The notes under the pieces: model-generated | Told to the model about the DNA's origin: nothing | Seen by the model: the letters and a program-made list of their open reading frames with translations, nothing else | The model's database searches: none | In this document: one piece after another, positions 1 through 64,000 of the stretch | Numbering within the stretch: position 1 is the stretch's first letter | Layout: each line of letters opens with the position of its first letter | Source: Cyanophora paradoxa CCMP329 | Taxonomy: Eukaryota > Plantae > Glaucophyta | Length of the DNA stretch: 64,000 nt | NCBI GenBank assembly: GCA_004431415.1 | Contig: QPMI01000600.1 | Coordinates: 62,001 to 126,000, forward strand | Reading direction: 5' to 3' | Translations under genes and position numbers: made by a program

Positions 1-320
1 AGGCCCGCGGGCCGGCCCGCCCCCACCGCCGGCGCCGCCATCCCCTCCTGAACCCCGCGTGACCGCGTCTCGAGCTCGAGCTCGCCAGCACCGCAGTGTT
101 AGGAAGCTAGGCCATGCAGGTCGTGCCCCAACCCCAGGCCAGATAGGTCTGAACCGCGAACCATGCCGAATGTGCGTTGGAGCACGTTCCTGGTTTATTC
201 TCTAGATCATCAAAGCAAGCGAGCGCGAAAAGGTTTGGATACGTATACAGAAAAAGAGCCGGGCGTCTCGCCGGCGCGGCCCTGCGCCTGCACACCGCCT
301 GTTGGGACGGCGTCTGGCGG

Positions 321-1824
321 CTAGTACTCCGGGCTCTGCGGTTTCTGCGGTGAGGGGCGCCCGGCGAGGGCGGGGCGCATCGCTGACCAAGCACTGGCAC
401 ATCTTGAAGAAGAAGCCCTTCATGCCGGCCGGCTCGTCGCCCTTGTGGTACGCTGCCGCCGCGCTCAGACTGGGCCTGGCGCGGGGGCGAGCGGGCGGGC
501 GGACCCTCGGGCTGGTACGTGTATCCGCCGTCGCGCTGCGAGTAGCTCGTGTTCGAGGGGCCGCCCAGCTGTTTCCGGGTCCTGTGGCCCTTGTACATCG
601 CCTGGATCTGCAGCGCAAGGCGACGCTGAGACGACGCGCAGGGACCAGTCAAGGGGGAGCGCCGGACCTTCGCGGCGGCCTCGTCCTCCGTGAACCGCGA
701 CTGGTACCCCGACTGCTGGGCGTAGCGGGGCATCGGCGGCGGCGGCGGGGGAGGCGGCGGCGGAATGTAGCCGTTCGGGGGCCGCTGGACGTTCTGGCGA
801 GTCCTGTGGCCGCGGTACATCTGCGCCGGTCCCATCAAAAAGGAAGGAATCAGGAGCACAAAAACAAAAAGGACGAGCATACCGCCTGGATCTTCGCCGC
901 TGCTTGATCCTCGGTGTAGCCTGTAGAAGGCGTGAAAAGAGGAGAGCGTGCGGGGAAGGGAAGCGGGCGGACGGTAGGCCTGGTTCTGGGGCGGGGGAGG
1001 CGGGTAGGACTGCGCGGGGAAGCCGGAGCGCATGGAGTTGCTCTCCGGCACGGGCATCGGGGTCAAGGGCGCCTGCTGGACTGGGTCGCCTTGGAAGTTC
1101 AGAACGATGTGAAGCCGCGGCTGCACTCCCGTCTGGCTATCGCCAAGATTGTACTGCGCAGCGTGAAGCGGGGGCGGGAAGCAATGTCAGCGAGAGAACA
1201 CCGAGTTGCATCAAGATCAAATGTCAGCCGCACCCAGTTCTCCGTCCGCCCCTTGCCAGCCTGGCGGAGCTTCTGCTCGCGTGGAAAAGAGGAAGCTTAG
1301 AGCACGTGAAAACCTCGACAAACGGCTAGCGGTCACCTCGAAGTTGAGAATGAGCTTCCCACGAAGGATGTCGCCCTTGCCGGCCTTGCGCTCGAACACC
1401 TCGAACAGGACCCGATCATTCGAGTTGTCATCCACCCGGAAATCAAACTTCTGGTTCCAGGTCTGCACGCGATGCCCACTCAGCGACGCCGCGGCAATGC
1501 GAAAGGAAACGACCAACTGCGCACCGGCTTCTGCCCAATTCCCAACGTCGATTCCCTCTTCATGCCGCCTGCATCCCCACGGTCAACGCCACGGTGCAAC
1601 GCAGAGGATGCGTGAGGCGCACCCGTGCCGACGGTCAGGTTGACGATGAACTGGCGCTTTGGCTTGAACATTCCCTTCTTCTTGAATCCATCTCCATCCA
1701 GGAGCTGCCGACGACGTGCAGAGCGTGAGGACGGCGAAAGGGGGTCCGACCAACGGTCTCATTCCATGCGATGCTGGGCACGCACGTCTACTGTCAAGAC
1801 GCCGTTCCTAGAGAACTGCGCCAT
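321..1824 (-). CDS. C2-domain protein with two IQ calmodulin-binding motifs (multi-exon)
   Basis: Spliced reading MAQFSRNGVLTVD..LLDGDGFKKKGMFKPKRQFIVNLTVG..TWNQKFDFRVDDNSNDRVLFEVFERKAGKGDILRGKL (C2 fold), then a Pro-rich linker and two AAAKIQA-MYRGHRTR / IQAMYKGHRTRK IQ motifs. Boundaries approximate. Confidence 0.75.
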
Positions 1825-2100
1825 CGCGCTTGCTGTCTCTTGCTCTCGCTGCTGGTGGTTGCGAGACGTGGAATTCGCTGCAGTACGTTGCTAGGGGGTA
1901 CAGGCGCGAATGAGTGCGCAGGTCAAGGCTAGGCCTAGGGCCGGTTCGTCGAGAGACTAGGTCTACGTATACGCCCTCTACGGCGGCATGAAATCGCATG
2001 TCAAATGGAGCGCCATCACTCCATACGCGCTAGAGGCAGGTTGCACGACCGGATCTGCGCCGGGCGCCGGCGCCCCTCAGGGCCTCGCGATCGAGCTCCT

Positions 2101-2160
2101 GCGCGCGCTGCTGCGCATGCGCAAGCGCGCGCGCGCGCTGCTGCGCATGCGCAAGCGCGC
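2101..2160. repeat. 30-bp direct repeat x2 containing the palindrome TGCGCATGCGCA
   Basis: gcgcgcgctgctgcgcatgcgcaagcgcgc is present twice back to back. Confidence 0.9.
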
Positions 2161-2745
2161 GCGCGCCCCTCCCGGCATGTGCGCATGCAGCACAAGCCTC
2201 TGACTAGTGCATAGTAGCGCCGCAAATACCACGGCGACCGCCACGCCGCGCGCGCCGGCGCCAATTGCAAGCGGCTGCAGCTGCAGCTGAGCGCTAGCCG
2301 AGCCGGCGCCGGCGCCTCGCCGAGTAGCTCTTAGCTGTAGGAGCTCGAGCCGACGCCGCGGACAGTAGCTACAGCAGAGGCGCGTCAGTTGACCCGACGG
2401 TGCATGCGCTTACATGCACATGCCCTACTTTAAAAAACGCCAGCGAACGCGCGCCCCGGCCGCGGGCCCGCGGCGCGCTCGCGCGCTGCAGCTCCGTGCG
2501 CCCGGTCAGCACGCCAGACCCGGCGGCGCAGACGAATGTGCAGAAGATCCAGTTACAGGACGGGAAGAGGCAACATGCAGACGGGGAACCCGGAGTGGCG
2601 CGGGCGGACTGCGGGATTCCATGTCAGACGGCCGGCGGAGCAGGCTGCGCGCGGGGCGTCGTCGCCGTCGCCAACGTCACTCGCGCTCGGCTGCACGGAC
2701 GGGTGCGCCCACGGAAGGGATGCGTCTGTTCTCTGGAAGCTGGCA

Positions 2746-3258
2746 TCAAGGCGGCGGCGGAGGCGGAGTGGGCCCAGGCGGGTCGGGCGTAGCGCCGCGC
2801 TTCTCCAGCGCTGAGAGCAGTTTCGCCTCGTCGAGGCGGTGCCGGGCAATCTCGGAGCCGTCCAAGTGGATCTGCGGGGGTGCGTCGCGCGCGCACGCGC
2901 GTCATTGGCGGCGTTGCCCCGCGCGGCGAGCCGCGGCCTGGATGCTGACCACAGGAATGTCGTATCTGTACTCGTTGAAGAAGCGCGCGTTCTCTGGCTT
3001 GTCAATGTAGACCTCCTCGTACGCGAAGGGCACCTGCGTCGCGGTCAGCCACGGTCGACGCGGCGGGGAAGCGATGCACCCGTTGCCTTGTTTTGCCAAT
3101 CACGAACTTCACGGCGTCTGCACCGCGCGCCGTCAGCAGGCCCGCCGTGCGCGCCGCGCGAGTCACGCAAGCAAGCGCCACGCATGCACACCGCACAGGC
3201 TGCAAGTCTTTGAGGTAAACAGCGTGATCTTGGGCAGCTGCCGGGCGGCGCCCGCCAT
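2746..3258 (-). CDS. Glutaredoxin-like protein (DUF836 / YDR286C / C5orf63-like), multi-exon
   Basis: MAGAARQLPKITLFTSKTCSLC (CxxC) ..VKFVIGKTRQR..VPFAYEEVYIDKPENARFFNEYRYDIPVV..HLDGSEIARHRLDEAKLLSALEK. Confidence 0.8.
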
Positions 3259-3352
3259 TCCGACCGCTGCAAGACCACGTAGCCCCCCCAGCTACAGGCG
3301 CGCAGCGGGCCTCAGGCAGGCGCGCACGGCGGGCCTCAGGAGCTCGTGACCC

Positions 3353-6300
3353 ATGCAAGCGCGCACGGCGGGCCTGAGGAGCTCGCCCGACCTCTCCCAG
3401 CTAACGAGTGCGTCCTTCTCCGGGCGCCGGGCGATCCGCGCCCGGTGACGCGTGCTGCTCGCAGAGTCCAGCCCGCTCGAGCAGGCGAATGCGAATGACG
3501 AATCGAGCGGCTGCTGGTCCCACAAGATCACCGGACACCAGGACAGCGTCCTCTGTCTCGCCGTGCATCGGCGTACCGTCTATTCGGGCTCGCAAGATTC
3601 GACGATCCGGGTCCGCCTTGCCAGCCTCCATCGCCAGTGCTTCGCTGATCAAACGCGCTAACCTGCATCTGCGCGGGACGCCCGCGCGCACGCCAGGCCT
3701 GGGACACGTGAGTGCTGCGCGAAACTCGCTCCGCGGCCGCGCCTGACGCCTCGCGGCGGCACGATCGCAGTGAATTCTTCCACTGCACGGCCACTCTGAA
3801 GGGTGAGACGTGCTGACGCGCGCCGCCTACGCGCGCCGCTCCCTGATCGACCGTCGCCGATTGTCTCGTCAGGGCACACCCGCTCCGTGCTGGCTTTGGC
3901 CGTCGCGGACGGGCTCCTCTTCAGCTCCAGCAGCGACAACAATGTGAAGGTCCGTGTGGGCAGCCGCCAGTCGCCAGCCACCCCGTGCCCGCGGCCGATG
4001 GAGCCGACCCCACGCAGATCTGGTCCCTGGCGACGCACGAGTGCGTCATAACGCTCGCAGGGCGCGGCGGCGCCGTCCCGCGCAGCCCCGGTGCGCGCTT
4101 AACCCCTTCCGCCCTCTTTCGCTCTTTCGAGCGGCCGCCCCGCAGGCCACGTCTTCGCCCTGGCCCCGTGGGACCGCTACCTCTTCCTGGGCTGCCAGGC
4201 GCGCCCATACCCCCCGGACCACCGCGTACCCCCCGAAACCGCATGCCAGGACACGACTGTGAAGCGCGTGGACCTCGAGGCGATCGCGGAGCAGTGCCCC
4301 GAGCTGCGGGCCGCGCGCGTGCCCTCCGAGAGCTCCGGCCACGTGCGCGCCCCCGATGCCGGCGCGCGGTACCCCTCCGTCGCCCTGTGAGCGCGACGTA
4401 CCCCCCAGGGCGAGGACCGCTCGGACTCGCCGTCGGCCCCTAGCGCCGCGGCGCCGCACACGCCCGTCTCCTCCGCCGCGCAGGCCCGCGCAGGCCTCCC
4501 GCTCTCCTCCCTTCCCCCCCCCCCCTCACGGGGCGGGGTACAGGCGCGGCGGCGGTCGGTGGAGGAGGTGGTGGCGCAGCTGCGCTCCCTCGGGGCCGGC
4601 CTCGACGAGCTCCCGCACCTCCCCGTGCGCCCCCGCCCGCCCGCCCGGGCGCCACGTGGGATGCGGGGGCGAGGCCAAACCGCTCCGCCGCCGCCGCCGC
4701 CGCCGCGCAGCCTGCGAAGAAGGGCGCCGTCACATCCCCCTCCAAGACCGGCGGGGACGGCGAGGGCGAGGCGCGCCGCCCGCCCGCCCGCGCCCCTCGT
4801 CCGTCCCCGCGCTCACGCGCCCCCGCAGAGGCTCAAGCCCCGCCCGCTGCGGCTTGTCCCTGGGGAGGGCGAGGCGCGCTTTCCCGCATTCCCGCGCGAA
4901 TGCCTACCCTCCTGATCCCTCGCCCCAGGCCAAGGATTCGCCCAAGGGCGCCGAGGTACCGCGTACCCCCGCCCGTCCTTCCTGCGCTCTTAACGACGCA
5001 CTCCCCGCCAGCCGAGGACCCCCGGCGGCTTCAGCTTCCGGGCTGTCGGTACCCCCGGCTGCGTCGGCTCTCCCGACGGCGACGGCGAGGGGGCGGGGCC
5101 CTCCAACCCCTACGACCGGGTTCGCCCTATCCCCCTTCCTCTTCCCCTCCGCCCCTCGAACCCCTTGAACTCCGTGCCCCCAGAGGGAGGACCACCTGGT
5201 GTGCGGGGCGTTGGACGCGGCGGGCGTGTCTGCGGGCAGCATCGCGTGGGAGAACACCTTCTTCAGGAGGTGCGCCGCCTTCCAGGTTGCGCGCTTGAAC
5301 CGTTCTCTGAGCCGCCCGCCCAGTCGCGGGCTCGAACCCGAAGAGCCCGAGGGTGCCGTACCCCCTCCCGGTCGGCCTTGCCCTGCCTCGAACCGCCTTT
5401 CTCCCCAGGCTCCTGGGTACCGCTGAACCGCTTCTCGACGACGCTGCTGGCGGGGAAGCACCTAGGCTATGTCTACTCGCGCGTACCCCCCTCCTTAGCC
5501 TCGTACCCCCGGGGTGATCGCCCCCCGCAGGGCCGTCGCGGCGGCGGGGCGCATCTACACGGGATCGGGGGACTGCACAGTGAAGGTGCTGTACCCACGC
5601 ACCATCCGCGCCCGCCGCCCCTGACGCTGCGCCTCTCAGGTCTGGCACGCGCGCACGCTGGACTGCGAGCAGGTACGCGTACCCCCCTCCCTTTCGCGCG
5701 GTACCCCTCTCGACGCTCCGGCCAGACGCTCGAGGGCCACGAGGGGAGTGTGCTGGCGCTGGCGGTGGCGGGGGATACCCTCTATTCAGGCTCGGCCGAC
5801 CACAGCGTAAAGGCGAGCGTACCCCCCTGCCCGCCGTCTTTATCCCCTCTGACTCGCCCGGCAGGTCTGGATCTCCGACGGGACGATGTTCCACTTGAAG
5901 CGAACCCTCGCCGGCCACGGGGACGAGGCGAGCCGCCCCCGTTCCCCCCTCGTCAGCTTCCAAAAGAACCTGATGCTGTACCCCCAGGTCCTAGCTCTCT
6001 CCGTGTTCGGCCCGACGCTCTTCTCGGGGGCCGCCGACGGCGTCGTCAAGGTGCGGGGGGGTGGAGCGGGGCGGGGAGGGGTGCGACCTCTTCCGCTGAC
6101 CTCGCCGCTTTCGGCGCAGGCGTGGGACACGAAGACGCTGCAGTGCTTCCGAACGATGACGGACCCGGCGCAGACGCCGGCGCCGCCCCCGCCCGCCCCG
6201 TCTCCCTCCTCCTCCTGCCCCTCCTCCTCCTCCTCGCTGCACGCCCCGGCGCCGGCGTGCCCCCGGGCGAGCCCCTGCGGTTCCGCGGCGCCGGCAGCGG

Positions 6301-9300
6301 CCTCGTCGCCCGCAATCCTGGCGCTCACGGCCGCCTCGTGCTCGGGGGTCTTCACGGGCGGCTCCGACAACTCCCTCCGCTTCTGGGGCATCGAGTGCGC
6401 CCCCCCCCTCTCTCTCTCTGGCGCCCGTCCGGCTCGCCGAGGGGGCGGCCGCGCAGGTTCCCCGCGGACGTGGCGGCGAGCGTGGCGTCGCCGCCGGGCC
6501 TGAGCCCCGCCGACGGGCGGCGTGACAGCCTCAACGAGGACCCCGCCGACGCCGCCGGCGCCGGGCGCGCCTCCCGCAGCCTCGGGCACGCCCCGCCCCG
6601 CCCCGCCCCGCTCGCCCTCGGCCCCTCGCTTTCGGCGTGACGCGCCGGCAGCAACCTGGGGCGGAGCGGGTCGGCGCTCTGGCGGCGCGCGCAGAGCATC
6701 TGCGGCTCCTCGCACGGTCCGTCCCCCGCTCGCGCCATCTAGGGACCGTCTCCTTACCCCCCCTCCCCCCCCCCCCCTCCCCCTCTTCGAGCCGCCTCCA
6801 AAGACGCCCTGAGAGCCGCGCGCGCGCGCCGAGCTTCGAGCCGCCTCCGAGCGCGGAGCCCCGCCGCAGACCGGATGGTGGAGATGCTGCGGCGGTTCGT
6901 GGCGCTGCGGTCGGTGAGCGTCGAGCCGGCGGCGCGGGAGGAGCTCTGGAAGGCCGCCAAGTTCACCCGCAACATGCTCGTCGTCCGCGCTCTTCGCTCT
7001 CCTCTCTTTCCCTCTTTGGGCGGGGCTTAGCCTTCGGGCTCCGCGGCAGACGTTGCTGGGGGCGGAGGTGCGGTTTGCGTGCCCGCGGGAGGGGCGCGCC
7101 CCCGTCGTGCTGGCCCGCGTGGGCAACCGCCCCGAGCTCCCCACCGTCCTCTTCTACGGCCACTACGACGTCCAGGTGCGCTGTACCCCCCTCCGCTCCG
7201 CCCCCCCGCTTCTTCTGCTCTGACGGGCGCAGCCGGCGGGCTCGAGCGGGTGGCGGACGGACCCCTGGAAGCTCACCGTGCGGGCCCCGCCCGGCCCGGC
7301 CTCTCACTCGAGCTCGCGTGTTCACGCGGTCGGGCGCCGCCGCCGCAGAGCGAGGACGGGTACCTGTACGGGCGGGGCGCCACGGACAACAAGGGCCCCG
7401 TGGGTGCGCGCGCGCGCCGCGCCCTCGCCCCCCGCCCCAGCCCCACCCGACCACCTCCGACCTCCCGCAGTGGCGGTGTGCTACGCGGTGAAGGAGCTGC
7501 TGGAGGAGACGGAGGGGGAGCTCCCCGTCAACGTCGCCTTCGTCGTCGAGGGCGAGGCGCGCCCCGCCGCCCCCGGGCCCCCGCGCCCCGCCTTCCCTGG
7601 CCCCCGCTCAGCTCGCGGGGGCGCAGGAGGAGGCCAACTCGGACGGGCTCGAGGAGGCCATCCTCCGCAACCGCGAGTGGCTCGCCGACACCCAGGCGAG
7701 CAGGGGGCGGGGCGGGAGGGACGGGCCTCGCCCTGACGCCCCCCCGGCGCAGGTGATCCTGGTGTCGAACAACTACTGGCTGGGGGAGTCGCGCCCCTGC
7801 GTCACCTTCGGCATGCGCGGCCGCGTCCAGATCGAGGCGCGCCCCGCCCGCCCCCCCGCCCCGCCTCCCCGCTCACGCCCCCGCAGCTGGAGATCACGGG
7901 CTGCAAGCGGGACCTCCACTCCGGTGCGCCCCCCGCCCCCGCCCCTGTCCCCCCCGCGCCTGATTCCCCCCAGGGGTGGACGGGGGCACGGTGCACGAGC
8001 CGATGGTGGACCTCGTCGCCGTCCTCGCCCGCCTCGTCTCCCCCGACGGCCAGGCCCGCCCCGCCCCGCCCGTCTTCAGAGAGCTGGAGCTGGAGGGCGC
8101 CTCTGATCCCGGGCGGGCGGAGCAGGTGCTGATCCCGGGCTTCCACGACGACGTGCGGCCCCTCTCCCCCGACGAGGACGCCATCTACACCCAGGCCCGC
8201 CCTGTACCCATCCACTTTTGTTTGTCTCGCCTCACTCTCCGGCGCCGCAGATCACGGACTTCGACCTCGACAAGTTCTGCGAGCGCATCGGCGCCCAGCA
8301 GCTCCAGGCGCGCCCGTACCCGCCTCCCGCTTCCCCACCCCCTCCGGTCTGAACTTTTCTCGCAGGCGGAGGACGTGAAGGGGGTGCTGCTGCGGAGGTG
8401 GCGGTACCCCACGCTCACGGTGCACGGCGTGGGGCCCGACGCCGCCTGCGGGCCCTCCTTCTCCGTCATCGCCAGGCGCGCCGCTGTACCCCCGGCCGTC
8501 CCCCCCCACCCCCCCTTGCGCTCTGACTCCGCCGCAGGAGGGCCGTGGGGCGCGTCTCGATGCGCATCGTGCCCGACCAGAGCCCCGCCAAGATCTTCGA
8601 AGTGACGGGTACACGCCTCGCCCTCGGCTCCCTCCTCCTCCCCCCGCGAGCCTCTGCCGCCCGCAGCCGCCTACGTCCGATCCGTCTTCGCCGAGCTCGG
8701 CTCCAAGTGCCCTACCCCACCCCCAAAACAATGCGATATCTGTACCCCCTGACGCGCCGCAGGAACGTGCTGCAGATCCGGCAGGTGGACGCGAGCGACT
8801 GGTGGCTGGGGAACCCCCGCGGGGGCGCCTTCAAGGCCCTCGCCCGCGCCGTCCAGGCCCGTACCCCCCCCCCGCTCCTCCCCCCCTCTTCTGACTCGTC
8901 TGATTGCAGGAGGTGTGGGGGGAGCGGCCGATGTACGTGCGCGAGGGGGGCACCATCCCCGTGACCCCCTTCCTCGTGCGCCCTACCCCTCCCTGCTTTC
9001 TTCCCCCTCTGAGGCCCCGCCCCTCCGCAGGAGAAGACACTGGGGGCCCCCGCCGTGCACCTTGCGATGGGGCAGTCCTCCGACCAGGTGCCCTCCCCGC
9101 CCTCCCGCACTCGAGCTCGCCCCTCCCGCCCCTGAACTTGGCCAGGCGCACCTGGCGAACGAGCGGATCCGGTACCTGAACCTCGTGAAGGGCATGCAGG
9201 TCGTCAAGGCCTTCCTCAAGGAGGCGCCTTCCCCGCGCCCCCTCGCTTCTTCAGGCGGCCTGACGCGGGGCCGGGGCCGGGGCCGGCAGGTGGGGGCGGG

Positions 9301-9415
9301 GCGGCTGAGCGCGACGGCGCGGGAGGACCCGTCGCCGCCCTTCGGCCTCAGCGGCCTCGCCGGCATCCCCTCGGGCGGCATGTCCTTCGCCGAGCGCCTC
9401 CGCTCCCAGCACTAG
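3353..9415 (+). CDS. WD40-repeat + M20 metallopeptidase fusion (Dug2-like glutathione-degradation protein), many introns
   Basis: N-terminal WD40 repeats (GHQDSVLCLAV..YSGSQDSTIR; GHTRSVLALA; GHEGSVLALA..YSGSADHSVK). C-terminal M20 motifs FYGHYDVQ, LYGRGATDNKGP, VVEGE-EE, RDLHSG, HLANERI. Confidence 0.85.
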
Positions 9416-9684
9416 CGAGCAGTGGCCGGGGCCCCCTGCCCCGCCCGCCCCAGCCCGCCCCAGCCCGCCCGCCCGCCCGCCGTAGTTCGCTCCGTAGAAG
9501 GCGCAGTCGTAGTAAAGGCGTTGATGTGCGTTTTAGTGAGGCTTTCGCGACCTGACTCGAAACTCGAAGCGGCCCTGTGCATGCATTGCGCTCTCTTTGC
9601 GCTGCGCCGGAGAGGAAAGAAGACTGTGCATAGGCATTCAACCGAGACTGCGCGGGGGCGGAGCCAGCGCGGCCGCGGCCACGG

Positions 9685-12650
9685 CTACGCCTTCTTCGCC
9701 GGCTTGCCGGCCGCCTTGGCCGCCCCGCCCGCCGCCGCCGCCGCCGCCGGCTTGGCCGCCGCGGAGACCACCGCGCCCTTGCCGGCCGGCTGCGCCCCCG
9801 ACTCCGCCTTGACCACCGCGCCCGCCGCCGCTGCTGCTGCCGCCGCCGCCGCCTTCCTCGCCGCCGTCGGCGGCTTGCACTCGTACACCTGCCGCGGCGT
9901 CGGTACCCCCCGAGGGGCAGGGCGGTACCCCCCTGGGACCTGGATGAGGGCCTCGGAGAGGGCGACGATCTGGGGGATGATCTCCGACACGTTCAGGTCC
10001 TGCAGGTCGTACCACTGCGCCGAGGCGCGTCAGGGAGGGGGTGCGACAGCGCACGGACGGGGGCGGCGCCGCGCGCCTGCTCGGAGGCCTTGTGGATGGC
10101 GTAGACCTGCGGGGGGCCGTGAGCGAGCGAGCGAGAGGAGAGGGGGAGGGGCGGAAAGCGGGCCTTGTAGATGCCGGCGTTGGGCTTGCCCTCGTGCGCC
10201 ACGTTCGCCACCAGGTCGTACTTCGTCGACGCCACCGCCGCCGCCCCCGCCTGCCGCTCCCCCTTCAGGCCTCCCGGCCGGGCGGAGCGGGGCGGGGCTG
10301 GGCGGGGCGGGGCGGGGCGAGCCTCGCCGGAGGGCCCCGGGTCGGCAGAGGGGACGAGGGCGGCCCCCGCGGGGTCCGGCAGGTAGTCCTTCAGCTCCAG
10401 GTTCTTCACAGGGAAGTTCACCTGAGCCGGCGGTCGGATCGGATCGCGCTGCGGGGTGCGGGGGGCGGGGGCGCGCGGCGCACGATGGTAGGGTTCTTCT
10501 CGTCGAAGAACGTGTTCTTCGTGAACCGCTGCGCCGAAACGATTCAAGGGGCGGAAGGGGAGGGGACGGCGCCGGCGGGGCCCGGGCCGGACCTTGATGT
10601 CGAAAATGAGGTACCGGGGCAGCCGCTTGATCCGGTACCTCTTCCGCTCCTGCGGGGGTACGCCGTTGGCCGTCGGGGGAAGAGAGGGGGGGGGAGGACA
10701 GGAGTACCTGCGTGGCGTTGAACTCCTTCCACGTGACGCCGTTGTACTTGTCCAGCAGCGTGAAGAGGGGGATCTGGGGGGGAGGAGGGGTATGAGAGCC
10801 CTCGGATGCGCCGCCTGTACCCCGGCGGACAGACCTGGGGGATGATGTTGCGCTCCTGGGCGTCCTTGAAGAGGGGCGGGGGGGGCAGGTCGAGCCCCAG
10901 GAAGCTGCGGTACCCCCGCCCGTGAGGAACCGTCCACGCTTTGCCCGCGGGAGCCCGGTACCCCCCGCGCACAGGAAGGGTACGGTCTCGGTGGAGGCGA
11001 TCTTGGGGAGGGTCTCGTAGTCGGGCGGGCCCTCCTCCTCCTCCTTCACCTCGCCCCCGGCCGCCTTCGCCTGCGAGCGGGGTACGCGTGAGGAACGGGA
11101 ACAGAGATGGCGTACCCCAACGGGGGCGCACGGCCTCCTCCTTCTCGCGCTTGGCCTTCTTGATCTTCTCCTTGTCGAGCTTCTCGGTCAGCACCTCGAC
11201 CTCCCCCTGGAACGTCTTGTAGATGATGCCTGCGCGGAGTTCGTTTGGCCCGGCCCCGTGCATATCGTCGCGGGGCCGGCGCGGGGCGCACTCGAGTCGC
11301 GCTTCTTCGTGCCCCCGAGGTCCTGCGCGAGCAGCGGCGTCGGCGCCCGGCAGGGAGGGGGGGAGGGGGGAAGCGGGAGCCAAGGGGTACCTTGTGCAGG
11401 GTGTTCAGCAGCCAGATGAGGAAATCGGAGGGGTCCCCTTGCTTCCCGATTAGGAAGCGCTTGTTCGAGACGATCGAGACCGCCTGAGCGCGGGTTCGAC
11501 CCCCGCCGCGGCCCGTTTCGCGGGGATTGGGGTACGCGGACCTGCACGAACTCGTGCGGGGAGACCTGCGGGGGGTGCGGGCCCTCAGGGCGGGGCGGAA
11601 GGGGCCCGGGCGGGATCCGAACCTGGTCCTTGAAGTTGAGGGGGTTCCAGACCTTGCGCACGAGCTCGCCGAAGCGCTGCACGAGGAGGCTCTTGCACTG
11701 CGCCGGCCCTCAGCTCGGCGGGGGTGGGGCGGGAGGGGCGGAGCGGAGAGGGGTACGCACGCTGGAGTAGTTTTCGGGGAACAGGAAGAAGTCTCGCAGG
11801 GGCGAGACGCGGACGAGGGACTGGATGACGACGTTGATGTAGTCGGTCTGCGCTCCAAAGCGCGTCAGGGGGTACGGCATCGCTTGCGCTGGGGACGGGG
11901 GTACGCGCCTCCTTGATGTTGTTGAGGCCGACGGTGCCGGGGATGAAATCCCTGCGGGCCGGGGCCTTAGCTAAGGGGGCGGGGGGGGGGGGGCGGGGCG
12001 GGGGCGCGCTTGTTCTCGAGCGTGCGCGAGTAGATGACCTCCGTGTCGAACCGCGCGACTTGCGGCAGCTTGAACGACGGGTTCAGCGCTTGCTGCGCGG
12101 CGCCCTCAGCGGGCGGGCGGGCGGCGGGGCGGGGCGGGGCGGGGCGGGCGGACGCGCCTTGACGTCCGAGAGCGACGCATCGTCGACCTCGTAGCCGTCC
12201 GGGAGACAGTAGACCTGCGCCGCCGCGGCGGCCGGTCGGTCGCGGGCTGGAGGCGCGACGCGGGCCCGCGGCCCGGGGCGGCGGAGCGGGTCTCACGTTG
12301 TCAGTGTGCAGGTTCATAAACACGTGGTGGTTCGCCTGCAGCGAGTGGAAGTACGCGTGCGAGCCCTTGCCGCGGCCTGGTGCGATGGGCATCGGCGGCG
12401 CGGGCAGGCGGAGCGCGCGGCGAACGACCGCACCCTGGAAGTACTTGCCGCAGACGAGGCAGGCGTACACGTTGATGTTCGTCAGGGAGACGGAGCACAC
12501 CTTCTCGAAGTCGAAGTCCAGCATGTGGCGGTCGACGGTGTCCAGGTACGGGCAGACCCGCCTCTGCTTCTTGGACGACGGCTGGCCGTTCGAGGGCCCG
12601 TCCGCAGGCGCGTCCGGCAACTCCAGGTCCGCGCGGTGCTTCTCCGCCAT
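9685..12650 (-). CDS. USP39: U4/U6.U5 tri-snRNP-associated protein 2 (USP39/Sad1; ZnF-UBP + inactive UCH domain)
   Basis: CPYLDTVDRHMLDFDFEKVCSVSLTNINVYACLVCGKYFQG..HAYFHSL..HHVFMNL; QRFGELVRKVWNP; VSPHEFVQ; DLPPPPLFKD..NIIPQ; FFDEKNPTIVNFPVKN; MSEIIPQIVALSE. Confidence 0.95.
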
Positions 12651-13948
12651 CGCTGCTACGCGCAAATGCTATAAGCGCTGCCTGCGGTGCTCTGCAATCG
12701 CCCGAGGGCACGCCTGGCGCCGAGATCCCGAGCACCCTCGTAATTCGGAGCTGTACCCGGAGTGCGCAGATTACAGTATCCCCGGAACAAGTCGCGATCC
12801 AAAGCTCGCGATCCGCGCGGCCGGGCGCACCAGGCAAGCGCGGAGCAACGCGCCTGCCCTTCGGTGAGTTCGTGACCGCCGTCTGCGCAGCCTCGCTGCC
12901 GCTGACCAGAATCTCGCTTCTTGCAGCGCGCCGGGGCGATCGGCAATCGTGAGCGGCTCTGGTTTCCAAGATGTTCGCGAGAATGCTCGATCTCGCACGG
13001 CGCCCTGCCTACTTTCTTGCGTCGTAACCGCTGTCGATCGCGAGCGGCCATCAAGATCGCCTTCCGCGCGATGCTGATCACGCAGGGCAGTGCCTCGTCC
13101 GACGCATGTCCATCTTCGTCCGTCAGCGCCACACAGCCGAGGTCAGCGCCCGCGCCCCTCGCCTCGGGAGGGTCTAGAAGGCTCAAGGATGAATATCTTT
13201 GTCCCAACAGTTTGATCCACTGTGATACTCGCAAAAATATGTTAGACTGCTGATGCCATACGCTCCCTAGTTGCCCCAAGATCTGTTTCATCGGCCCCGA
13301 CAGCTGACCGCGCTCTTTGCACGCCGCAGGCACTTTGCGAGGCAAGCTCCTACACGTCATGCGTCTCCGATCGCTGTCGATTCTGTCGAGGTTCGCGGCC
13401 CAGGCCCTTTTCAGTAGGGCAGCTTTTCGCGAGCGAGCGGGCTTTTGCAAGGAAGAATTTCTCTTCGGCATACGTCCCTCGGGACTGGATGAGGCACGAA
13501 ATGACTACAATTCGCAGAGCACTAAAGCCCGCCCCGATTTACATTTTAAGTAGTGCCGATGAGTGATTAATGGTAATTTGCGGATGAGGACGCATGGGGC
13601 GCCTCGCCGGGTGCATCCAACTCATGCGTTCCGTTGATTCCACTTTCTCGATGAGGCACTACCCTTTCCCCCCTCTTCACCCCTCCCCCTCGCATCCCCT
13701 CGAGCGTCGTCGCTAACGCCGCCCGCTCCCCGCAGAGGACATGCCTGGACAAGACGCGGCCAGGCGACTTCGAATTCCCCTACGCTTCCTTCTTGCCGCC
13801 TCCTGTCCATATTAGAATTTGTGTGTCAAATGTCATAAAGAGACTTCGGTTGCTGTATCTCCGAGCGACCGCCGCCCAAGCGACGGGGGGAAAGGTTTAG
13901 CTATATAGAGGGCACGGTGCGCGGGGGGCCGGCGAGGCGGGCCGGGGC

Positions 13949-16900
13949 CTACATCCTCGCCTGCGCCCTCTGCTCCGCGTCCTGGAGCGCCCGCCGCACG
14001 GTGTTCGAGCGCGGGTGCTGCGGCCCCAGCGTCCCCTCCAGCACTTCCAGCGAGCCCTGCGCCGGCACCCCCGCGCCCGCTCAGAGGAGCCCGAGGAGAT
14101 GCGGAGCGGAGCGGAGGGCGGCGCGGGCCGGACTCGCCCGGAGGAAGGGGATGGCCTGGGCGTGCTCCCCGCGGGCGGCGAGGAGGTCGGCGATGCAGAA
14201 GGCGGCCCAGGCGGTGTCCGGGTGCCCGCCCCCCAGCGCCCTCTCCCGCAGCCGCAGCGCCTCCTGCGCGGGGCGGCCGCGTGAGGGGGCGGCCGGCGGG
14301 GAGGGGCGGGGCGAGCTCGGGGGCGGGCGCCTCGTAGAGGGGCCGGGCGCCGTCGAAGTCGCCCTGCTCCTTGAGCAGCACGCCGAAGTTCATGAGCGTC
14401 CTCGCCACCTCCGCGTGCTCCGGCCCCAGCGCCCTCTTGCAGATCCCCAGCGCCTCCTGCCCCCGGCCCGCCTCCCGTCAGGACCAGGCTGCGGCCGCGC
14501 GCTGCAGCGGGGATCCGGGGGGGGAGGGGCCTCGCCTCGTACAGGGGCCGGGCCGCGGCGTACTCGCCCTGGGCCTGCAGGACGTTGGCGAGGGCGGTCA
14601 TGGTCGTCGCCACGTCCGGGTGCTCCCGCCCCAGCGCGCCCCTCCGCAGCCGCAGCGCCTCCTGCATGCAGAGGCCGCGTCGAGCGGCGCCGGTCCGGTG
14701 CGGGCGCGGGCGGGCGGCCGCGGGCACCTCCAGCAGCTGGCGCGCCCCGTCGTAGTCGTCCACAGTCTTCAGCAGGACCGCGAAGTTGTGCATCGTCGTC
14801 GCCACCATCGGGTGCTCCGGCCCCAGCGCCCTCTTGCGGATCCGCAGCGCCTCCTGAGGCCGGCGCGATCGGCGCGCCGGCAGGGCGCCGGGGACGGGCG
14901 GGCGCCGCACCTCGTACATGGGCCGCGCCGCCGCGTAGTCCCCCTGCCTCTGCAGCAGGTTCGCCAGGTTCTGCGACGTCGTCGCCACGTCGGGGTGCTC
15001 CGGCCCCAGCGTCTTCCTCCGGAGCCGCAGCGCCTCCTGCGCGAGCGGCGCTGAGATCTCAAGCCGCGGGAGGCGGGGCGGGGGCCGCGGCGGGGCGGGC
15101 CTCGTAGAGGGCGCGGGCGGCGGGGAAGTCCCCGTCGTCGAGGTGCAGGCCGGCCAGGTTCTGCATCGTCATCAGCACGTGCGGGTGCTCCGGCCCCAGC
15201 GTCTTCCTGTACGCCCGCAGCGCCTCCTGTGCGGCCGGCGCGGCCGAGCGTGAGGGACGGACAAGAATGAGAGGGGCCGGGACCGTGCCTCGTAGAGGGG
15301 GCGGGCGGCCTCGGTGTCGCCCTGGGCCTTGAGGAGGATGGCGAGGTTCTGCATGGCGGCCGTCACGTCGGCGTGGTCGGGGCCCAGCTCCCGCCTCAGC
15401 AGCTCCAGCGACTCCTGCGCGCGCGGCAGACGCTCGCGATCGGCCGGAAATCGCGGCGGGCCGGCATCGGCGGCGGCGGCGCGCGGGCGGGGGCGGACCT
15501 GGAGGAAGGGGATGCCCTCGTTGACGCGGCCCATGGTGTGGAGCAGGCTGCCGGCGTGGCCCAGGGCCGCCGCCTTGGCGCCGGGGCCGCCCGATTCGAG
15601 CGCGCGGCCGAGGCGCGGGGCGGCCTCGTCGGCGCGGCCGCTGGCGAGCCAGAGGCCGACCATCTCGTACTCCTCCAGGCGCTCCAGCACGTCCTCGTCG
15701 CACAGGAGCTCGGCGAGGCGCTCGGACCAGGCGGGGCCCGCCCGCGCCAGCGCCCACGGGCCCTCCTCCGCCCGCCGCTGCGAGGGCTCCTGCGCCGCGA
15801 AGAACTCGCCGAGGCGCGCGTGCACGGCCGCCCGCTGCTCGGCCGACTGCCGGCCGGGCGGCGCCAGGCCCGACTCCAGCTCCGCCGCCTCGGCCGTGCA
15901 GCGGTGGAAGAAGGCGTACGGGCCGTCCCGGCAGACGACAAGGGCGAGGAAGTCATGCCAGAAGAGACTCCAGTCGACCGCCCTGGGCCCCCCCGCGGCG
16001 TCCACGCCCACGAAGGCCTTGAGCTCGTCCTCGGCCATCCCGTGCCGCGCGCAGGCGATGGCCGACGCGACGTCCCGCACGAGGCCGGCCCCGTGGCGCG
16101 AGGCGAGGCGGCGCAGCACGGCGCGGAAGAGGTCCCGCGGCTCGCCCCCGCACCCGAGGAGCGCGGCGATGTCGGCGTCCAGGTTGGCGTGGACGGAGAC
16201 ACTCGAGAGCTCGTCGAGGAGGACGGTCAGGAAGAGGGCGTTGCGGCAGGCGTCCGCCCGCACGATCCGCTCGAGGCGCTCGTCGGAGAGGGCGCGCCCC
16301 TGCTCCTTGAGGACGCCCTCGACCAGCGCCCGCCTCCGCGCCTCGCTCAGCGGAGCCGCCGCCCGCGCCACGTGCGGTCGCGCCCTCGCCGCCTCCAGCG
16401 TCGGGCCTGACGGCGCCGGGCCGGGCCGCGTTGGCGGGTCGCGAGAGAGGCGCGGGCGGGGGGCGCCGCACCGGGGAGGCTGGAGACGAGGATGCGGAGG
16501 CGGGGCCCGGCGGCGGGGGGGAGCCAGGCGAGGGCGCGGACGGCGGGGTCGCCCTGGAGCTGGTCCAGTCCGTCCAGGACGAGGAGGACGCGGCCGGGCC
16601 AGCGGGCGGCGCCGTCGGCGAGGAAGGTCGAGAGGCGCGCCGCCACCTCGGCGTCCGTGCCCCGCGGGTCCACCTTCTCCAGGTCCGCGCCGGGCCACCG
16701 GCCCCGCACCTCCTCGCTGATGCGCCTGCCGGCCGCGCACGCGTGAGCTCGGCCGTTGGGGAGGGCGGGGCGCGGCGCGCGCACCAGGCGATGGGCGGGA
16801 GGAGCGCGCCGCTCTGCGAGCCGCCGATGAAGTGGACGACCGTCAGGTCGGCGGGGTGCGAGGCGCCCCACTCCAGCGCCCAGTTCGCGAGGAGGGCTGC

Positions 16901-18670
16901 CCGGCCCCGGCCCCCGTCAGATATCCGCGCGGGCGGGGCCGGGATGCGGGGCGCGGACCGCTCTTGCCGCAGCCGCCCTCGCCGTGGAGGACGAGGATCT
17001 CGGGGCCCGAGGCCGCCGCGTAGGCGCTGAGCGCGCCCATGTCCTCCGCGTTGCGCACGAAGACGCGCTGGCGCGAGGCGGCGAAAGCCTCGTGCTGCGC
17101 CCGCTCCGCCTCGAGCCAGGGCCGCTGCTTGGCGAGCGGGTGCTCCCTCTCGATCATCTGCGCGCGGGCCGGCCCGAGGCGCTGCTTCAGCGCGCGGCGG
17201 GGAGCTCGAGCGCGGCGCGCGCGCGCGCGCACCGCGGAGAGGGCGTCGCGGAGGTCGAGGGCGAGGCGCTGGGCGTCGGCGTACTCGGCGACGGGCAGGC
17301 GCGCGGCCCGCACCTCGGCCTTCAGCTCCTCCAGGCGCCGCTCGGCATAGGGGCCCTCGCCCCCGGCCCCGCCCCCGCCCCCGCCGGCCGCGAGCCGGGC
17401 GTCCCGCATCAGCGCCGGCCCTGCCACATAAAAGAGCGTCCTGTCCCGCATCGCCTGGGAGGGGGTCGAGGCGGGGACGGAAGGGGCGGGGGCCGGGCCG
17501 GGCCGGGCCGGCGCTGCACCTGGAGGGACGGGGGCGGCGGGATCCCGCCCGGCCGCATCGCTCCGCCGAGCACGCCCGAGCGCATCTCTGCCCCCACTTG
17601 TTGAGGGGGAGGAGAAGCCGCGCAAAGCTCGGGGCAGGTCGGCGGGGCACCGATCTCGGTCACGCTGCGGTCCTCCCAGTGGCGGATCCAGGGGAACTCG
17701 TCCGCTGCCCGCTCCAGGTTCCTGCCCGCCCCGCCCTCGGCGCCCCGCCCCGCCGCGCGGGCCGGAGGGCGGCTGGGGCGCACAGGCGGAAGAGGGCGTT
17801 GTCCGCGTTGCCGGCGGGGGCCTCGGGCTGGAGGCGCCAGCCGTAGCGAGCCTGCGTGCGGCCCGCTGCTTCGTCCGGGCGCGCGGCGGACGGGGCGCGC
17901 GCAGGACGGGCGGCACCTTGAGCAGGCCGACGAAGTGCGTGCTGCGGTGCACCTCGCGGAGGCACAGGAGGACGACCTCCCCGCCCGTGCACGCCTTCTC
18001 GTTGATGCCCCACCTGCGCCGGCCGAACTGAGCCCCAGGAAAGCCGCCCGCGCGCGCGGGACGGAGAGCGGGCGGGCCTGAGGTCGACGCAGTGGAAGAA
18101 GAGCCCGCGCTCCGCGCACATCGCCTTCAGCGTCGGGTTCACGAAGCTCCGGATGGCGTCCCGCTCCGCCTGCATGTCCTCTGCGGCCGCGGCGCCGGCG
18201 CGGATGCGCAGAGCTCAGTTGGTGTGACAGGCCGCGGAAGTCCGTGGCCGAGGCCGGGTTCGCGCACGGAATGTCGAGGAGACGAAGATGCGCACGACGC
18301 GCTTCTGCGCCCGCTGACCGTCCCGGCTCGCGGCTGAGCTCGAGGGGCCCGGGGCAGGCGCCGCGGAGGGACCCGGCCGCGAGTCAGCTGCAGATCTAGA
18401 GGGCTGCGACCCCACGGCTTGCAAGTCCACCGGCACACCGTGCACGATGAGCTGCTGGGGATTCGAATTTGGACCAGCTGCAGGACGGCCATCCTGACGA
18501 ACGGCTGCTGCTGATGCCATGGCCAGCGTTGTCGCGGCAGCTGGCTGTGCGATTGTGGCCGGCCGCGGAGGACCTGCCGCTGCCGCCGGCACGACGAAGT
18601 CGACGGTCACTTCCTTCGCCACGACGGAGGCGCCTCCGTCGTACGCTGACCGGGATTTGCAGCACCCCAT
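13949..18670 (-). CDS. STAND/NLR-like protein: N-acylation motif, DUF4062 domain, NACHT NTPase, C-terminal 42-aa TPR array (NPHP3-like architecture)
   Basis: MGCCKS start; RIFVSSTF..MQAERD..VDLRWG..CLREV..FVGLLK.RYGW (DUF4062); Walker A LVLHGEGGCGKS; Walker B VLLVLDGLDQL; EALRIRKRALGPEHP-type repeats. Confidence 0.9.
14138..15414 (-). repeat. Seven tandem 126-nt phase-0 exons, each encoding one 42-aa TPR unit
   Basis: Exons 15289-15414, 15101-15226, 14911-15036, 14728-14853, 14536-14661, 14331-14456 and 14138-14263 each count 126 nt. Confidence 0.9.
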
Positions 18671-19942
18671 CGCTCAGCCAGCGGGGGCGCCTTCTGAACG
18701 GCTCCGGGCTCGCGTTTCTAGGCCTACTAGGCTAGCTCGTCGTCGTGCCGCTCAAGCGCGCGCCAGCTGCAGCTTAAGCTTGGCCAGGCAAGCGCATGAC
18801 ATGTGCCGCAGTACGTCACGTACACAGTCTACCCCCCCCCCCCCCCCCCCCCCCGAGCCTCCGGATATCGATCCGGCTCGAGCTCCGATCCGTCACATGC
18901 AGCCTCCGTGACGCCGATGGAGAGGCAGCGCTTAGCTATATATAGCTAGCCTGCACGCGCCGCTGCCGCCGGGCCGAAACCGGGCCAAACCAGCTCGAGC
19001 TCAGGCCCAGCTGCAGCCTGCAGGCCTAGGCCTAGGTGCTGATCATGCATATGATATCGATCATGATCATGACGTCGACCGGTGCGGCCGCGGGTCCCGG
19101 CCGCGGGCCTCCCGCGGCCGGCCCGTCGTGCGGATATCGATCGACGTCAGCCCGTCGTGCCGCAATATTTAATGCGGACCGGCCCTGCGCCCCCGGGGCC
19201 CCTCGAGCTCCCTAAGCTTATATTTATACGTATAAGCAATTACAATTAATATTAAGCTTGCGCCAACGTTAACGCGTCGATAACTGGGCCATGATCACCG
19301 CCTTAAGCTTTCCGGAGACTGGGCCGGAGTCCCCTAGGCCTAGGCCTCCATGGCCAGTCCGACACTGATCGCGAGCTCTAGATCTAGATCTAGATCTAGC
19401 AATATATTAATAGCTCGATCGCGAGGATCATCGGATCTGCAGCGCTAGCTGAGGATATCGATCTGATCATGATCCGATAAGGATCTGATCCTATGATCCG
19501 CCCCGCGCCCCCTGAGCCCCCTCCCCCCCGCGCCGGGCCGCGGCTGCCCGGCCCTCCTTATATATGTAATTAGCTTGCGGCAGTCCGCCTTGCACGGTTC
19601 GGGCCCGGGGGTGCAGCACCAGGCGGCGGATACGAACTCGGAATGTATGCCTGACGCTGAGGAAGCTCTTAAGCTTGGTGGAGGATGCCACGGCTGGCAG
19701 CGGGGGCATGACGAAGATCGCTAGCGCTGCCGCAGTGCAGCTGAGCTCGAGCTCGCGATCGAGACAAGAGACCGTTGGCTACAAGAGATCTTCGTGCGCA
19801 TGCAGCTGGCCAGAGGTGAGAAAACCCGGATAAATATATATAATATATGAGCACAACGTCAACGCTGTGATCGACGGTTTAATATCTCCGAAGCGAGAAT
19901 AGGAATATTAATATGGTTCCTTCACGACCACGAATTCGACTC

Positions 19943-22900
19943 CTAGTTGAGCGCGGCCGCAAGCTTCAGGGCGATGGCTGCGGCCAGCAGGATGCCGGGC
20001 AGCTGCAGCGCCGAGAAGGGAGCGGGGGCGGCGGAGAACCAAGGGCTGCGATTCGCAAAACGCGAGGTCAGCCCGCGCGAGAGACAAAGCCGCGCAGATT
20101 TCGAAGCTCACATCGAGGAGACAGTTGCGGACTCCCATGCGAAAGCCTGCACGCTGCCATGATCAGCCGATGTGATCATGAAGATAAAATTAAAAGGATA
20201 ATCAGCAAAGGGGATGGGCACGTTTTCGAGCGTGAAATCCTGGAATTGCTTGTCATCGCTCCGGATAACGAGAGAATACCCTTGGTTGATGTTGTAGGCC
20301 TGCGCGAACCGAGATGTGTCAGTACTAGTACTGCTTAAGATGCGCAGTGTTCCTCACCCCCAGGAGGGTGCGGGAGGAGCGCCGTAGGGCGTTGCAGGTC
20401 GCAAAAGCCGGGGCGGCTGCACGCGGGCAAGAAATTTCAAGTTTAGCCACAGTTTATGATCATGAGCGCGCATGCGCAAACTTCAAATCAAGGTTCGTCG
20501 ATAGATAGATATGCGGAGATTGAATGATGCGGAGATCTAGACATACAGAGCGTCGGAGCGCGCGCGCGCACTGAATGTGATCTGGGTCTCGCTCGGGATC
20601 TGAGGGTTGGTGGCCGGGCAGGACTTCCCCGTCCTGGGCTCGACGATGAGAATCGTAATGCGGGCGCCGACAGGGAAGCCACTGCCGAGAATGGTCACCG
20701 CCGAGCCCGCCTGTCGCAGTCAAAAGTTGATTAATTAGATTAAGGCAGGCTATAATTTTATGATTAATCAATCCGAGGGCCGGCGGCGGCGGCGCCGCGC
20801 CGGCGCCGGCGACGGCCGTCTCAAAGCAACGCGCCTGGGCAGATCTAACGGCGGGCTCCGGGAGCTTCGCAGTGTTGTTCGCGTCGAAAACAAGAGAAAA
20901 TGTGTTGCCGCTCGATACACTCTGGCCCCCGACGTTTTGGATCACGATCTGTGTGATTTTCTGCGAAAAGAAATCGTTCAATGCGCGCGCTCGACGGTCG
21001 ACGTCCTAAATATAACAGTATGGAAATTGAATCGGGCACCGGGCTGACTGCATTAACTGCAGGCGTTGCAGCTGGCGTCGGAGTAGGACCGGTACCGGAA
21101 GCGGGGGGCGGCGCGGTAGGCGAGGGCGACGGAGTCGGTGTGGCGGCAGTGGAACTGCGGCTTGGCCGGGCGGGTGAGCTTGATCATGAGGCGCGAGCCG
21201 CGGGAAATCGAAGGCGGCTCGAAATAGACGGTCTTACGCCGGGCTTGGAGACGGTGTTGGAATGGCCGATGGCGAGGGACTGGCCATGGCCGACGGTGAG
21301 GGGCTGGCTGACGGGGATGGAGAAGGGCTGCGAGAAGTCAACGAAACGGGGCTTCAAAGCTATAAGGCCAGCGCTAGCGTTCATGATCACCTGGGAGTAG
21401 GAGTTGCAGGTACAACGCAAAGGGCTGTGTATACATGACGGCAAGCATGAGTTAGACGTCAAGAGGTGTATGTTCAATCAAATCGCGCACAAACTTCTGC
21501 GACTGTGTCGAATCGCGCAGCTCCAGGGTTGTTTGTATTGGCGGAGGTCCAAATCAGAAGAAACCCGTTTGTGTCATCGTAAGAAGTTGTCCTCGGTCCC
21601 GGAGCAGCATCGCCGTTAACACTGTAACTTCTGAATAAAATGGCTTTGGTCCTCACGTTCATTCCATATGCCTGCGCGCTAGCTTGAGGTCTCGGATACA
21701 GTTTGCAATGACTCACGGCTGCTACACGACTCACGGCTGCTACATGCGCTTCACCCGCTGCGATGGTAGTGGATGTAGTTTTAATCTTGCTCTTGTCAAC
21801 GTCGCAGCCAGAAGACGGCGCCACCTTCACGAGCCTGCATGCAATAATTAATATTTAATATTGCAATATAATATGATTGGAATGGCGAGGGACAGACCAG
21901 AGGTGCAGGGACAACGAAGACACGTTAGCAGGCAGGGCGAAGGCCAACTGAGCATTGGGGGACACGGAAACCTCCGTGAAACTGAAATTCTTGGGGCTAC
22001 TATTGATCGAATTGCCGACAGGGAGAGCTGTGGCTGGACTTGGCGTCTCTGCGCACGCAGGCGCGGGTCGGACGTCGCGATCGTGCGAGGGTAAATAGAA
22101 ACATGTATATATACGTATACAACAAATACAGGGAGCCCGGGGCCAGGGTTGCAAGTAATTCATCAGCGCACCGCCAGGCGAGACACTTTTGTACGTTGCA
22201 GTGAAATCGATGGTAACGTCAAAGGTTCCAGCTGGCTCATATCCAAGAACGAGAAGCTTGTCTGACGTGCTCGTGAATTTCACCGGCAGCGCGCTCGTGT
22301 CAATGTAGGAGGCCAGCAGAAAAGGCGATTCGCCGAAGTCGACCACCTTTATAGCGAATTGTTAAATTCAAAATGATGCATTCATTGAATATTAATCGTC
22401 ATCATGATCGCGTGTGCAGTGTGCACGTGCACATCGTCGCGTACGTGAATGTAGCTATGGACGCACCCGCAGAAATCCAGCTCCTTGCGCGACAGCGGTG
22501 AACTCCAACTGGACGCGGTCACCCTCCGTCTCTGCTCTTATCGACCTGCGTGCACAATCGCGAGTCGGCTTGCAGCGGCCTGACGCGCACCGCCGCCGCG
22601 GCTTGGTGGCGCGCGCGCGGGGGGGGCGGGGGGCCGGGGGGGCGGCGGCCGGCGTCCGCCCGCGGCCGGCCGGCTGCCGCAGTGCCGCAGTGCCATACTA
22701 TGATTTGCATGCAATGCATATAGCATGCATATGCATATGGAAGGCCAGAGTCGATCCAGCCTGATGATGATCATGCAAACGTGAACGCACCACATGGCAA
22801 ACGGTCTGTAGGCTACACTTGGCTTGCCTTGAAACTCCACCGCGGTCGTGTTCGCAACGAAGTTTTTAAGGAGGGCATCTGGAGCCGCGTTGGCTGCGGT

Positions 22901-22972
22901 GGCCGCGACGAGTGCGACGGCGAAGCACAACGCCCTGAGGCCTCGCGCAAGGCCGAAGCGAGAGCGCGCCAT
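19943..22972 (-). CDS. Secreted, probably GPI-anchored surface glycoprotein (CUB-like N-region, Ser/Pro/Thr stalk, IPT/TIG-like domain), multi-exon
   Basis: Signal peptide MARSRFGLARGLRALCFAVALVAATAANA; FTSTSDKLLV..DFTATY (CUB-like); SPSPSASPSP / TPTPSPSPT stalk; AGSAVTILGSGF (TIG-like); hydrophobic C-terminus SAAPAPFSALQLPGILLAAAIALKLAAALN*. Confidence 0.6.
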
Positions 22973-24147
22973 GTGCATCTCGCTGCAGCCTGCAGCGCGC
23001 GCGCTAGCTATAGCTAAGCTGTCCTCACTATAGCTAAAAGTCAACATCGAGCGCGTCGACCTTCAAGGCTTCGACGTACTACGGTACGCGTCCGACGCGT
23101 ACAGTCGATGCCATGAATCCCATAATTGATTCCCATGATCGGATGTGACCAGCGTTGTCATCATGATGGACACGGCCGTCGAGGCATCATGATGGGGTGA
23201 TAATGATCGATCATGATCAATCATGATGTCATGCAGCGATCATCATCGTTCAACACGGCATTTCCAACTCCTATTTCGCTGCACGAGCTCTCTGCTGCTT
23301 TTCTAATGCAAAGCAACGTGTTTATGACTCATTCCCGACCAAGCTGGATAGAAATTGGGCTCAGAGTTGGCCTGAAAGAGGCCCACACACTCCTCTTCCC
23401 AAGATTTTTGAGGCAGAGGAGCGGTTGATTAACCTCCTGCAATGTCAAGATAGTGTGTTATGTGTTTTAGAAGCTGCGTTAAGCGTATCCGCACCCATTC
23501 TCGAAGTGCGAATCGGTGCGATTTTGCATCGCCAGCGGCTAAGGGTGGTGTCACCTGTACCCCCCACGGCACCACAGCAGCCTTTCAACATCGTCAGAAT
23601 CGTTCCAAACCTCCTCTGACTAGCATATACGGTGTCGTTAAGCTGTTTAGAGAGCATAAAAGGTCGTTCAAACAGCGCGGGCGTCCAGAAACACGCGATT
23701 TGTGCACCGTACAGGTACCCCCCCCCTCATCATGATGGCCCCGATCATAATCCGACGTCATCATGATGCGTATTTTACGTGCCATCATGATGTCGTCATC
23801 ATGATGTGCGCATAATTATGACAGCACTGGATGTGACTCACTAGTACTGACTCACAGTCATGATCCGATGATCAGCTGGCAGCTGCAGCCTGCGCGCAGA
23901 CTGCATGCAGTGACCGGCCCATGGCCAGAGGGCCCCAGCTAGGGCCCAGACGTCGACCCGGGACCGTGTATACTTAGTATATACGTACCGTCCCGCCGAC
24001 GCGGTCCCGGTCCGTCCGGGCCGGTCCGGCGTCCGAGTCGGTAGTACTCGGTACCGGTCCGACGCGTACGGTCGGACTCCCGGACTCCCAGAAACTGGGC
24101 CGGAAACTTAAGCTTGAAATTGGCCCGGAATCCGAGTCCGAGGCCCG

Positions 24148-24856
24148 GAGCGTGATCCACCGTGCCTCTGCCTCGGGCAGTGAAAAAAAGTCTGCCTTGC
24201 CTTGCCTTGCCTAGCTTTCAAGTGAATTAAGTCAAGGCCTAGGCAAGGCAAGGCAGACTTTTTTTACATCTGAACCTAGGCACCTAGCCTCGGCTGGCGG
24301 TCCATGAGGCAGGCTACGTAAGCGCCCCAACGGCTAGCTGTTTCAAATCGCGCCGCCGTCGCGCAGCGCACGGCGCATCACTGTCGCCCGCGGCACGACG
24401 CTTACGTGTCTGCACACTCATAAGCAACATCTGGACGCACTTTGAGCTCGAGCTCTAGCTAGTGCTAGCTAGCTGGCGCTAGCTGCAAGGCGCCAGGTGA
24501 GCTGGCATCGCCCAGCTAGTCATTAGTGGTCAGTCTAACATCCTGCTAGGTTGCTAGTGACTTGCTACAATGCGCGAGGACAGTGGCAGGGAACGGGCGC
24601 CAGCAGGACTTGAACCGAGGCAGCCTGCCTCGGCTGCCCTAGGCTCCCTAGCGGGGTCTGAGGCCCCTAGGCAGCGGAGGCAACCTGCCTCATTTTTTTT
24701 CTGCCTTGCCTAGATTGTGCAGTCCAGACTTTCAAGTTAGGCAGCTGCCTGCAGAGGCGGTCCATGCTGCCTTTTTCAAGTTGGATTTTCGACGCAGTCG
24801 TAATTAGCCAATCGCGTAACTTGGAGGCCGAGGCAGAGGCACGGTGGATCACGCTC
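24148..24856. mobile_element. MITE / non-autonomous DNA transposon with 29-bp perfect TIRs and a 3-bp CCG target-site duplication (PIF/Harbinger-like by TSD length)
   Basis: GAGCGTGATCCACCGTGCCTCTGCCTCGG at 24148-24176 with its reverse complement at 24828-24856; ccg flanks both ends; internal inverted repeat of aaaaaagtctgccttgccttgcc at about 24183-24265. Confidence 0.8.
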
Positions 24857-24939
24857 CCGGCGCGCAAGAGGTCCGAGGGCTCTTTGCTGCTGGACCCCGA
24901 AAAAAACTCCGAAATTGGAATTCCGATCGACCGTCGGAC

Positions 24940-25075
24940 AGTCCCCACTGACTCCCCAGGGCCCAGACTGACCCCAGTGACTCAGTGACTCCCCAGATCT
25001 AGAGTCCCCAGTGACTCCCCACTGACTCCCTACTGAGTCCCTAGTGACTCAGTGACTCCCCACTGACTCCCCAGC
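24940..25075. repeat. Degenerate (C)AGTGACTCCCC / CACTGACTCCCC minisatellite
   Basis: About ten gactc/gagtc-centred units in tandem. Confidence 0.6.
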
Positions 25076-26662
25076 GCCTCCTTGGAGGCTCAATCCTCCT
25101 CACGGTGCGGATATCGATCGGATGATTCGGATCTCAGAGATTCTCAGTGCATCTGACTGCCAGGCTGCAATGCCGCTGCATCATCTCACCGTACCCTTTT
25201 AATTTCAAGTTTCGGCGAAATTCGAATTCGATTTTTTTGAAGTCGAATTTTGGCGCTCCGATCCGATGATCCGGCCATATGCATGCAGTACTAGCTACCG
25301 GGTACAACCGTACGGTACGAGTCGTACACAGTGACATATGCATGCGCTGCTGAGCATGATGATGCGCATGCGCATTCACGGTCCACCGTCCACGGTACAC
25401 CTGCATGCGCATGCATGCGCAGCTGCATGCGCACATGCAGGCTGCATGCGCAGCGTTGCCCGGCGCGGTGGTCACTAATGACTCACTATACCTTGAAATA
25501 CTTGATTTCCGCGCCACAAATTCCTGTAATTAGACGTATATATACATATATAGAAAGTTTTAGTCGAGACTTAATTTCGACGAAACCCGAAAATCGAGAC
25601 GAAAATATGGTTCGACACGCTGACGACAGGCTGTCGACAGCATCAAATTTTCGTCAGGCCCGCGACTCCGCCATAGACGGAGAATCAAATTCAAGAGAAT
25701 TTCAGTTCAAGAGAATCAAATAGACGGAGAATAGGCCCGCGATTTCAGTTCAAGAGAATCAAATATTCGTCAAAGTGCATGTCTGACGAATAAAGACGAA
25801 ATATTGAAGACGCTGTCGAAGATTCCTACCGTAGTACGTTTACAGTATCGCGTTCTAAACTTGAACTTCAGCGCCGGTCCCGGTAAGCATTTTAAAATTT
25901 AGCGCCCCCAGCCCTGGGCACACTGTGACAGACTGCCGCACAGTGGGCAGCCCCCCCCCCCCCCCCCCCCCCCCTCCCAGTTATAATTAGCTAGAGCCTC
26001 CGGGAAGGACACTGAGAAATCAACTGCAAGAGCTTTATATAGTACTTGCCTGCAAGAGTCTTCAGATTCTAGTTGAGAGAGAATCATTTATATTTCTTAG
26101 CTTCGATCTTTCGGGTAGAGTACCAGTACTACGGCACTTTACTACGCATACTATGATATATAGCTACGGAATGCAACACACACTATTTAACCTGTATACG
26201 TAATGCATATGGATATGAGGATTATATAGTAAGTATGGGTTTAGTAATGTCTAAAGTAACGCCACATGTACTGGCGAAATCAAAGAGATTCAGCTGGACG
26301 CGCACTAGGAAGGAGATCAAGAGCCTTGGAGAGAGAAAAATTTAAAGGACTAGACTGTGCATGTAACGAAATCTGATCGCAGCGATCGCAGCGAAGAAAG
26401 AGGATCATGCGCAGCGATCGTTGGATCGGCGCAGAACTTGAAAAGTCTAGATCTAGATCTGCGACTAATAAACAATCACAATTGCAGCGGAACTAATGAC
26501 TAAACAACGAGCTAGCTGGGCCGAGGGCCCGAGGCCCGGGGGTCGTGTAACAAATAACGAGCGCTAGCCGTTCTATAACGTGCACAGGCAATAGTCTAAC
26601 TGTAACAGGAGATCACTAACGGTGAGCGGACATGTACAGTCTCTGACGGTGAGCGCGTGGCG

Positions 26663-29622
26663 CTAGAGGCCGCTCGCGATCGCGGGGCCCTGAGGCTGCT
26701 GCCCCGGGCAGGGGGTGTCGTCGGCGGGGGCGGGGAGGGAGGCGAGCTCGCGGCAGCCGTCGCCAAAGGGCCAGGCGAGGCCGAGGGCGGGGAGGGCGCG
26801 GGTGAGGGTCGGGCAGCACGAGACCCCCGCCGGCAGCAGGCCCATAACCCGCTCCATCTGCGATCGATATCGCGAGGCGATCGAATCAGAGAGGGGCAGG
26901 GCGCTCCGGAGGGGGGGGGGGGGGGGGGGGGCAGGGCGCGCGCGCCTCGGAGTAGCTGCGGAAAAAGAAGCGCTTCTCCGCCGCCGAGAGCTCCACCACG
27001 TCGTACCCCTCCGTCTTCGGGGGAATCAGGGGCCGGGGCGAGAGGCGAGCGGCGGGGCGGCGGGGCGGGGGCGAGGGGGGGCGGGCCCGGGCGAGGAGGC
27101 CCCGGATGCTCTGCTCGTCCTGCACCCCCAGCTCCATCTGCGGCCCGGCCACGGAAGCCTCAGGGGGGCGGGGGCGGGGCGGGGGCGGGGTGCGGGCCCG
27201 GGCGAAGGTGAGGTGGCGGGCGGGGGCGAGGCGCTCGAAGAAGGCGGCCTCCCGGAAGTCCAGCGCGTCCCCCAGCAGCTGCACCTGAGAGGGGCGACCT
27301 CAGCCGCGACGCGATCCCGGAGGGGCGGCGGCGCCCCGGCCCGCTCGCCTGCATGAAGAAGTAGAGGCCGCAGAGGTCCGTCCCCGCCGCGATCCGCGCG
27401 TGCAGCGCCGGCCCCATCATCCCGCACGGCACCCTGCCGCGCCGTCAGAGATCGCGCCGGGGCGGGGCGGGGCGGGGCGGGGCGGGGCGGGGGCGCCTGG
27501 GGAGGACGAGGGTACGGTTGGCGAGCCGCGCCACCGTCGCCGCCCGCACCAGCGCGTCCACCTGCGCCCCGCGCGCCCCGCCCCTTGTTGGCCCCGGCCG
27601 GCGCTCTCGCCGCCAGTCGCCCGGCGCGCCTGGTTCGCCAGCGTCGCCCCGCCCCCGGGCGGCTTGTACGTCAGGAAGCGCCCTGCGCCCCGCCCCCGCG
27701 GCTCAGCGGAGGGGGTGCCGCGGGGGCGGAGGACGCTCGAGGGGTTCGGCACCGTTCCAGTACTCGGGGGGGTCCACGAACCAGAGCAGCTGGTCCCGCA
27801 GCACGTGCACCTTCTCCTCCCGCACCGCCCTGGGAGGGGGAGGGGGGGGGGGTCCGAGTCAGCGCGGGTTCGTTCGGACGGCTTGACGAGAGGGGGAGGG
27901 GTACCAGTTGGCGTGGACGATGTATGGGACGACGCCGGCGCTCTGCGGGGCCCGCACCCAGAAGTACTCCATTCCTGGGGGGTACGGCGTCGAAAGGAGC
28001 CCCTCCCAGGGACGAGTGTGCTGTACCGGCGGGGAAGTGGAGCGTGTCGAGCAGGTGCACGGAAACGTTGTGCCCCGGGAAGCGGAGCACGCGAGCCGGC
28101 TCGTCGATCTCGGGGCTCTGCGGGCGTGTACATGTGCAGCGGGCCGCGGCTGAGACGGGCGCCGGGGCCAGCGAACGCGGGGGGTACCGCACCAGCTCCC
28201 GCATGAAGCGGTTCAGGGCGCACTGGGGTACGTATTATACGTGAGTTCGGAAAAGGGGGAGCGGGGATACCCGCGCGGCGCCCCGAGAGCACCTGGACCG
28301 TGCAGTGCACCCACCGCTTCCGGGCGGCCTGTACCCCCCCCTCAAGGTTTAAGAAGAGGGATAGTAGTTCCAAGAGGGGTACACCCACCTCGAGGAGGAA
28401 GCGAACGGTGTCCGGATCGCTTCGGGCGTACACGAAGCCCGCGTTCACCTGAGTGACGGGCAGTGAGAAAGAGGGGGGGAGAAGACGGGACGGGGGTACG
28501 GCGCGGGAGGGCGCGCGCCTCCTCGAACGGCTGCCCGGGGATGCGCTTCGTTCCCAGGAAGGCCTCGGTCTGCATCTGCAATACGCGCGGTTCGCGACGT
28601 GTACCCGGAGGTTGGGGGGGGGGGTACGGGGACCTCGGAGGAGAAGGCGCGGCGGGCGAACAGGGGCGTCGGGTCCCGCACGAAGACGACATCCGCGTCC
28701 ACGACGACGACGTCCGTCCCCAGCGCCGCCGCGTTCAGCAGGTACCGCAGCTTCAGGTCCAGCTGCGGGCTACGCGTCGGATGCATAGGGGGGCACGCGC
28801 GCGCGCGCGGGGTGCGGGGCGGGGCGGGGCCCCGGGTGGGGGCGGGCCTGGGTGAGCCAGAGGTAGCCGCGGCCCGCGGAGGGGCGGTCGAGGAAGCAGG
28901 GGACGCCGGCCTCGGCGGCCACGTCGCAGACCGCCTCGTTGGTCGACAGCACGAGCGCCGGCGCCGACACGCCCGCCCGCTCCATCGACACCAGCGCGTT
29001 CGTCAGCTGCGCGTGCGCGAAGGATTTAGAAACTGGATCGAGCCCGGGAACGCGCCCCCGCGCTCGCTCGCACCAGCTTACGCCCTGCGCATGTACGCGC
29101 GGCGCCGGCCGCGCCGATGCCGGTCAGTGCGAGGTGGGGCGGCGCGGGCGCGGAGGGCGGGCTCGGGAGTGTACGCGTACACATCTCGGCGCGATCCGAG
29201 TACTCCATCGTCTGGTGCACAGAGAAGAGGTAAACGAGGGGCCGCCGCATGGGCCCGCCCAGCGCGCGCTCGACCTCCCGGTGCGCGCCGGCCATCGCGG
29301 CCAGCTCCAGCACGTCGTCGAGCGCTTGCGCGAGCCCATCGACGCGCAGATCGTCGGGGAGGGGCGCCTCGGGGCCGCGAACCCACGGCCCGTGGTCCAG
29401 GTGCACGTCGGCGGCGGCGGCCCCCGCGAAGTGCCAGGCGGCGCCGTGCTGAGCCGACGACAAGATACAGAGAGAAGATGTAAGGAAGCAGAGAACGAGG
29501 GCCCTGAGAGCGAGGCCCCGCTGGCATGTGCATCTTGACCGCGGCCAGTACTGGTTCCGCGGCCGACACCTCGCGCGTTGCAAACGCGCGTGCCTCGTTT
29601 CATCGGCTGCAGGTTCCCTCAT
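26663..29622 (-). CDS. Nucleotide-diphospho-sugar transferase (GT77 / PF03407-like), type II membrane, multi-exon
   Basis: N-terminal TM segment LALRALVLCFLTSSLCILSS; KLRYLLNAAALGTDVVVVDADVVFVRDP (DxD motif); NAGFVYARS. Confidence 0.8.
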
Positions 29623-30507
29623 CTTCGCCGCTGCTGGATCGCTCGATGAGCATCCGTCGCGTGGAGTGCGCGTGCCACGCTGGCACCGGTCCAGGCTGCG
29701 GCGCGCACGCGTACGCGTTGGCCCGCGGGCCCGCTGGCATGCGTGGCGACTTAGCTGATGCTCTCTCCCCCTCGAGCTCGCAACCCGCTCGCTGATGTTC
29801 CGAAGTTTGCAGCTTCCTCGCAACCTGGAGCTCTCTTCGAGCCTACCGCCGGCCCCGGCGCCGGGCGGCGCCGCCGCGCCGGCTACCGGTATCGGGGCCG
29901 GGTAGAGTCACTCTGAGTCAGGCGGAAAAAGTGGCGAAAGGAAACGCCTAGCTATAGCCGTCGGACTTGGAGCCGCCGGACTTGGCTGAATTCGGATCGG
30001 AGCCGCCGCCGGCCAGATCCGGAGTCGACGCCCGGAATTCCGAATTGCTGCGGAATTCCACATGCATACGCGAACGCTGCGCCACACGTACCGGTACACG
30101 GCCCGCCATCGGCCGGCCGCGGGCTAGCGCTGCGCATGCGCGCGGGCCGCGCGCGATAATGCGACGCGGCGCCACATGGCCCGCGCCCGCTCTGCGGCCG
30201 GGCTGCTGGCCGTGCCTGACACCGCCGCGCGCTCCCCACCGGCCGGGCCCGAAAGCTACGGGCGCCTCGCGCGGGCGCTTGGTCGATCTCCCTCCCGGCA
30301 TGTCGAAGAGGACCACCGGAAAAGCCAATTCCAATCTGTACAGACAAATCGCAGGCCGTCGACCTACACACTACTAATACTCATCTCTCTCCTCAAATTA
30401 AAAATGCGGCGCCGCGGCGGCCGCCCCCTAACGCAGCGGGGCGGGCCGCCTCCCAGACGAGGGGGGCGCCCTCAGGGGAGCACGGTCGCGACCTGCGCGC
30501 CCGTCGG

Positions 30508-33500
30508 TCAGGGGGCGGCGGGGGGCGGCCCCGCGGGGGTACGCACGTCGTCGACGACCCGGTCGAGGGACGCCGAGACGGCCCTCTCGAGGGCCGCCTC
30601 CTCCCCCTCCCCCTCCCCCTCCCCCTCCGCGGCCGCCGCCGCAGGCGCGGGCGCAGGCGCGGGCGCCGCCTCCTTCGGCTCCTCTGGAGCCTCCGGGGCC
30701 GGGACCGGGGCGGCCGGCGGGGCCGGGGCGGCGGGGCCGCCGGTGCGGGAGCTGCGGGGCCGGGCGGCGGGGGCCGGTGCGGGTGCGGGCTCGCGGGGCG
30801 GGTCGGGGAGCGCGGAGGCAGCGAGCGCCGCGGCGGCCGCCATCTCCTCCGCCAGCCCGGCAACAGCCACCTGCGGGGAGGGCGCGTGAGCGGCGCGCGG
30901 GGGCGGGGGCGAGGGCGGCGGGGCGGCTCGCCTGGAGGCCCTGCTCCCACGCCTCCTCCGACTCCCGGTCCGCCGCCGCCGCCGCCGCCGCGGGGATCGC
31001 CGGCACCGGCGCCGCCGGCTTGGCCTCCGCCGCCGCCGCCGGCTTGGGCTCTTCCGCCGGCTCCGGCGCCGGCTCGGGCGCGGGCGGCGCCGGCTTCTGG
31101 TCGGCGGAGGGGGCGGAAGGGGGCGGGGCGGTGCGGGCCGTCCCGAGCGGCTCGCGCTCCGCAAGGTCCGAGGGGCCCTCCTCGGCCGCGGCCTTCTCCG
31201 CCCCGGGCGCCTCGTCCGCCGACCCCTCCGCCGCCTCCTCCGCCTTGGGTGGCTCCTCCTCCGCGGCCTTGGGCGGCGCCGCCTCCTCCTCCTCCGCCTT
31301 GGGCGGCGCCTCCTCCGCCTTGGGCGCCGCCTCCTCCACCCTTGGTGCCTCATCCTCGACCTTGGGGCCTCCTCCTCGGCGATGGAGGCCGGCTGCGCCG
31401 CCGCCGCCGCCGCCTTCTGGTCGCCCGAGGGCGCCGAGCCGGGCGCCGCCGTCCGCGCCGTCCCCGCCGGCTCCCGCTCGCCGAGGTCCGAGGGCCCCTC
31501 GCCCTTGTCGGCGCCGGCGGTTGTGCCCGGCCGGTCCTCCGCCGCCGCCGCCGCCTCGAGGTTCGCGTCGACGCCGGCGAAGACCGCGCCGACCACCTCC
31601 GCCGCCTCCGGCACCTCCTCCTCCTCCCCCGCAGCCTTCGCCGGCTCCGGCTCCGGCTCCGCCTCCGGCGCCGGCGCCGCCGCCTCCTCCTTCGGCTCCT
31701 CCGGCGCCTCGGCCGGCTTCTCCGCCTCCGCCTCCTCCGCCGCCGCCGGCGCCGCCGCCGCCGCCTCCTCCTCCTTCGCCGGCTCCTCCACCGCCGCAGG
31801 CTCCTCCTTCTCTTCATCGGCGGCGACGGCCGCCGGCGGGGCGGACGCCTCGCCAGCGTCGTCCTCGACGATGTACCCCCCGTCCCCGTCCTCCTGCGGG
31901 CCCGCCGCCGCCGCCGGCTCGGGCTCGGGCTCGGGTTCAACCGGCTTGGCCTCGGGCTCGGGCTCGGGCTCCTTGGCGGCCTCGCCGGGCGGGGCGGAGG
32001 CGAGGAGGGTGCGGGCCGTGCCCTCGGGCTCCCGCTCCGCGGTGTCCGAGGGCCCGGCGCCGGCCTCGGGCGCCGCGGTGGCGGGGGCCTCGTCCTCCGC
32101 CTCGAACGCGGCGTCGGCGGGGCCGGGGGCGGCGCCCTCCTCGGGCTCCTCCTGCTCGTCCCGGGGCTTGGCCGGCGGCCCCGCCCGCACCGACTTGGCG
32201 CTCAGCATCCGAGCCCGCTGCCCCTCGTCGAAGCAGACCACTGCGCCCGCCCCCGCGCCCCGTCGGAACGAGCGCGGGGCGGAGGGCGGGAGGGAGGCGC
32301 CGCGCACCCTCGGGGTCGCCCTCGGACTCGGCCGGCTCGTCGGCGAACATGGCGCGCCGCTGCGGACCCGCCTCCTCGCCCTCCTCCTTCTCCAGGTTCT
32401 CCTGCACCGCCCCCAGCACGTCCCCCATTACCGCCGACGCCGCCGCCTGCCCCGTCGTCAGCGCCGAGCGCGCGTCGGGGCGCCGGGGCCGGCGGACCTC
32501 CTCCTTGGGGGCGGCCTGGGCCTCCTCGTGCCCCCCCGGGGGGGGCGAGGGCGAGGCGCCCTCCTTGAAGTCGTACTTGGCGTACCCGTACTCGCGCTTG
32601 GCGCCCTTGCTGCCCCCCGCGCGCTTCTCGCCGGCCTCGCCCTCCTCGCCCTCGCCCTCGTCGTCGGAGAGGAGCTGCTGGAGGACCGCCTCGCGCTCCC
32701 TCTCCCGCATCTCCCGCTCCGCCCGCGCCTCCTCGTCCTCCGCCTCCACCGCACTCCCCCCGGAGAGCTCCGCCGCCTTCTTCGCGAAGTCCGCCTCCGC
32801 CTGCCCGGGACGGGGCGTCAGGGGCCGCCGCGCGGGAGGGGAGCGGACCCGGCTCGCCTGCTGGAACTTGGGCTCCAGGTCGGGCGCGGGGCTCACGAAG
32901 CTCTGCCGGATCGCCGGCGCCTCCTCCTTCTTCCCCGCCCCCGCCTCCTTCTTCTTCTCCAGCGGCGGCAGCGAGTGCGGCGCCGCCCCCGCGCTCCCCG
33001 GCCGCTTCGCCGCCGCCTTGCCCGGCGGGGCGCCCGCCGGCGCCGCCGGCTTGGCCTCCGGCTCCTTCTTTTTGGTCTCCAGCGGCTTGAGGGTCTTCCG
33101 CTTCGGAGGCGGGTGCGACGTGATCAGGTTCGCCGGCGCCGAGGGCGGCGCCCCCGGCAGCGACTGGCCCTGCGCCGCGTCGGAAGAAGAAGCAAAGGGG
33201 CGGGCGGGCGGGCGAGAAGGGGGGCGGACGGTGGCGGCGCCGTTCCAGGTGCGGGCGAAGACCTCGGGCCCGCCCTCGGGCTCCCCCTCGCCCTCGTGCG
33301 GGCTGTACTGCTGCTGCCCGCCGTACCGCTCGTACATCGACGACGTGCTCGCGCTCAGCCGCGGCGGCTCGTCCCCGTACGGGTACCTGCGCCCCCGCCG
33401 CCCCGCCGCGCCCCGTCAGCCGCGGCCGGCTCCTTCTGCCTTCTTTTGGGCGCGCACAGGCGAATGTTCCTCAGGTAGTGCTCGTTCAGCTTGCGCTCCT

Positions 33501-34532
33501 CCTCCCACTTCTCCGCGCTGTAGAAGGGCTCCTTCGTCTGCAGCCGCCGCAGCAGCGCCTGTAGGGGGCGAGGGCGGCGGCGTCAGCGCCCCTTCTTTCG
33601 GGGGTGCGCGGGCGTGGCGGGGCGGGGCGGGGCGCGCCTGGTTCTCCATCATGATCTTCTGCAGCTCGCGCTTGCGCGCCTCGGTGTTGAGCGACCGCGC
33701 GGGGTAGGCGTGCCCGGGGTAGCTGTGGCGGGGCCGGTCAGGGGGCGGCCGCCGGCTGGCCGGGAGTACCACCTCCTCGCCGCACCTGGACCGCTCGCTG
33801 ACGTAGTTGTCAATGACCGGTACCTGGTGCTTGTTGAGCCTGCGCGAGGAGGGACGTGAGGGACGGCCGGCGAGGGGAGGGCGGGGACGGGCGGGGCGGG
33901 GCGGGGCGGGCGCGGGCGCGTGGGCCGCACCGGATGCCTGGCGCGAACTCGACGTGCGCGTCGTCCTTCACCGGGCTCGACGCGGTCGTCATGATCTTGC
34001 TCATCTTCTCCAAGAGGATGGTGTTCTGGGGCGGCGTCATGGACCGGGGCGCGCCAGCGACGGCGGCGCAACGCTACGAGAGACGCCCGCTCGCACCTCG
34101 CGCTCGATCTGCGCGTAGCGCTCCTCCTGGAGGCGAATCTTCTTGAGGTTGACGCGAGACGCTTGGTATTTCGGCGGCGAGCAGTCCATAGTGATGCGAG
34201 CATTCGTGTGGACCGTGCTCCGCATCGTCCGCAGCTGCCGTGCGACGTCAGCGAGAGCCGGCGCGCGTCCCGGCAGCCCAGGGCAAGTTGCTCCTCTAAC
34301 TGAGAATAGACCCGGAGGGCGGAGGGCGCGCAGGGGGCGCGAACCCGCTCTCTGTGTTCTTCATATATCCGCTGCTGGTGTCGCTGCGCGCCGCGAAAGA
34401 CCCCGAAGTCAGAGCAAGCAGCGTCGACTTCCGTCGTTCGGCGTCGGGCCCGCGCCAAGGGCAAGCCACGCCGCGAACTTTATAGCGTACCTTGTAGCAG
34501 ATCGGGTTGTCGGTAACTATAGCCCGATACAT
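30508..34532 (-). CDS. CFAP97/Hemingway (KIAA1430)-family ciliary protein with long acidic Ala/Glu/Pro tail
   Basis: MYRAIVTDNPIC..HRERLRTMRSTV..DCSPPKY..NLKKIRLQEERYAQIERENTILLEKMSKIM..SLNTEARKRELQKIMMENQALLRRLQTKEPFYSAEKWEEERK; one homopolymer frameshift at about 31365. Confidence 0.8.
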
Positions 34533-35169
34533 GGTTGAAGGCCACTCGCGGCCGAGCGCGTGAGCTAGGCCAAGCTAGCGGCCGCTGGGTGTACGTTTGG
34601 GACGAGAAGAGTTATACTATTCAACTGCGCTCGACTGTGCTCGTGCTCGGCGTCGCGCTGTGAAGGATGTCCTTGGAACTGCCTGTACCCCCTCCGTCCC
34701 TTCTCTTTTTGCGCCTTAAGCTTCGCGCGCGCATTCCGACGGTCCTCAGCGACTCCTCGCGCCTTGCTAACCGCTGCGCATGCCGCCTCGTCGTTAGAGC
34801 TGAGCCAGTGCGTTCAGCCGGGCCCGGCCTGCACCCGCCGCGAGCGCGCGCTTTGAGGCTCTAGCCGCGCAGCGCCGGCTCTCAGCGGTGTCGTTGGAAG
34901 CCGGTCGACATCTAGGGAGCGGCTAGAGCCCCCGCAGCCACCAGACCCCGACTCGAGCTCGAGCTCCGGCCGCGGGATATCGATCGATATCCAGCGCTGG
35001 CTAGCGCTCGCTCTAGGGATCTACATCTAGCGCGGCCGACGTAATCGCTAATTGCATTCCAAAACTCTCTGCTACATGTACAGATGCGAACGCTAGGACC
35101 TTCGGGCGTGGAGCGCGGCGGCCAGTCCGGCGCCTGCGCATTCATGATCATCGATATCGCATGCGCAGA

Positions 35170-38100
35170 TCAAATCCTCGGCCGGCGCCTTGGCCTCGAG
35201 GCCGAGGAGGCGGGCGCGCGCGCACCGACGAGGCCGCAGAGGCCGCCGATAAGGAGCGCCACGCCGACGCTCCCGTCGAAGAAGAGGTGCAGGATCGGGC
35301 CTGGCATGGGGGCCGGCGGCCCGGCGCGCGCGGGGGGGGCGTCGGCGTCAGAGCCAGCCGCGCGCCGCGAAGACGCGCCGAGGAGGGGCGCACCCATCGA
35401 GAAGGAGACGACGAGCTGGGGCACGACAACTGCGCCGCGGCGGGTCAGGAAGCCCGCGCCGCCTCTGATCCCGGCGCCCCGGCCCCGGCCCGGGCCCGGC
35501 GTGCTGCCCGAGGCCTCGGCCGGGGCGCGGGGGCGCACCGAAGATGTTGACGATGCCAAAAAGCATCCCCCGCTCCTGCGCGCGGGCCGGAGCGGAGGGC
35601 GGTTCGAGCCGCGCTCTTGCACCGAGATCTGATCTGGGGGCGCACGTGGGGGCGGGCGAAGGCGCCGACGATGGCGAAGGGGACGGAGACGGCGATGGCC
35701 CACGAGAGACCTGCCAGCGCCGGCGGAGGCCCGCTCGATTCGCACGGGGCCGGGGGAGAGCTCGAGCCGGGCGCCCCGCACCGAGGGTGGCGATGAGGAG
35801 GAGGGCTCCCTCGGGCGTCCGCACGAACGCCGTCCCCAGCAGGCAGAAGCCCATCAGCAGGCTGCCCCCGCCCCGCCGCCCCCGCGCGGCTCGTGCTCAG
35901 CGGCTCGCGATCGGAGCACTGCGGAGCGGAGCGGCGGATTCGAGAGGGGACGGGGTCGGACCTGCCGCCCGCCCAGACCTGCGCGGCGATGAGCGGCCGG
36001 CCTCTTCCCTCCACCGAACGCGGGCCGCAAAACAGCCGGCGCGCACCGCGTAGTAGCCCATCCTGGAGATAAGGGAGGGGAGGAGCATGCTGGCGAAGAC
36101 CGACGCCACGCTGCCGCGCGCATGCGCATGATCGGATCAGCGCGCGGTGGAGGGGCTGGACGACGCGGGCTGCAGCGGGCGGCGAGGGCACCTGTTGGCG
36201 CACATGCCGAGCGAGCCGTGCCGCACGCCGGCCTGCGCGGAGGTCAGGGGCGGGCCAAGGCCCAGGGCAGGCCGGGGCACGTCCAGGGCCCCCCTCACCT
36301 CGAACCGCAGGCGGAGGATCTCCTCGTGGCTGTTCGGGTCCTGCGCGCCCGAGCGAGCGAGCGCGTCAGTCCAACTCGCCGGGCGGGAGAGCTAGGGAGA
36401 GGGGGTGAAGAGGGCTGGCCGCGCACCCCGCGAAAGACCTCGACGCCGGTCCTGCATCCGGCGGGGAGCATCAGCGAAGCAGAGGAATCAAGTGCGGAAC
36501 ATGTGCGAACCACGTCGTGATGTACAGGATCTGCGCGGGGGGGGGCGCGCGCGCGCGCTCGAGCCCGTCAGTGATCGCGAGGGAGGCGCCCGGCCGCGGG
36601 CCCCCGCCCAGCATCGAATTCGAAACTCGCACGTAGCAGAACCATGCGATCCACGTGGTGAACTGCGCGCGACGAAATTCAGCTCATCGTAGGGGGGCGA
36701 GGGAAGAGGGGCGGGGGCGCCTGGACGGCGACGACGCCGAGCATCTCGACGTTCTCGGGGATGCCGGCCAGGCCCCGCCACAGCAGTGCCAGCGCCCCCT
36801 CCTCCTCCCCGGCCCCGCCTGCACGCGCGGCTCGAATCCGGGCGAGGCGCGCATGCGCTCGTCTTCTCCTCGTGGAGGAGGCCGGCGCACCGTGCGCGTG
36901 GGAGTGGGGGAGCTCGTCGGGGGCCGGCGCGCGGTCCTCCCCCGCCGCCGCGAAGGTCGCGGCCGTGGAGAGGAGCACGCACACCACGCCGAGCTGCGAT
37001 CGCGAGGGGTCAGACGGAGGCGCGGGCGCCGGTCGCGATCGCCCCGGAAAACGCTTCCGGACCGCGAAGGAGACGCGGAGGTCGGCGCAGGCCCCGACGC
37101 AGGCCTCCGTCTCGATGGCGACGGGGAGGACCTCCGTCCAGTGGACGTTCCCCGCGAAGAAGCCCAGCGTGTTCCCCAGGCCTGCGCGGCGCGGGTGCAG
37201 GCCCGAGGCCCCGGTGAGATGCGGCCCGGGGCCTGGGCCAAGAGGGCGCACCGAGGGACCACCCGAAGATAGAGTTCGCGACGGAGAGCTGCTGCGGGGC
37301 CAGATCCTGCGCGCGCGCGCGCCACGCCGCGAGACGCTGAGAGGTCAACCGCGGGGACGTCCGGTGGGGGCCCGGGCGGGATCGGACCGCGAGGAGGGCC
37401 CGCGCGGGTCCCTGATCGGCGCGTGAGCGTGCAGGAATGTGTGCGCAGGCGCGCAGATAGCCGCTCGCTCGCGCTCGGGCGGGAGCGGGGCCGGCCGCGA
37501 GGCGGCTGAGGCCTGGGCCGCGGGCTCTGGCCCAGCGGCGGGAGGCCGCCCGGGCCGCCATCGCCCCGAGCTCACCGTGACGGCATTGCAGGCGACGTCC
37601 AGGATCTAGCGCGGGTCGGTCGCGAGCTCGCGATCAGCGGGCTGGAGCGGCGTCGAGCGCGAGCGCGGCCCTGCGCGGGGGACGCACCCAGAGGCCCATG
37701 ATGGCGAAGAGGATGGCCCACGTGCGGTCCGAGTTCGTGTCCCCGAGGGCCGCCCCGGCGTCCGTCGCGCAGGAGATGAGCAGCATCGCCAGCGCTGCGC
37801 GCCCCGCGCTCGATCTCGTCCAGGGACGAGGCGGGGCGCCGCGGCGCGGGTGCGGCGCGGTGCTCGCCTATGAAGAAAGCCCCGGCGACGATGTAGGGAC
37901 GCCTCCGGCCCCACGAGTGCGTCGTGCGGTCTGCGCACACGAGATAAAACGCGGCCTAGCGAACAAGATAGCGGCTGATTCTATCTCGGCGAGTATTGGA
38001 GCCTGCGGATCCGAGCGCGAGCGCGAACCAGAGAGCACGCCAATGACGGGTTGGGCGACGAGTCCTGAACGTTAACGCGAGCGAGCTCACGCGGCTGCAA

Positions 38101-38442
38101 CGAGCTGTAATATAGGCGGCGCTCGCGGACCTGAAACCGGCCCACAGAGCCACACGTATGATACCAGGGCGGGATTCATGTGCAGCTCCAGGAAAAGCGG
38201 CGTGGCGGTGGCCATTTGCAATGCACCTGCGAAGAAGAGAGCGCCAGCGCGCGTCACGTCAGTGATCAGCGCGGACAGGATGCGCGGAGCTTGAGGAGAA
38301 CTTGACGCCGCGTACGCGCACCGCCGAAGGCGACTCCCAGCATGCAGCAGCATAGAAGCAGCAAGTGTGCGATCGAGAGGCGCGGTTTTCGCGCCTGCAG
38401 GAGCAGCGGCTGCGCTGCGAGGTCTCCGCCAAAGCCTCCCAT
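35170..38442 (-). CDS. MFS sugar transporter, SUC/SUT-SLC45 family, multi-exon
   Basis: MGGFGGDLAAQPLLL..LLLLCCCMLGVAFG-ALQMATATP..VWLCGPVSG..QPVIG..DRTTHSWGRRRPYIVAG; LGNTLGFFAG; TWIAWF..YITTWF. Confidence 0.85.
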
Positions 38443-38806
38443 AGCTCGTTCCGCCGCAGGCGGCCGCTGTCGACGTCGCGGGCCTCGATCTCTGCGGCTG
38501 CAGCTGGAGGTTGGCGAGGCCCCGCGCGGGCGAGCGACGGGAGAGGGAGTCGACGATTGAGAGGGGATCCCGGAGAGCTAGAGGGGGCGGAATATTAATC
38601 TGGAGGAGATCGACCTCGCGGGGCTCGAGGGAAAGCTTTAATTTAAAGGGGAGGGTATGGGCGGAGGCGCGCGGGCACCACCATAGCCATGCAGTAGCTC
38701 TATACAGTGCCGCAGTGCAGACGACGCCTGGCCGCCGGCTGCACAGCAGCTCACCCGGGTACAGGTTAAGCAAGCCGACAAAGCAGCGAGCAACTCCCGC
38801 GGCGCG

Positions 38807-40590
38807 ATGCACACCTCGGCGTTCCTAGCTCCGGCTCCTCTGGCAGGTGCGTGGCGAAGACGCCCGTCGTCGGGTCGTGGGGCCGCGGGCTGGGTCTGAC
38901 TCCGCGCAGCGGATTCGCTGTCATCGTCTGCCAGCAACTTCGGCGGCAGCAGGATCGTCGCTCAGCACCAGTCCCGGCCAGTCAGCACCCGACCGAGGCC
39001 CGCGCGCACTTTCGTGCCGGAGATTGTCAACGCTAGGAACACTGGCACGAATGTCGCGCGCGAGAAGAGAGTCAAGCCGCAAGTGATCCGTCAAATCACA
39101 TTCGTGCGTCAAGGCAACGCCGTCGCGCTCGCCCCCGGAAGCGCGCCGGGCGTGCACGTGCTAGATGCGCTAGCGAACCGCCGGGGCGGCTGGTCCGACT
39201 GCGCGCCGCAGGATTTCCCCGAGGGATCGCGCGGCAAGGTTTACGTGTGCCAGCACTCCATCTGCCACAAGCGTGCGCGCCGCCAGCGCCGCCGGCCGCG
39301 CCGCGCCGCGCCGGGGCGAGCTGGAGGCGGCGGGCGTGCGCGCAGAGAACAGCGAGGCGGCGCTGGCGTGGTTCAAGGACCTGGTGCCCGAGGACATCGT
39401 CATCGAGCGCGGGCCCTGCCTCGGTCCGCCCCGGGCCCCTTCCCTCCCCGCCGGGTCGTCTGCCGCGGTTCAAACCCGCCGCGCGCTCTCGCAGGCCACT
39501 GCGCTGCTGGCCCCAACACGGGCTTCCTCGCCCCCAACAAGGACATCGTGCGTCGCACCCCCGCCAGGCTCCATCCCCCCTCACGCCACCCTCGCCAGGT
39601 CCTCGTCACCGGCGCGGATTCGTCCTTGAAAATGCGCGAGGCGCGCCTTCTCACCCCCCCTCCCCCCCCCCGCCCCCGATCTATCCTTCTTAATACGGAC
39701 CGGGTACAGGCGCTGAACCGCGAGTTCGGCGTGACGGTCTCGGACGCCCTCGTCGACATCATCCGCCTGAAGCAGTCGGTGCGCGTTGTACCCCCCGCAT
39801 CGTTTCTCTACCCCATACCCGTGCTGAGCGTATCCCCGCAGGGCAACCGGCTCTTCTCGGCCAACCGCAACAAGCGCGCCCTCGAGGCCTTCAACGAGGT
39901 ACCCCCTGCCTTTTCCACCCGCGTACCCCCATATCGACCTCGCTCCCGGCCGCAGGCGCTGAAGATCGCGGAGGACAACATGAACGAAGTGAACGTGCCG
40001 AGGATGCGGGCCCAGCTCGTGCGCATGCTCTCTCCCCTACCCCCCGCAGCGATCCCGCGCGCCGTTGACCGCTCCCGCAGCTCTCCAACCGCTCTGCCGT
40101 GCATCTCGCGATGGAGGACATCCCTAAGGCCGAGGTGGGACCCCGGCCCCCGTACCCCTGCGCCCCGTACCCTCGGGCCTCTCATCCCCCCCCCCCCTCC
40201 CAAGGCCGATGCCGACGCCGTTGTGGAGGCGTCCCCCGCCTGGTGGAAGGGTACGCGCTCGCGGCCCCGGGGGGTACGGGCCCGGGCCCACGCGGGGGCG
40301 CCAGGGTACGCGCGGAAGGCGGAGGCGCTGGTGGCGGCGGGCAAGGTCGCCGAGGCGAAGGTTCGCCCGCCGCTGTACCCCCCTTTGTTCGCCTTTCCGA
40401 ACGGGGGCCGCGCGCAGGATTGGTACATGAAGGCGGCGGAGAAGTCCAATGGGGACGCCGAGGTGCGGGTACCCCGGCCCGGCGGGGCAGCGCCGGGGCT
40501 CGGCTCGGCCCGGCCGGCGGGATCTGACGGAGGGTCCGCCCACAGGTGCTGGACCTCATCAAGGAGACCCTCGCGGACCTCGAGGCGTGA
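38807..40590 (+). CDS. Thioredoxin-like [2Fe-2S] ferredoxin + TPR protein with putative plastid transit peptide
   Basis: MHTSAFLAPAPLA..SLSSSASNFGGSRIV transit-like N-terminus; VYVCQHSICHK..GPCLG-HCAAGPN (Cx4C..Cx3C); QGNRLF..ALEAFNEAL, LSNRSAVHL, KGYARKAEAL TPR units. Confidence 0.8.
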
Positions 40591-41492
40591 GCCGGCCGCG
40601 AGCCAGGCCGGGCCGCAGCTGAAAGAGCCTTGGAGAGTCGCGCGGCCGCGGGTGCCGTGTCTGGCGGCTGCCTCGGCCAGACTAGGTGCGGCTGTAAGTG
40701 AGATTTGGGCTTGGACAACGCCGCGTCAACGCGAGGGAGCCCTGGCCTGGCCAAGAATTAGGCACCGGGCTAATAGGCCTGCGCATGCGTCTTCCTGAGC
40801 CTATAACCTACGGGGCGACGTCAGCGGCGGTCAGCCGCTGAGCCTTGCCTGCGCAGCTCGGCGCCGGGGGCCCGGGCCGGGCTCCCGGGTCCGGGATCCG
40901 CATGCGCACGTTCGAATTCCACCGTTCCGCACGGCGCACACCGTAGCTATACCGGGTACCTGGTAGGCAGTCCGCACTACGGTACCGGTACTAGTAGCTG
41001 GCATGCCATCATTGCCATGATAATCAGCTGCAGCCGGCAGTGCCCTGCACTGGCGCATCATCGGCCCGCGCATGGCCCACCGCGCGCGCGGGCCTGCAGG
41101 CTGCAGCTGGATTCGAATCGTTACCGGTAATAAAAATTTGATTTGCTAATTGGGGTGCAAGCTCGTTTTCATATGCGTTCGATTTTTCAACTGCCGCAGT
41201 TGCTTTTTCGCGAAGATGCAACTCGTTGTACCCATCGCCGCGCATCATGGCTTCCGCGATGCCGCGGTTGCACTTCATCGCGCCCTGCTAGCTATAGACG
41301 CAAAGCAGCCGCGCGGCCCATCATCCGACGAGCTCGAGCGCACTCGCCGCTATAGCTAGCGCAGCGCTAGCGCTAGCAGTCTGGTCGACGTCGGGGCGCC
41401 AGCACGCGCGGCGCGGCGCGGGTGCCGCGCCGGCCCGCCAATGGATCATGCCAGTGGAGCCGCCTAGGCGCGGATAGCGGCCGGTCGCTGCC

Positions 41493-43347
41493 GATGGACC
41501 AGGGGCACTCGCCGCGGCCGCCCCTCGAGCCCGCGGGCCCTGGGCGGCCCGCGGGCGCGGGCGGCGACCGGCCGCGCGGCCGCCGCGCACGCCGCGTCAC
41601 GGTCCACTCGGACTCTGATCTCGGTCGATCCGAAGTCGCCCCCGCGGCCCCCGAGTCGACTCCCGAGTCGCCGGCGCCGCCCGACCGATCCGCCGCGGGG
41701 GCCGGGATGCCCAGTAGCAAGCGGGCGCCGTCGCGCGGCCGTACGGTCAGCGAGCCCTCCGCCGGCCGCCTCCAGTTCCCCGGCGTTCCGTTCAACGAGG
41801 TGAGCGGCTCCGCCGACCACCGTGGCCATGGCCACCGCGCGCGCGCCGGAGCTCGAGCTGACCCTGGGCCCGCGGCGCGCGCTGCGGCGCGGCAGCTGTT
41901 CGAGGGGCGCATCGTGATCCACGTGATCGCCGCGCGGGAGGCCGCGAGCGAGCACGCCGTCCGCTGTGCGCCCGCCCCGCCCCGCGCGCCCCGCCCCGCC
42001 GCCACCGCCCTTGCCCCGCCGGCCCAGCTCACGCCGCCCCGCGCGCAGTCGCCGATCGGAGCCCGTTCGTCGTGGTGAGCTTAAGCTTGGGGCCCGCCGG
42101 GCCCGCCCGCCGCGCGGGGCCTATCGCGCCGGGCCCTCACGCCCCTTCCCCAGGTCACAGAGCCCGGGGGCGCCACGCACAAGACGCTGCCGGCCCGGGG
42201 CCAGGGCAGCTCGCCCGCCTGGTGCGCGGGCCCCAGGGCCCGCGGCCGGCTGCCGAGCTCACAGGGGGCCCGGGCGGGCGGGCGGCCGCGGGACAGGTAC
42301 GAGAAGGTGGAGTTTGAGCTGGAGAAGGGCGTGCAGACGGCCTTCCGGGCCTCCCTCTTCTGCGACCCGCCCCCCGGCCCCGACGCCCCCGCCCGCGGCG
42401 CCGACTTTCAGGGTACCCCCGTCCTGGTCGGGAAGCTGGGTGCGCCCCCCCCCTCCCCCCCCTCCCCCCCCCTTCTTCACCCCCCGGAAGCGATCTGGCA
42501 CCCGTACCCCGCTGACCCACGCACACGCGCAGTGGTGAACTACAGCGCGATGGTCGCCGAGGGGCGCAAGGTGGACGCCTGGTCCGCCTCCCGGCCCCTC
42601 CTGTTTATAGTGGCGATTCCGACCTCGGGAGCCGGGTTCGAATCCCGCGCGCAGGCTGCCAATCCGGGACCGGAGGAACCGCGAGTGCGGCATGCTCCAT
42701 CTGAGCGTCAGCTTCGCGGACCTGGTGCGCCCTGTACCCCCCGCGCACCGCTTCCCGTCTGATCCCGCGCCGGGCAGTCGAAGGGGGGTACCCTGCTCCC
42801 GGAGCCCCCGCCAGGCCTCGGTCTTCCGCCCTCCAAGTCCGTGAGGCGGTACCCCGGCGGCCTCGCGGCCGCGCCGCCTCTCCCCCGCTCCAATTCATTT
42901 CCCCTCTTCAATAGCTTCGAATTCGAAGAGTACCCCGCGAGGGATACCGCCTTCCCTTCCTCCCGCGCTGTACCCCCCTTGGAGCCCACGGCCCCCGCCT
43001 CGAGTTCCGGCACCGGGATCGCGTCTCTCCTCTCCGTACCCCCCTTCGAGCCCGTACCCCCCGCCCTGAGCCCCAGGCCAGGCGTCCCGTCGCCCCGTTC
43101 CGTACCCAACGTCCAGCCCGCGCCCTCGACCCTGAGCCCCCGGCGACCCGTACCCCCGCTGGAGCCCGTACTCCCAGCCGAGGGTCTCCTCAGGCTGCCG
43201 GTGCTCCCGCCCGCGGTCCAGCGGCTGCGGGCGGAGGGCGGCGCCGAGGGTGGCGGCGGGGGCGGCTCGAGCCCCCGGCGCCGCTCCCCGCTCCCGGTCC
43301 GCCCCCCCGCCACTCCCTTGAACGCCGCCGCTTCTGGGGGGTTCTGA
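41493..43347 (+). CDS. Hypothetical protein, possible C2-like domain followed by a Pro-rich tail
   Basis: LFEGRIVIHVIAARE..HKTLPARGQGSSPAW-YEKVEFEL..VLVGKL pattern with short introns; exon structure uncertain. Confidence 0.35.
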
Positions 43348-46280
43348 CGGGAGCTGCGCAGCTGCAGCTGGATCGCGACGCGCCGTCCCCGCGCTCCTCT
43401 GCGGCGTTGGCGTCGCCCCCCGCCCGCGCGGTGGCCTAGAGTTGAGCCCCGGCGGAGCTATCTCGCAAGTCTGCGCATGCAGCTGAAGGATTCTTCTTTA
43501 TTTCCCCTTTTTCTATCGTTTCTCTTCGCATGCAGACCGCCTGTATCTTAGTCTTCAGTTTCGCATTCAGAATCGCACGTTCGGGAAGAAGTCGCCCACG
43601 TGCCAGCTGCAGCATACGTGCTACTGTGTTATGTTACGTCGTGTAGGTATCCTGGGACTCTAAGCTATTGATTATGAATTGTTTCGGTCCGGCGCTGTAT
43701 AAGTATACGTAGCCCCTGCTTCAGTCGGCCGCGGCCGATCGCGATATCTGATGATCCTGTCTGATCGCGATTATTATTTATATAATATTAACAGTTAACG
43801 TTTAAGTGAGTGGCATATCAGTGAGGTGGTACTTGCAATTGATATCGCATGGCCATGCATATGATATTGAAAACACCATGCATATGCAAATGGTATTGAA
43901 AACAACGCATGCGCATGGCAATTGAAACGAGTATAAATTTCGCGCCGCATGCGCAGGTGTTCACGTACGCGTTCAGTGCCGTTCACGCATTTTCGCGGCC
44001 TCACCAGCGGAGGAGGGCCTCCAGCAGGGCCGCCTCTTCCACAGTCTCGTCCGCCTCCTCGTTCCCCGGAGCCGCCAGTGGCCCGCCAGGCCGATCGGCG
44101 GGGGGGGCGGGCCCCGGCCCGGCGGGCGCCGCGGCCGCTCGAAGTTCGGCTGCCGCTGCGGCAGGCTGCGAGTCCGGTCGCGAAGCCCGCTGCAGCTGCG
44201 CGGCTGAGGCCGGCGGGGCCCACGATATCGATATCGAGCCGCGCGCCGCAGCGGCGGCGGCGGCGGCGGGTGGCGCCTAGATCCGTCGCCTCGACCCGGA
44301 TCTCGGGGGCCTCCGCCCCGCCGGGGCCCGCCTCGAGCCCGGGCTCGGGCGCGGGGCGCGCCAGGAAGTCGCGGAGCGACATGCGCCCCTTCGCCTTGCG
44401 CCCGGCCTTCGCCGTCGCCCCGCGCGCCGCGGCGGCGCGCCGGCGGCTGCGGCTCGGGCTCCGAGGGGCGCGCCTGGACGTCGACGGGCGCGAGCTCGCC
44501 GAAGGCCACGGCCGTGCAGGGGAGGGAGGCGGGCAGGAGGGCCGCCGCGGCACTTGCACGCGCCGCGTCGGCGGAGACGAAGACCGCCGCGCCAGCACCC
44601 GCGGAGGGCAGGCCGCCGCGGCGGGGATGACGGCCTCTAGCGCCTGGCGCGAAATTAAACCCTTCGAATTCGAATTCGGAATACAAAAGTTCGCTGCAGC
44701 TGCGAGATCCGATCGCGTTCTGATAGATTATATAATTCATATTAGGGCACTGCCTTCTGCCTTCTTTGGGGCACCTCGCTGCATTTGTAATCGAAGCGCG
44801 GAGGGCGCGCAAAACCGCCTCCACCGTCAGACCGCTGACGAGCACCGCCCGATCCGCCCTGCACGCCATCGCCGAGAGTCGCCTCCTGCGGCTGCCCCGG
44901 CGAGTCGGAGGCCGCCGGCGCCAGCCCGCGGCCGCGGCTGGGCCAGGCTTTGAATCCGCTCTCGAGCTTGCACCTCCCAGTCGGCCCTTGATGCGGGCCT
45001 CGCACTCGCGGTGGAGCTCGGCGTCGACGTCCCCCGCCGCGATCGCCCGCCTCCCGCCCCCCCCCCTCCCCCCCCCCCCCCCGGCCCCCCTCCACCCTCC
45101 CTCCCCTCCCCTCCGCGCCGCCTACCCAGCCTCTCCCCGATCCTCTGCCATGTTCACGCGAAAAGTAAATGCACTCGAGATTAAATTCATGATCAGCTGC
45201 AGAATAACTGCAAACAAGTGCAGTAATTTGACTCGGTGAATGTATCTTGGAATTAAACGATGGATATAGAGGTGAAGCTTGCATTCGCGGCTTTTTTTTT
45301 TTTGCCAAAGCCCATATCAAGGGCAGGACGATTGTATTAGTTCAGTAACTTTATCGTACGCACTACCGGTTCGGAATGGGCCGAACTCTGGGTCAGAGCA
45401 TAACCTGAGGCCGGGACACAGGGATAGGCGCTTCGACGCTACGGCTGAGCGTTTCTCTTGTAGGGGGGAGCGTGGTAGGGGACCGTTGTTGAGAGATGTA
45501 GATGCGGAAGCCGTAGCCCCTAGGGGGCCTTTGTTGAGAGTGTAGAGGCGGGAGTCGCGGCTCCAAGGGGGCCCTTCTGGGGAGGCGGGGGTAGGGAGGG
45601 GGGGGGAAGGGGTGGGGGCGGCGCGGGCGAGGGTAGCGGGCGCGCCCCCTTATTTTTATTGTGCGTGGGGCGCGGGGGGTGTTTATGAGCCCGAGGGGGC
45701 GGGCGGTGGCGGGCGGGGTGGCCGCCCTGGTGGGGTCGTGGGAAGGAGGGGCGTGGTGGAGGCGTAGGCCGCGGGGCTAGGCTATCGCTAGCGTTCGGGC
45801 CTGGGGATTTGCTTAGGAGGGTGGGGCGGGCCCGCAAGCGGGCAGGGCTGTGCGCGAGAGCGGGGTAGGGGGGTGTCATTGCTTTATAGAGCTATCGAAT
45901 TCAGAAAAGGAGGGCGGTGGGCATCCATATCGCCCCCTCCGCCGGCAGTCTTGCTACCGTAAAGCGTGAAAAGAGAAAAGAAAGGAGAGAGAACGGAGGC
46001 CGAAACGGCGAGGAAATCGGGGCCACTAAGAAACGGAGGCCGAAACGGCGAGAAAATCTACGCTGCCGCGTTGTCGGCGGCGGCCGCCCGGCGGCCTGCC
46101 AGGAAGGCCTCGACCGCGGCGGGGCCCCCGAGGGCCGAGGTGAGCTCGGCGAGCACGCGCTGGGCCGCCTGGGAGTTGGTGAGCGAGATGGTGGCCGGCC
46201 CGGGGCCGGGGGCGGGGCCGGGCCCGGGGCGGGCGCGGGGGCGGCGGCCGCGGCCGGCGCCGGGGCGGCGGCGGCGGCGA

Positions 46281-46320
<40 letters not shown>

Positions 46321-48278
46321 GGCGTCTGCGGCGGCGGGGGCGGCGGCGGCGGCGGCGGCGGCGGCGGCAGGGGCGGCAGCGCCGCCCTTGCGCTTCTTGA
46401 GGGCGTCGGGGCCGAAGCGCTCAATCGCGCGCTTGCGGGACTGGGCGGCGTTGTCCGCCGCGATCTGGGTGGCCTCCTCGCGGGCAGATACAGCATCTAT
46501 ATATATGCATATATATGATCATGAGCTCACTTGCAAGGGCCTAGCTATGCGCTTGCGCGCATATGCATGTACATGTAGTATATATATAGGGACCCGTCGA
46601 CGTCCTGGTTGCCTTGTTTAGAAATTTGCATAATGGCTGCTTCAGGCCTGTGCACTGGCATGCAAGTTCGAGCTCGAGAGCGCGAGGAGGGCGCCCAGCT
46701 CCCTCATGCAGTTAAAAGCTTTCGAATTGCTCCACTAGGGGGCCAAGGGCGTCCCAGAGCAGACGGGGGCCGACTTATTCGTGTGTAGGTCGATATCGCA
46801 GGCGCCCCTCAAGCTCGCCGACCGTATAGGAGGCTTGCATCGGGGGGGGTGTCAAGGGGACCAGTCGCCTCGTGGGAGAGGGACCGGCGGGCATGAGGGG
46901 CGGGCGGCGCGGGGCCTGGCAGCGACCGCCGGGGACGCATTGTCCGCCGCTGGGAAGACTTCGACGGAGCCCGGGGATTCCGGGTCCGATAGTGGGCGAG
47001 CGCCATCAGGCTCGGACCCCACGAGGGCGGGTCCCGGCGAGGCCGGGCCCTGAGGCAGGCGAGCGCCGTCTGGCTCAGACCCCGCAGTGGTAGCTGGGCG
47101 AGCATTTGAGTGCTCATGCGCCCGGGTATGCGTAGGGGTCGTCGGCTTGCATGCCGGCCGTCGGCTTGCATGCCGGCGCCGGCGGCGCCAGCAGAGGTGG
47201 CGTCACAGCGAGGGCGGGGGGGGTGCGGGGCTCGGAGCTCTGTCCACCGCCGCGTCTTGGGGCGCTTGTTCCGCGTCCCACCAGAGGCCTGCGAGCGTCG
47301 CGCACGCGTCACGGCGAGCCAAGTGAGCGGGGGGGATGCGGCCCCGTGGTTCTTGAGTGTCGTGCTGGCGCGGGCGGCCCCGCGCACGGGCCGCCGGCGC
47401 CTGCGTGCTCTGTGGCAGTGCGGGGCCAGCGTCAAAGTTCATAGAGGAGGGGCGCGGGCGAAGGGCGTGAGCGACGGGCGCGGGGAGGGTCCCGCATGGT
47501 CGGCGGCAGCGGAGCCGGGTGCGTTGGCGGAGCCGCGCGTCCGACTGCGCGGAGTCGAGTCGAGTCGTGCGTCGTGCGCTGTGGACGTGAGCTCAGGCGA
47601 GCCGCGCATGCGCGGGTGGCATGCGTTGGCGGAAGGATTTGCATTAGCACACAACAACAACTTCTAGGAGTTTCACATCGCCCAATTTATCTCTCCGACT
47701 AGATAACACTGAGGACCGTCGAGTGCTGTGCTCTGTCTAAGTGATGAGAAATTCTATCTACGTCCTATATCTACAAATGGGGCGAGAGGCCGAAAGATAC
47801 ACCTGCAGAAAAAGCCCAGGCCCTACGCAGACCGATGAAGGCAAAGGGAAGGCGGGAATGCGTTGGCGGGAAGGCGGGCGGAGCGAGGACGGGAGCTTAA
47901 ACGAGCGTATGGTGGCTCTAGATGTTGTGTGGCGTCTCTCGGGCGCGCTCGGAGCGGCAGGAGAGGGCGGCGGGGACCGGCCCGTTTAAACACGTTACCG
48001 CGGGAGCTGGCGCGAGTCGCGGCGCCAGCAGGGGCGCAGCTGCTCTTCTAGATGTCTGTGGTGTCGCTGCGGCTGTCGTTGCCCGCCCGGCTGACCTACT
48101 TTGCGCGTTCGGGCCGTGATGGTCGTAGGGCGTCGGCGCCGCGAGTTTTGGGACCGGCAACGTGCAGTGCTAACAGGCACCCGCGTTGGGGAAGCCCCAC
48201 TGCGCCGGCTTACTCGCTCGCGGGCCTTCGCGCAATTTTCCGGGGTACCGGAATCTCTTGCATTCGCGGCTATATATA

Positions 48279-49165
48279 TCATTTCTGAAGAGTACTAGTG
48301 GCACTGTCCATATGCATCTCGAGCTCCATCTGAACATTGCAAAGCCAGTGCTCCGCTCTCGGTAACTCTTCCCCAGATCGGAATAAGGACTGCAGATCGC
48401 GATCGGCGGCCGCGGCCACGTCGGCACTGCGCATACCTTGGCCAACAGCAGAAACCCGCACGCGCCGCACAGCTTTTTGCGGCAAAAGTTCACGCCCCTC
48501 CGGATCCGGATCCTCTGCCTGAAGTCTCGGTCGCTCCGGAGGGGCTGCAGCTGTCACAAGGAAACTAGAGATGCTAGGTTCCTCTCGAGCTGCAGATGTA
48601 GACCGCGTGCTCCCCTTAAGCTTGCAACTGTCTGTGCCATGTGTGCGTCTGATCCCTCTGTTCTCTGCGGCTGGTGGTTCCGGTAATGTTCGTCCGTGCG
48701 TAACCTTGAGTGGGGGAAGCGGAAGTCTTCTAGATACATGCGGTGCAGCTGCAGGTGACATTGCAGATTCGAATTCTGGTACCTGCGCCTGTGATTGATC
48801 ACGAGAAGCGCAAGTGAGCTGAAAAAGAGTAGAGGGCTTCGCGCGCCTGAGTAGCTATAGGGCTCGTGGAGGGTGCGGAAAGTGGGCGGCCTGGGGACTC
48901 TCGCACGTTCAGCTGTAGACGCGGTTGTATTGCTTGGCCGATATCGATCGCGCTGCGATTGCCATTGATCGGGATGCGTACGGGTGCGCTACTTGTAACG
49001 CCGGCGCCTTCCTTGTGCCTGTAATAATTACCGCCTTGCAATTGGGACTGAACTGACTGAACCGACTGCTCGTGATTGTGCCCGTATGCTTGCTTGTCCT
49101 TTGAATTCAACTCGATGTTTGCCCTAGGCCTCGAGCTCGTGACTGGTGTCTGGATGCGGCATCGA
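48279..49165 (-). pseudogene. 3' two exons of an unidentified host gene, truncated by the viral insertion
   Basis: Open frame from about 49165 to 48847, a 58-nt GC-AG intron at 48846-48789, then an in-frame exon 48788-48279 (..SPIATQ|AQVPEFESAMSPAAAP..STLQK*). The upstream part runs directly into the viral hairpin. Confidence 0.6.
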
Positions 49166-49168
49166 CGA

Positions 49169-49243
49169 CACACATATGAATATTCATATTTTAATCCCTC
49201 GGCGTTCCGCCTCAGGATTAAAATATGAATATTCATATGTGTG
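49169..49243. repeat. Terminal hairpin: perfect 29-bp inverted repeat with a 17-nt loop
   Basis: CACACATATGAATATTCATATTTTAATCC (49169-49197) / GGATTAAAATATGAATATTCATATGTGTG (49215-49243). Each arm contains the 16-bp palindrome ATATGAATATTCATAT; the loop holds a GGCG-ttc-CGCC mini-stem. Confidence 0.95.
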
Positions 49244-49245
49244 AT

Positions 49246-49470
49246 TCGATGTTATATCAATAAAATCGATTAATTTATTTGAATTTTCACCTGAATTTTC
49301 ATATTTTTATATGCATTTTCAATTAATTTAATCGATGTTATATCGATAAACTCGATTAATCGATATTGTATCTTAATTGTAGTTAATCGGAATTATATCA
49401 ATAACTTCGATTGATCTTAATTGAATCCTAAATGAATCTAATCGGAATTATATCAATAAAAACGATTAAA
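49246..49470 (+). repeat. Four iterated ~29-bp subterminal motifs (TCG..TTATATCAATAA..CGATT)
   Basis: Copies at 49246-49274, 49332-49360, 49387-49415 and 49442-49470. Confidence 0.85.
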
Positions 49471-49524
49471 TCATGTTCTTTTCCGATTAAATCAATTAAA
49501 TATTTAACTTTGTTACCATAAGTG

Positions 49525-49960
49525 GTCTAAGTTGACTCACTTTTCATAAACATTTTGAACTCTTAGTCTCCTTGAATTTCTTAATATGACTCAACTTAGT
49601 CAACTTAGTCAACTTTGTTACTGTAATCAATCAGGGTGGACTCACTTTTAGATCAACTTTGAAATTTCAAGCAAAATCAACTTGGATTTCAAAAGTGGAT
49701 CTTCTAAGTGGACTCAAAATGTTCACTTTGTGATACTTGTTAGCTCAAATCCTTACTGTTTATGGTCAGGGTTGACTAAGTGGGGGGAGTTGACACATTT
49801 TTTGAAATCCTTTTTAGAAAACTTTAGGTCCCAAATATTTTCTGTGAAATTTGAGTCAACTCAACCCACTTAGTCAACCCTTGCATTGAATTCGTAACAA
49901 AATCCATATACTTTTACTACTTTTACGATTAATATGAGTCAACCTTGAGTCCACTTAAAT
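49525..49960. repeat. Array of GTTGACT/GTGGACTCA motifs in both orientations, including a ~33-bp imperfect inverted repeat
   Basis: GGGTTGACTAAGTGGG (49769-49784) / CCCACTTAGTCAACCC (49865-49880); further copies at about 49530, 49590-49615, 49637, 49708 and 49935-49956. Confidence 0.85.
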
Positions 49961-50085
49961 ATAAATATAATATAATAGGGGGAATGAAGGGGAATGTTGA
50001 ATTTTACTGTAATGAAATCGAACATTATTCCAATTACTTACAATAGAATTCTATCGTAAAAAATGTCCGGAATCCGGAAAATAAT

Positions 50086-50150
50086 CATTGTATAAAGCTA
50101 CTGTAGTGAAAGGATATATTATATCTTTTTGTTACAGTAGCTTATCAATG
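50086..50150 (-). terminator. AT-rich hairpin downstream of the AdoMetDC gene; possible transcript 3'-end signal
   Basis: aagctactgta (50095-50105) / tacagtagctt (50133-50143) with inner gatata/tatatc and outer cattg/caatg pairs, about 50 nt past the stop at 50201. Confidence 0.45.
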
Positions 50151-50200
50151 TTATTGTTAGAAAACAAAGGAATCCTTTAGAAATTCATTATAGAAACCCA

Positions 50201-50599
50201 TCAAAACGGGAATCTATCATGTTTATGTCTCTCAGTCTTCTCAAATGTGAGGAAATTCATTGTTTTATCGATCTCATCTGCTACTGATTGTGTTTTATGC
50301 TGAGCTTCTTTACCACAACTGAATATATCAATTGCTAACATGCCTTCATTGGAATAACAATGAGCTGTACAATGGCTTTCATCTAATAGCAGAACCAAAG
50401 CAAAACCAGGAGGTGATAGTTTGCCATCAAATATCTCACAATGCTTATGAACAATCCTAATACCTTGTCTCAATACTGCTTGTTCAAGGGTTCCCATAAT
50501 CCAATTACCTAGGAAGCTTACATGCTCATGTCCTGTTGCAATAGCTGATTTAGCCTTGTAATCAAGCATAACATGAAAGCCTCTGTATTTAGTCTCCAT
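50201..50599 (-). CDS. speD: S-adenosylmethionine decarboxylase proenzyme, small prokaryotic (class 1B / SpeH-type) pyruvoyl fold
   Basis: GFHVMLD..; LLLDE|SH self-cleavage site (E74/S75); AHCY (H80); AIDIFSCG (C95); 132 aa. Confidence 0.9.
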   Translation of the reverse strand: METKYRGFHVMLDYKAKSAIATGHEHVSFLGNWIMGTLEQAVLRQGIRIVHKHCEIFDGKLSPPGFALVLLLDESHCTAHCYSNEGMLAIDIFSCGKEAQHKTQSVADEIDKTMNFLTFEKTERHKHDRFPF

Positions 50600-50628
50600 T
50601 AAGAATACCTTAGAAAAATTAATTAATC

Positions 50629-50901
50629 CTAATCGAACCTAATGCAAATATCCCTGTACTCTACTTTGATTGATGAAGTAGCCCTTTTCCTGTAAGCCTG
50701 AGAATGTTTTTTGTTGCATTCCCTGCAACCTGATCCCTTCACATGATTAAAGGGATAGGTAAGGATCACTTTATTACACTGCAAACATCTAACAGATACT
50801 TTCTCTTGAGCTTTGATGTAATGTGTCTCACTGTAATCGAATTTATCTTTACCATGAACTGTCATAGCAGCATCAATAAACTTTTTTGTTTTACTATCCA
50901 T
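50629..50901 (-). CDS. Stand-alone DUF723-like zinc-ribbon module (homing-endonuclease-associated repeat of large DNA viruses and phages)
   Basis: FIDAAMTVHGKDKFDYS..KVSVRCLQC..PFNHVKGSGCREC. Confidence 0.75.
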   Translation of the reverse strand: MDSKTKKFIDAAMTVHGKDKFDYSETHYIKAQEKVSVRCLQCNKVILTYPFNHVKGSGCRECNKKHSQAYRKRATSSIKVEYRDICIRFD

Positions 50902-50923
50902 ACTCTATATATAACCAATATTC

Positions 50924-51756
50924 TTATGGAGCAGTATCCTGCCCAAAAATGGGGAAATATCGATTTGTCCCATAGTATTCAGCATAGGTATTCTGCTTTG
51001 CAATAAAATCGGTTCTCTCAGCATATAATACACACTTGTAGATACCAAACTTGGTGGCTCTAACCAGGAACTGGTAATCTTCTAAACCGAAATTGACTCC
51101 ATGATAAGCAATACCAAAATTATCATATGGGGTGATCACAACTGCAAAATTAGGAGTTCCACCCTCTACTTGACAAAGAGCATAAACATCTGGTGGGATA
51201 TCCACAACTACCTTGTAGTGGTCACCAATTTCAACAAGAGAGTCTACTACTGCTGTTTGTTCATTTACAACAATGGGGAATATCTTTATAATGTATGGGG
51301 CATTCATGCTGGGGACATAGGTTCGAATTCTTGTATTGGGATCAATGGGATTGGGTTGATCATTCACAAATAAAGGCGCTCCAACAGCCCCACCAACCCT
51401 AAGACCATCACCAATATAAGCTCCCCCCGATTTGCAGTTAATAGCTCCCGACCTAGATTCAAAAGAATAAGTAGACAGAGGATCTCCATAGCTATCTGGG
51501 TCTCCATAATGAGCAGAAAAGTTTGCATTTGTGACAAGTAGCTTAGTTGTCTTAACTATACCATTATTTTTATCACATCTGAGTTCCTGTAATCTCAGTT
51601 TGTGGGTGGAACCAAAGGTGTTCATTGTAGGTTGGACCTCTGTTGATTGGAGACCCTCTACATCATCAAAGGTAGCATGCTGCAGAACATGGTTTGCTGG
51701 GGCAGCTAATGATAGCTGTGGTGTAATAATTCGTTCAAGTGGGGTTGCTCAGCCAT
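50924..51756 (-). CDS. Viral fibre paralog 4 (shared N-terminal domain, non-C1q head); single-base frameshift in a C4 run near 51742
   Basis: MAEQP + (frameshift) LERIITPQLSLAAPANHVLQH..LRLQELRCDKNNGIVKTTKLLVTNANF..GAINCKSGGAYIG..CVLYAERTD. Confidence 0.7.
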
Positions 51757-51779
51757 TTTACATTAAAGGGATATATCTT

Positions 51780-52624
51780 TTATGGGGTTGGGTCATCAAT
51801 TACATCTGGCTCTTGGTAAAACCCTGTAACTGAAAGAGTATCAGGAGTTACACCTCTAAGAGCTGATACAGCGGCTATATCTGTTCTCAAACCGATAAGA
51901 GTTATAGTATATAACCCAATATCTGTAACAAACAAGTCAAAGGTGAAATTATTATTATAAACACAGTAGCCATAACCGAAATGATTATATCCCTGAACAT
52001 TGAAATAGTATTTATGACCTACTTGATTGTTGTTGGCTCTACAAAGGGAAAGCATTGCAGATGGAATCGCAAGACCTCTCAGTACTCTTTTGGTTCCTTC
52101 AATTAATTCCGAGTTTTCAAGAGTAACAGTATATCCAATGTAAAATTGAATTAATGGCTGCTGTGCGACAGGAGTATATAATCGAATTCGTTGGGGGTCT
52201 TCCACATTTTGCTCTAGAGTATCTGGGACATCATTATACGAAATTGAGGATGAAAGCTGACCTGAAATTCGACAGCCACCCCAATAAATGCTCCTCCTGA
52301 TCTCACAGTGACAGCTGCAGAATTCTTATCGAAATCAAGGGCTTTCAGATCAACACTGTAAGCATCTGGACCTCCATTGGTAGGCTGAAAGAAGTTTGCA
52401 TTTGTGACAAGCAGTCGAGTTGTTTTAACCACACCAGAATTCTTATCAGCTCTCAGCTCTTTAACTCGAATAATCGAATTTTTATCAAAGGAGTTACCAT
52501 TGGAGTTGGGTCTCTCTGTGGATTCTAAACCACGAACCTCATCATTAACTTCATGCTGGCGAAAATGCATTGCAGGGGATCCAAGGGAATATATAGGCAG
52601 TTGAACTCGATTATATTCACCCAT
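51780..52624 (-). CDS. Viral fibre paralog 3; ORFs 52214-52663 and 51780-52205 join across a single-base frameshift at about 52280
   Basis: MGEYNRVQLPIYSLGSPAMHFRQH..IIRVKELRADKNSGVVKTTRLLVTNANF..VRSGGAFIG[G]GCRISG..VEDPQRIRLYTP..ITLIGLRTD; collinear with paralog 4. Confidence 0.7.
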
Positions 52625-52662
52625 TGCTTCTTTTACTAAGAAGGAAAGAAAAATAATGTTCA

Positions 52663-52926
52663 CTACTCTTCTGTAACATTATTATACTCAATACCTTTCT
52701 TTACAGTTCCCCTTTGGAATGCCTGTGACACAATTGCTTCCTTTGAGGTTGGTATTTGAACTCCTGATGAGATGCAAGATTGAATCTCTTTCTGAACAAT
52801 TTCATCAATTGCAATTCTCGCCCTGTTGTGAACAGCATTATCAATCCAATCTTGAACAGATAAAGCGCAATATTCCATTGCGAGATTTTCAGTATCTGAA
52901 AGAACCACTTGGTAGATATTCGACAT
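52663..52926 (-). CDS. Small 87-aa fibre-associated protein resembling accessory proteins found beside C1q-type fibres in marine phages
   Basis: VVLSDTENLAMEYCA..VQDWIDNAVHNRARIAIDEIV..QIPTSKEAIVSQAF.RG; family similarity is from recall. Confidence 0.6.
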   Translation of the reverse strand: MSNIYQVVLSDTENLAMEYCALSVQDWIDNAVHNRARIAIDEIVQKEIQSCISSGVQIPTSKEAIVSQAFQRGTVKKGIEYNNVTEE

Positions 52927-52945
52927 TCTATACTACTTGTAGAAA

Positions 52946-53968
52946 TTAAATTATGCTCAGCAATTCGCCACTAAATGTTGTGAATTCCGAAAGATAAGTA
53001 TGATTAGCATGAATAGAAACATTATCGCCTGCTCCAAGTCTTACTATTGCGCTCAAATTGATTGTTTTGTTGGTTACAGTTTGTGAGTTGTTTACCCTGA
53101 AATTGAATTCTGTTGAAACATTCTGATCATTTACTTTCAGATCTACACTCACAGTTGATGTAGTAATACTATAAGCAGTTAGAGAGAATCTGTAATCTCC
53201 GTAAACAGGTGCTGTGAATTTCCCTTCTACTAAATCGAATGAGTTGGTATTATCAAAGAATTCATGCAACCAATTCGTAAGACGTCCAAAGACTGCATTT
53301 CTTGTTGCTAAACCGAACCCAACACAGAATCGAGGTTGGGTTGCTTGCTTCAAATAAAAGTTTGCTGCGATTGTGAGACCTCCTGCATCAATTCGTGCGA
53401 CTTCTGTACTATTTCGTTTCAGAATCAGATCCACATTTGCTCCTGTATCTATTTCAGGTGTTTGTATCTTTGTGGTTGTGGTCATTACAGGGACTGTATT
53501 AGTAGGAACAGAAAGACCACCATTTGCATTCACAACACCTGTAAATGTTGTTGCTCCTGAAATTAAAACGTTTGTAGCTGAGAGTGTCCCATTCACAAAA
53601 GCTCCCGAACCTATCCATGCTCCACCTGATTTAACTACAAGTGCTGCATTATTTTCTGTCCCATCAAAAGTAACAATTTGTGGTGTGGTCACCCCACCTG
53701 CATCATCATAAATTGCTGCATCAGCAACTACACCACCTGTTAAAACCTGATTCTTGTTACTCACGATTAATTGAGTGGTTCTTATTTTTCCAGCATTTCT
53801 ATCACATCGAATTTCCTTGCATCTGATAATCGAATTTTGAGTAAACGAATCTGCTCCTGTGGTTTCTGTGCAAATAAACCCGGGAATAGCATCTGTGACT
53901 GTGTGGTTCAGTTGATGCAATTTAGGCGCTGCATAACAGAAAACAGGGACTGCGATTTGGGTAGCCAT
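52946..53968 (-). CDS. Viral fibre paralog 2 with C-terminal C1q/TNF-like head
   Basis: IIRCKEIRCDRNAGKIRTT..ALVVKSGGAWIG N-domain; SFDLVEGKFTAPVYGDYRFS..SAIVRLGAGDNVSI..TTFSGELL. Confidence 0.8.
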   Translation of the reverse strand: MATQIAVPVFCYAAPKLHQLNHTVTDAIPGFICTETTGADSFTQNSIIRCKEIRCDRNAGKIRTTQLIVSNKNQVLTGGVVADAAIYDDAGGVTTPQIVTFDGTENNAALVVKSGGAWIGSGAFVNGTLSATNVLISGATTFTGVVNANGGLSVPTNTVPVMTTTTKIQTPEIDTGANVDLILKRNSTEVARIDAGGLTIAANFYLKQATQPRFCVGFGLATRNAVFGRLTNWLHEFFDNTNSFDLVEGKFTAPVYGDYRFSLTAYSITTSTVSVDLKVNDQNVSTEFNFRVNNSQTVTNKTINLSAIVRLGAGDNVSIHANHTYLSEFTTFSGELLSII

Positions 53969-53990
53969 CTATAAAACCCCTACAAAAAGT

Positions 53991-55040
53991 TTATAATCTA
54001 CTGATGAGATGCCCCCCGAAACAGGTAGTACCACCAATTGTCCCCGTTGGTTCAACATATATGTATGATGACCAGATATGTATGACATTCACATGTTCGT
54101 TTGCATATACAGGAAAAGAAGCCTCCATGTGAACACTTCGCTTTCCATTGAAAGTTGAAAATACTTGAACCGATTGGGGGGAAATAAACAAATCATTCTT
54201 TTGAAAACTAATTCTACACTCCCCTGTGGATGCTGTTGTTGACATTTGAACCATAAAGAAGAATCTATAAATTCCTGAAACAGGTGCTGTAAAATTGCCT
54301 GCGTTGCTGACACTATTGCTTGCATCTACAAGAACTCTATTATAAGTGAATTTCCTTGTTTCTACTGTTGCTCCAACATTAAATCCTGATGTTGAATAAG
54401 CAACAACACAAAAACGAGGGTGTGGAACTTTCAGATATTTAAGTAGATTAATGGATGGAGAAACATTGTTAATTGTTGCTGTAACCACTGCATTTCTCTT
54501 TACATTAAGTGCAGCTGTTGTTTCAATTTCAGGTGTGTTTAACTTTGTGGAGAAGACACCAACACCAACTGAAAGACTACTCGCATTAAATCCACCCTGA
54601 AAAGTTATTGGACTCTCAAAAGTTCCACTTCCAGCATTTAGTATGGGTGCTGTTACTGTTCCATTCACCTTTAATGCCTCTCCAAAGTATGCCCCTCCAC
54701 TCTTAACTACAAGAGCTGCAGTATTGCTTGTGTTCCCAAAAGTAACTATCTGTGCAGTGGTAAATCCACTCACATTATCATATATTGCTGAATCGGGAAC
54801 TACTTGACCTGCTTGAACTTGATTTTTATTCGAGATTATAATTCCTGTGGTTCTTATCTTGCCTCCATTGCGATCACATCGAATTTCTTTGACTCTGAGT
54901 ATATTGTTCTCTGTGAAAGAGGTGTTGCTTGAAGTTTCAGTGCAAATATACCCAGGGGTTGAATCAACTACTCCATGAGAGGTGCTATGGATTGATTTGG
55001 CTGCAAATTCGTAGTTTGGGATTTCTAATAGAGAGGTCAT
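53991..55040 (-). CDS. Viral fibre paralog 1 with C-terminal C1q/TNF-like head (probable start MTSLLEIP)
   Basis: ILRVKEIRCDRNGGKIRTT..ALVVKSGGAYFG; GNFTAPVSGIYRFFF..TCFGGHLI. Confidence 0.8.
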   Translation of the reverse strand: MTSLLEIPNYEFAAKSIHSTSHGVVDSTPGYICTETSSNTSFTENNILRVKEIRCDRNGGKIRTTGIIISNKNQVQAGQVVPDSAIYDNVSGFTTAQIVTFGNTSNTAALVVKSGGAYFGEALKVNGTVTAPILNAGSGTFESPITFQGGFNASSLSVGVGVFSTKLNTPEIETTAALNVKRNAVVTATINNVSPSINLLKYLKVPHPRFCVVAYSTSGFNVGATVETRKFTYNRVLVDASNSVSNAGNFTAPVSGIYRFFFMVQMSTTASTGECRISFQKNDLFISPQSVQVFSTFNGKRSVHMEASFPVYANEHVNVIHIWSSYIYVEPTGTIGGTTCFGGHLISRL

Positions 55041-55059
55041 CTTTGTAATAACGAAATAG

Positions 55060-58000
55060 TTAAATTGCGACAGCAGTGTAATGAATTGTAACTGGAAATC
55101 CTGGTCTGTCAAAAGAACTTAATGGAACTATTTCAAGCTCACATGTGAAATAGCTACTGTAAACTTGTTTAAGCCTAACATACATGCGGTAGTAGTAGGC
55201 TGTCTCATTGTGTTGTATACCGGTTGTTACGATAGGAGGGTTAGCAAAGCTGCTGTTGAAATTAATAGTGAGGTTAAACCTATGGTCAGGGTTTGCCCAA
55301 AGATAAGGAGTAGTGTAAACATACGTTCCTGCTTGAAGTTTCCCATTGAAATATGCATTGAGTTGACTGGAAAGATCTGCTTCAGTTAAACATCTACTTA
55401 TAGAAGCATTATTGGAAGGGTTCATAGCGTAGAAATTTCTTGCATAGGCATTTCCACGAACAAGTAAGGTCTTATCAAAGTAATTTTGCGAATTGTGAAA
55501 GAACCATGTTTCTTCAAACATAGGTCCTGCTGGTTCTACTATCTGACCTGATCCTACATACATTGTGTTATTCGCTCTGATGGTGGTAGCTGTGAATGGA
55601 TCGAGAGTTGGTCTATTGGTCAGATCATTGTAGTTGCCTGAGAATATTGCGGGCTTATTATAGATATCTGTATTCCAATCATGAGTGTGTGCAAAATCTG
55701 TAATCTCTGCCTTAGTGTGATTGTGAGCGAAATCTGTTATCTCTGACTTTGTATGGTTGTGTGCGAAATCTGTGATCTCAGATTTAAAATGAGTGTGAGC
55801 AAAATTCGTTATTTCTGCCCTGGTATGGGTGTGTGCAAAGTCTGTTATTTGGGACTTTGTGTGAGTGTGTGCGAAATCTGTGATCTCTGCCTTTGTGTGG
55901 GTGTGTGATCTATTATTAAGATCAAGGAAGCTTCCTGAAAATGCAACAGGATGCAGATTTGCAGCAGTAGGTTTATTGATGAGATCATTATAGTCTCCTG
56001 TGAATGAAATTGTCTTCAGTTCACCCCTTCCAACATAATCAGAAGGTAGATCAATCTTGATGGGCATTATAGCTGGATCATCTGGTATCTCATACTCACC
56101 TCCTGGATGAACCACAGGGAAGGTTTGATTGCTTTCAGTATGAACAAAGAAGTTGCATGCTGTTACTGTTCCATCAATAATCCCACCTGTGAGAGGGAGG
56201 TAATTTCCTGTGACATGTATACCTGCAATGATTGTATTAAGTTCTGTTTCATCTATGTAGTTCTGGGCTTGAAGGTAATCCTCTGTCACCACTCTTGATA
56301 TGGTCTCATTGTGAATATTCTTTGCTGCTGCCCTCTGATTGATCTCTAGAACTCCCTCACCAACTCCACCATTATAATTCGTTTTGATCCATGCCATCTC
56401 ACATCTCTTATAGTCATCTCGATTTCCTATGAGAGCATCAGGTAACAGTCTCTCCCTGCTGAATATTAATTTTGGTCTTGAACCATCCAAATCACTCACA
56501 TCAGTAACATTAATTTGGATTGCTGCATCTTTGTCATCATAGTTGACTGGATCAGATGGTAGAGATATTAATCCTCCTGTCATTGGGATGTCATCAGCAT
56601 AGTAACTGGTTAAATAGATACCTGGTTTGGTGTCCAATGCTCCGAAATTTCCACCTGCTGCAATCATCTGCATTCTTGTAGGGGGTCTAATGTATAATTC
56701 ACCTTCCATAGTAGTGCCTGCATCAATACCCTTTCGATTGACATAATAATCATTTAGTTGTAGCCTCTCAGGTATGGTATTACTCTGGTAAAGACTCACA
56801 CCATGTGGGAAGTCTGTTAGCAGGTTGCCTGCAGATGCAAATTTGGGTTGCTGGTCAATTTCACTCCAAGGGTGTCTGTGATTACAGTTGGTGATCTGGG
56901 TATAATCATGAGTATGGGAATCAGGAGGGAATGTTAGTGGTCTATCTGTGATATGCTCCCATAAATGTGTGTGATCAAAATCTGTGATCTCTGATTTAGT
57001 ATGAGTGTGGTTACTGTTGGTGATCTGGGAATAATCATGAGTGTGAGCAACAGGTGGAAAGGTCAATGGCTTGTCTGTGATATGCTCCCATAAGTGATTG
57101 TGAGAACTGGGAGGGAATGTCAATGGCTTGTCTGTGATATGCTCCCATAAGTGATTGTGAGAACTGGGAGGGAATGTCAATGGCTTGTCTGTGATATGCT
57201 CCCATAAGTGATTGTGAGAACTGGGAGGGAAGGTCAAAGGTTTATCTACAATATTCGACCAGGCATGGGTGTGGTCAAAATCTGTAATCTGGGCTTTTGT
57301 GTGAGTGTGATTTTGAATCCAACCTTGAACCACATTAGAGGTTGGATGATGTGGTAAATTTGCATTGCTTGTAACTGTAAGGTAATCTATTACAGTATCA
57401 GGTGAGGTTATTTTTAATCCTCTGTAAATATTCAGAGTCTGGGTATGAGTGAATCCATATTTTTGTTGAATGTAATACCTAACAGCATTCTTTTCAGAAG
57501 TTGTCAAAGCCCTATTGAAAACAATCAACTCGGAAATACCACCATTCACAATATTACCAAATCCGAAATGATTGACAGTATTATCTGGTAGATAATTTGT
57601 TCCTACAAGTGTTTGAATATCTACTCCATTTAACCCGACTGTGTAGCTGCTAGAAGTAATTGTTTGGTCAGTGTAATACCATGTATTTATTAAAGAAGGA
57701 ACCGTAATATCTGGGCGGGTTTGGGATGCTCCATTAATAGTGAACTGGTTCATTCCAATAGCAGTAGAAGATGTTGCCCCATAATAACAATATCGTGATG
57801 GAAAGGCGCTTCTGTAAAGTCTCAAGTGAACTTGCATAGAAGAGGCAGTTGGATGATATTTTCCCACAAAGAAAAATGTAAGCCCATTTGAGAAATCAAT
57901 AGTTCTTGTAGCAGAGGTATATGCATAAAAAGTGCCTGTTGGGCTTGAAACACTAACTTGGTTGTTGATTTCGGGATTGGTGTAATAGGAACTGGCTCCG

Positions 58001-60387
58001 TAGATAAACAAGTCTGGAACAACTGAATTCGGGACTCTGCTTACTATAGTTGTATACATTGCTGATTGACCTGGTACTCCTGATGCCTTCCAAGCAAAAA
58101 TGCAGTTCGAGATATTTGATGCTGGATCAAAGCTTGGCGGGACATCATACCATTCTTTGTAAACCTGATTCATGGTATTGAAATTGCAAGAGCCAATTGT
58201 GAGGATTCCATTTACTTTTAGGTTGCTGGTCACTATATTGCTGCTGTAAATATTACTATTAACTGTGAGGTTTCCTGTGATTGTCCCACCCACAAGAGGG
58301 AGATATTTGGATAGTTCTGCTGCAAGTTCAGCTTCTGTAATAAATTGATCAAGCATAGCAAGGGTTACAAAATTAACAAGGATTACTGCAGTAAGGTAAT
58401 CCTCTGTGACCACTCTCGAAATGTTCTCATTGTGTATGTTTTTTGCAGCCATCCTCTGATTAGCTTCCAGAACCCCACCATAATCTGTTTTAATCCATGC
58501 AAGCTCTGCCCTCCCATAGTTATCATTTGCAGTTCCCACTATGGGAATGTAGGAATATTTATCTCGACTGAATACTATCATTGGTCTTGAGCCATCTAAA
58601 CTGCTTACATCTGCTACATGAACCTGTATAGCAGAGTTGTAATTTTGGTAGGTTGCTGGGTCTGTTGGGACTCTAAAAGTATCTGTGGGTATGTCAGCCT
58701 CCATGTAGCTTGACACAAAGATATTTGGTATGGTTGCTCCTGGTTCAGGTGGGGTTTCATAAGAGCCTGGTAATGTCCTAATATGAAGTGGTCCTCTCAT
58801 AGCTGAATTCGCAAGTGTCCCATTCACATGTACATAGTGTTCATTCAAAAAGATTCTTTCAGGGACATTGCAAGTCTGGTAAAGAGAAACCCCCAAGTTA
58901 TCAAGAGGCTCTACCTTTGCAAATTCTGGTTGGTCATTGATCTCATCCCAAATATGTTCATGTTTGCTTGGTGGGAACTCAGTAGGTATCCCATCAATTT
59001 CACCCCAATCATGCCTGTGATCCTCTGGTGGATACTTTTGAGGTTTGCCTAAGATCTCATCCCAATCATGATTGTGATCCTCTGGGGGATACTTTGCAGG
59101 TTTATTATTAATTTGTTCATAATCAGGAAAGAACTCCCAGATCTCAGGTCGAAATCCATCTGGTAATAATTCCTCATGGGGTTCATAAGGTTGCTCATAG
59201 TCAACAACTGGTGGATCATGACCATCTGGTAAATACTCCTCATCAGGTTCATAGTTCTGCTCATACTCATACTCTTGAGGATCTAAGCCATCTGGTAGTA
59301 TCTCCTCCTCATTGGGGTCATACTGATCATATTCATATTCTTGTGGGTCAAAACCATCTGGTAAATACTCCTCCTCATCTGGAACGAATTGATATTCATC
59401 AAGCTCTAAAATATCGACTTCAGGAGGTAAATACTGCTCATCTATTTGCTTTCTGGGTTCAATTATCGGTTTATTGCGAACTTGCTCCCAACTAACAATA
59501 TGCTGCCCAAAGGCTACATCTTCAGTTGCTGTGTATTCTCTTCCAGGCTGCTTCTTTGGTGTTAAATCCGGTGGATCCCATGGAAGAGGGAAGGGAACTG
59601 GGACAGGTCCATAATACTCAAAGATCTCTCTTATGGTCTTCTCACTTACAAGCTTCTCACCATTTGCATACACATTACTGCCATGGATATTTCGCCATTG
59701 CCTGGTTCGAATTCCAAGGTCTTTCACATTGCTATACAAAGGCAAAAGGTGCCTATCCATTTCGACTAAATCAGGATGTAAATGGATTGCTACTGGTTGA
59801 CTGGGGCTACTGTTGATTGTAATTGATGGCTTTTTTTGATGGACATCTTTTGGAGTAAAGAACCCAAAAGGCTCATTCCTTGCAAAGTCATATGTAATAT
59901 CCTTTGGGTAGACATCATTTGTGTAGGAGACCTGATTTGTGTTGGCAATGGGACCCACTTGCAATACTTGGGGGACCTCAGCTTTTGCAGTGCTGCCCTC
60001 ATTGTAAATTCGCAAAGCTGTGTTCTGTTTGCCCTGCTCATCTTGAACATTGAAAACCAAACGACCACTATCAAACCTGGAAGGTATATCTGGATGAGTG
60101 CCACTGGTTTTTAGTTTCCTAGGTCTCCTTCTTGTTGCTTTGATCTCTGCCACTTGGTTTGCTTTCACATTACCCAAGCTAAAAGCTACACTGACTTCCT
60201 CCTTATCTGGATCGGTTTGATTCACAGATAAAGCATGCTCCCTTGATTGAGTCTTTGATGAATTATCAGAGCTGTGGTCAATTGAAACTGAACCCTTTAC
60301 TTTAATATTATCAAAGTTCACATGCTTGGTGCTGCTTGCATTATCATCTTGAATGGTTTCTAGATTTGGTGGGTAATTGAAGCTCAT
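55060..60387 (-). CDS. 1775-aa mosaic fibre/adhesin with His-rich phage tail-fibre repeats, LamG/concanavalin-like domain and C-terminal H-lectin-like domain
   Basis: HxHxWxxIxxKPxxFPP and HTHTKSEITDF repeats; acidic EEYLPDGxDP repeats; GISELIVFNRALTTSEKNAVRYYIQQKYG; LTINFNSSFANPPIVTTGI..VTIHYTAVA; an internal ~200-aa duplicated block. Confidence 0.75.
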   Translation of the reverse strand: MSFNYPPNLETIQDDNASSTKHVNFDNIKVKGSVSIDHSSDNSSKTQSREHALSVNQTDPDKEEVSVAFSLGNVKANQVAEIKATRRRPRKLKTSGTHPDIPSRFDSGRLVFNVQDEQGKQNTALRIYNEGSTAKAEVPQVLQVGPIANTNQVSYTNDVYPKDITYDFARNEPFGFFTPKDVHQKKPSITINSSPSQPVAIHLHPDLVEMDRHLLPLYSNVKDLGIRTRQWRNIHGSNVYANGEKLVSEKTIREIFEYYGPVPVPFPLPWDPPDLTPKKQPGREYTATEDVAFGQHIVSWEQVRNKPIIEPRKQIDEQYLPPEVDILELDEYQFVPDEEEYLPDGFDPQEYEYDQYDPNEEEILPDGLDPQEYEYEQNYEPDEEYLPDGHDPPVVDYEQPYEPHEELLPDGFRPEIWEFFPDYEQINNKPAKYPPEDHNHDWDEILGKPQKYPPEDHRHDWGEIDGIPTEFPPSKHEHIWDEINDQPEFAKVEPLDNLGVSLYQTCNVPERIFLNEHYVHVNGTLANSAMRGPLHIRTLPGSYETPPEPGATIPNIFVSSYMEADIPTDTFRVPTDPATYQNYNSAIQVHVADVSSLDGSRPMIVFSRDKYSYIPIVGTANDNYGRAELAWIKTDYGGVLEANQRMAAKNIHNENISRVVTEDYLTAVILVNFVTLAMLDQFITEAELAAELSKYLPLVGGTITGNLTVNSNIYSSNIVTSNLKVNGILTIGSCNFNTMNQVYKEWYDVPPSFDPASNISNCIFAWKASGVPGQSAMYTTIVSRVPNSVVPDLFIYGASSYYTNPEINNQVSVSSPTGTFYAYTSATRTIDFSNGLTFFFVGKYHPTASSMQVHLRLYRSAFPSRYCYYGATSSTAIGMNQFTINGASQTRPDITVPSLINTWYYTDQTITSSSYTVGLNGVDIQTLVGTNYLPDNTVNHFGFGNIVNGGISELIVFNRALTTSEKNAVRYYIQQKYGFTHTQTLNIYRGLKITSPDTVIDYLTVTSNANLPHHPTSNVVQGWIQNHTHTKAQITDFDHTHAWSNIVDKPLTFPPSSHNHLWEHITDKPLTFPPSSHNHLWEHITDKPLTFPPSSHNHLWEHITDKPLTFPPVAHTHDYSQITNSNHTHTKSEITDFDHTHLWEHITDRPLTFPPDSHTHDYTQITNCNHRHPWSEIDQQPKFASAGNLLTDFPHGVSLYQSNTIPERLQLNDYYVNRKGIDAGTTMEGELYIRPPTRMQMIAAGGNFGALDTKPGIYLTSYYADDIPMTGGLISLPSDPVNYDDKDAAIQINVTDVSDLDGSRPKLIFSRERLLPDALIGNRDDYKRCEMAWIKTNYNGGVGEGVLEINQRAAAKNIHNETISRVVTEDYLQAQNYIDETELNTIIAGIHVTGNYLPLTGGIIDGTVTACNFFVHTESNQTFPVVHPGGEYEIPDDPAIMPIKIDLPSDYVGRGELKTISFTGDYNDLINKPTAANLHPVAFSGSFLDLNNRSHTHTKAEITDFAHTHTKSQITDFAHTHTRAEITNFAHTHFKSEITDFAHNHTKSEITDFAHNHTKAEITDFAHTHDWNTDIYNKPAIFSGNYNDLTNRPTLDPFTATTIRANNTMYVGSGQIVEPAGPMFEETWFFHNSQNYFDKTLLVRGNAYARNFYAMNPSNNASISRCLTEADLSSQLNAYFNGKLQAGTYVYTTPYLWANPDHRFNLTINFNSSFANPPIVTTGIQHNETAYYYRMYVRLKQVYSSYFTCELEIVPLSSFDRPGFPVTIHYTAVAI
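55680..55910. repeat. 36-bp coding tandem repeat (HTHTKxEITDFA x6)
   Basis: Identical 12-aa period with synonymous divergence at the DNA level. Confidence 0.9.
57062..57232. repeat. 57-bp near-perfect tandem repeat x3 (PLTFPPSSHNHLWEHITDK)
   Basis: gtcaatggcttgtctgtgatatgctccc... starts at 57062, 57119 and 57176. Confidence 0.95.
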
Positions 60388-60430
60388 GGCTTTTACTATA
60401 TGGATTTATAAAATTCCTGATAAGTAAAAG

Positions 60431-64000: not shown

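Follow-up and report, generated by a model that had tools for sequence, protein, structure and literature searches.

A perfect terminal palindrome at the host junction of a multi-copy element, most likely a Polinton-like virus, in Cyanophora paradoxa

Introduction

The tips of classical Polintons are protein-primed. Ends of another kind were described for the endogenous viruses of Halocafeteria seosinensis, in which palindromes are located within terminal inverted repeats (TIRs), beside the target duplications, of virophage subtypes 1, 2, 5 and 6 and of subtype 4, a Polinton-like virus (PLV) (bioRxiv 10.64898/2026.07.28.741278). According to the accessible part of that preprint, such palindromes go together with replicases other than pPolB and with certain RVE integrases; the copying of ends in PLVs without a protein-primed polymerase is called open, and hairpin priming is proposed without a test. 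Since such ends and hairpin priming are already described there, the idea of a hairpin end is not new; loop direction and solo hairpins are not among the topics treated in that part. For AAV, a virus with single-stranded DNA, the HUH protein Rep and a T-shaped terminal palindrome of 125 nt, the outlined scheme is that extension, nicking and fill-in rebuild the palindrome and invert its centre (PMC11575299). In phaeoviruses, giant viruses with tyrosine recombinase and protelomerase, the telRL-like site is described as internal with a 6-bp core, and the att junction lies in the core (PMC13236599). The accessible parts of three further papers deal with hairpins of giant viruses or with inverted repeats of PLVs in the role of origins (PMC12747079; PMC11296320; PMC12085832). 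The words 'hairpin' and 'palindrom' are absent from the main text of PMC8547959 and PMC10120064, and a search of literature titles and abstracts, with subscription papers outside its scope, gave no hairpin ends of glaucophyte PLVs.

Here we describe a palindrome at the tip of an integrated element of C. paradoxa CCMP329. The window is the whole stretch of 64,000 nt that was analysed (contig QPMI01000600.1), and 14.8 kb of the element (49170-64000) lie within it. As in the Halocafeteria ends, the palindrome is located at the extreme end next to host DNA, is common to the copies (one of which breaks off at 49205) and belongs to what appears to be an integrated virus of Preplasmiviricota type. 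It differs in length (73 nt, against 52 nt in their subtype 5), in its nested 16-bp palindromes and asymmetric 17-nt loop, and in host and gene set. With the rolling-hairpin termini of AAV and parvoviruses it shares a terminal palindrome able to prime from its 3′ end and an asymmetric centre with the potential for flip and flop, whereas no enzyme like the HUH Rep was found in the visible 14.8 kb. What it has in common with the telRL and attP sites of phaeoviruses and N15 is the association of an inverted repeat with the ends of an algal virus that integrates. Classical Polintons/Mavericks and mavirus-like EMALEs are likewise multi-copy integrated viruses with a penton and a long, non-coding, repeat-rich end; their protein-primed ends are unlike the self-priming end proposed below.

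Results

Structure of the terminal palindrome

At about 49.17 kb, GC-rich and intron-rich host DNA gives way to AT-rich DNA, with a drop in GC content from 0.57 in the kilobase before the hairpin to 0.29 in the kilobase after it. A scan for perfect inverted repeats detected arms of 29 bp at 49169-49197 and 49215-49243, separated by a loop of 17 nt, which form the longest perfect inverted repeat of the window (loop up to 60 nt). Each arm includes the 16-bp palindrome ATATGAATATTCATAT (49174-49189 and 49223-49238), and a 4-bp GC stem is formed within the loop between 49201-49204 and 49208-49211. When folded as DNA, the segment 49170-49242 gave −29.5 kcal/mol (z = −14.2), and none of 200 shuffled sequences was equally stable. 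The palindrome in each arm, the GC mini-stem and the position at the host/virus junction, all pointed out in the initial annotation, were thus borne out by sequence, fold and contigs. In Rfam, only miRNA models were matched, far below the gathering score.

The tip of the element starts with a short AC repeat (Table 1). At 49292-49310, within the subterminal array on the inner side, the arm recurs a third time in degenerate form; the array appears from its sequence to be iteron-like. The second repeat set contains an inverted repeat of 35 nt (49768-49802 and 49847-49881).

Table 1. Features of the element and of its host junction (positions in the window)
Feature	Position	Strand	Basis
Host bases adjoining the junction (TCGACGAC); would hold a target-site duplication	49162..49169	+	Differ among sister junctions
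Terminal palindrome, 73 nt, first bases of the element	49170..49242	.	Fold, inverted-repeat scan, unitig 49170-49205 at depth 4483 against 59.9 for host flank (run X1)
Outer arm, 28 bp, starts ACACATATG	49170..49197	+	Start fixed by short-read contigs
Nested perfect 16-bp palindrome of outer arm; inner-arm copy at 49223-49238	49174..49189	.	Sequence, inverted-repeat scan
Loop of 17 nt, asymmetric, with 4-bp GC mini-stem; flip or flop is read from its direction	49198..49214	+	Fold, sequence
Inner arm, exact reverse complement of outer arm	49215..49242	-	Sequence
Subterminal AT-rich array of five degenerate 52-nt repeats, rich in ATCGAT, with 55 nt as the last spacings	49223..49470	+	Repeat families D1, D5
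Second non-coding repeat set, GTCAAC/GTTGAC motifs	49501..49957	.	D2, D3, I3
S-adenosylmethionine decarboxylase (AdoMetDC)	50201..50599	-	PF02675, E=3.9e-11
Short ORF matching non-catalytic part of phage endonucleases; probably a remnant	50629..50901	-	phrog_681, phrog_559, E about 1e-8 to 3e-9
Four paralogous ORFs with common N-terminal domain, two with C1q heads, and two small ORFs; likely fibre/spike	50924..55040	-	Domain and paralogue comparison
1775-aa fibre, phage-tail repeats (PTR) and C-terminal H-lectin	55060..60387	-	Matches to phage tail families (E to 6e-29); Pfam scores of both PTR and H_lectin under the cut-off
Patatin phospholipase fused to F5/8 type C domain	60431..61987	+	Domain search
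Penton-like ORF, C-terminally shorter than homologue P0123 of window copy	62150..62908	-	55% identity to P0123
Penton (minor capsid protein), single jelly roll	62938..63948	+	DUF5901 clusters, fold matches

The palindrome is the regular end of a multi-copy element

Part of the stretch was present in 20 of 24 listed runs, all with the same species label; contigs were compared in four runs, and a 136-base stretch in two. Three of the four (X1, X8 and X14) are DNA-type runs, and X16 is presumed, as a guess, to be an RNA run. The bridging rule of the contig tool is 31 letters, and contig depth serves as a rough guide rather than as a copy number. An identical contig of 967 bp (48228-49194) was found with zero differences in all three DNA-type runs, at depths of 59.9 (X1), 41.2 (X8) and 91.8 (X14); the window itself may derive from one of these runs. 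The X1 contig 49170-49205 reached a depth of 4483, about 75 times that of the host contig. Further X1 contigs tile the hairpin at depths of 4357, 4146 and 3558 with no alternative letters across 49170-49275, and hairpin contigs overall stand at about 60-75 times host depth. In X16, 49170-49727 is contained in a single contig.

At least eight other junction contigs place different host-like DNA beside the same tip, six in X1 (at 49162, 49168 twice, 49242, 49244 and 49245) and two in X16 (49165 and 49170), and the host flanks differ between insertions from the first base on. The sequence from 49291 onward varies between copies, and genes and nearby sequence differ by several percent. The palindrome thus starts at the first base of the element, is identical in most sister ends and adjoins unrelated host DNA: it is a real and family-wide end, and the normal one, of a multi-copy element. 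A repair scar unique to the window copy or a fold-back read artefact was the refuting case named in the initial annotation; an artefact of long-read assembly is a further one of this kind. The sole supporting point for any of these is that the 967-bp junction contig extends just 25 bases into the element, less than the 31-letter bridge; that contig recurs without differences in three of three DNA-type runs. Such a scar or artefact is practically ruled out, because the hairpin, the exact end of the element, is kept in the sister copies at depths of 3558-4483 against 60 and at least eight contigs carry different host DNA at the same tip.

The common unitig starts at 49170, and one sister junction has G where the window copy has C49169. 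The element therefore begins at 49170, and its own arms are 28 bp long (49170-49197 and 49215-49242). The 29th pair is most likely a host base that matches by chance; the perfect pairing of 29-bp arms noted initially was correct, and the arm proper to the element is one pair shorter. An extra pairing of 6-7 bp with host CATCGA is absent from those sister flanks that are readable in full.

By eye, no reverse-complement pair indicative of a target duplication of 5-6 bp was found among nine flanks, a comparison of little power as these are nine of about 70 ends. Two sister flanks (49162 in X1 and 49165 in X16) match TCGACGAC at about seven of eight bases; with a host frequency of 8.6e-4, about 0.06 such matches would be expected among 70 ends. 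A target preference at the insertion site is possible, as a post hoc reading of flanks for which the tool favours window-like sequences. The depth in X1 was 4483 at the tip, 1999 at 49517-49865 and 4049 at 50792-50938, and X14 differs; there is no clean halving, and these ratios do not separate a hairpin at one end from hairpins at two.

Two further observations concern the contigs. In one X1 contig, the tip continues as far as 49205 and is then replaced by other DNA; this may be a copy truncated within the loop or a related element that ends differently. All short-read contigs disagree with the window at several places within 49461-50707.

Affiliation of the element

The gene architecture indicates that the element is most likely a PLV of the glaucophyte kind, because its fibre, patatin-F5/8 and AdoMetDC genes match those of published glaucophyte PLVs (PMC12220804). 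Both have the PTR and H-lectin fibre, reported once in that paper, in a glaucophyte PLV, and the F5/8-patatin fusion, reported there mainly in rhizarian and glaucophyte PLVs; minor capsid, many copies and a GC content far below the host are also in common. Table S6 of that paper lists, for 156 glaucophyte elements, AdoMetDC in 66, lipase in 89, rve in 85 and tyrosine recombinase in none, and among replication genes the protein-primed polymerase PF03175 in 49, the D5-type primase-helicase PF08706 in 40 and the PIF1 helicase in 34. The likeness to these 156 entries is one of gene architecture, and 'hairpin' and 'palindrom' do not occur in the main text. The single jelly-roll penton and the many integrated copies with a sharp GC shift agree with a PLV; PLVs in general are 14-40 kb long and have TIRs at both ends.

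In the same table, the major-capsid models of the paper are matched by 2 of the 156 elements, protease by none and the A32 ATPase by 139. The capsid of glaucophyte PLVs may thus be of a divergent type.

The ORF at 62938-63948 had an atlas score of 0.98 against viral DUF5901 clusters, its recognition value being just below the threshold of the tool. Its predicted model (pLDDT 48.7) matches minor capsid proteins of Tetraselmis virus S1, mavirus and others. Among solved capsid chains, the model was aligned with PBCV-1 6ncl_a6 (Z 14.1, rmsd 3.1, 135 aligned), Sputnik 3j26_N (9.8) and the mavirus penton 6g41_A (9.5), and the best five structural matches are capsid chains of PBCV-1, Sputnik, mavirus and EhV-201; this fold does not distinguish PLV, virophage and giant virus. 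The single-sequence fold of 62150-62908 was unusable (pLDDT 33.5).

A Pfam scan of all 63 stop-to-stop frames of at least 55 aa in 49170-64000 gave no integrase, tyrosine recombinase, protelomerase, HUH or RuvC/resolvase domain, which answers for these 14.8 kb the search for such enzymes suggested with the initial annotation. In the same frames no protein-primed polymerase B, rve integrase, protease or replicase was detected, the part beyond 64000 lying outside the window; likewise, double jelly-roll major capsid protein and A32 ATPase are absent from this visible part. The patatin search returned generic homologues only (29-38% identity), and by exact sequence none of seven window proteins was in the protein collection. 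IMG/VR gave no match to the 24-nt arm pattern and no confirmed relative in any of six protein or alignment scans. In metagenomes, the 16-bp palindrome was found twice at 11 loci; none of these has blastn or tblastn similarity to the element, and simple AT repeats make up most of them. One metagenome contig (L008:1803-1850) ends in a long near-perfect palindrome with the same 16-bp motif, and has no likeness to the element.

The N-terminal domain of the four paralogues, of about 110 aa, has no Pfam or PHROG match and no relative in IMG/VR; it is possibly a capsid-anchoring module for exchangeable spike heads. ORF 52214-52624 ends short of its paralogues, and 62150-62908 is without the C-terminal part of P0123. 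The shortened ORFs within 51780-52624 and 61980-62908 represent either decay of the window copy or assembly errors.

Direction of the loop

The direction of the loop is the same in all three resolved junctions (the window and X16 records 9 and 11). One X1 contig, with at least 255 host-like letters, departs at 49242, where the inner arm has its outer end; this is the exit expected from a reversed junction. The contig graph was then simulated with 15-120 ends, the match limit of the tool being an assumed value. At a limit of 28 letters, a tie permits the exit at 49242 but predicts 25-31 partly placed contigs for 50-72 ends, or 12 for 15 ends, against 7 observed. At limits of 29-30, this exit never appeared when reversed junctions were left out of the model (0 of 40 and 0 of 60 runs), nor did the addition of low-depth chimeras produce it (0 of 60). 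When reversed junctions were included it was seen 0.03-1.1 times per run, and solo hairpins gave it in 0-28% of the runs. Depth bins are incompatible with a graph unbranched at the inner arm (ratio 1.16, against 1.33 observed) but accommodate reversed shares anywhere between 4% and 50%; they are equally compatible with low-depth chimeras or with solo hairpins. The full loose-end pattern was reproduced in at most 7% of simulated runs under any model.

These simulations hint at the presence of a reversed junction, as flop isomer or solo hairpin, the hint coming from one contig and an assumed match limit. A solo hairpin would be a natural outcome: with a terminal palindrome at either end, the element would be bracketed by direct repeats of 28 bp. 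The breaks of the graph at the inner arm were rejected as proof of flop isomers, as low-depth chimeras give the same breaks; therefore only the one long contig counts. A hand estimate of reversed junctions, at most about 8%, was dropped, since full simulations indicated that tied placements spoil it.

Discussion

The explanation that we prefer, and to which we give an even chance, is that the 73-nt palindrome is a self-priming fold-back end on an rve-integrated PLV. By pairing with the inner arm, the 3′ arm would prime DNA synthesis, and no terminal protein would be needed. Once the element is excised, its 3′ end, consisting of inner sequence, arm, loop and arm-3′, would snap back to form a primer-template junction, and extension would seal this end covalently. 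Nicking at 28 bp from the loop, followed by fill-in, would reopen the end, so that the arms are kept perfect and the loop can invert. Insertion of the opened linear form might then be carried out by an rve-type integrase and produce a short target duplication. Proteins of replication or integration may bind to the nested 16-bp palindromes and to the subterminal repeats.

In favour of self-priming, the fold is flush with the terminus, which is the geometry needed by a self-priming 3′ end; the arms are identical over 28 bp, while the sequence from 49291 onward varies; and in the published glaucophyte PLVs with like genes, rve is found in 85 of 156 and a protein-primed polymerase in only 49. The Halocafeteria palindromes, which accompany RVE and replicases other than pPolB, and the X1 contig that departs at 49242 also count in its favour. 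Against it, the visible part has no replicase, integrase or nicking enzyme, the search for the last giving only the endonuclease remnant at 50629-50901, and about one-third of the matching published set has a protein-primed polymerase. Protein-primed ends often start with a short AC repeat, as the tip does here. In addition, the three resolved junctions are uniform in loop direction, whereas hairpin transfer of the AAV type yields both.

This uniformity would also fit an ordinary TIR end, protein-primed or primase-driven, in which the palindrome is never a primer and acts as a cruciform or protein-binding origin, offering two symmetric sites to a dimeric replication, integration or packaging protein. 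Nested perfect 16-bp palindromes next to iteron-like repeats would suit such a role, PF03175 is present in 49 of the 156 matching PLVs (PMC12220804), and inverted repeats have been proposed as origins for PLV primase-helicases (PMC11296320). However, binding needs no 28 perfect pairs flush with the last base, an end of this form would self-prime upon any strand displacement, and the possible reversed junction at 49242 is not predicted. We consider an origin or binding site of this kind unlikely, although it deserves serious weight.

Sharing alone does not show function, because every copy has a common ancestor. A fold-back copying accident in one ancestor could have been inherited without function, integration still working since the outer arm repeats the original tip. 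Accidental annealing is named as an alternative in the Halocafeteria preprint (bioRxiv 10.64898/2026.07.28.741278), and the nested palindrome may be the trace of an earlier fold-back. This origin is rather improbable: the arms stay perfect although nearby sequence and genes differ by several percent among copies, and the preprint describes comparable ends in five viral subtypes whose host is unrelated.

The initial annotation had also considered a recombinase or resolvase site. In this case the free virus would be circular or concatemeric, and the palindrome would be a junction at which a recombinase, protelomerase or resolvase cuts, with insertion leaving a copy at each end. Phaeoviruses do rely on an attP for tyrosine recombinase that has inverted repeats, and on a palindrome like telRL (PMC13236599), and a duplicated junction palindrome gives reversed loops at right ends, as the contig at 49242 allows. 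A recombinase att site is disfavoured because the host junction of an att site lies in a short core between the repeats; in the present element, host DNA meets the palindrome at its outer edge, no core is shared, and the flanks are unrelated and differ from the first base. A telRL-like site, as described in PMC13236599, is internal and centred on a 6-bp palindrome, whereas the palindrome here is terminal with an asymmetric 17-nt loop; tyrosine recombinase is found in 0 of the 156 matching PLVs. A circle junction is thus very improbable. The opened covalently closed telomere put forward at the outset survives in part: an opened or self-priming hairpin end is the best reading, with the even chance given above, and a telRL-type site does not fit a terminal palindrome with such a loop.

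Integration by a route other than that of classical Polintons, also proposed initially, is not supported, because the published PLV set carries rve (85/156) and no tyrosine recombinase (0/156). By analogy with Polintons and EMALEs, rve integration with a short target duplication is likely; known duplications are 3-5 bp in EMALEs and 5-6 bp in mavirus and Polintons.

As a wider and more doubtful extension of self-priming, the PLV family would replicate by hairpin transfer like parvoviruses or poxviruses. The approximately 70 ends would then keep flip and flop isomers, the rve integrase would act on an opened hairpin end, and lost elements would leave solo 73-nt hairpins. If this is true, terminal resolution in a double-stranded Polinton-like virus is preserved in these ends as a frozen record. 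The asymmetric loop and the dozens of ends in a cultured and repeatedly sequenced organism make the hairpin-priming model testable.

Other features of the window

Three observations concern the host part of the window. At 48200-48300, contig depth rises to 1500-3100, against 41-92 alongside; another repeat of high copy number has its edge there, at a distance of about 900 bp from the virus. A stretch of 8 kb (18700-26600) has lower GC (0.51-0.60), no long ORFs and many short palindromic runs. The segment 24143-24861, of 719 bp, is bounded by 34-nt inverted repeats (97%), contains a perfect 25-bp hairpin at 24183-24265 and looks like a host MITE or foldback element.

Follow-up and report, generated by a model that had tools for sequence, protein, structure and literature searches.

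Eukaryotic viruses are known to encode prokaryotic AdoMet decarboxylases (AdoMetDCs), two of which have been validated (Li et al. 2023 PNAS, PMC9992855). The class 1b SpeD proteins of HaV01 and YLPV2, like the protein described here, are small SpeD enzymes of prokaryotic type in eukaryotic DNA viruses, but both group with true AdoMetDCs, and HaV01 has an adjoining speE, which by that description sets them apart (PMC9992855). A second kind of relative is SpeDA, a SpeD homologue that is little diverged from AdoMetDC and has had multiple origins (Li et al. 2023 JBC, PMC10407285). SpeDA of Ca. Poseidonales/marine group II–III, Gimesia, Solirubrobacter, Nannochloropsis and Tribonema shares with our protein the fold, the Ser/His/Cys triad and the missing Pro of the HxWP motif (PMC10407285). 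A speDA–speB–speY arrangement has been described in marine group II (MGII)/Poseidonales (Li et al. 2023 JBC, PMC10407285), and the assayed archaeal SpeDA decarboxylates arginine, not ornithine or lysine, and does not rescue E. coli speD. Arginine is also decarboxylated by SpeDA-clade proteins from Nannochloropsis and Tribonema, and validated enzymes of the Poseidonales–stramenopile clade are slow, with kcat/Km of 20–180 per M per s (PMC10407285).

Polinton-like viruses (PLVs) and virophages carry AdoMet_dc genes, which share the Pfam family of the gene studied here and sit in elements of the same kind (PMC12220804, PMC7805220). In both of these reports the gene appears in the supplements only, labelled AdoMetDC or DNA methyltransferase with no accompanying substrate analysis, and the word ‘decarboxylase’ is missing from the main text. 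That word is also not mentioned in PMC10120064, the supplements of which may list the gene.

Other viral enzymes reach the same product by different means. The arginine decarboxylase (ADC) of chlorovirus PBCV-1 likewise converts arginine to agmatine, but it is a PLP enzyme with another fold and belongs to a full pathway, and the pyruvoyl ADC of pelagiphage HTVC201P does the same but represents a separate lineage, 20% identical to our protein. Phage SAM lyases have an anti-restriction function; the resemblance to them lies only in a proposed goal, less SAM, whereas the chemistry differs.

Here we describe a SpeD-fold gene in an integrated element of Cyanophora paradoxa CCMP329 and argue that it probably encodes an arginine decarboxylase. 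The window is the whole stretch of DNA that was analysed, 64,000 nucleotides of contig QPMI01000600.1 (positions 62,001 to 126,000); all coordinates refer to it.

A predicted SpeD-fold proenzyme

The gene and its diagnostic residues are as follows.

50201..50599, reverse strand: class 1b SpeD-fold pyruvoyl proenzyme of 132 amino acids, likely an arginine decarboxylase of the SpeDA clade (ORF, Pfam, alignment and clade)
50375..50380, reverse strand: Glu74–Ser75, predicted self-cleavage site (sequence, alignment to T. maritima, relatives)
50351..50362, reverse strand: His80-Cys-Tyr-Ser83, with the catalytic His kept and Ser in place of the Pro of true AdoMetDCs (HxWP)
50315..50317, reverse strand: Cys95 (within DIFSCG), equivalent of T. 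maritima Cys83 (alignment)

The ORF starts with ATG, has zero internal stops and matches Pfam AdoMet_dc (PF02675) at 43.7 bits against a cut-off of 25 (E 3.9e-11), so the match is not due to chance. In alignment, Glu74/Ser75, His80 and Cys95 match T. maritima Glu62/Ser63, His68 and Cys83, with His76 directly after Ser75, and the Glu74–Ser75 pair is unchanged across all 61 aligned relatives. Equivalents of Ser63, His68 and Cys83 are essential for processing (Li et al. 2023 JBC, PMC10407285). An AlphaFold2 model based on 61 sequences has a single-domain fold (pLDDT 95.5, pTM 0.88), for which the best Foldseek matches are the class 1b AdoMetDCs of T. maritima and Aquifex (TM 0.66–0.70, E 3e-8); SAM lyases come up only as weak matches (E about 6e-3, TM 0.40–0.44). 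By Pfam score, triad and fold, the ORF is a member of the class 1b SpeD fold. Self-cleavage between Glu74 and Ser75 to a pyruvoyl enzyme is predicted from these residues, and Ser75 would turn into the pyruvoyl group.

An earlier note, made from the letters of the window, had reported an intact 132-aa ORF with a Glu–Ser cleavage site, His80 and DIFSCG, on which ORF, alignment, Pfam and model now agree. It was also right to see a prokaryote-type pyruvoyl decarboxylase ending an endogenous eukaryotic virus, and to name a polyamine role and arginine or ornithine as options. Its statement that the small form is confined to prokaryotes and phages was wrong, as stramenopile algae and giant viruses have such forms too (PMC9992855, PMC10407285).

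The element that carries the gene

The element occupies the right part of the window, where these further features were recognized.

49169..49993, no strand assigned: left terminus of the element, AT-rich with a hairpin, likely a terminal inverted repeat (GC, hairpin, RNA contigs; one copy in the window)
50629..50901, reverse strand: 90-aa zinc-ribbon-like ORF, with a weak DUF4379 match under the cut-off, resembling a repeat protein of a giant-virus bin (L003)
50924..55112, reverse strand: several related fibre-like ORFs in a row, with two C1q matches, one above and one below the cut-off
55060..60387, reverse strand: 1775-aa fibre-like protein, with phage-tail repeats and a C-terminal H-type lectin, both below the cut-off
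60431..61987, forward strand: patatin-like phospholipase fused to an F5/8 discoidin domain (Pfam)
62150..62908, reverse strand: putative minor capsid protein, which we take to be one from its N-terminal motif; frame broken near 62170 in this copy
62938..63948, forward strand: putative second minor capsid protein, the nearest Atlas cluster being viral

Near 49170 the GC content drops from ~0.69 to ~0.39 and stays low up to the window end at 64000, beyond which the element continues. A 36-nt palindromic hairpin at 49169–49243 forms the extreme end of the element, with 55-nt spaced repeats next to it. One contig of RNA run X15 begins at 49170 and carries another flank. Contigs of RNA runs X15 and X16 connect 49993 to 62160, at the patatin end, on opposite strands, and the inner end of the terminal repeat therefore probably lies at 49993; we infer a repeat of ~820 bp that is common to other copies. 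A DNA contig at 48228–49194 was considered as a bridge across the junction and rejected, as it extends only ~26 letters into the element, against a 31-letter rule.

The stop codon of the SpeD-fold gene lies ~200 bp inward of the terminal repeat, there is no ORF of at least 80 aa between 49236 and the gene, and going inward from the left end of the element this gene comes first in this copy. The terminal position given in the earlier note thus stands for this copy on the GC step, the hairpin and the lack of an outer ORF of at least 80 aa. Two DNA runs gave 3721 and 6244 contigs on 47000–64000, which fall into three identity bands, so the element is a multicopy family.

A fibre with tail repeats and an H-type lectin is known from one Cyanophora paradoxa PLV, and a patatin–discoidin fusion from glaucophyte and rhizarian PLVs (Bulzu et al. 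2025, PMC12220804). Because the fibre and patatin architectures here are the same, the element is likely a glaucophyte PLV, as judged from the left end within the window, where the traits present are an AT-rich multicopy insertion, a terminal repeat, and fibre and lipase genes. A single-sequence fold of the 62150–62908 product reached a pLDDT of 33.5, and a comparison with four PLV mCP-like ORFs gave no significant match. For 62938..63948, the commonest phylum of the Atlas cluster is Preplasmiviricota (score 0.98), at a recognition value under the trust level of the tool. The homologue search for the putative capsid protein kept none of 1651 candidates, and single-protein scans of viral contigs returned none for the SpeD-fold gene, the patatin or the putative capsid protein.

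This copy shows one-base differences from others at 51740, 52278, 52943 and 62170. Those at 51740, 52278 and 62170 coincide with frame breaks in the fibre-like and minor-capsid-like ORFs, and may reflect either decay or assembly error.

Profiles, motifs and phylogeny

The window protein scores 44.4 bits against the AdoMetDC equivalog TIGR03330, under its cut-off of 75.65, and has Ser83 where the HxWP Pro stands in true AdoMetDCs. One Pro is the main mark that separates true AdoMetDC from ADC (Li et al. 2023 JBC, PMC10407285). The HxWP Pro, which follows the catalytic His by three residues, occurs in 9/9 canonical references; it is missing from the validated phage ADC of HTVC201P, from all 80 archaeal proteins and from all 134 motif-bearing proteins among the 148 library relatives examined. 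An upstream Pro is kept in 80/80 MGII archaeal proteins, and we therefore read the discriminating Pro of that paper as probably being the HxWP Pro.

In BLASTP comparisons the window protein scores 109–110 bits with two MGII proteins; for phage enzymes of validated activity the scores are 37 bits (S-PM2 AdoMetDC), 32 bits (P2559S AdoMetDC) and 29 bits (HTVC201P ADC, 20% identity). Its identity to MGII proteins whose genes adjoin speY or speB is 48–51%. Of the residues that mark SpeDC (Gln, Thr, Phe, Tyr), the window protein shows none at the four positions inferred from the Fig. S5 alignment of PMC10407285. A quick tree search of 56 rows, in which long branches were flagged, placed it within a 45-row clade of MGII, eukaryote-like and viral rows (SH-aLRT 99) that is separate from the nine canonical SpeD references (99) and, inside that clade, in a subclade of 18 rows, viral and eukaryote-like, known from sequence alone (97). 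The phylogeny that the earlier note had called for thus sets the window protein with MGII, viral and eukaryote-like rows, away from canonical SpeD. As the tree was built without the assayed proteins DAC51064, AIF02979, XP_005856029 and KAG5182568, the apparent link to the assayed SpeDA clade is one of taxon and gene order.

The identification as an AdoMet decarboxylase in the earlier note is not supported, given the failed equivalog, the absent HxWP Pro and the grouping with SpeDA-type archaeal genes. The gene is likely mislabelled by its family name and would encode a SpeDA arginine decarboxylase rather than an AdoMetDC; taken alone, we consider arginine the probable substrate.

Neighbours and fusions of relatives

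A scan of GTDB with a pattern derived from the clade, which for that reason could not return canonical SpeD, gave 518 matches. Among the best 80 of these, 79 are titled archaea, many of them Poseidoniales/marine group II, and one is Yoonia. All of these best 80 have a speY- or speB-like gene within 1.5 kb (79 speY, 25 speB) and none has speE beside the gene; as a control, the SpeE query recovered the annotated speE in both of the loci that carry one, among five control loci. Pfam Spermine_synth matched in one of 30 genomes of relatives (incomplete genomes), at a marginal 23.3 bits. Unlike the archaeal SpeDA loci, the window gene, known from sequence, is a lone viral gene: neither speB nor speY lies in the window. 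Spermidine synthase was also not found in any of five viral records searched, three of which are giant-virus bins 91–94% complete, nor was agmatinase in any of four. Within the window, no spermidine synthase domain was detected among the 13 element ORFs scanned, which agrees with what had been reported by eye. In L192 a canonical, Pro-bearing speD adjoins an agmatinase gene, so the substrate cannot be read from gene neighbours by themselves.

Among the 148 library relatives, 14 lack the cleavage motif. The 41 long relatives were scanned for fused domains: five carry DHS/SpeY, one agmatinase and five PQ-loop, and none carries spermidine synthase. An NNMT-type methyltransferase is fused in four of the 41 (two of which also have DHS) and a SET domain in one, and these relatives fall in the 18-row subclade of the window protein. 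Both kinds of domain use SAM, and among the sequence data it is mainly these fusions that speak against the arginine reading.

Several of these fusions deserve mention in their own right. The PQ-loop domain is joined to a SpeDA-clade domain in P0034, P0038, P0060, P0076 and P0170; PQ-loop proteins are basic amino-acid carriers, and such a fusion could couple arginine transport to decarboxylation. Those with an NNMT-type methyltransferase or SET fused to SpeD (P0040, P0063, P0090, P0138 and P0053) possibly belong to a methylated-polyamine pathway. Tandem double SpeD-fold proteins (P0026, P0029 and P0059), of which P0026 has DKSH instead of DESH in both halves, recall the proposed route to the eukaryotic class 2 enzyme.

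Distribution among viruses

The gene family and the gene content of such elements are already catalogued in glaucophyte PLVs. Table S6 of Bulzu et al. 2025 (PMC12220804) records AdoMet_dc in 66/156 (42%) glaucophyte PLVs and in cryptophyte elements (10/177, 17/57 and 45/706, total 72), with none in 15 other PLV host groups; by our own sum of that table, the family occurs in 138/5,817 elements and 4/19 host groups. The earlier note had asked whether the gene is common in described PLVs, which by these figures is the case among those of glaucophytes and not across the whole set. Cluster PC_0120, with 22 proteins from virophages and GKS2 PLVs, has a Swiss-Prot AdoMetDC match (PMC7805220), and a gene of this type is listed in 7/19 of one GKS2 cluster (Bellas and Sommaruga 2021, PMC7805220, Tables S1, S6, S7).

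The nearest relatives with genomic context are on giant-virus-like contigs (L100–L102; 49–52% identity), inside the 18-row clade, and L100 carries an NCLDV major capsid gene. Six of 19 viral loci, on small contigs, resemble free PLVs (L001, L006, L008, L009, L010 and L019); four of the six have a Pfam A32-like ATPase, in one case below the cut-off, and four have a primase/integrase. Their SpeD genes cluster with other giant-virus rows. With 31 rows, and with the group chosen after a tree had been seen, an AU test rejected a single clade of the window gene and five free-PLV genes (p 4.4e-6), which points to several separate exchanges of the gene among PLVs, giant viruses and hosts. In the literature searched, which excluded most subscription literature, we found in print no SpeDA reading for PLVs or giant viruses; several separate PLV–giant virus exchanges of the gene were likewise not found in print.

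The SpeD proteins of the PLV-like contigs L006, L008, L009 and L019 are closest to those of the giant-virus-like L005, L007 and L011, and SpeD likeness is a candidate marker for PLV–helper pairs. A 71-kb phage-like contig also has a SpeD gene (L012:9998-10375), nested within marine group II sequences.

CpG depletion and transcription

The element is poor in CpG, with an observed/expected ratio of 0.315 (TpG and CpA 1.31) compared with 1.09 in the host flank and 0.72–1.06 in the six free PLV-like contigs. Within 49170–64000 the depletion and the TpG/CpA excess are found in the coding part, the terminal repeat having a ratio of 0.90; the giant-virus contigs L100 and L101 are at about 1.4. This pattern suggests host cytosine methylation of the gene bodies of the element and, since it fits past methylation, the silencing pressure supposed in the earlier note may exist. 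The SpeD-fold ORF itself has a ratio of 0.149, so carriers of the gene have not been spared.

RNA runs X15 and X18, which come from studies of the same year and may be one campaign, contain spliced host transcripts as well as contigs over the SpeD-fold gene. The contigs that cover the gene (50199–50475, with seven differences in 277 letters, and 50185–52061, with 92 differences) depart from the window, so the transcript comes from a sister copy; it is a sister copy of the gene, and not the window copy, that is transcribed. At least five copy differences lie inside the ORF, in four codons, and all those listed are synonymous. Runs X21 and X24 have spliced host transcripts and, among the contigs listed, none over the gene, and in X15, X16 and X18 the fibre and capsid-like genes have scant or zero cover. 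Such contigs cannot rank genes, as the runs were found by using the window stretch and the gene lies at the 3′ end of its strand, and we draw no conclusion from the uneven RNA cover of element genes.

Proposed role and alternative explanations

We favour, with reasonable though not high confidence, the reading in which the intact SpeD-fold protein is a self-cleaving pyruvoyl arginine decarboxylase (SpeDA) that would raise the polyamine supply in PLV replication. The viral enzyme would convert host arginine to agmatine, from which host enzymes would make putrescine or homospermidine; host enzymes are assumed for this step because the window holds no such gene. The extra polyamines might aid packing of viral DNA or translation. 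The gene probably results from exchange with giant viruses or with nuclear genes of algae, and would not have come straight from a prokaryote.

A true AdoMetDC that hands dcSAM to a host spermidine synthase, the role demonstrated for two giant-virus class 1b genes, has several points in its favour: the protein has an AdoMetDC's fold and processing residues, E. coli speD is rescued by the class 1b genes of both HaV01 and Yellowstone Lake phycodnavirus 2, solitary phage speD genes are active without viral speE (PMC9992855), and SAM-using domains are fused to five of the long relatives. We nevertheless consider it unlikely, because of the clade, the relatives’ neighbours, the missing Pro and the failed equivalog cut-off. 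The bolder idea of the earlier note, that the enzyme drains SAM and makes dcSAM that blunts the host's methylation of DNA or histones on the integrated virus, draws on the CpG-poor element expected after host cytosine methylation, on dcSAM as a competitive inhibitor of methylation (PMC2933235), on speE not being seen in the window and on the transcription of a sister copy. It needs SAM as the substrate, however, whereas the clade argues that the substrate is probably another. That clade also occurs where such silencing is not evident, beside speY or speB in archaea, among algal genes and on giant-virus contigs without CpG loss, and the ORF itself is strongly CpG-depleted (0.149); we regard this idea as extremely unlikely, and the result lends no support to a eukaryotic counterpart of phage SAM lyases.

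Decarboxylation of ornithine (SpeDC) or another amino acid would fit with the several substrate switches among SpeD homologues (PMC10407285) and with a virophage SpeD in the Bellas 2021 list that resembles SpeDC by eye, but the window protein has none of the four diagnostic residues at the positions inferred from Fig. S5 and the assayed members of the matching clade are inactive on ornithine and lysine (PMC10407285), which makes this very improbable. A neutral or non-catalytic passenger, retained through its position beside the terminal repeat, would account for a family restricted to 4/19 PLV host groups (PMC12220804), for the 14 of 148 relatives without a cleavage motif and for the broken frames of other genes of this copy; we see little likelihood in it, given that every processing residue is kept, that the listed copy differences are all synonymous, that 42% of glaucophyte PLVs carry the family and that there seem to have been several separate gains. 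An extension of the arginine decarboxylase reading, in which PLVs and giant viruses repeatedly swap the enzyme and integrated copies express it from the host genome, diverting arginine into agmatine, as a metabolic weapon in a three-way contest of host, giant virus and PLV, strikes us as doubtful.

Should the enzyme act on arginine, ‘AdoMet decarboxylase’ would be the wrong label for many proteins of PLVs, virophages and giant viruses, and eukaryotic DNA viruses would make agmatine by a second route, free of PLP, in addition to that of the chlorovirus enzyme. The gene would also be one of few metabolic enzymes in viruses of 15–40 kb, gained several times.

The host flank

GC content is high in the host flank, where introns are short and of the GT-AG type. 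Pfam over 89 host ORFs gave zf-UBP and TPR matches only, and no tRNA genes were found. About 237 bp at 47620–47860 are bypassed by DNA and RNA contigs and have very high depth; this is probably a small mobile repeat that other copies lack. Host genes at 10500–12650, encoding a zf-UBP ubiquitin protease, and at 38700–40720 have many introns of 50–110 bp; some donors in 10500–12650 seem by eye to be non-GT, and RNA joints confirm the splicing of 38700–40720.
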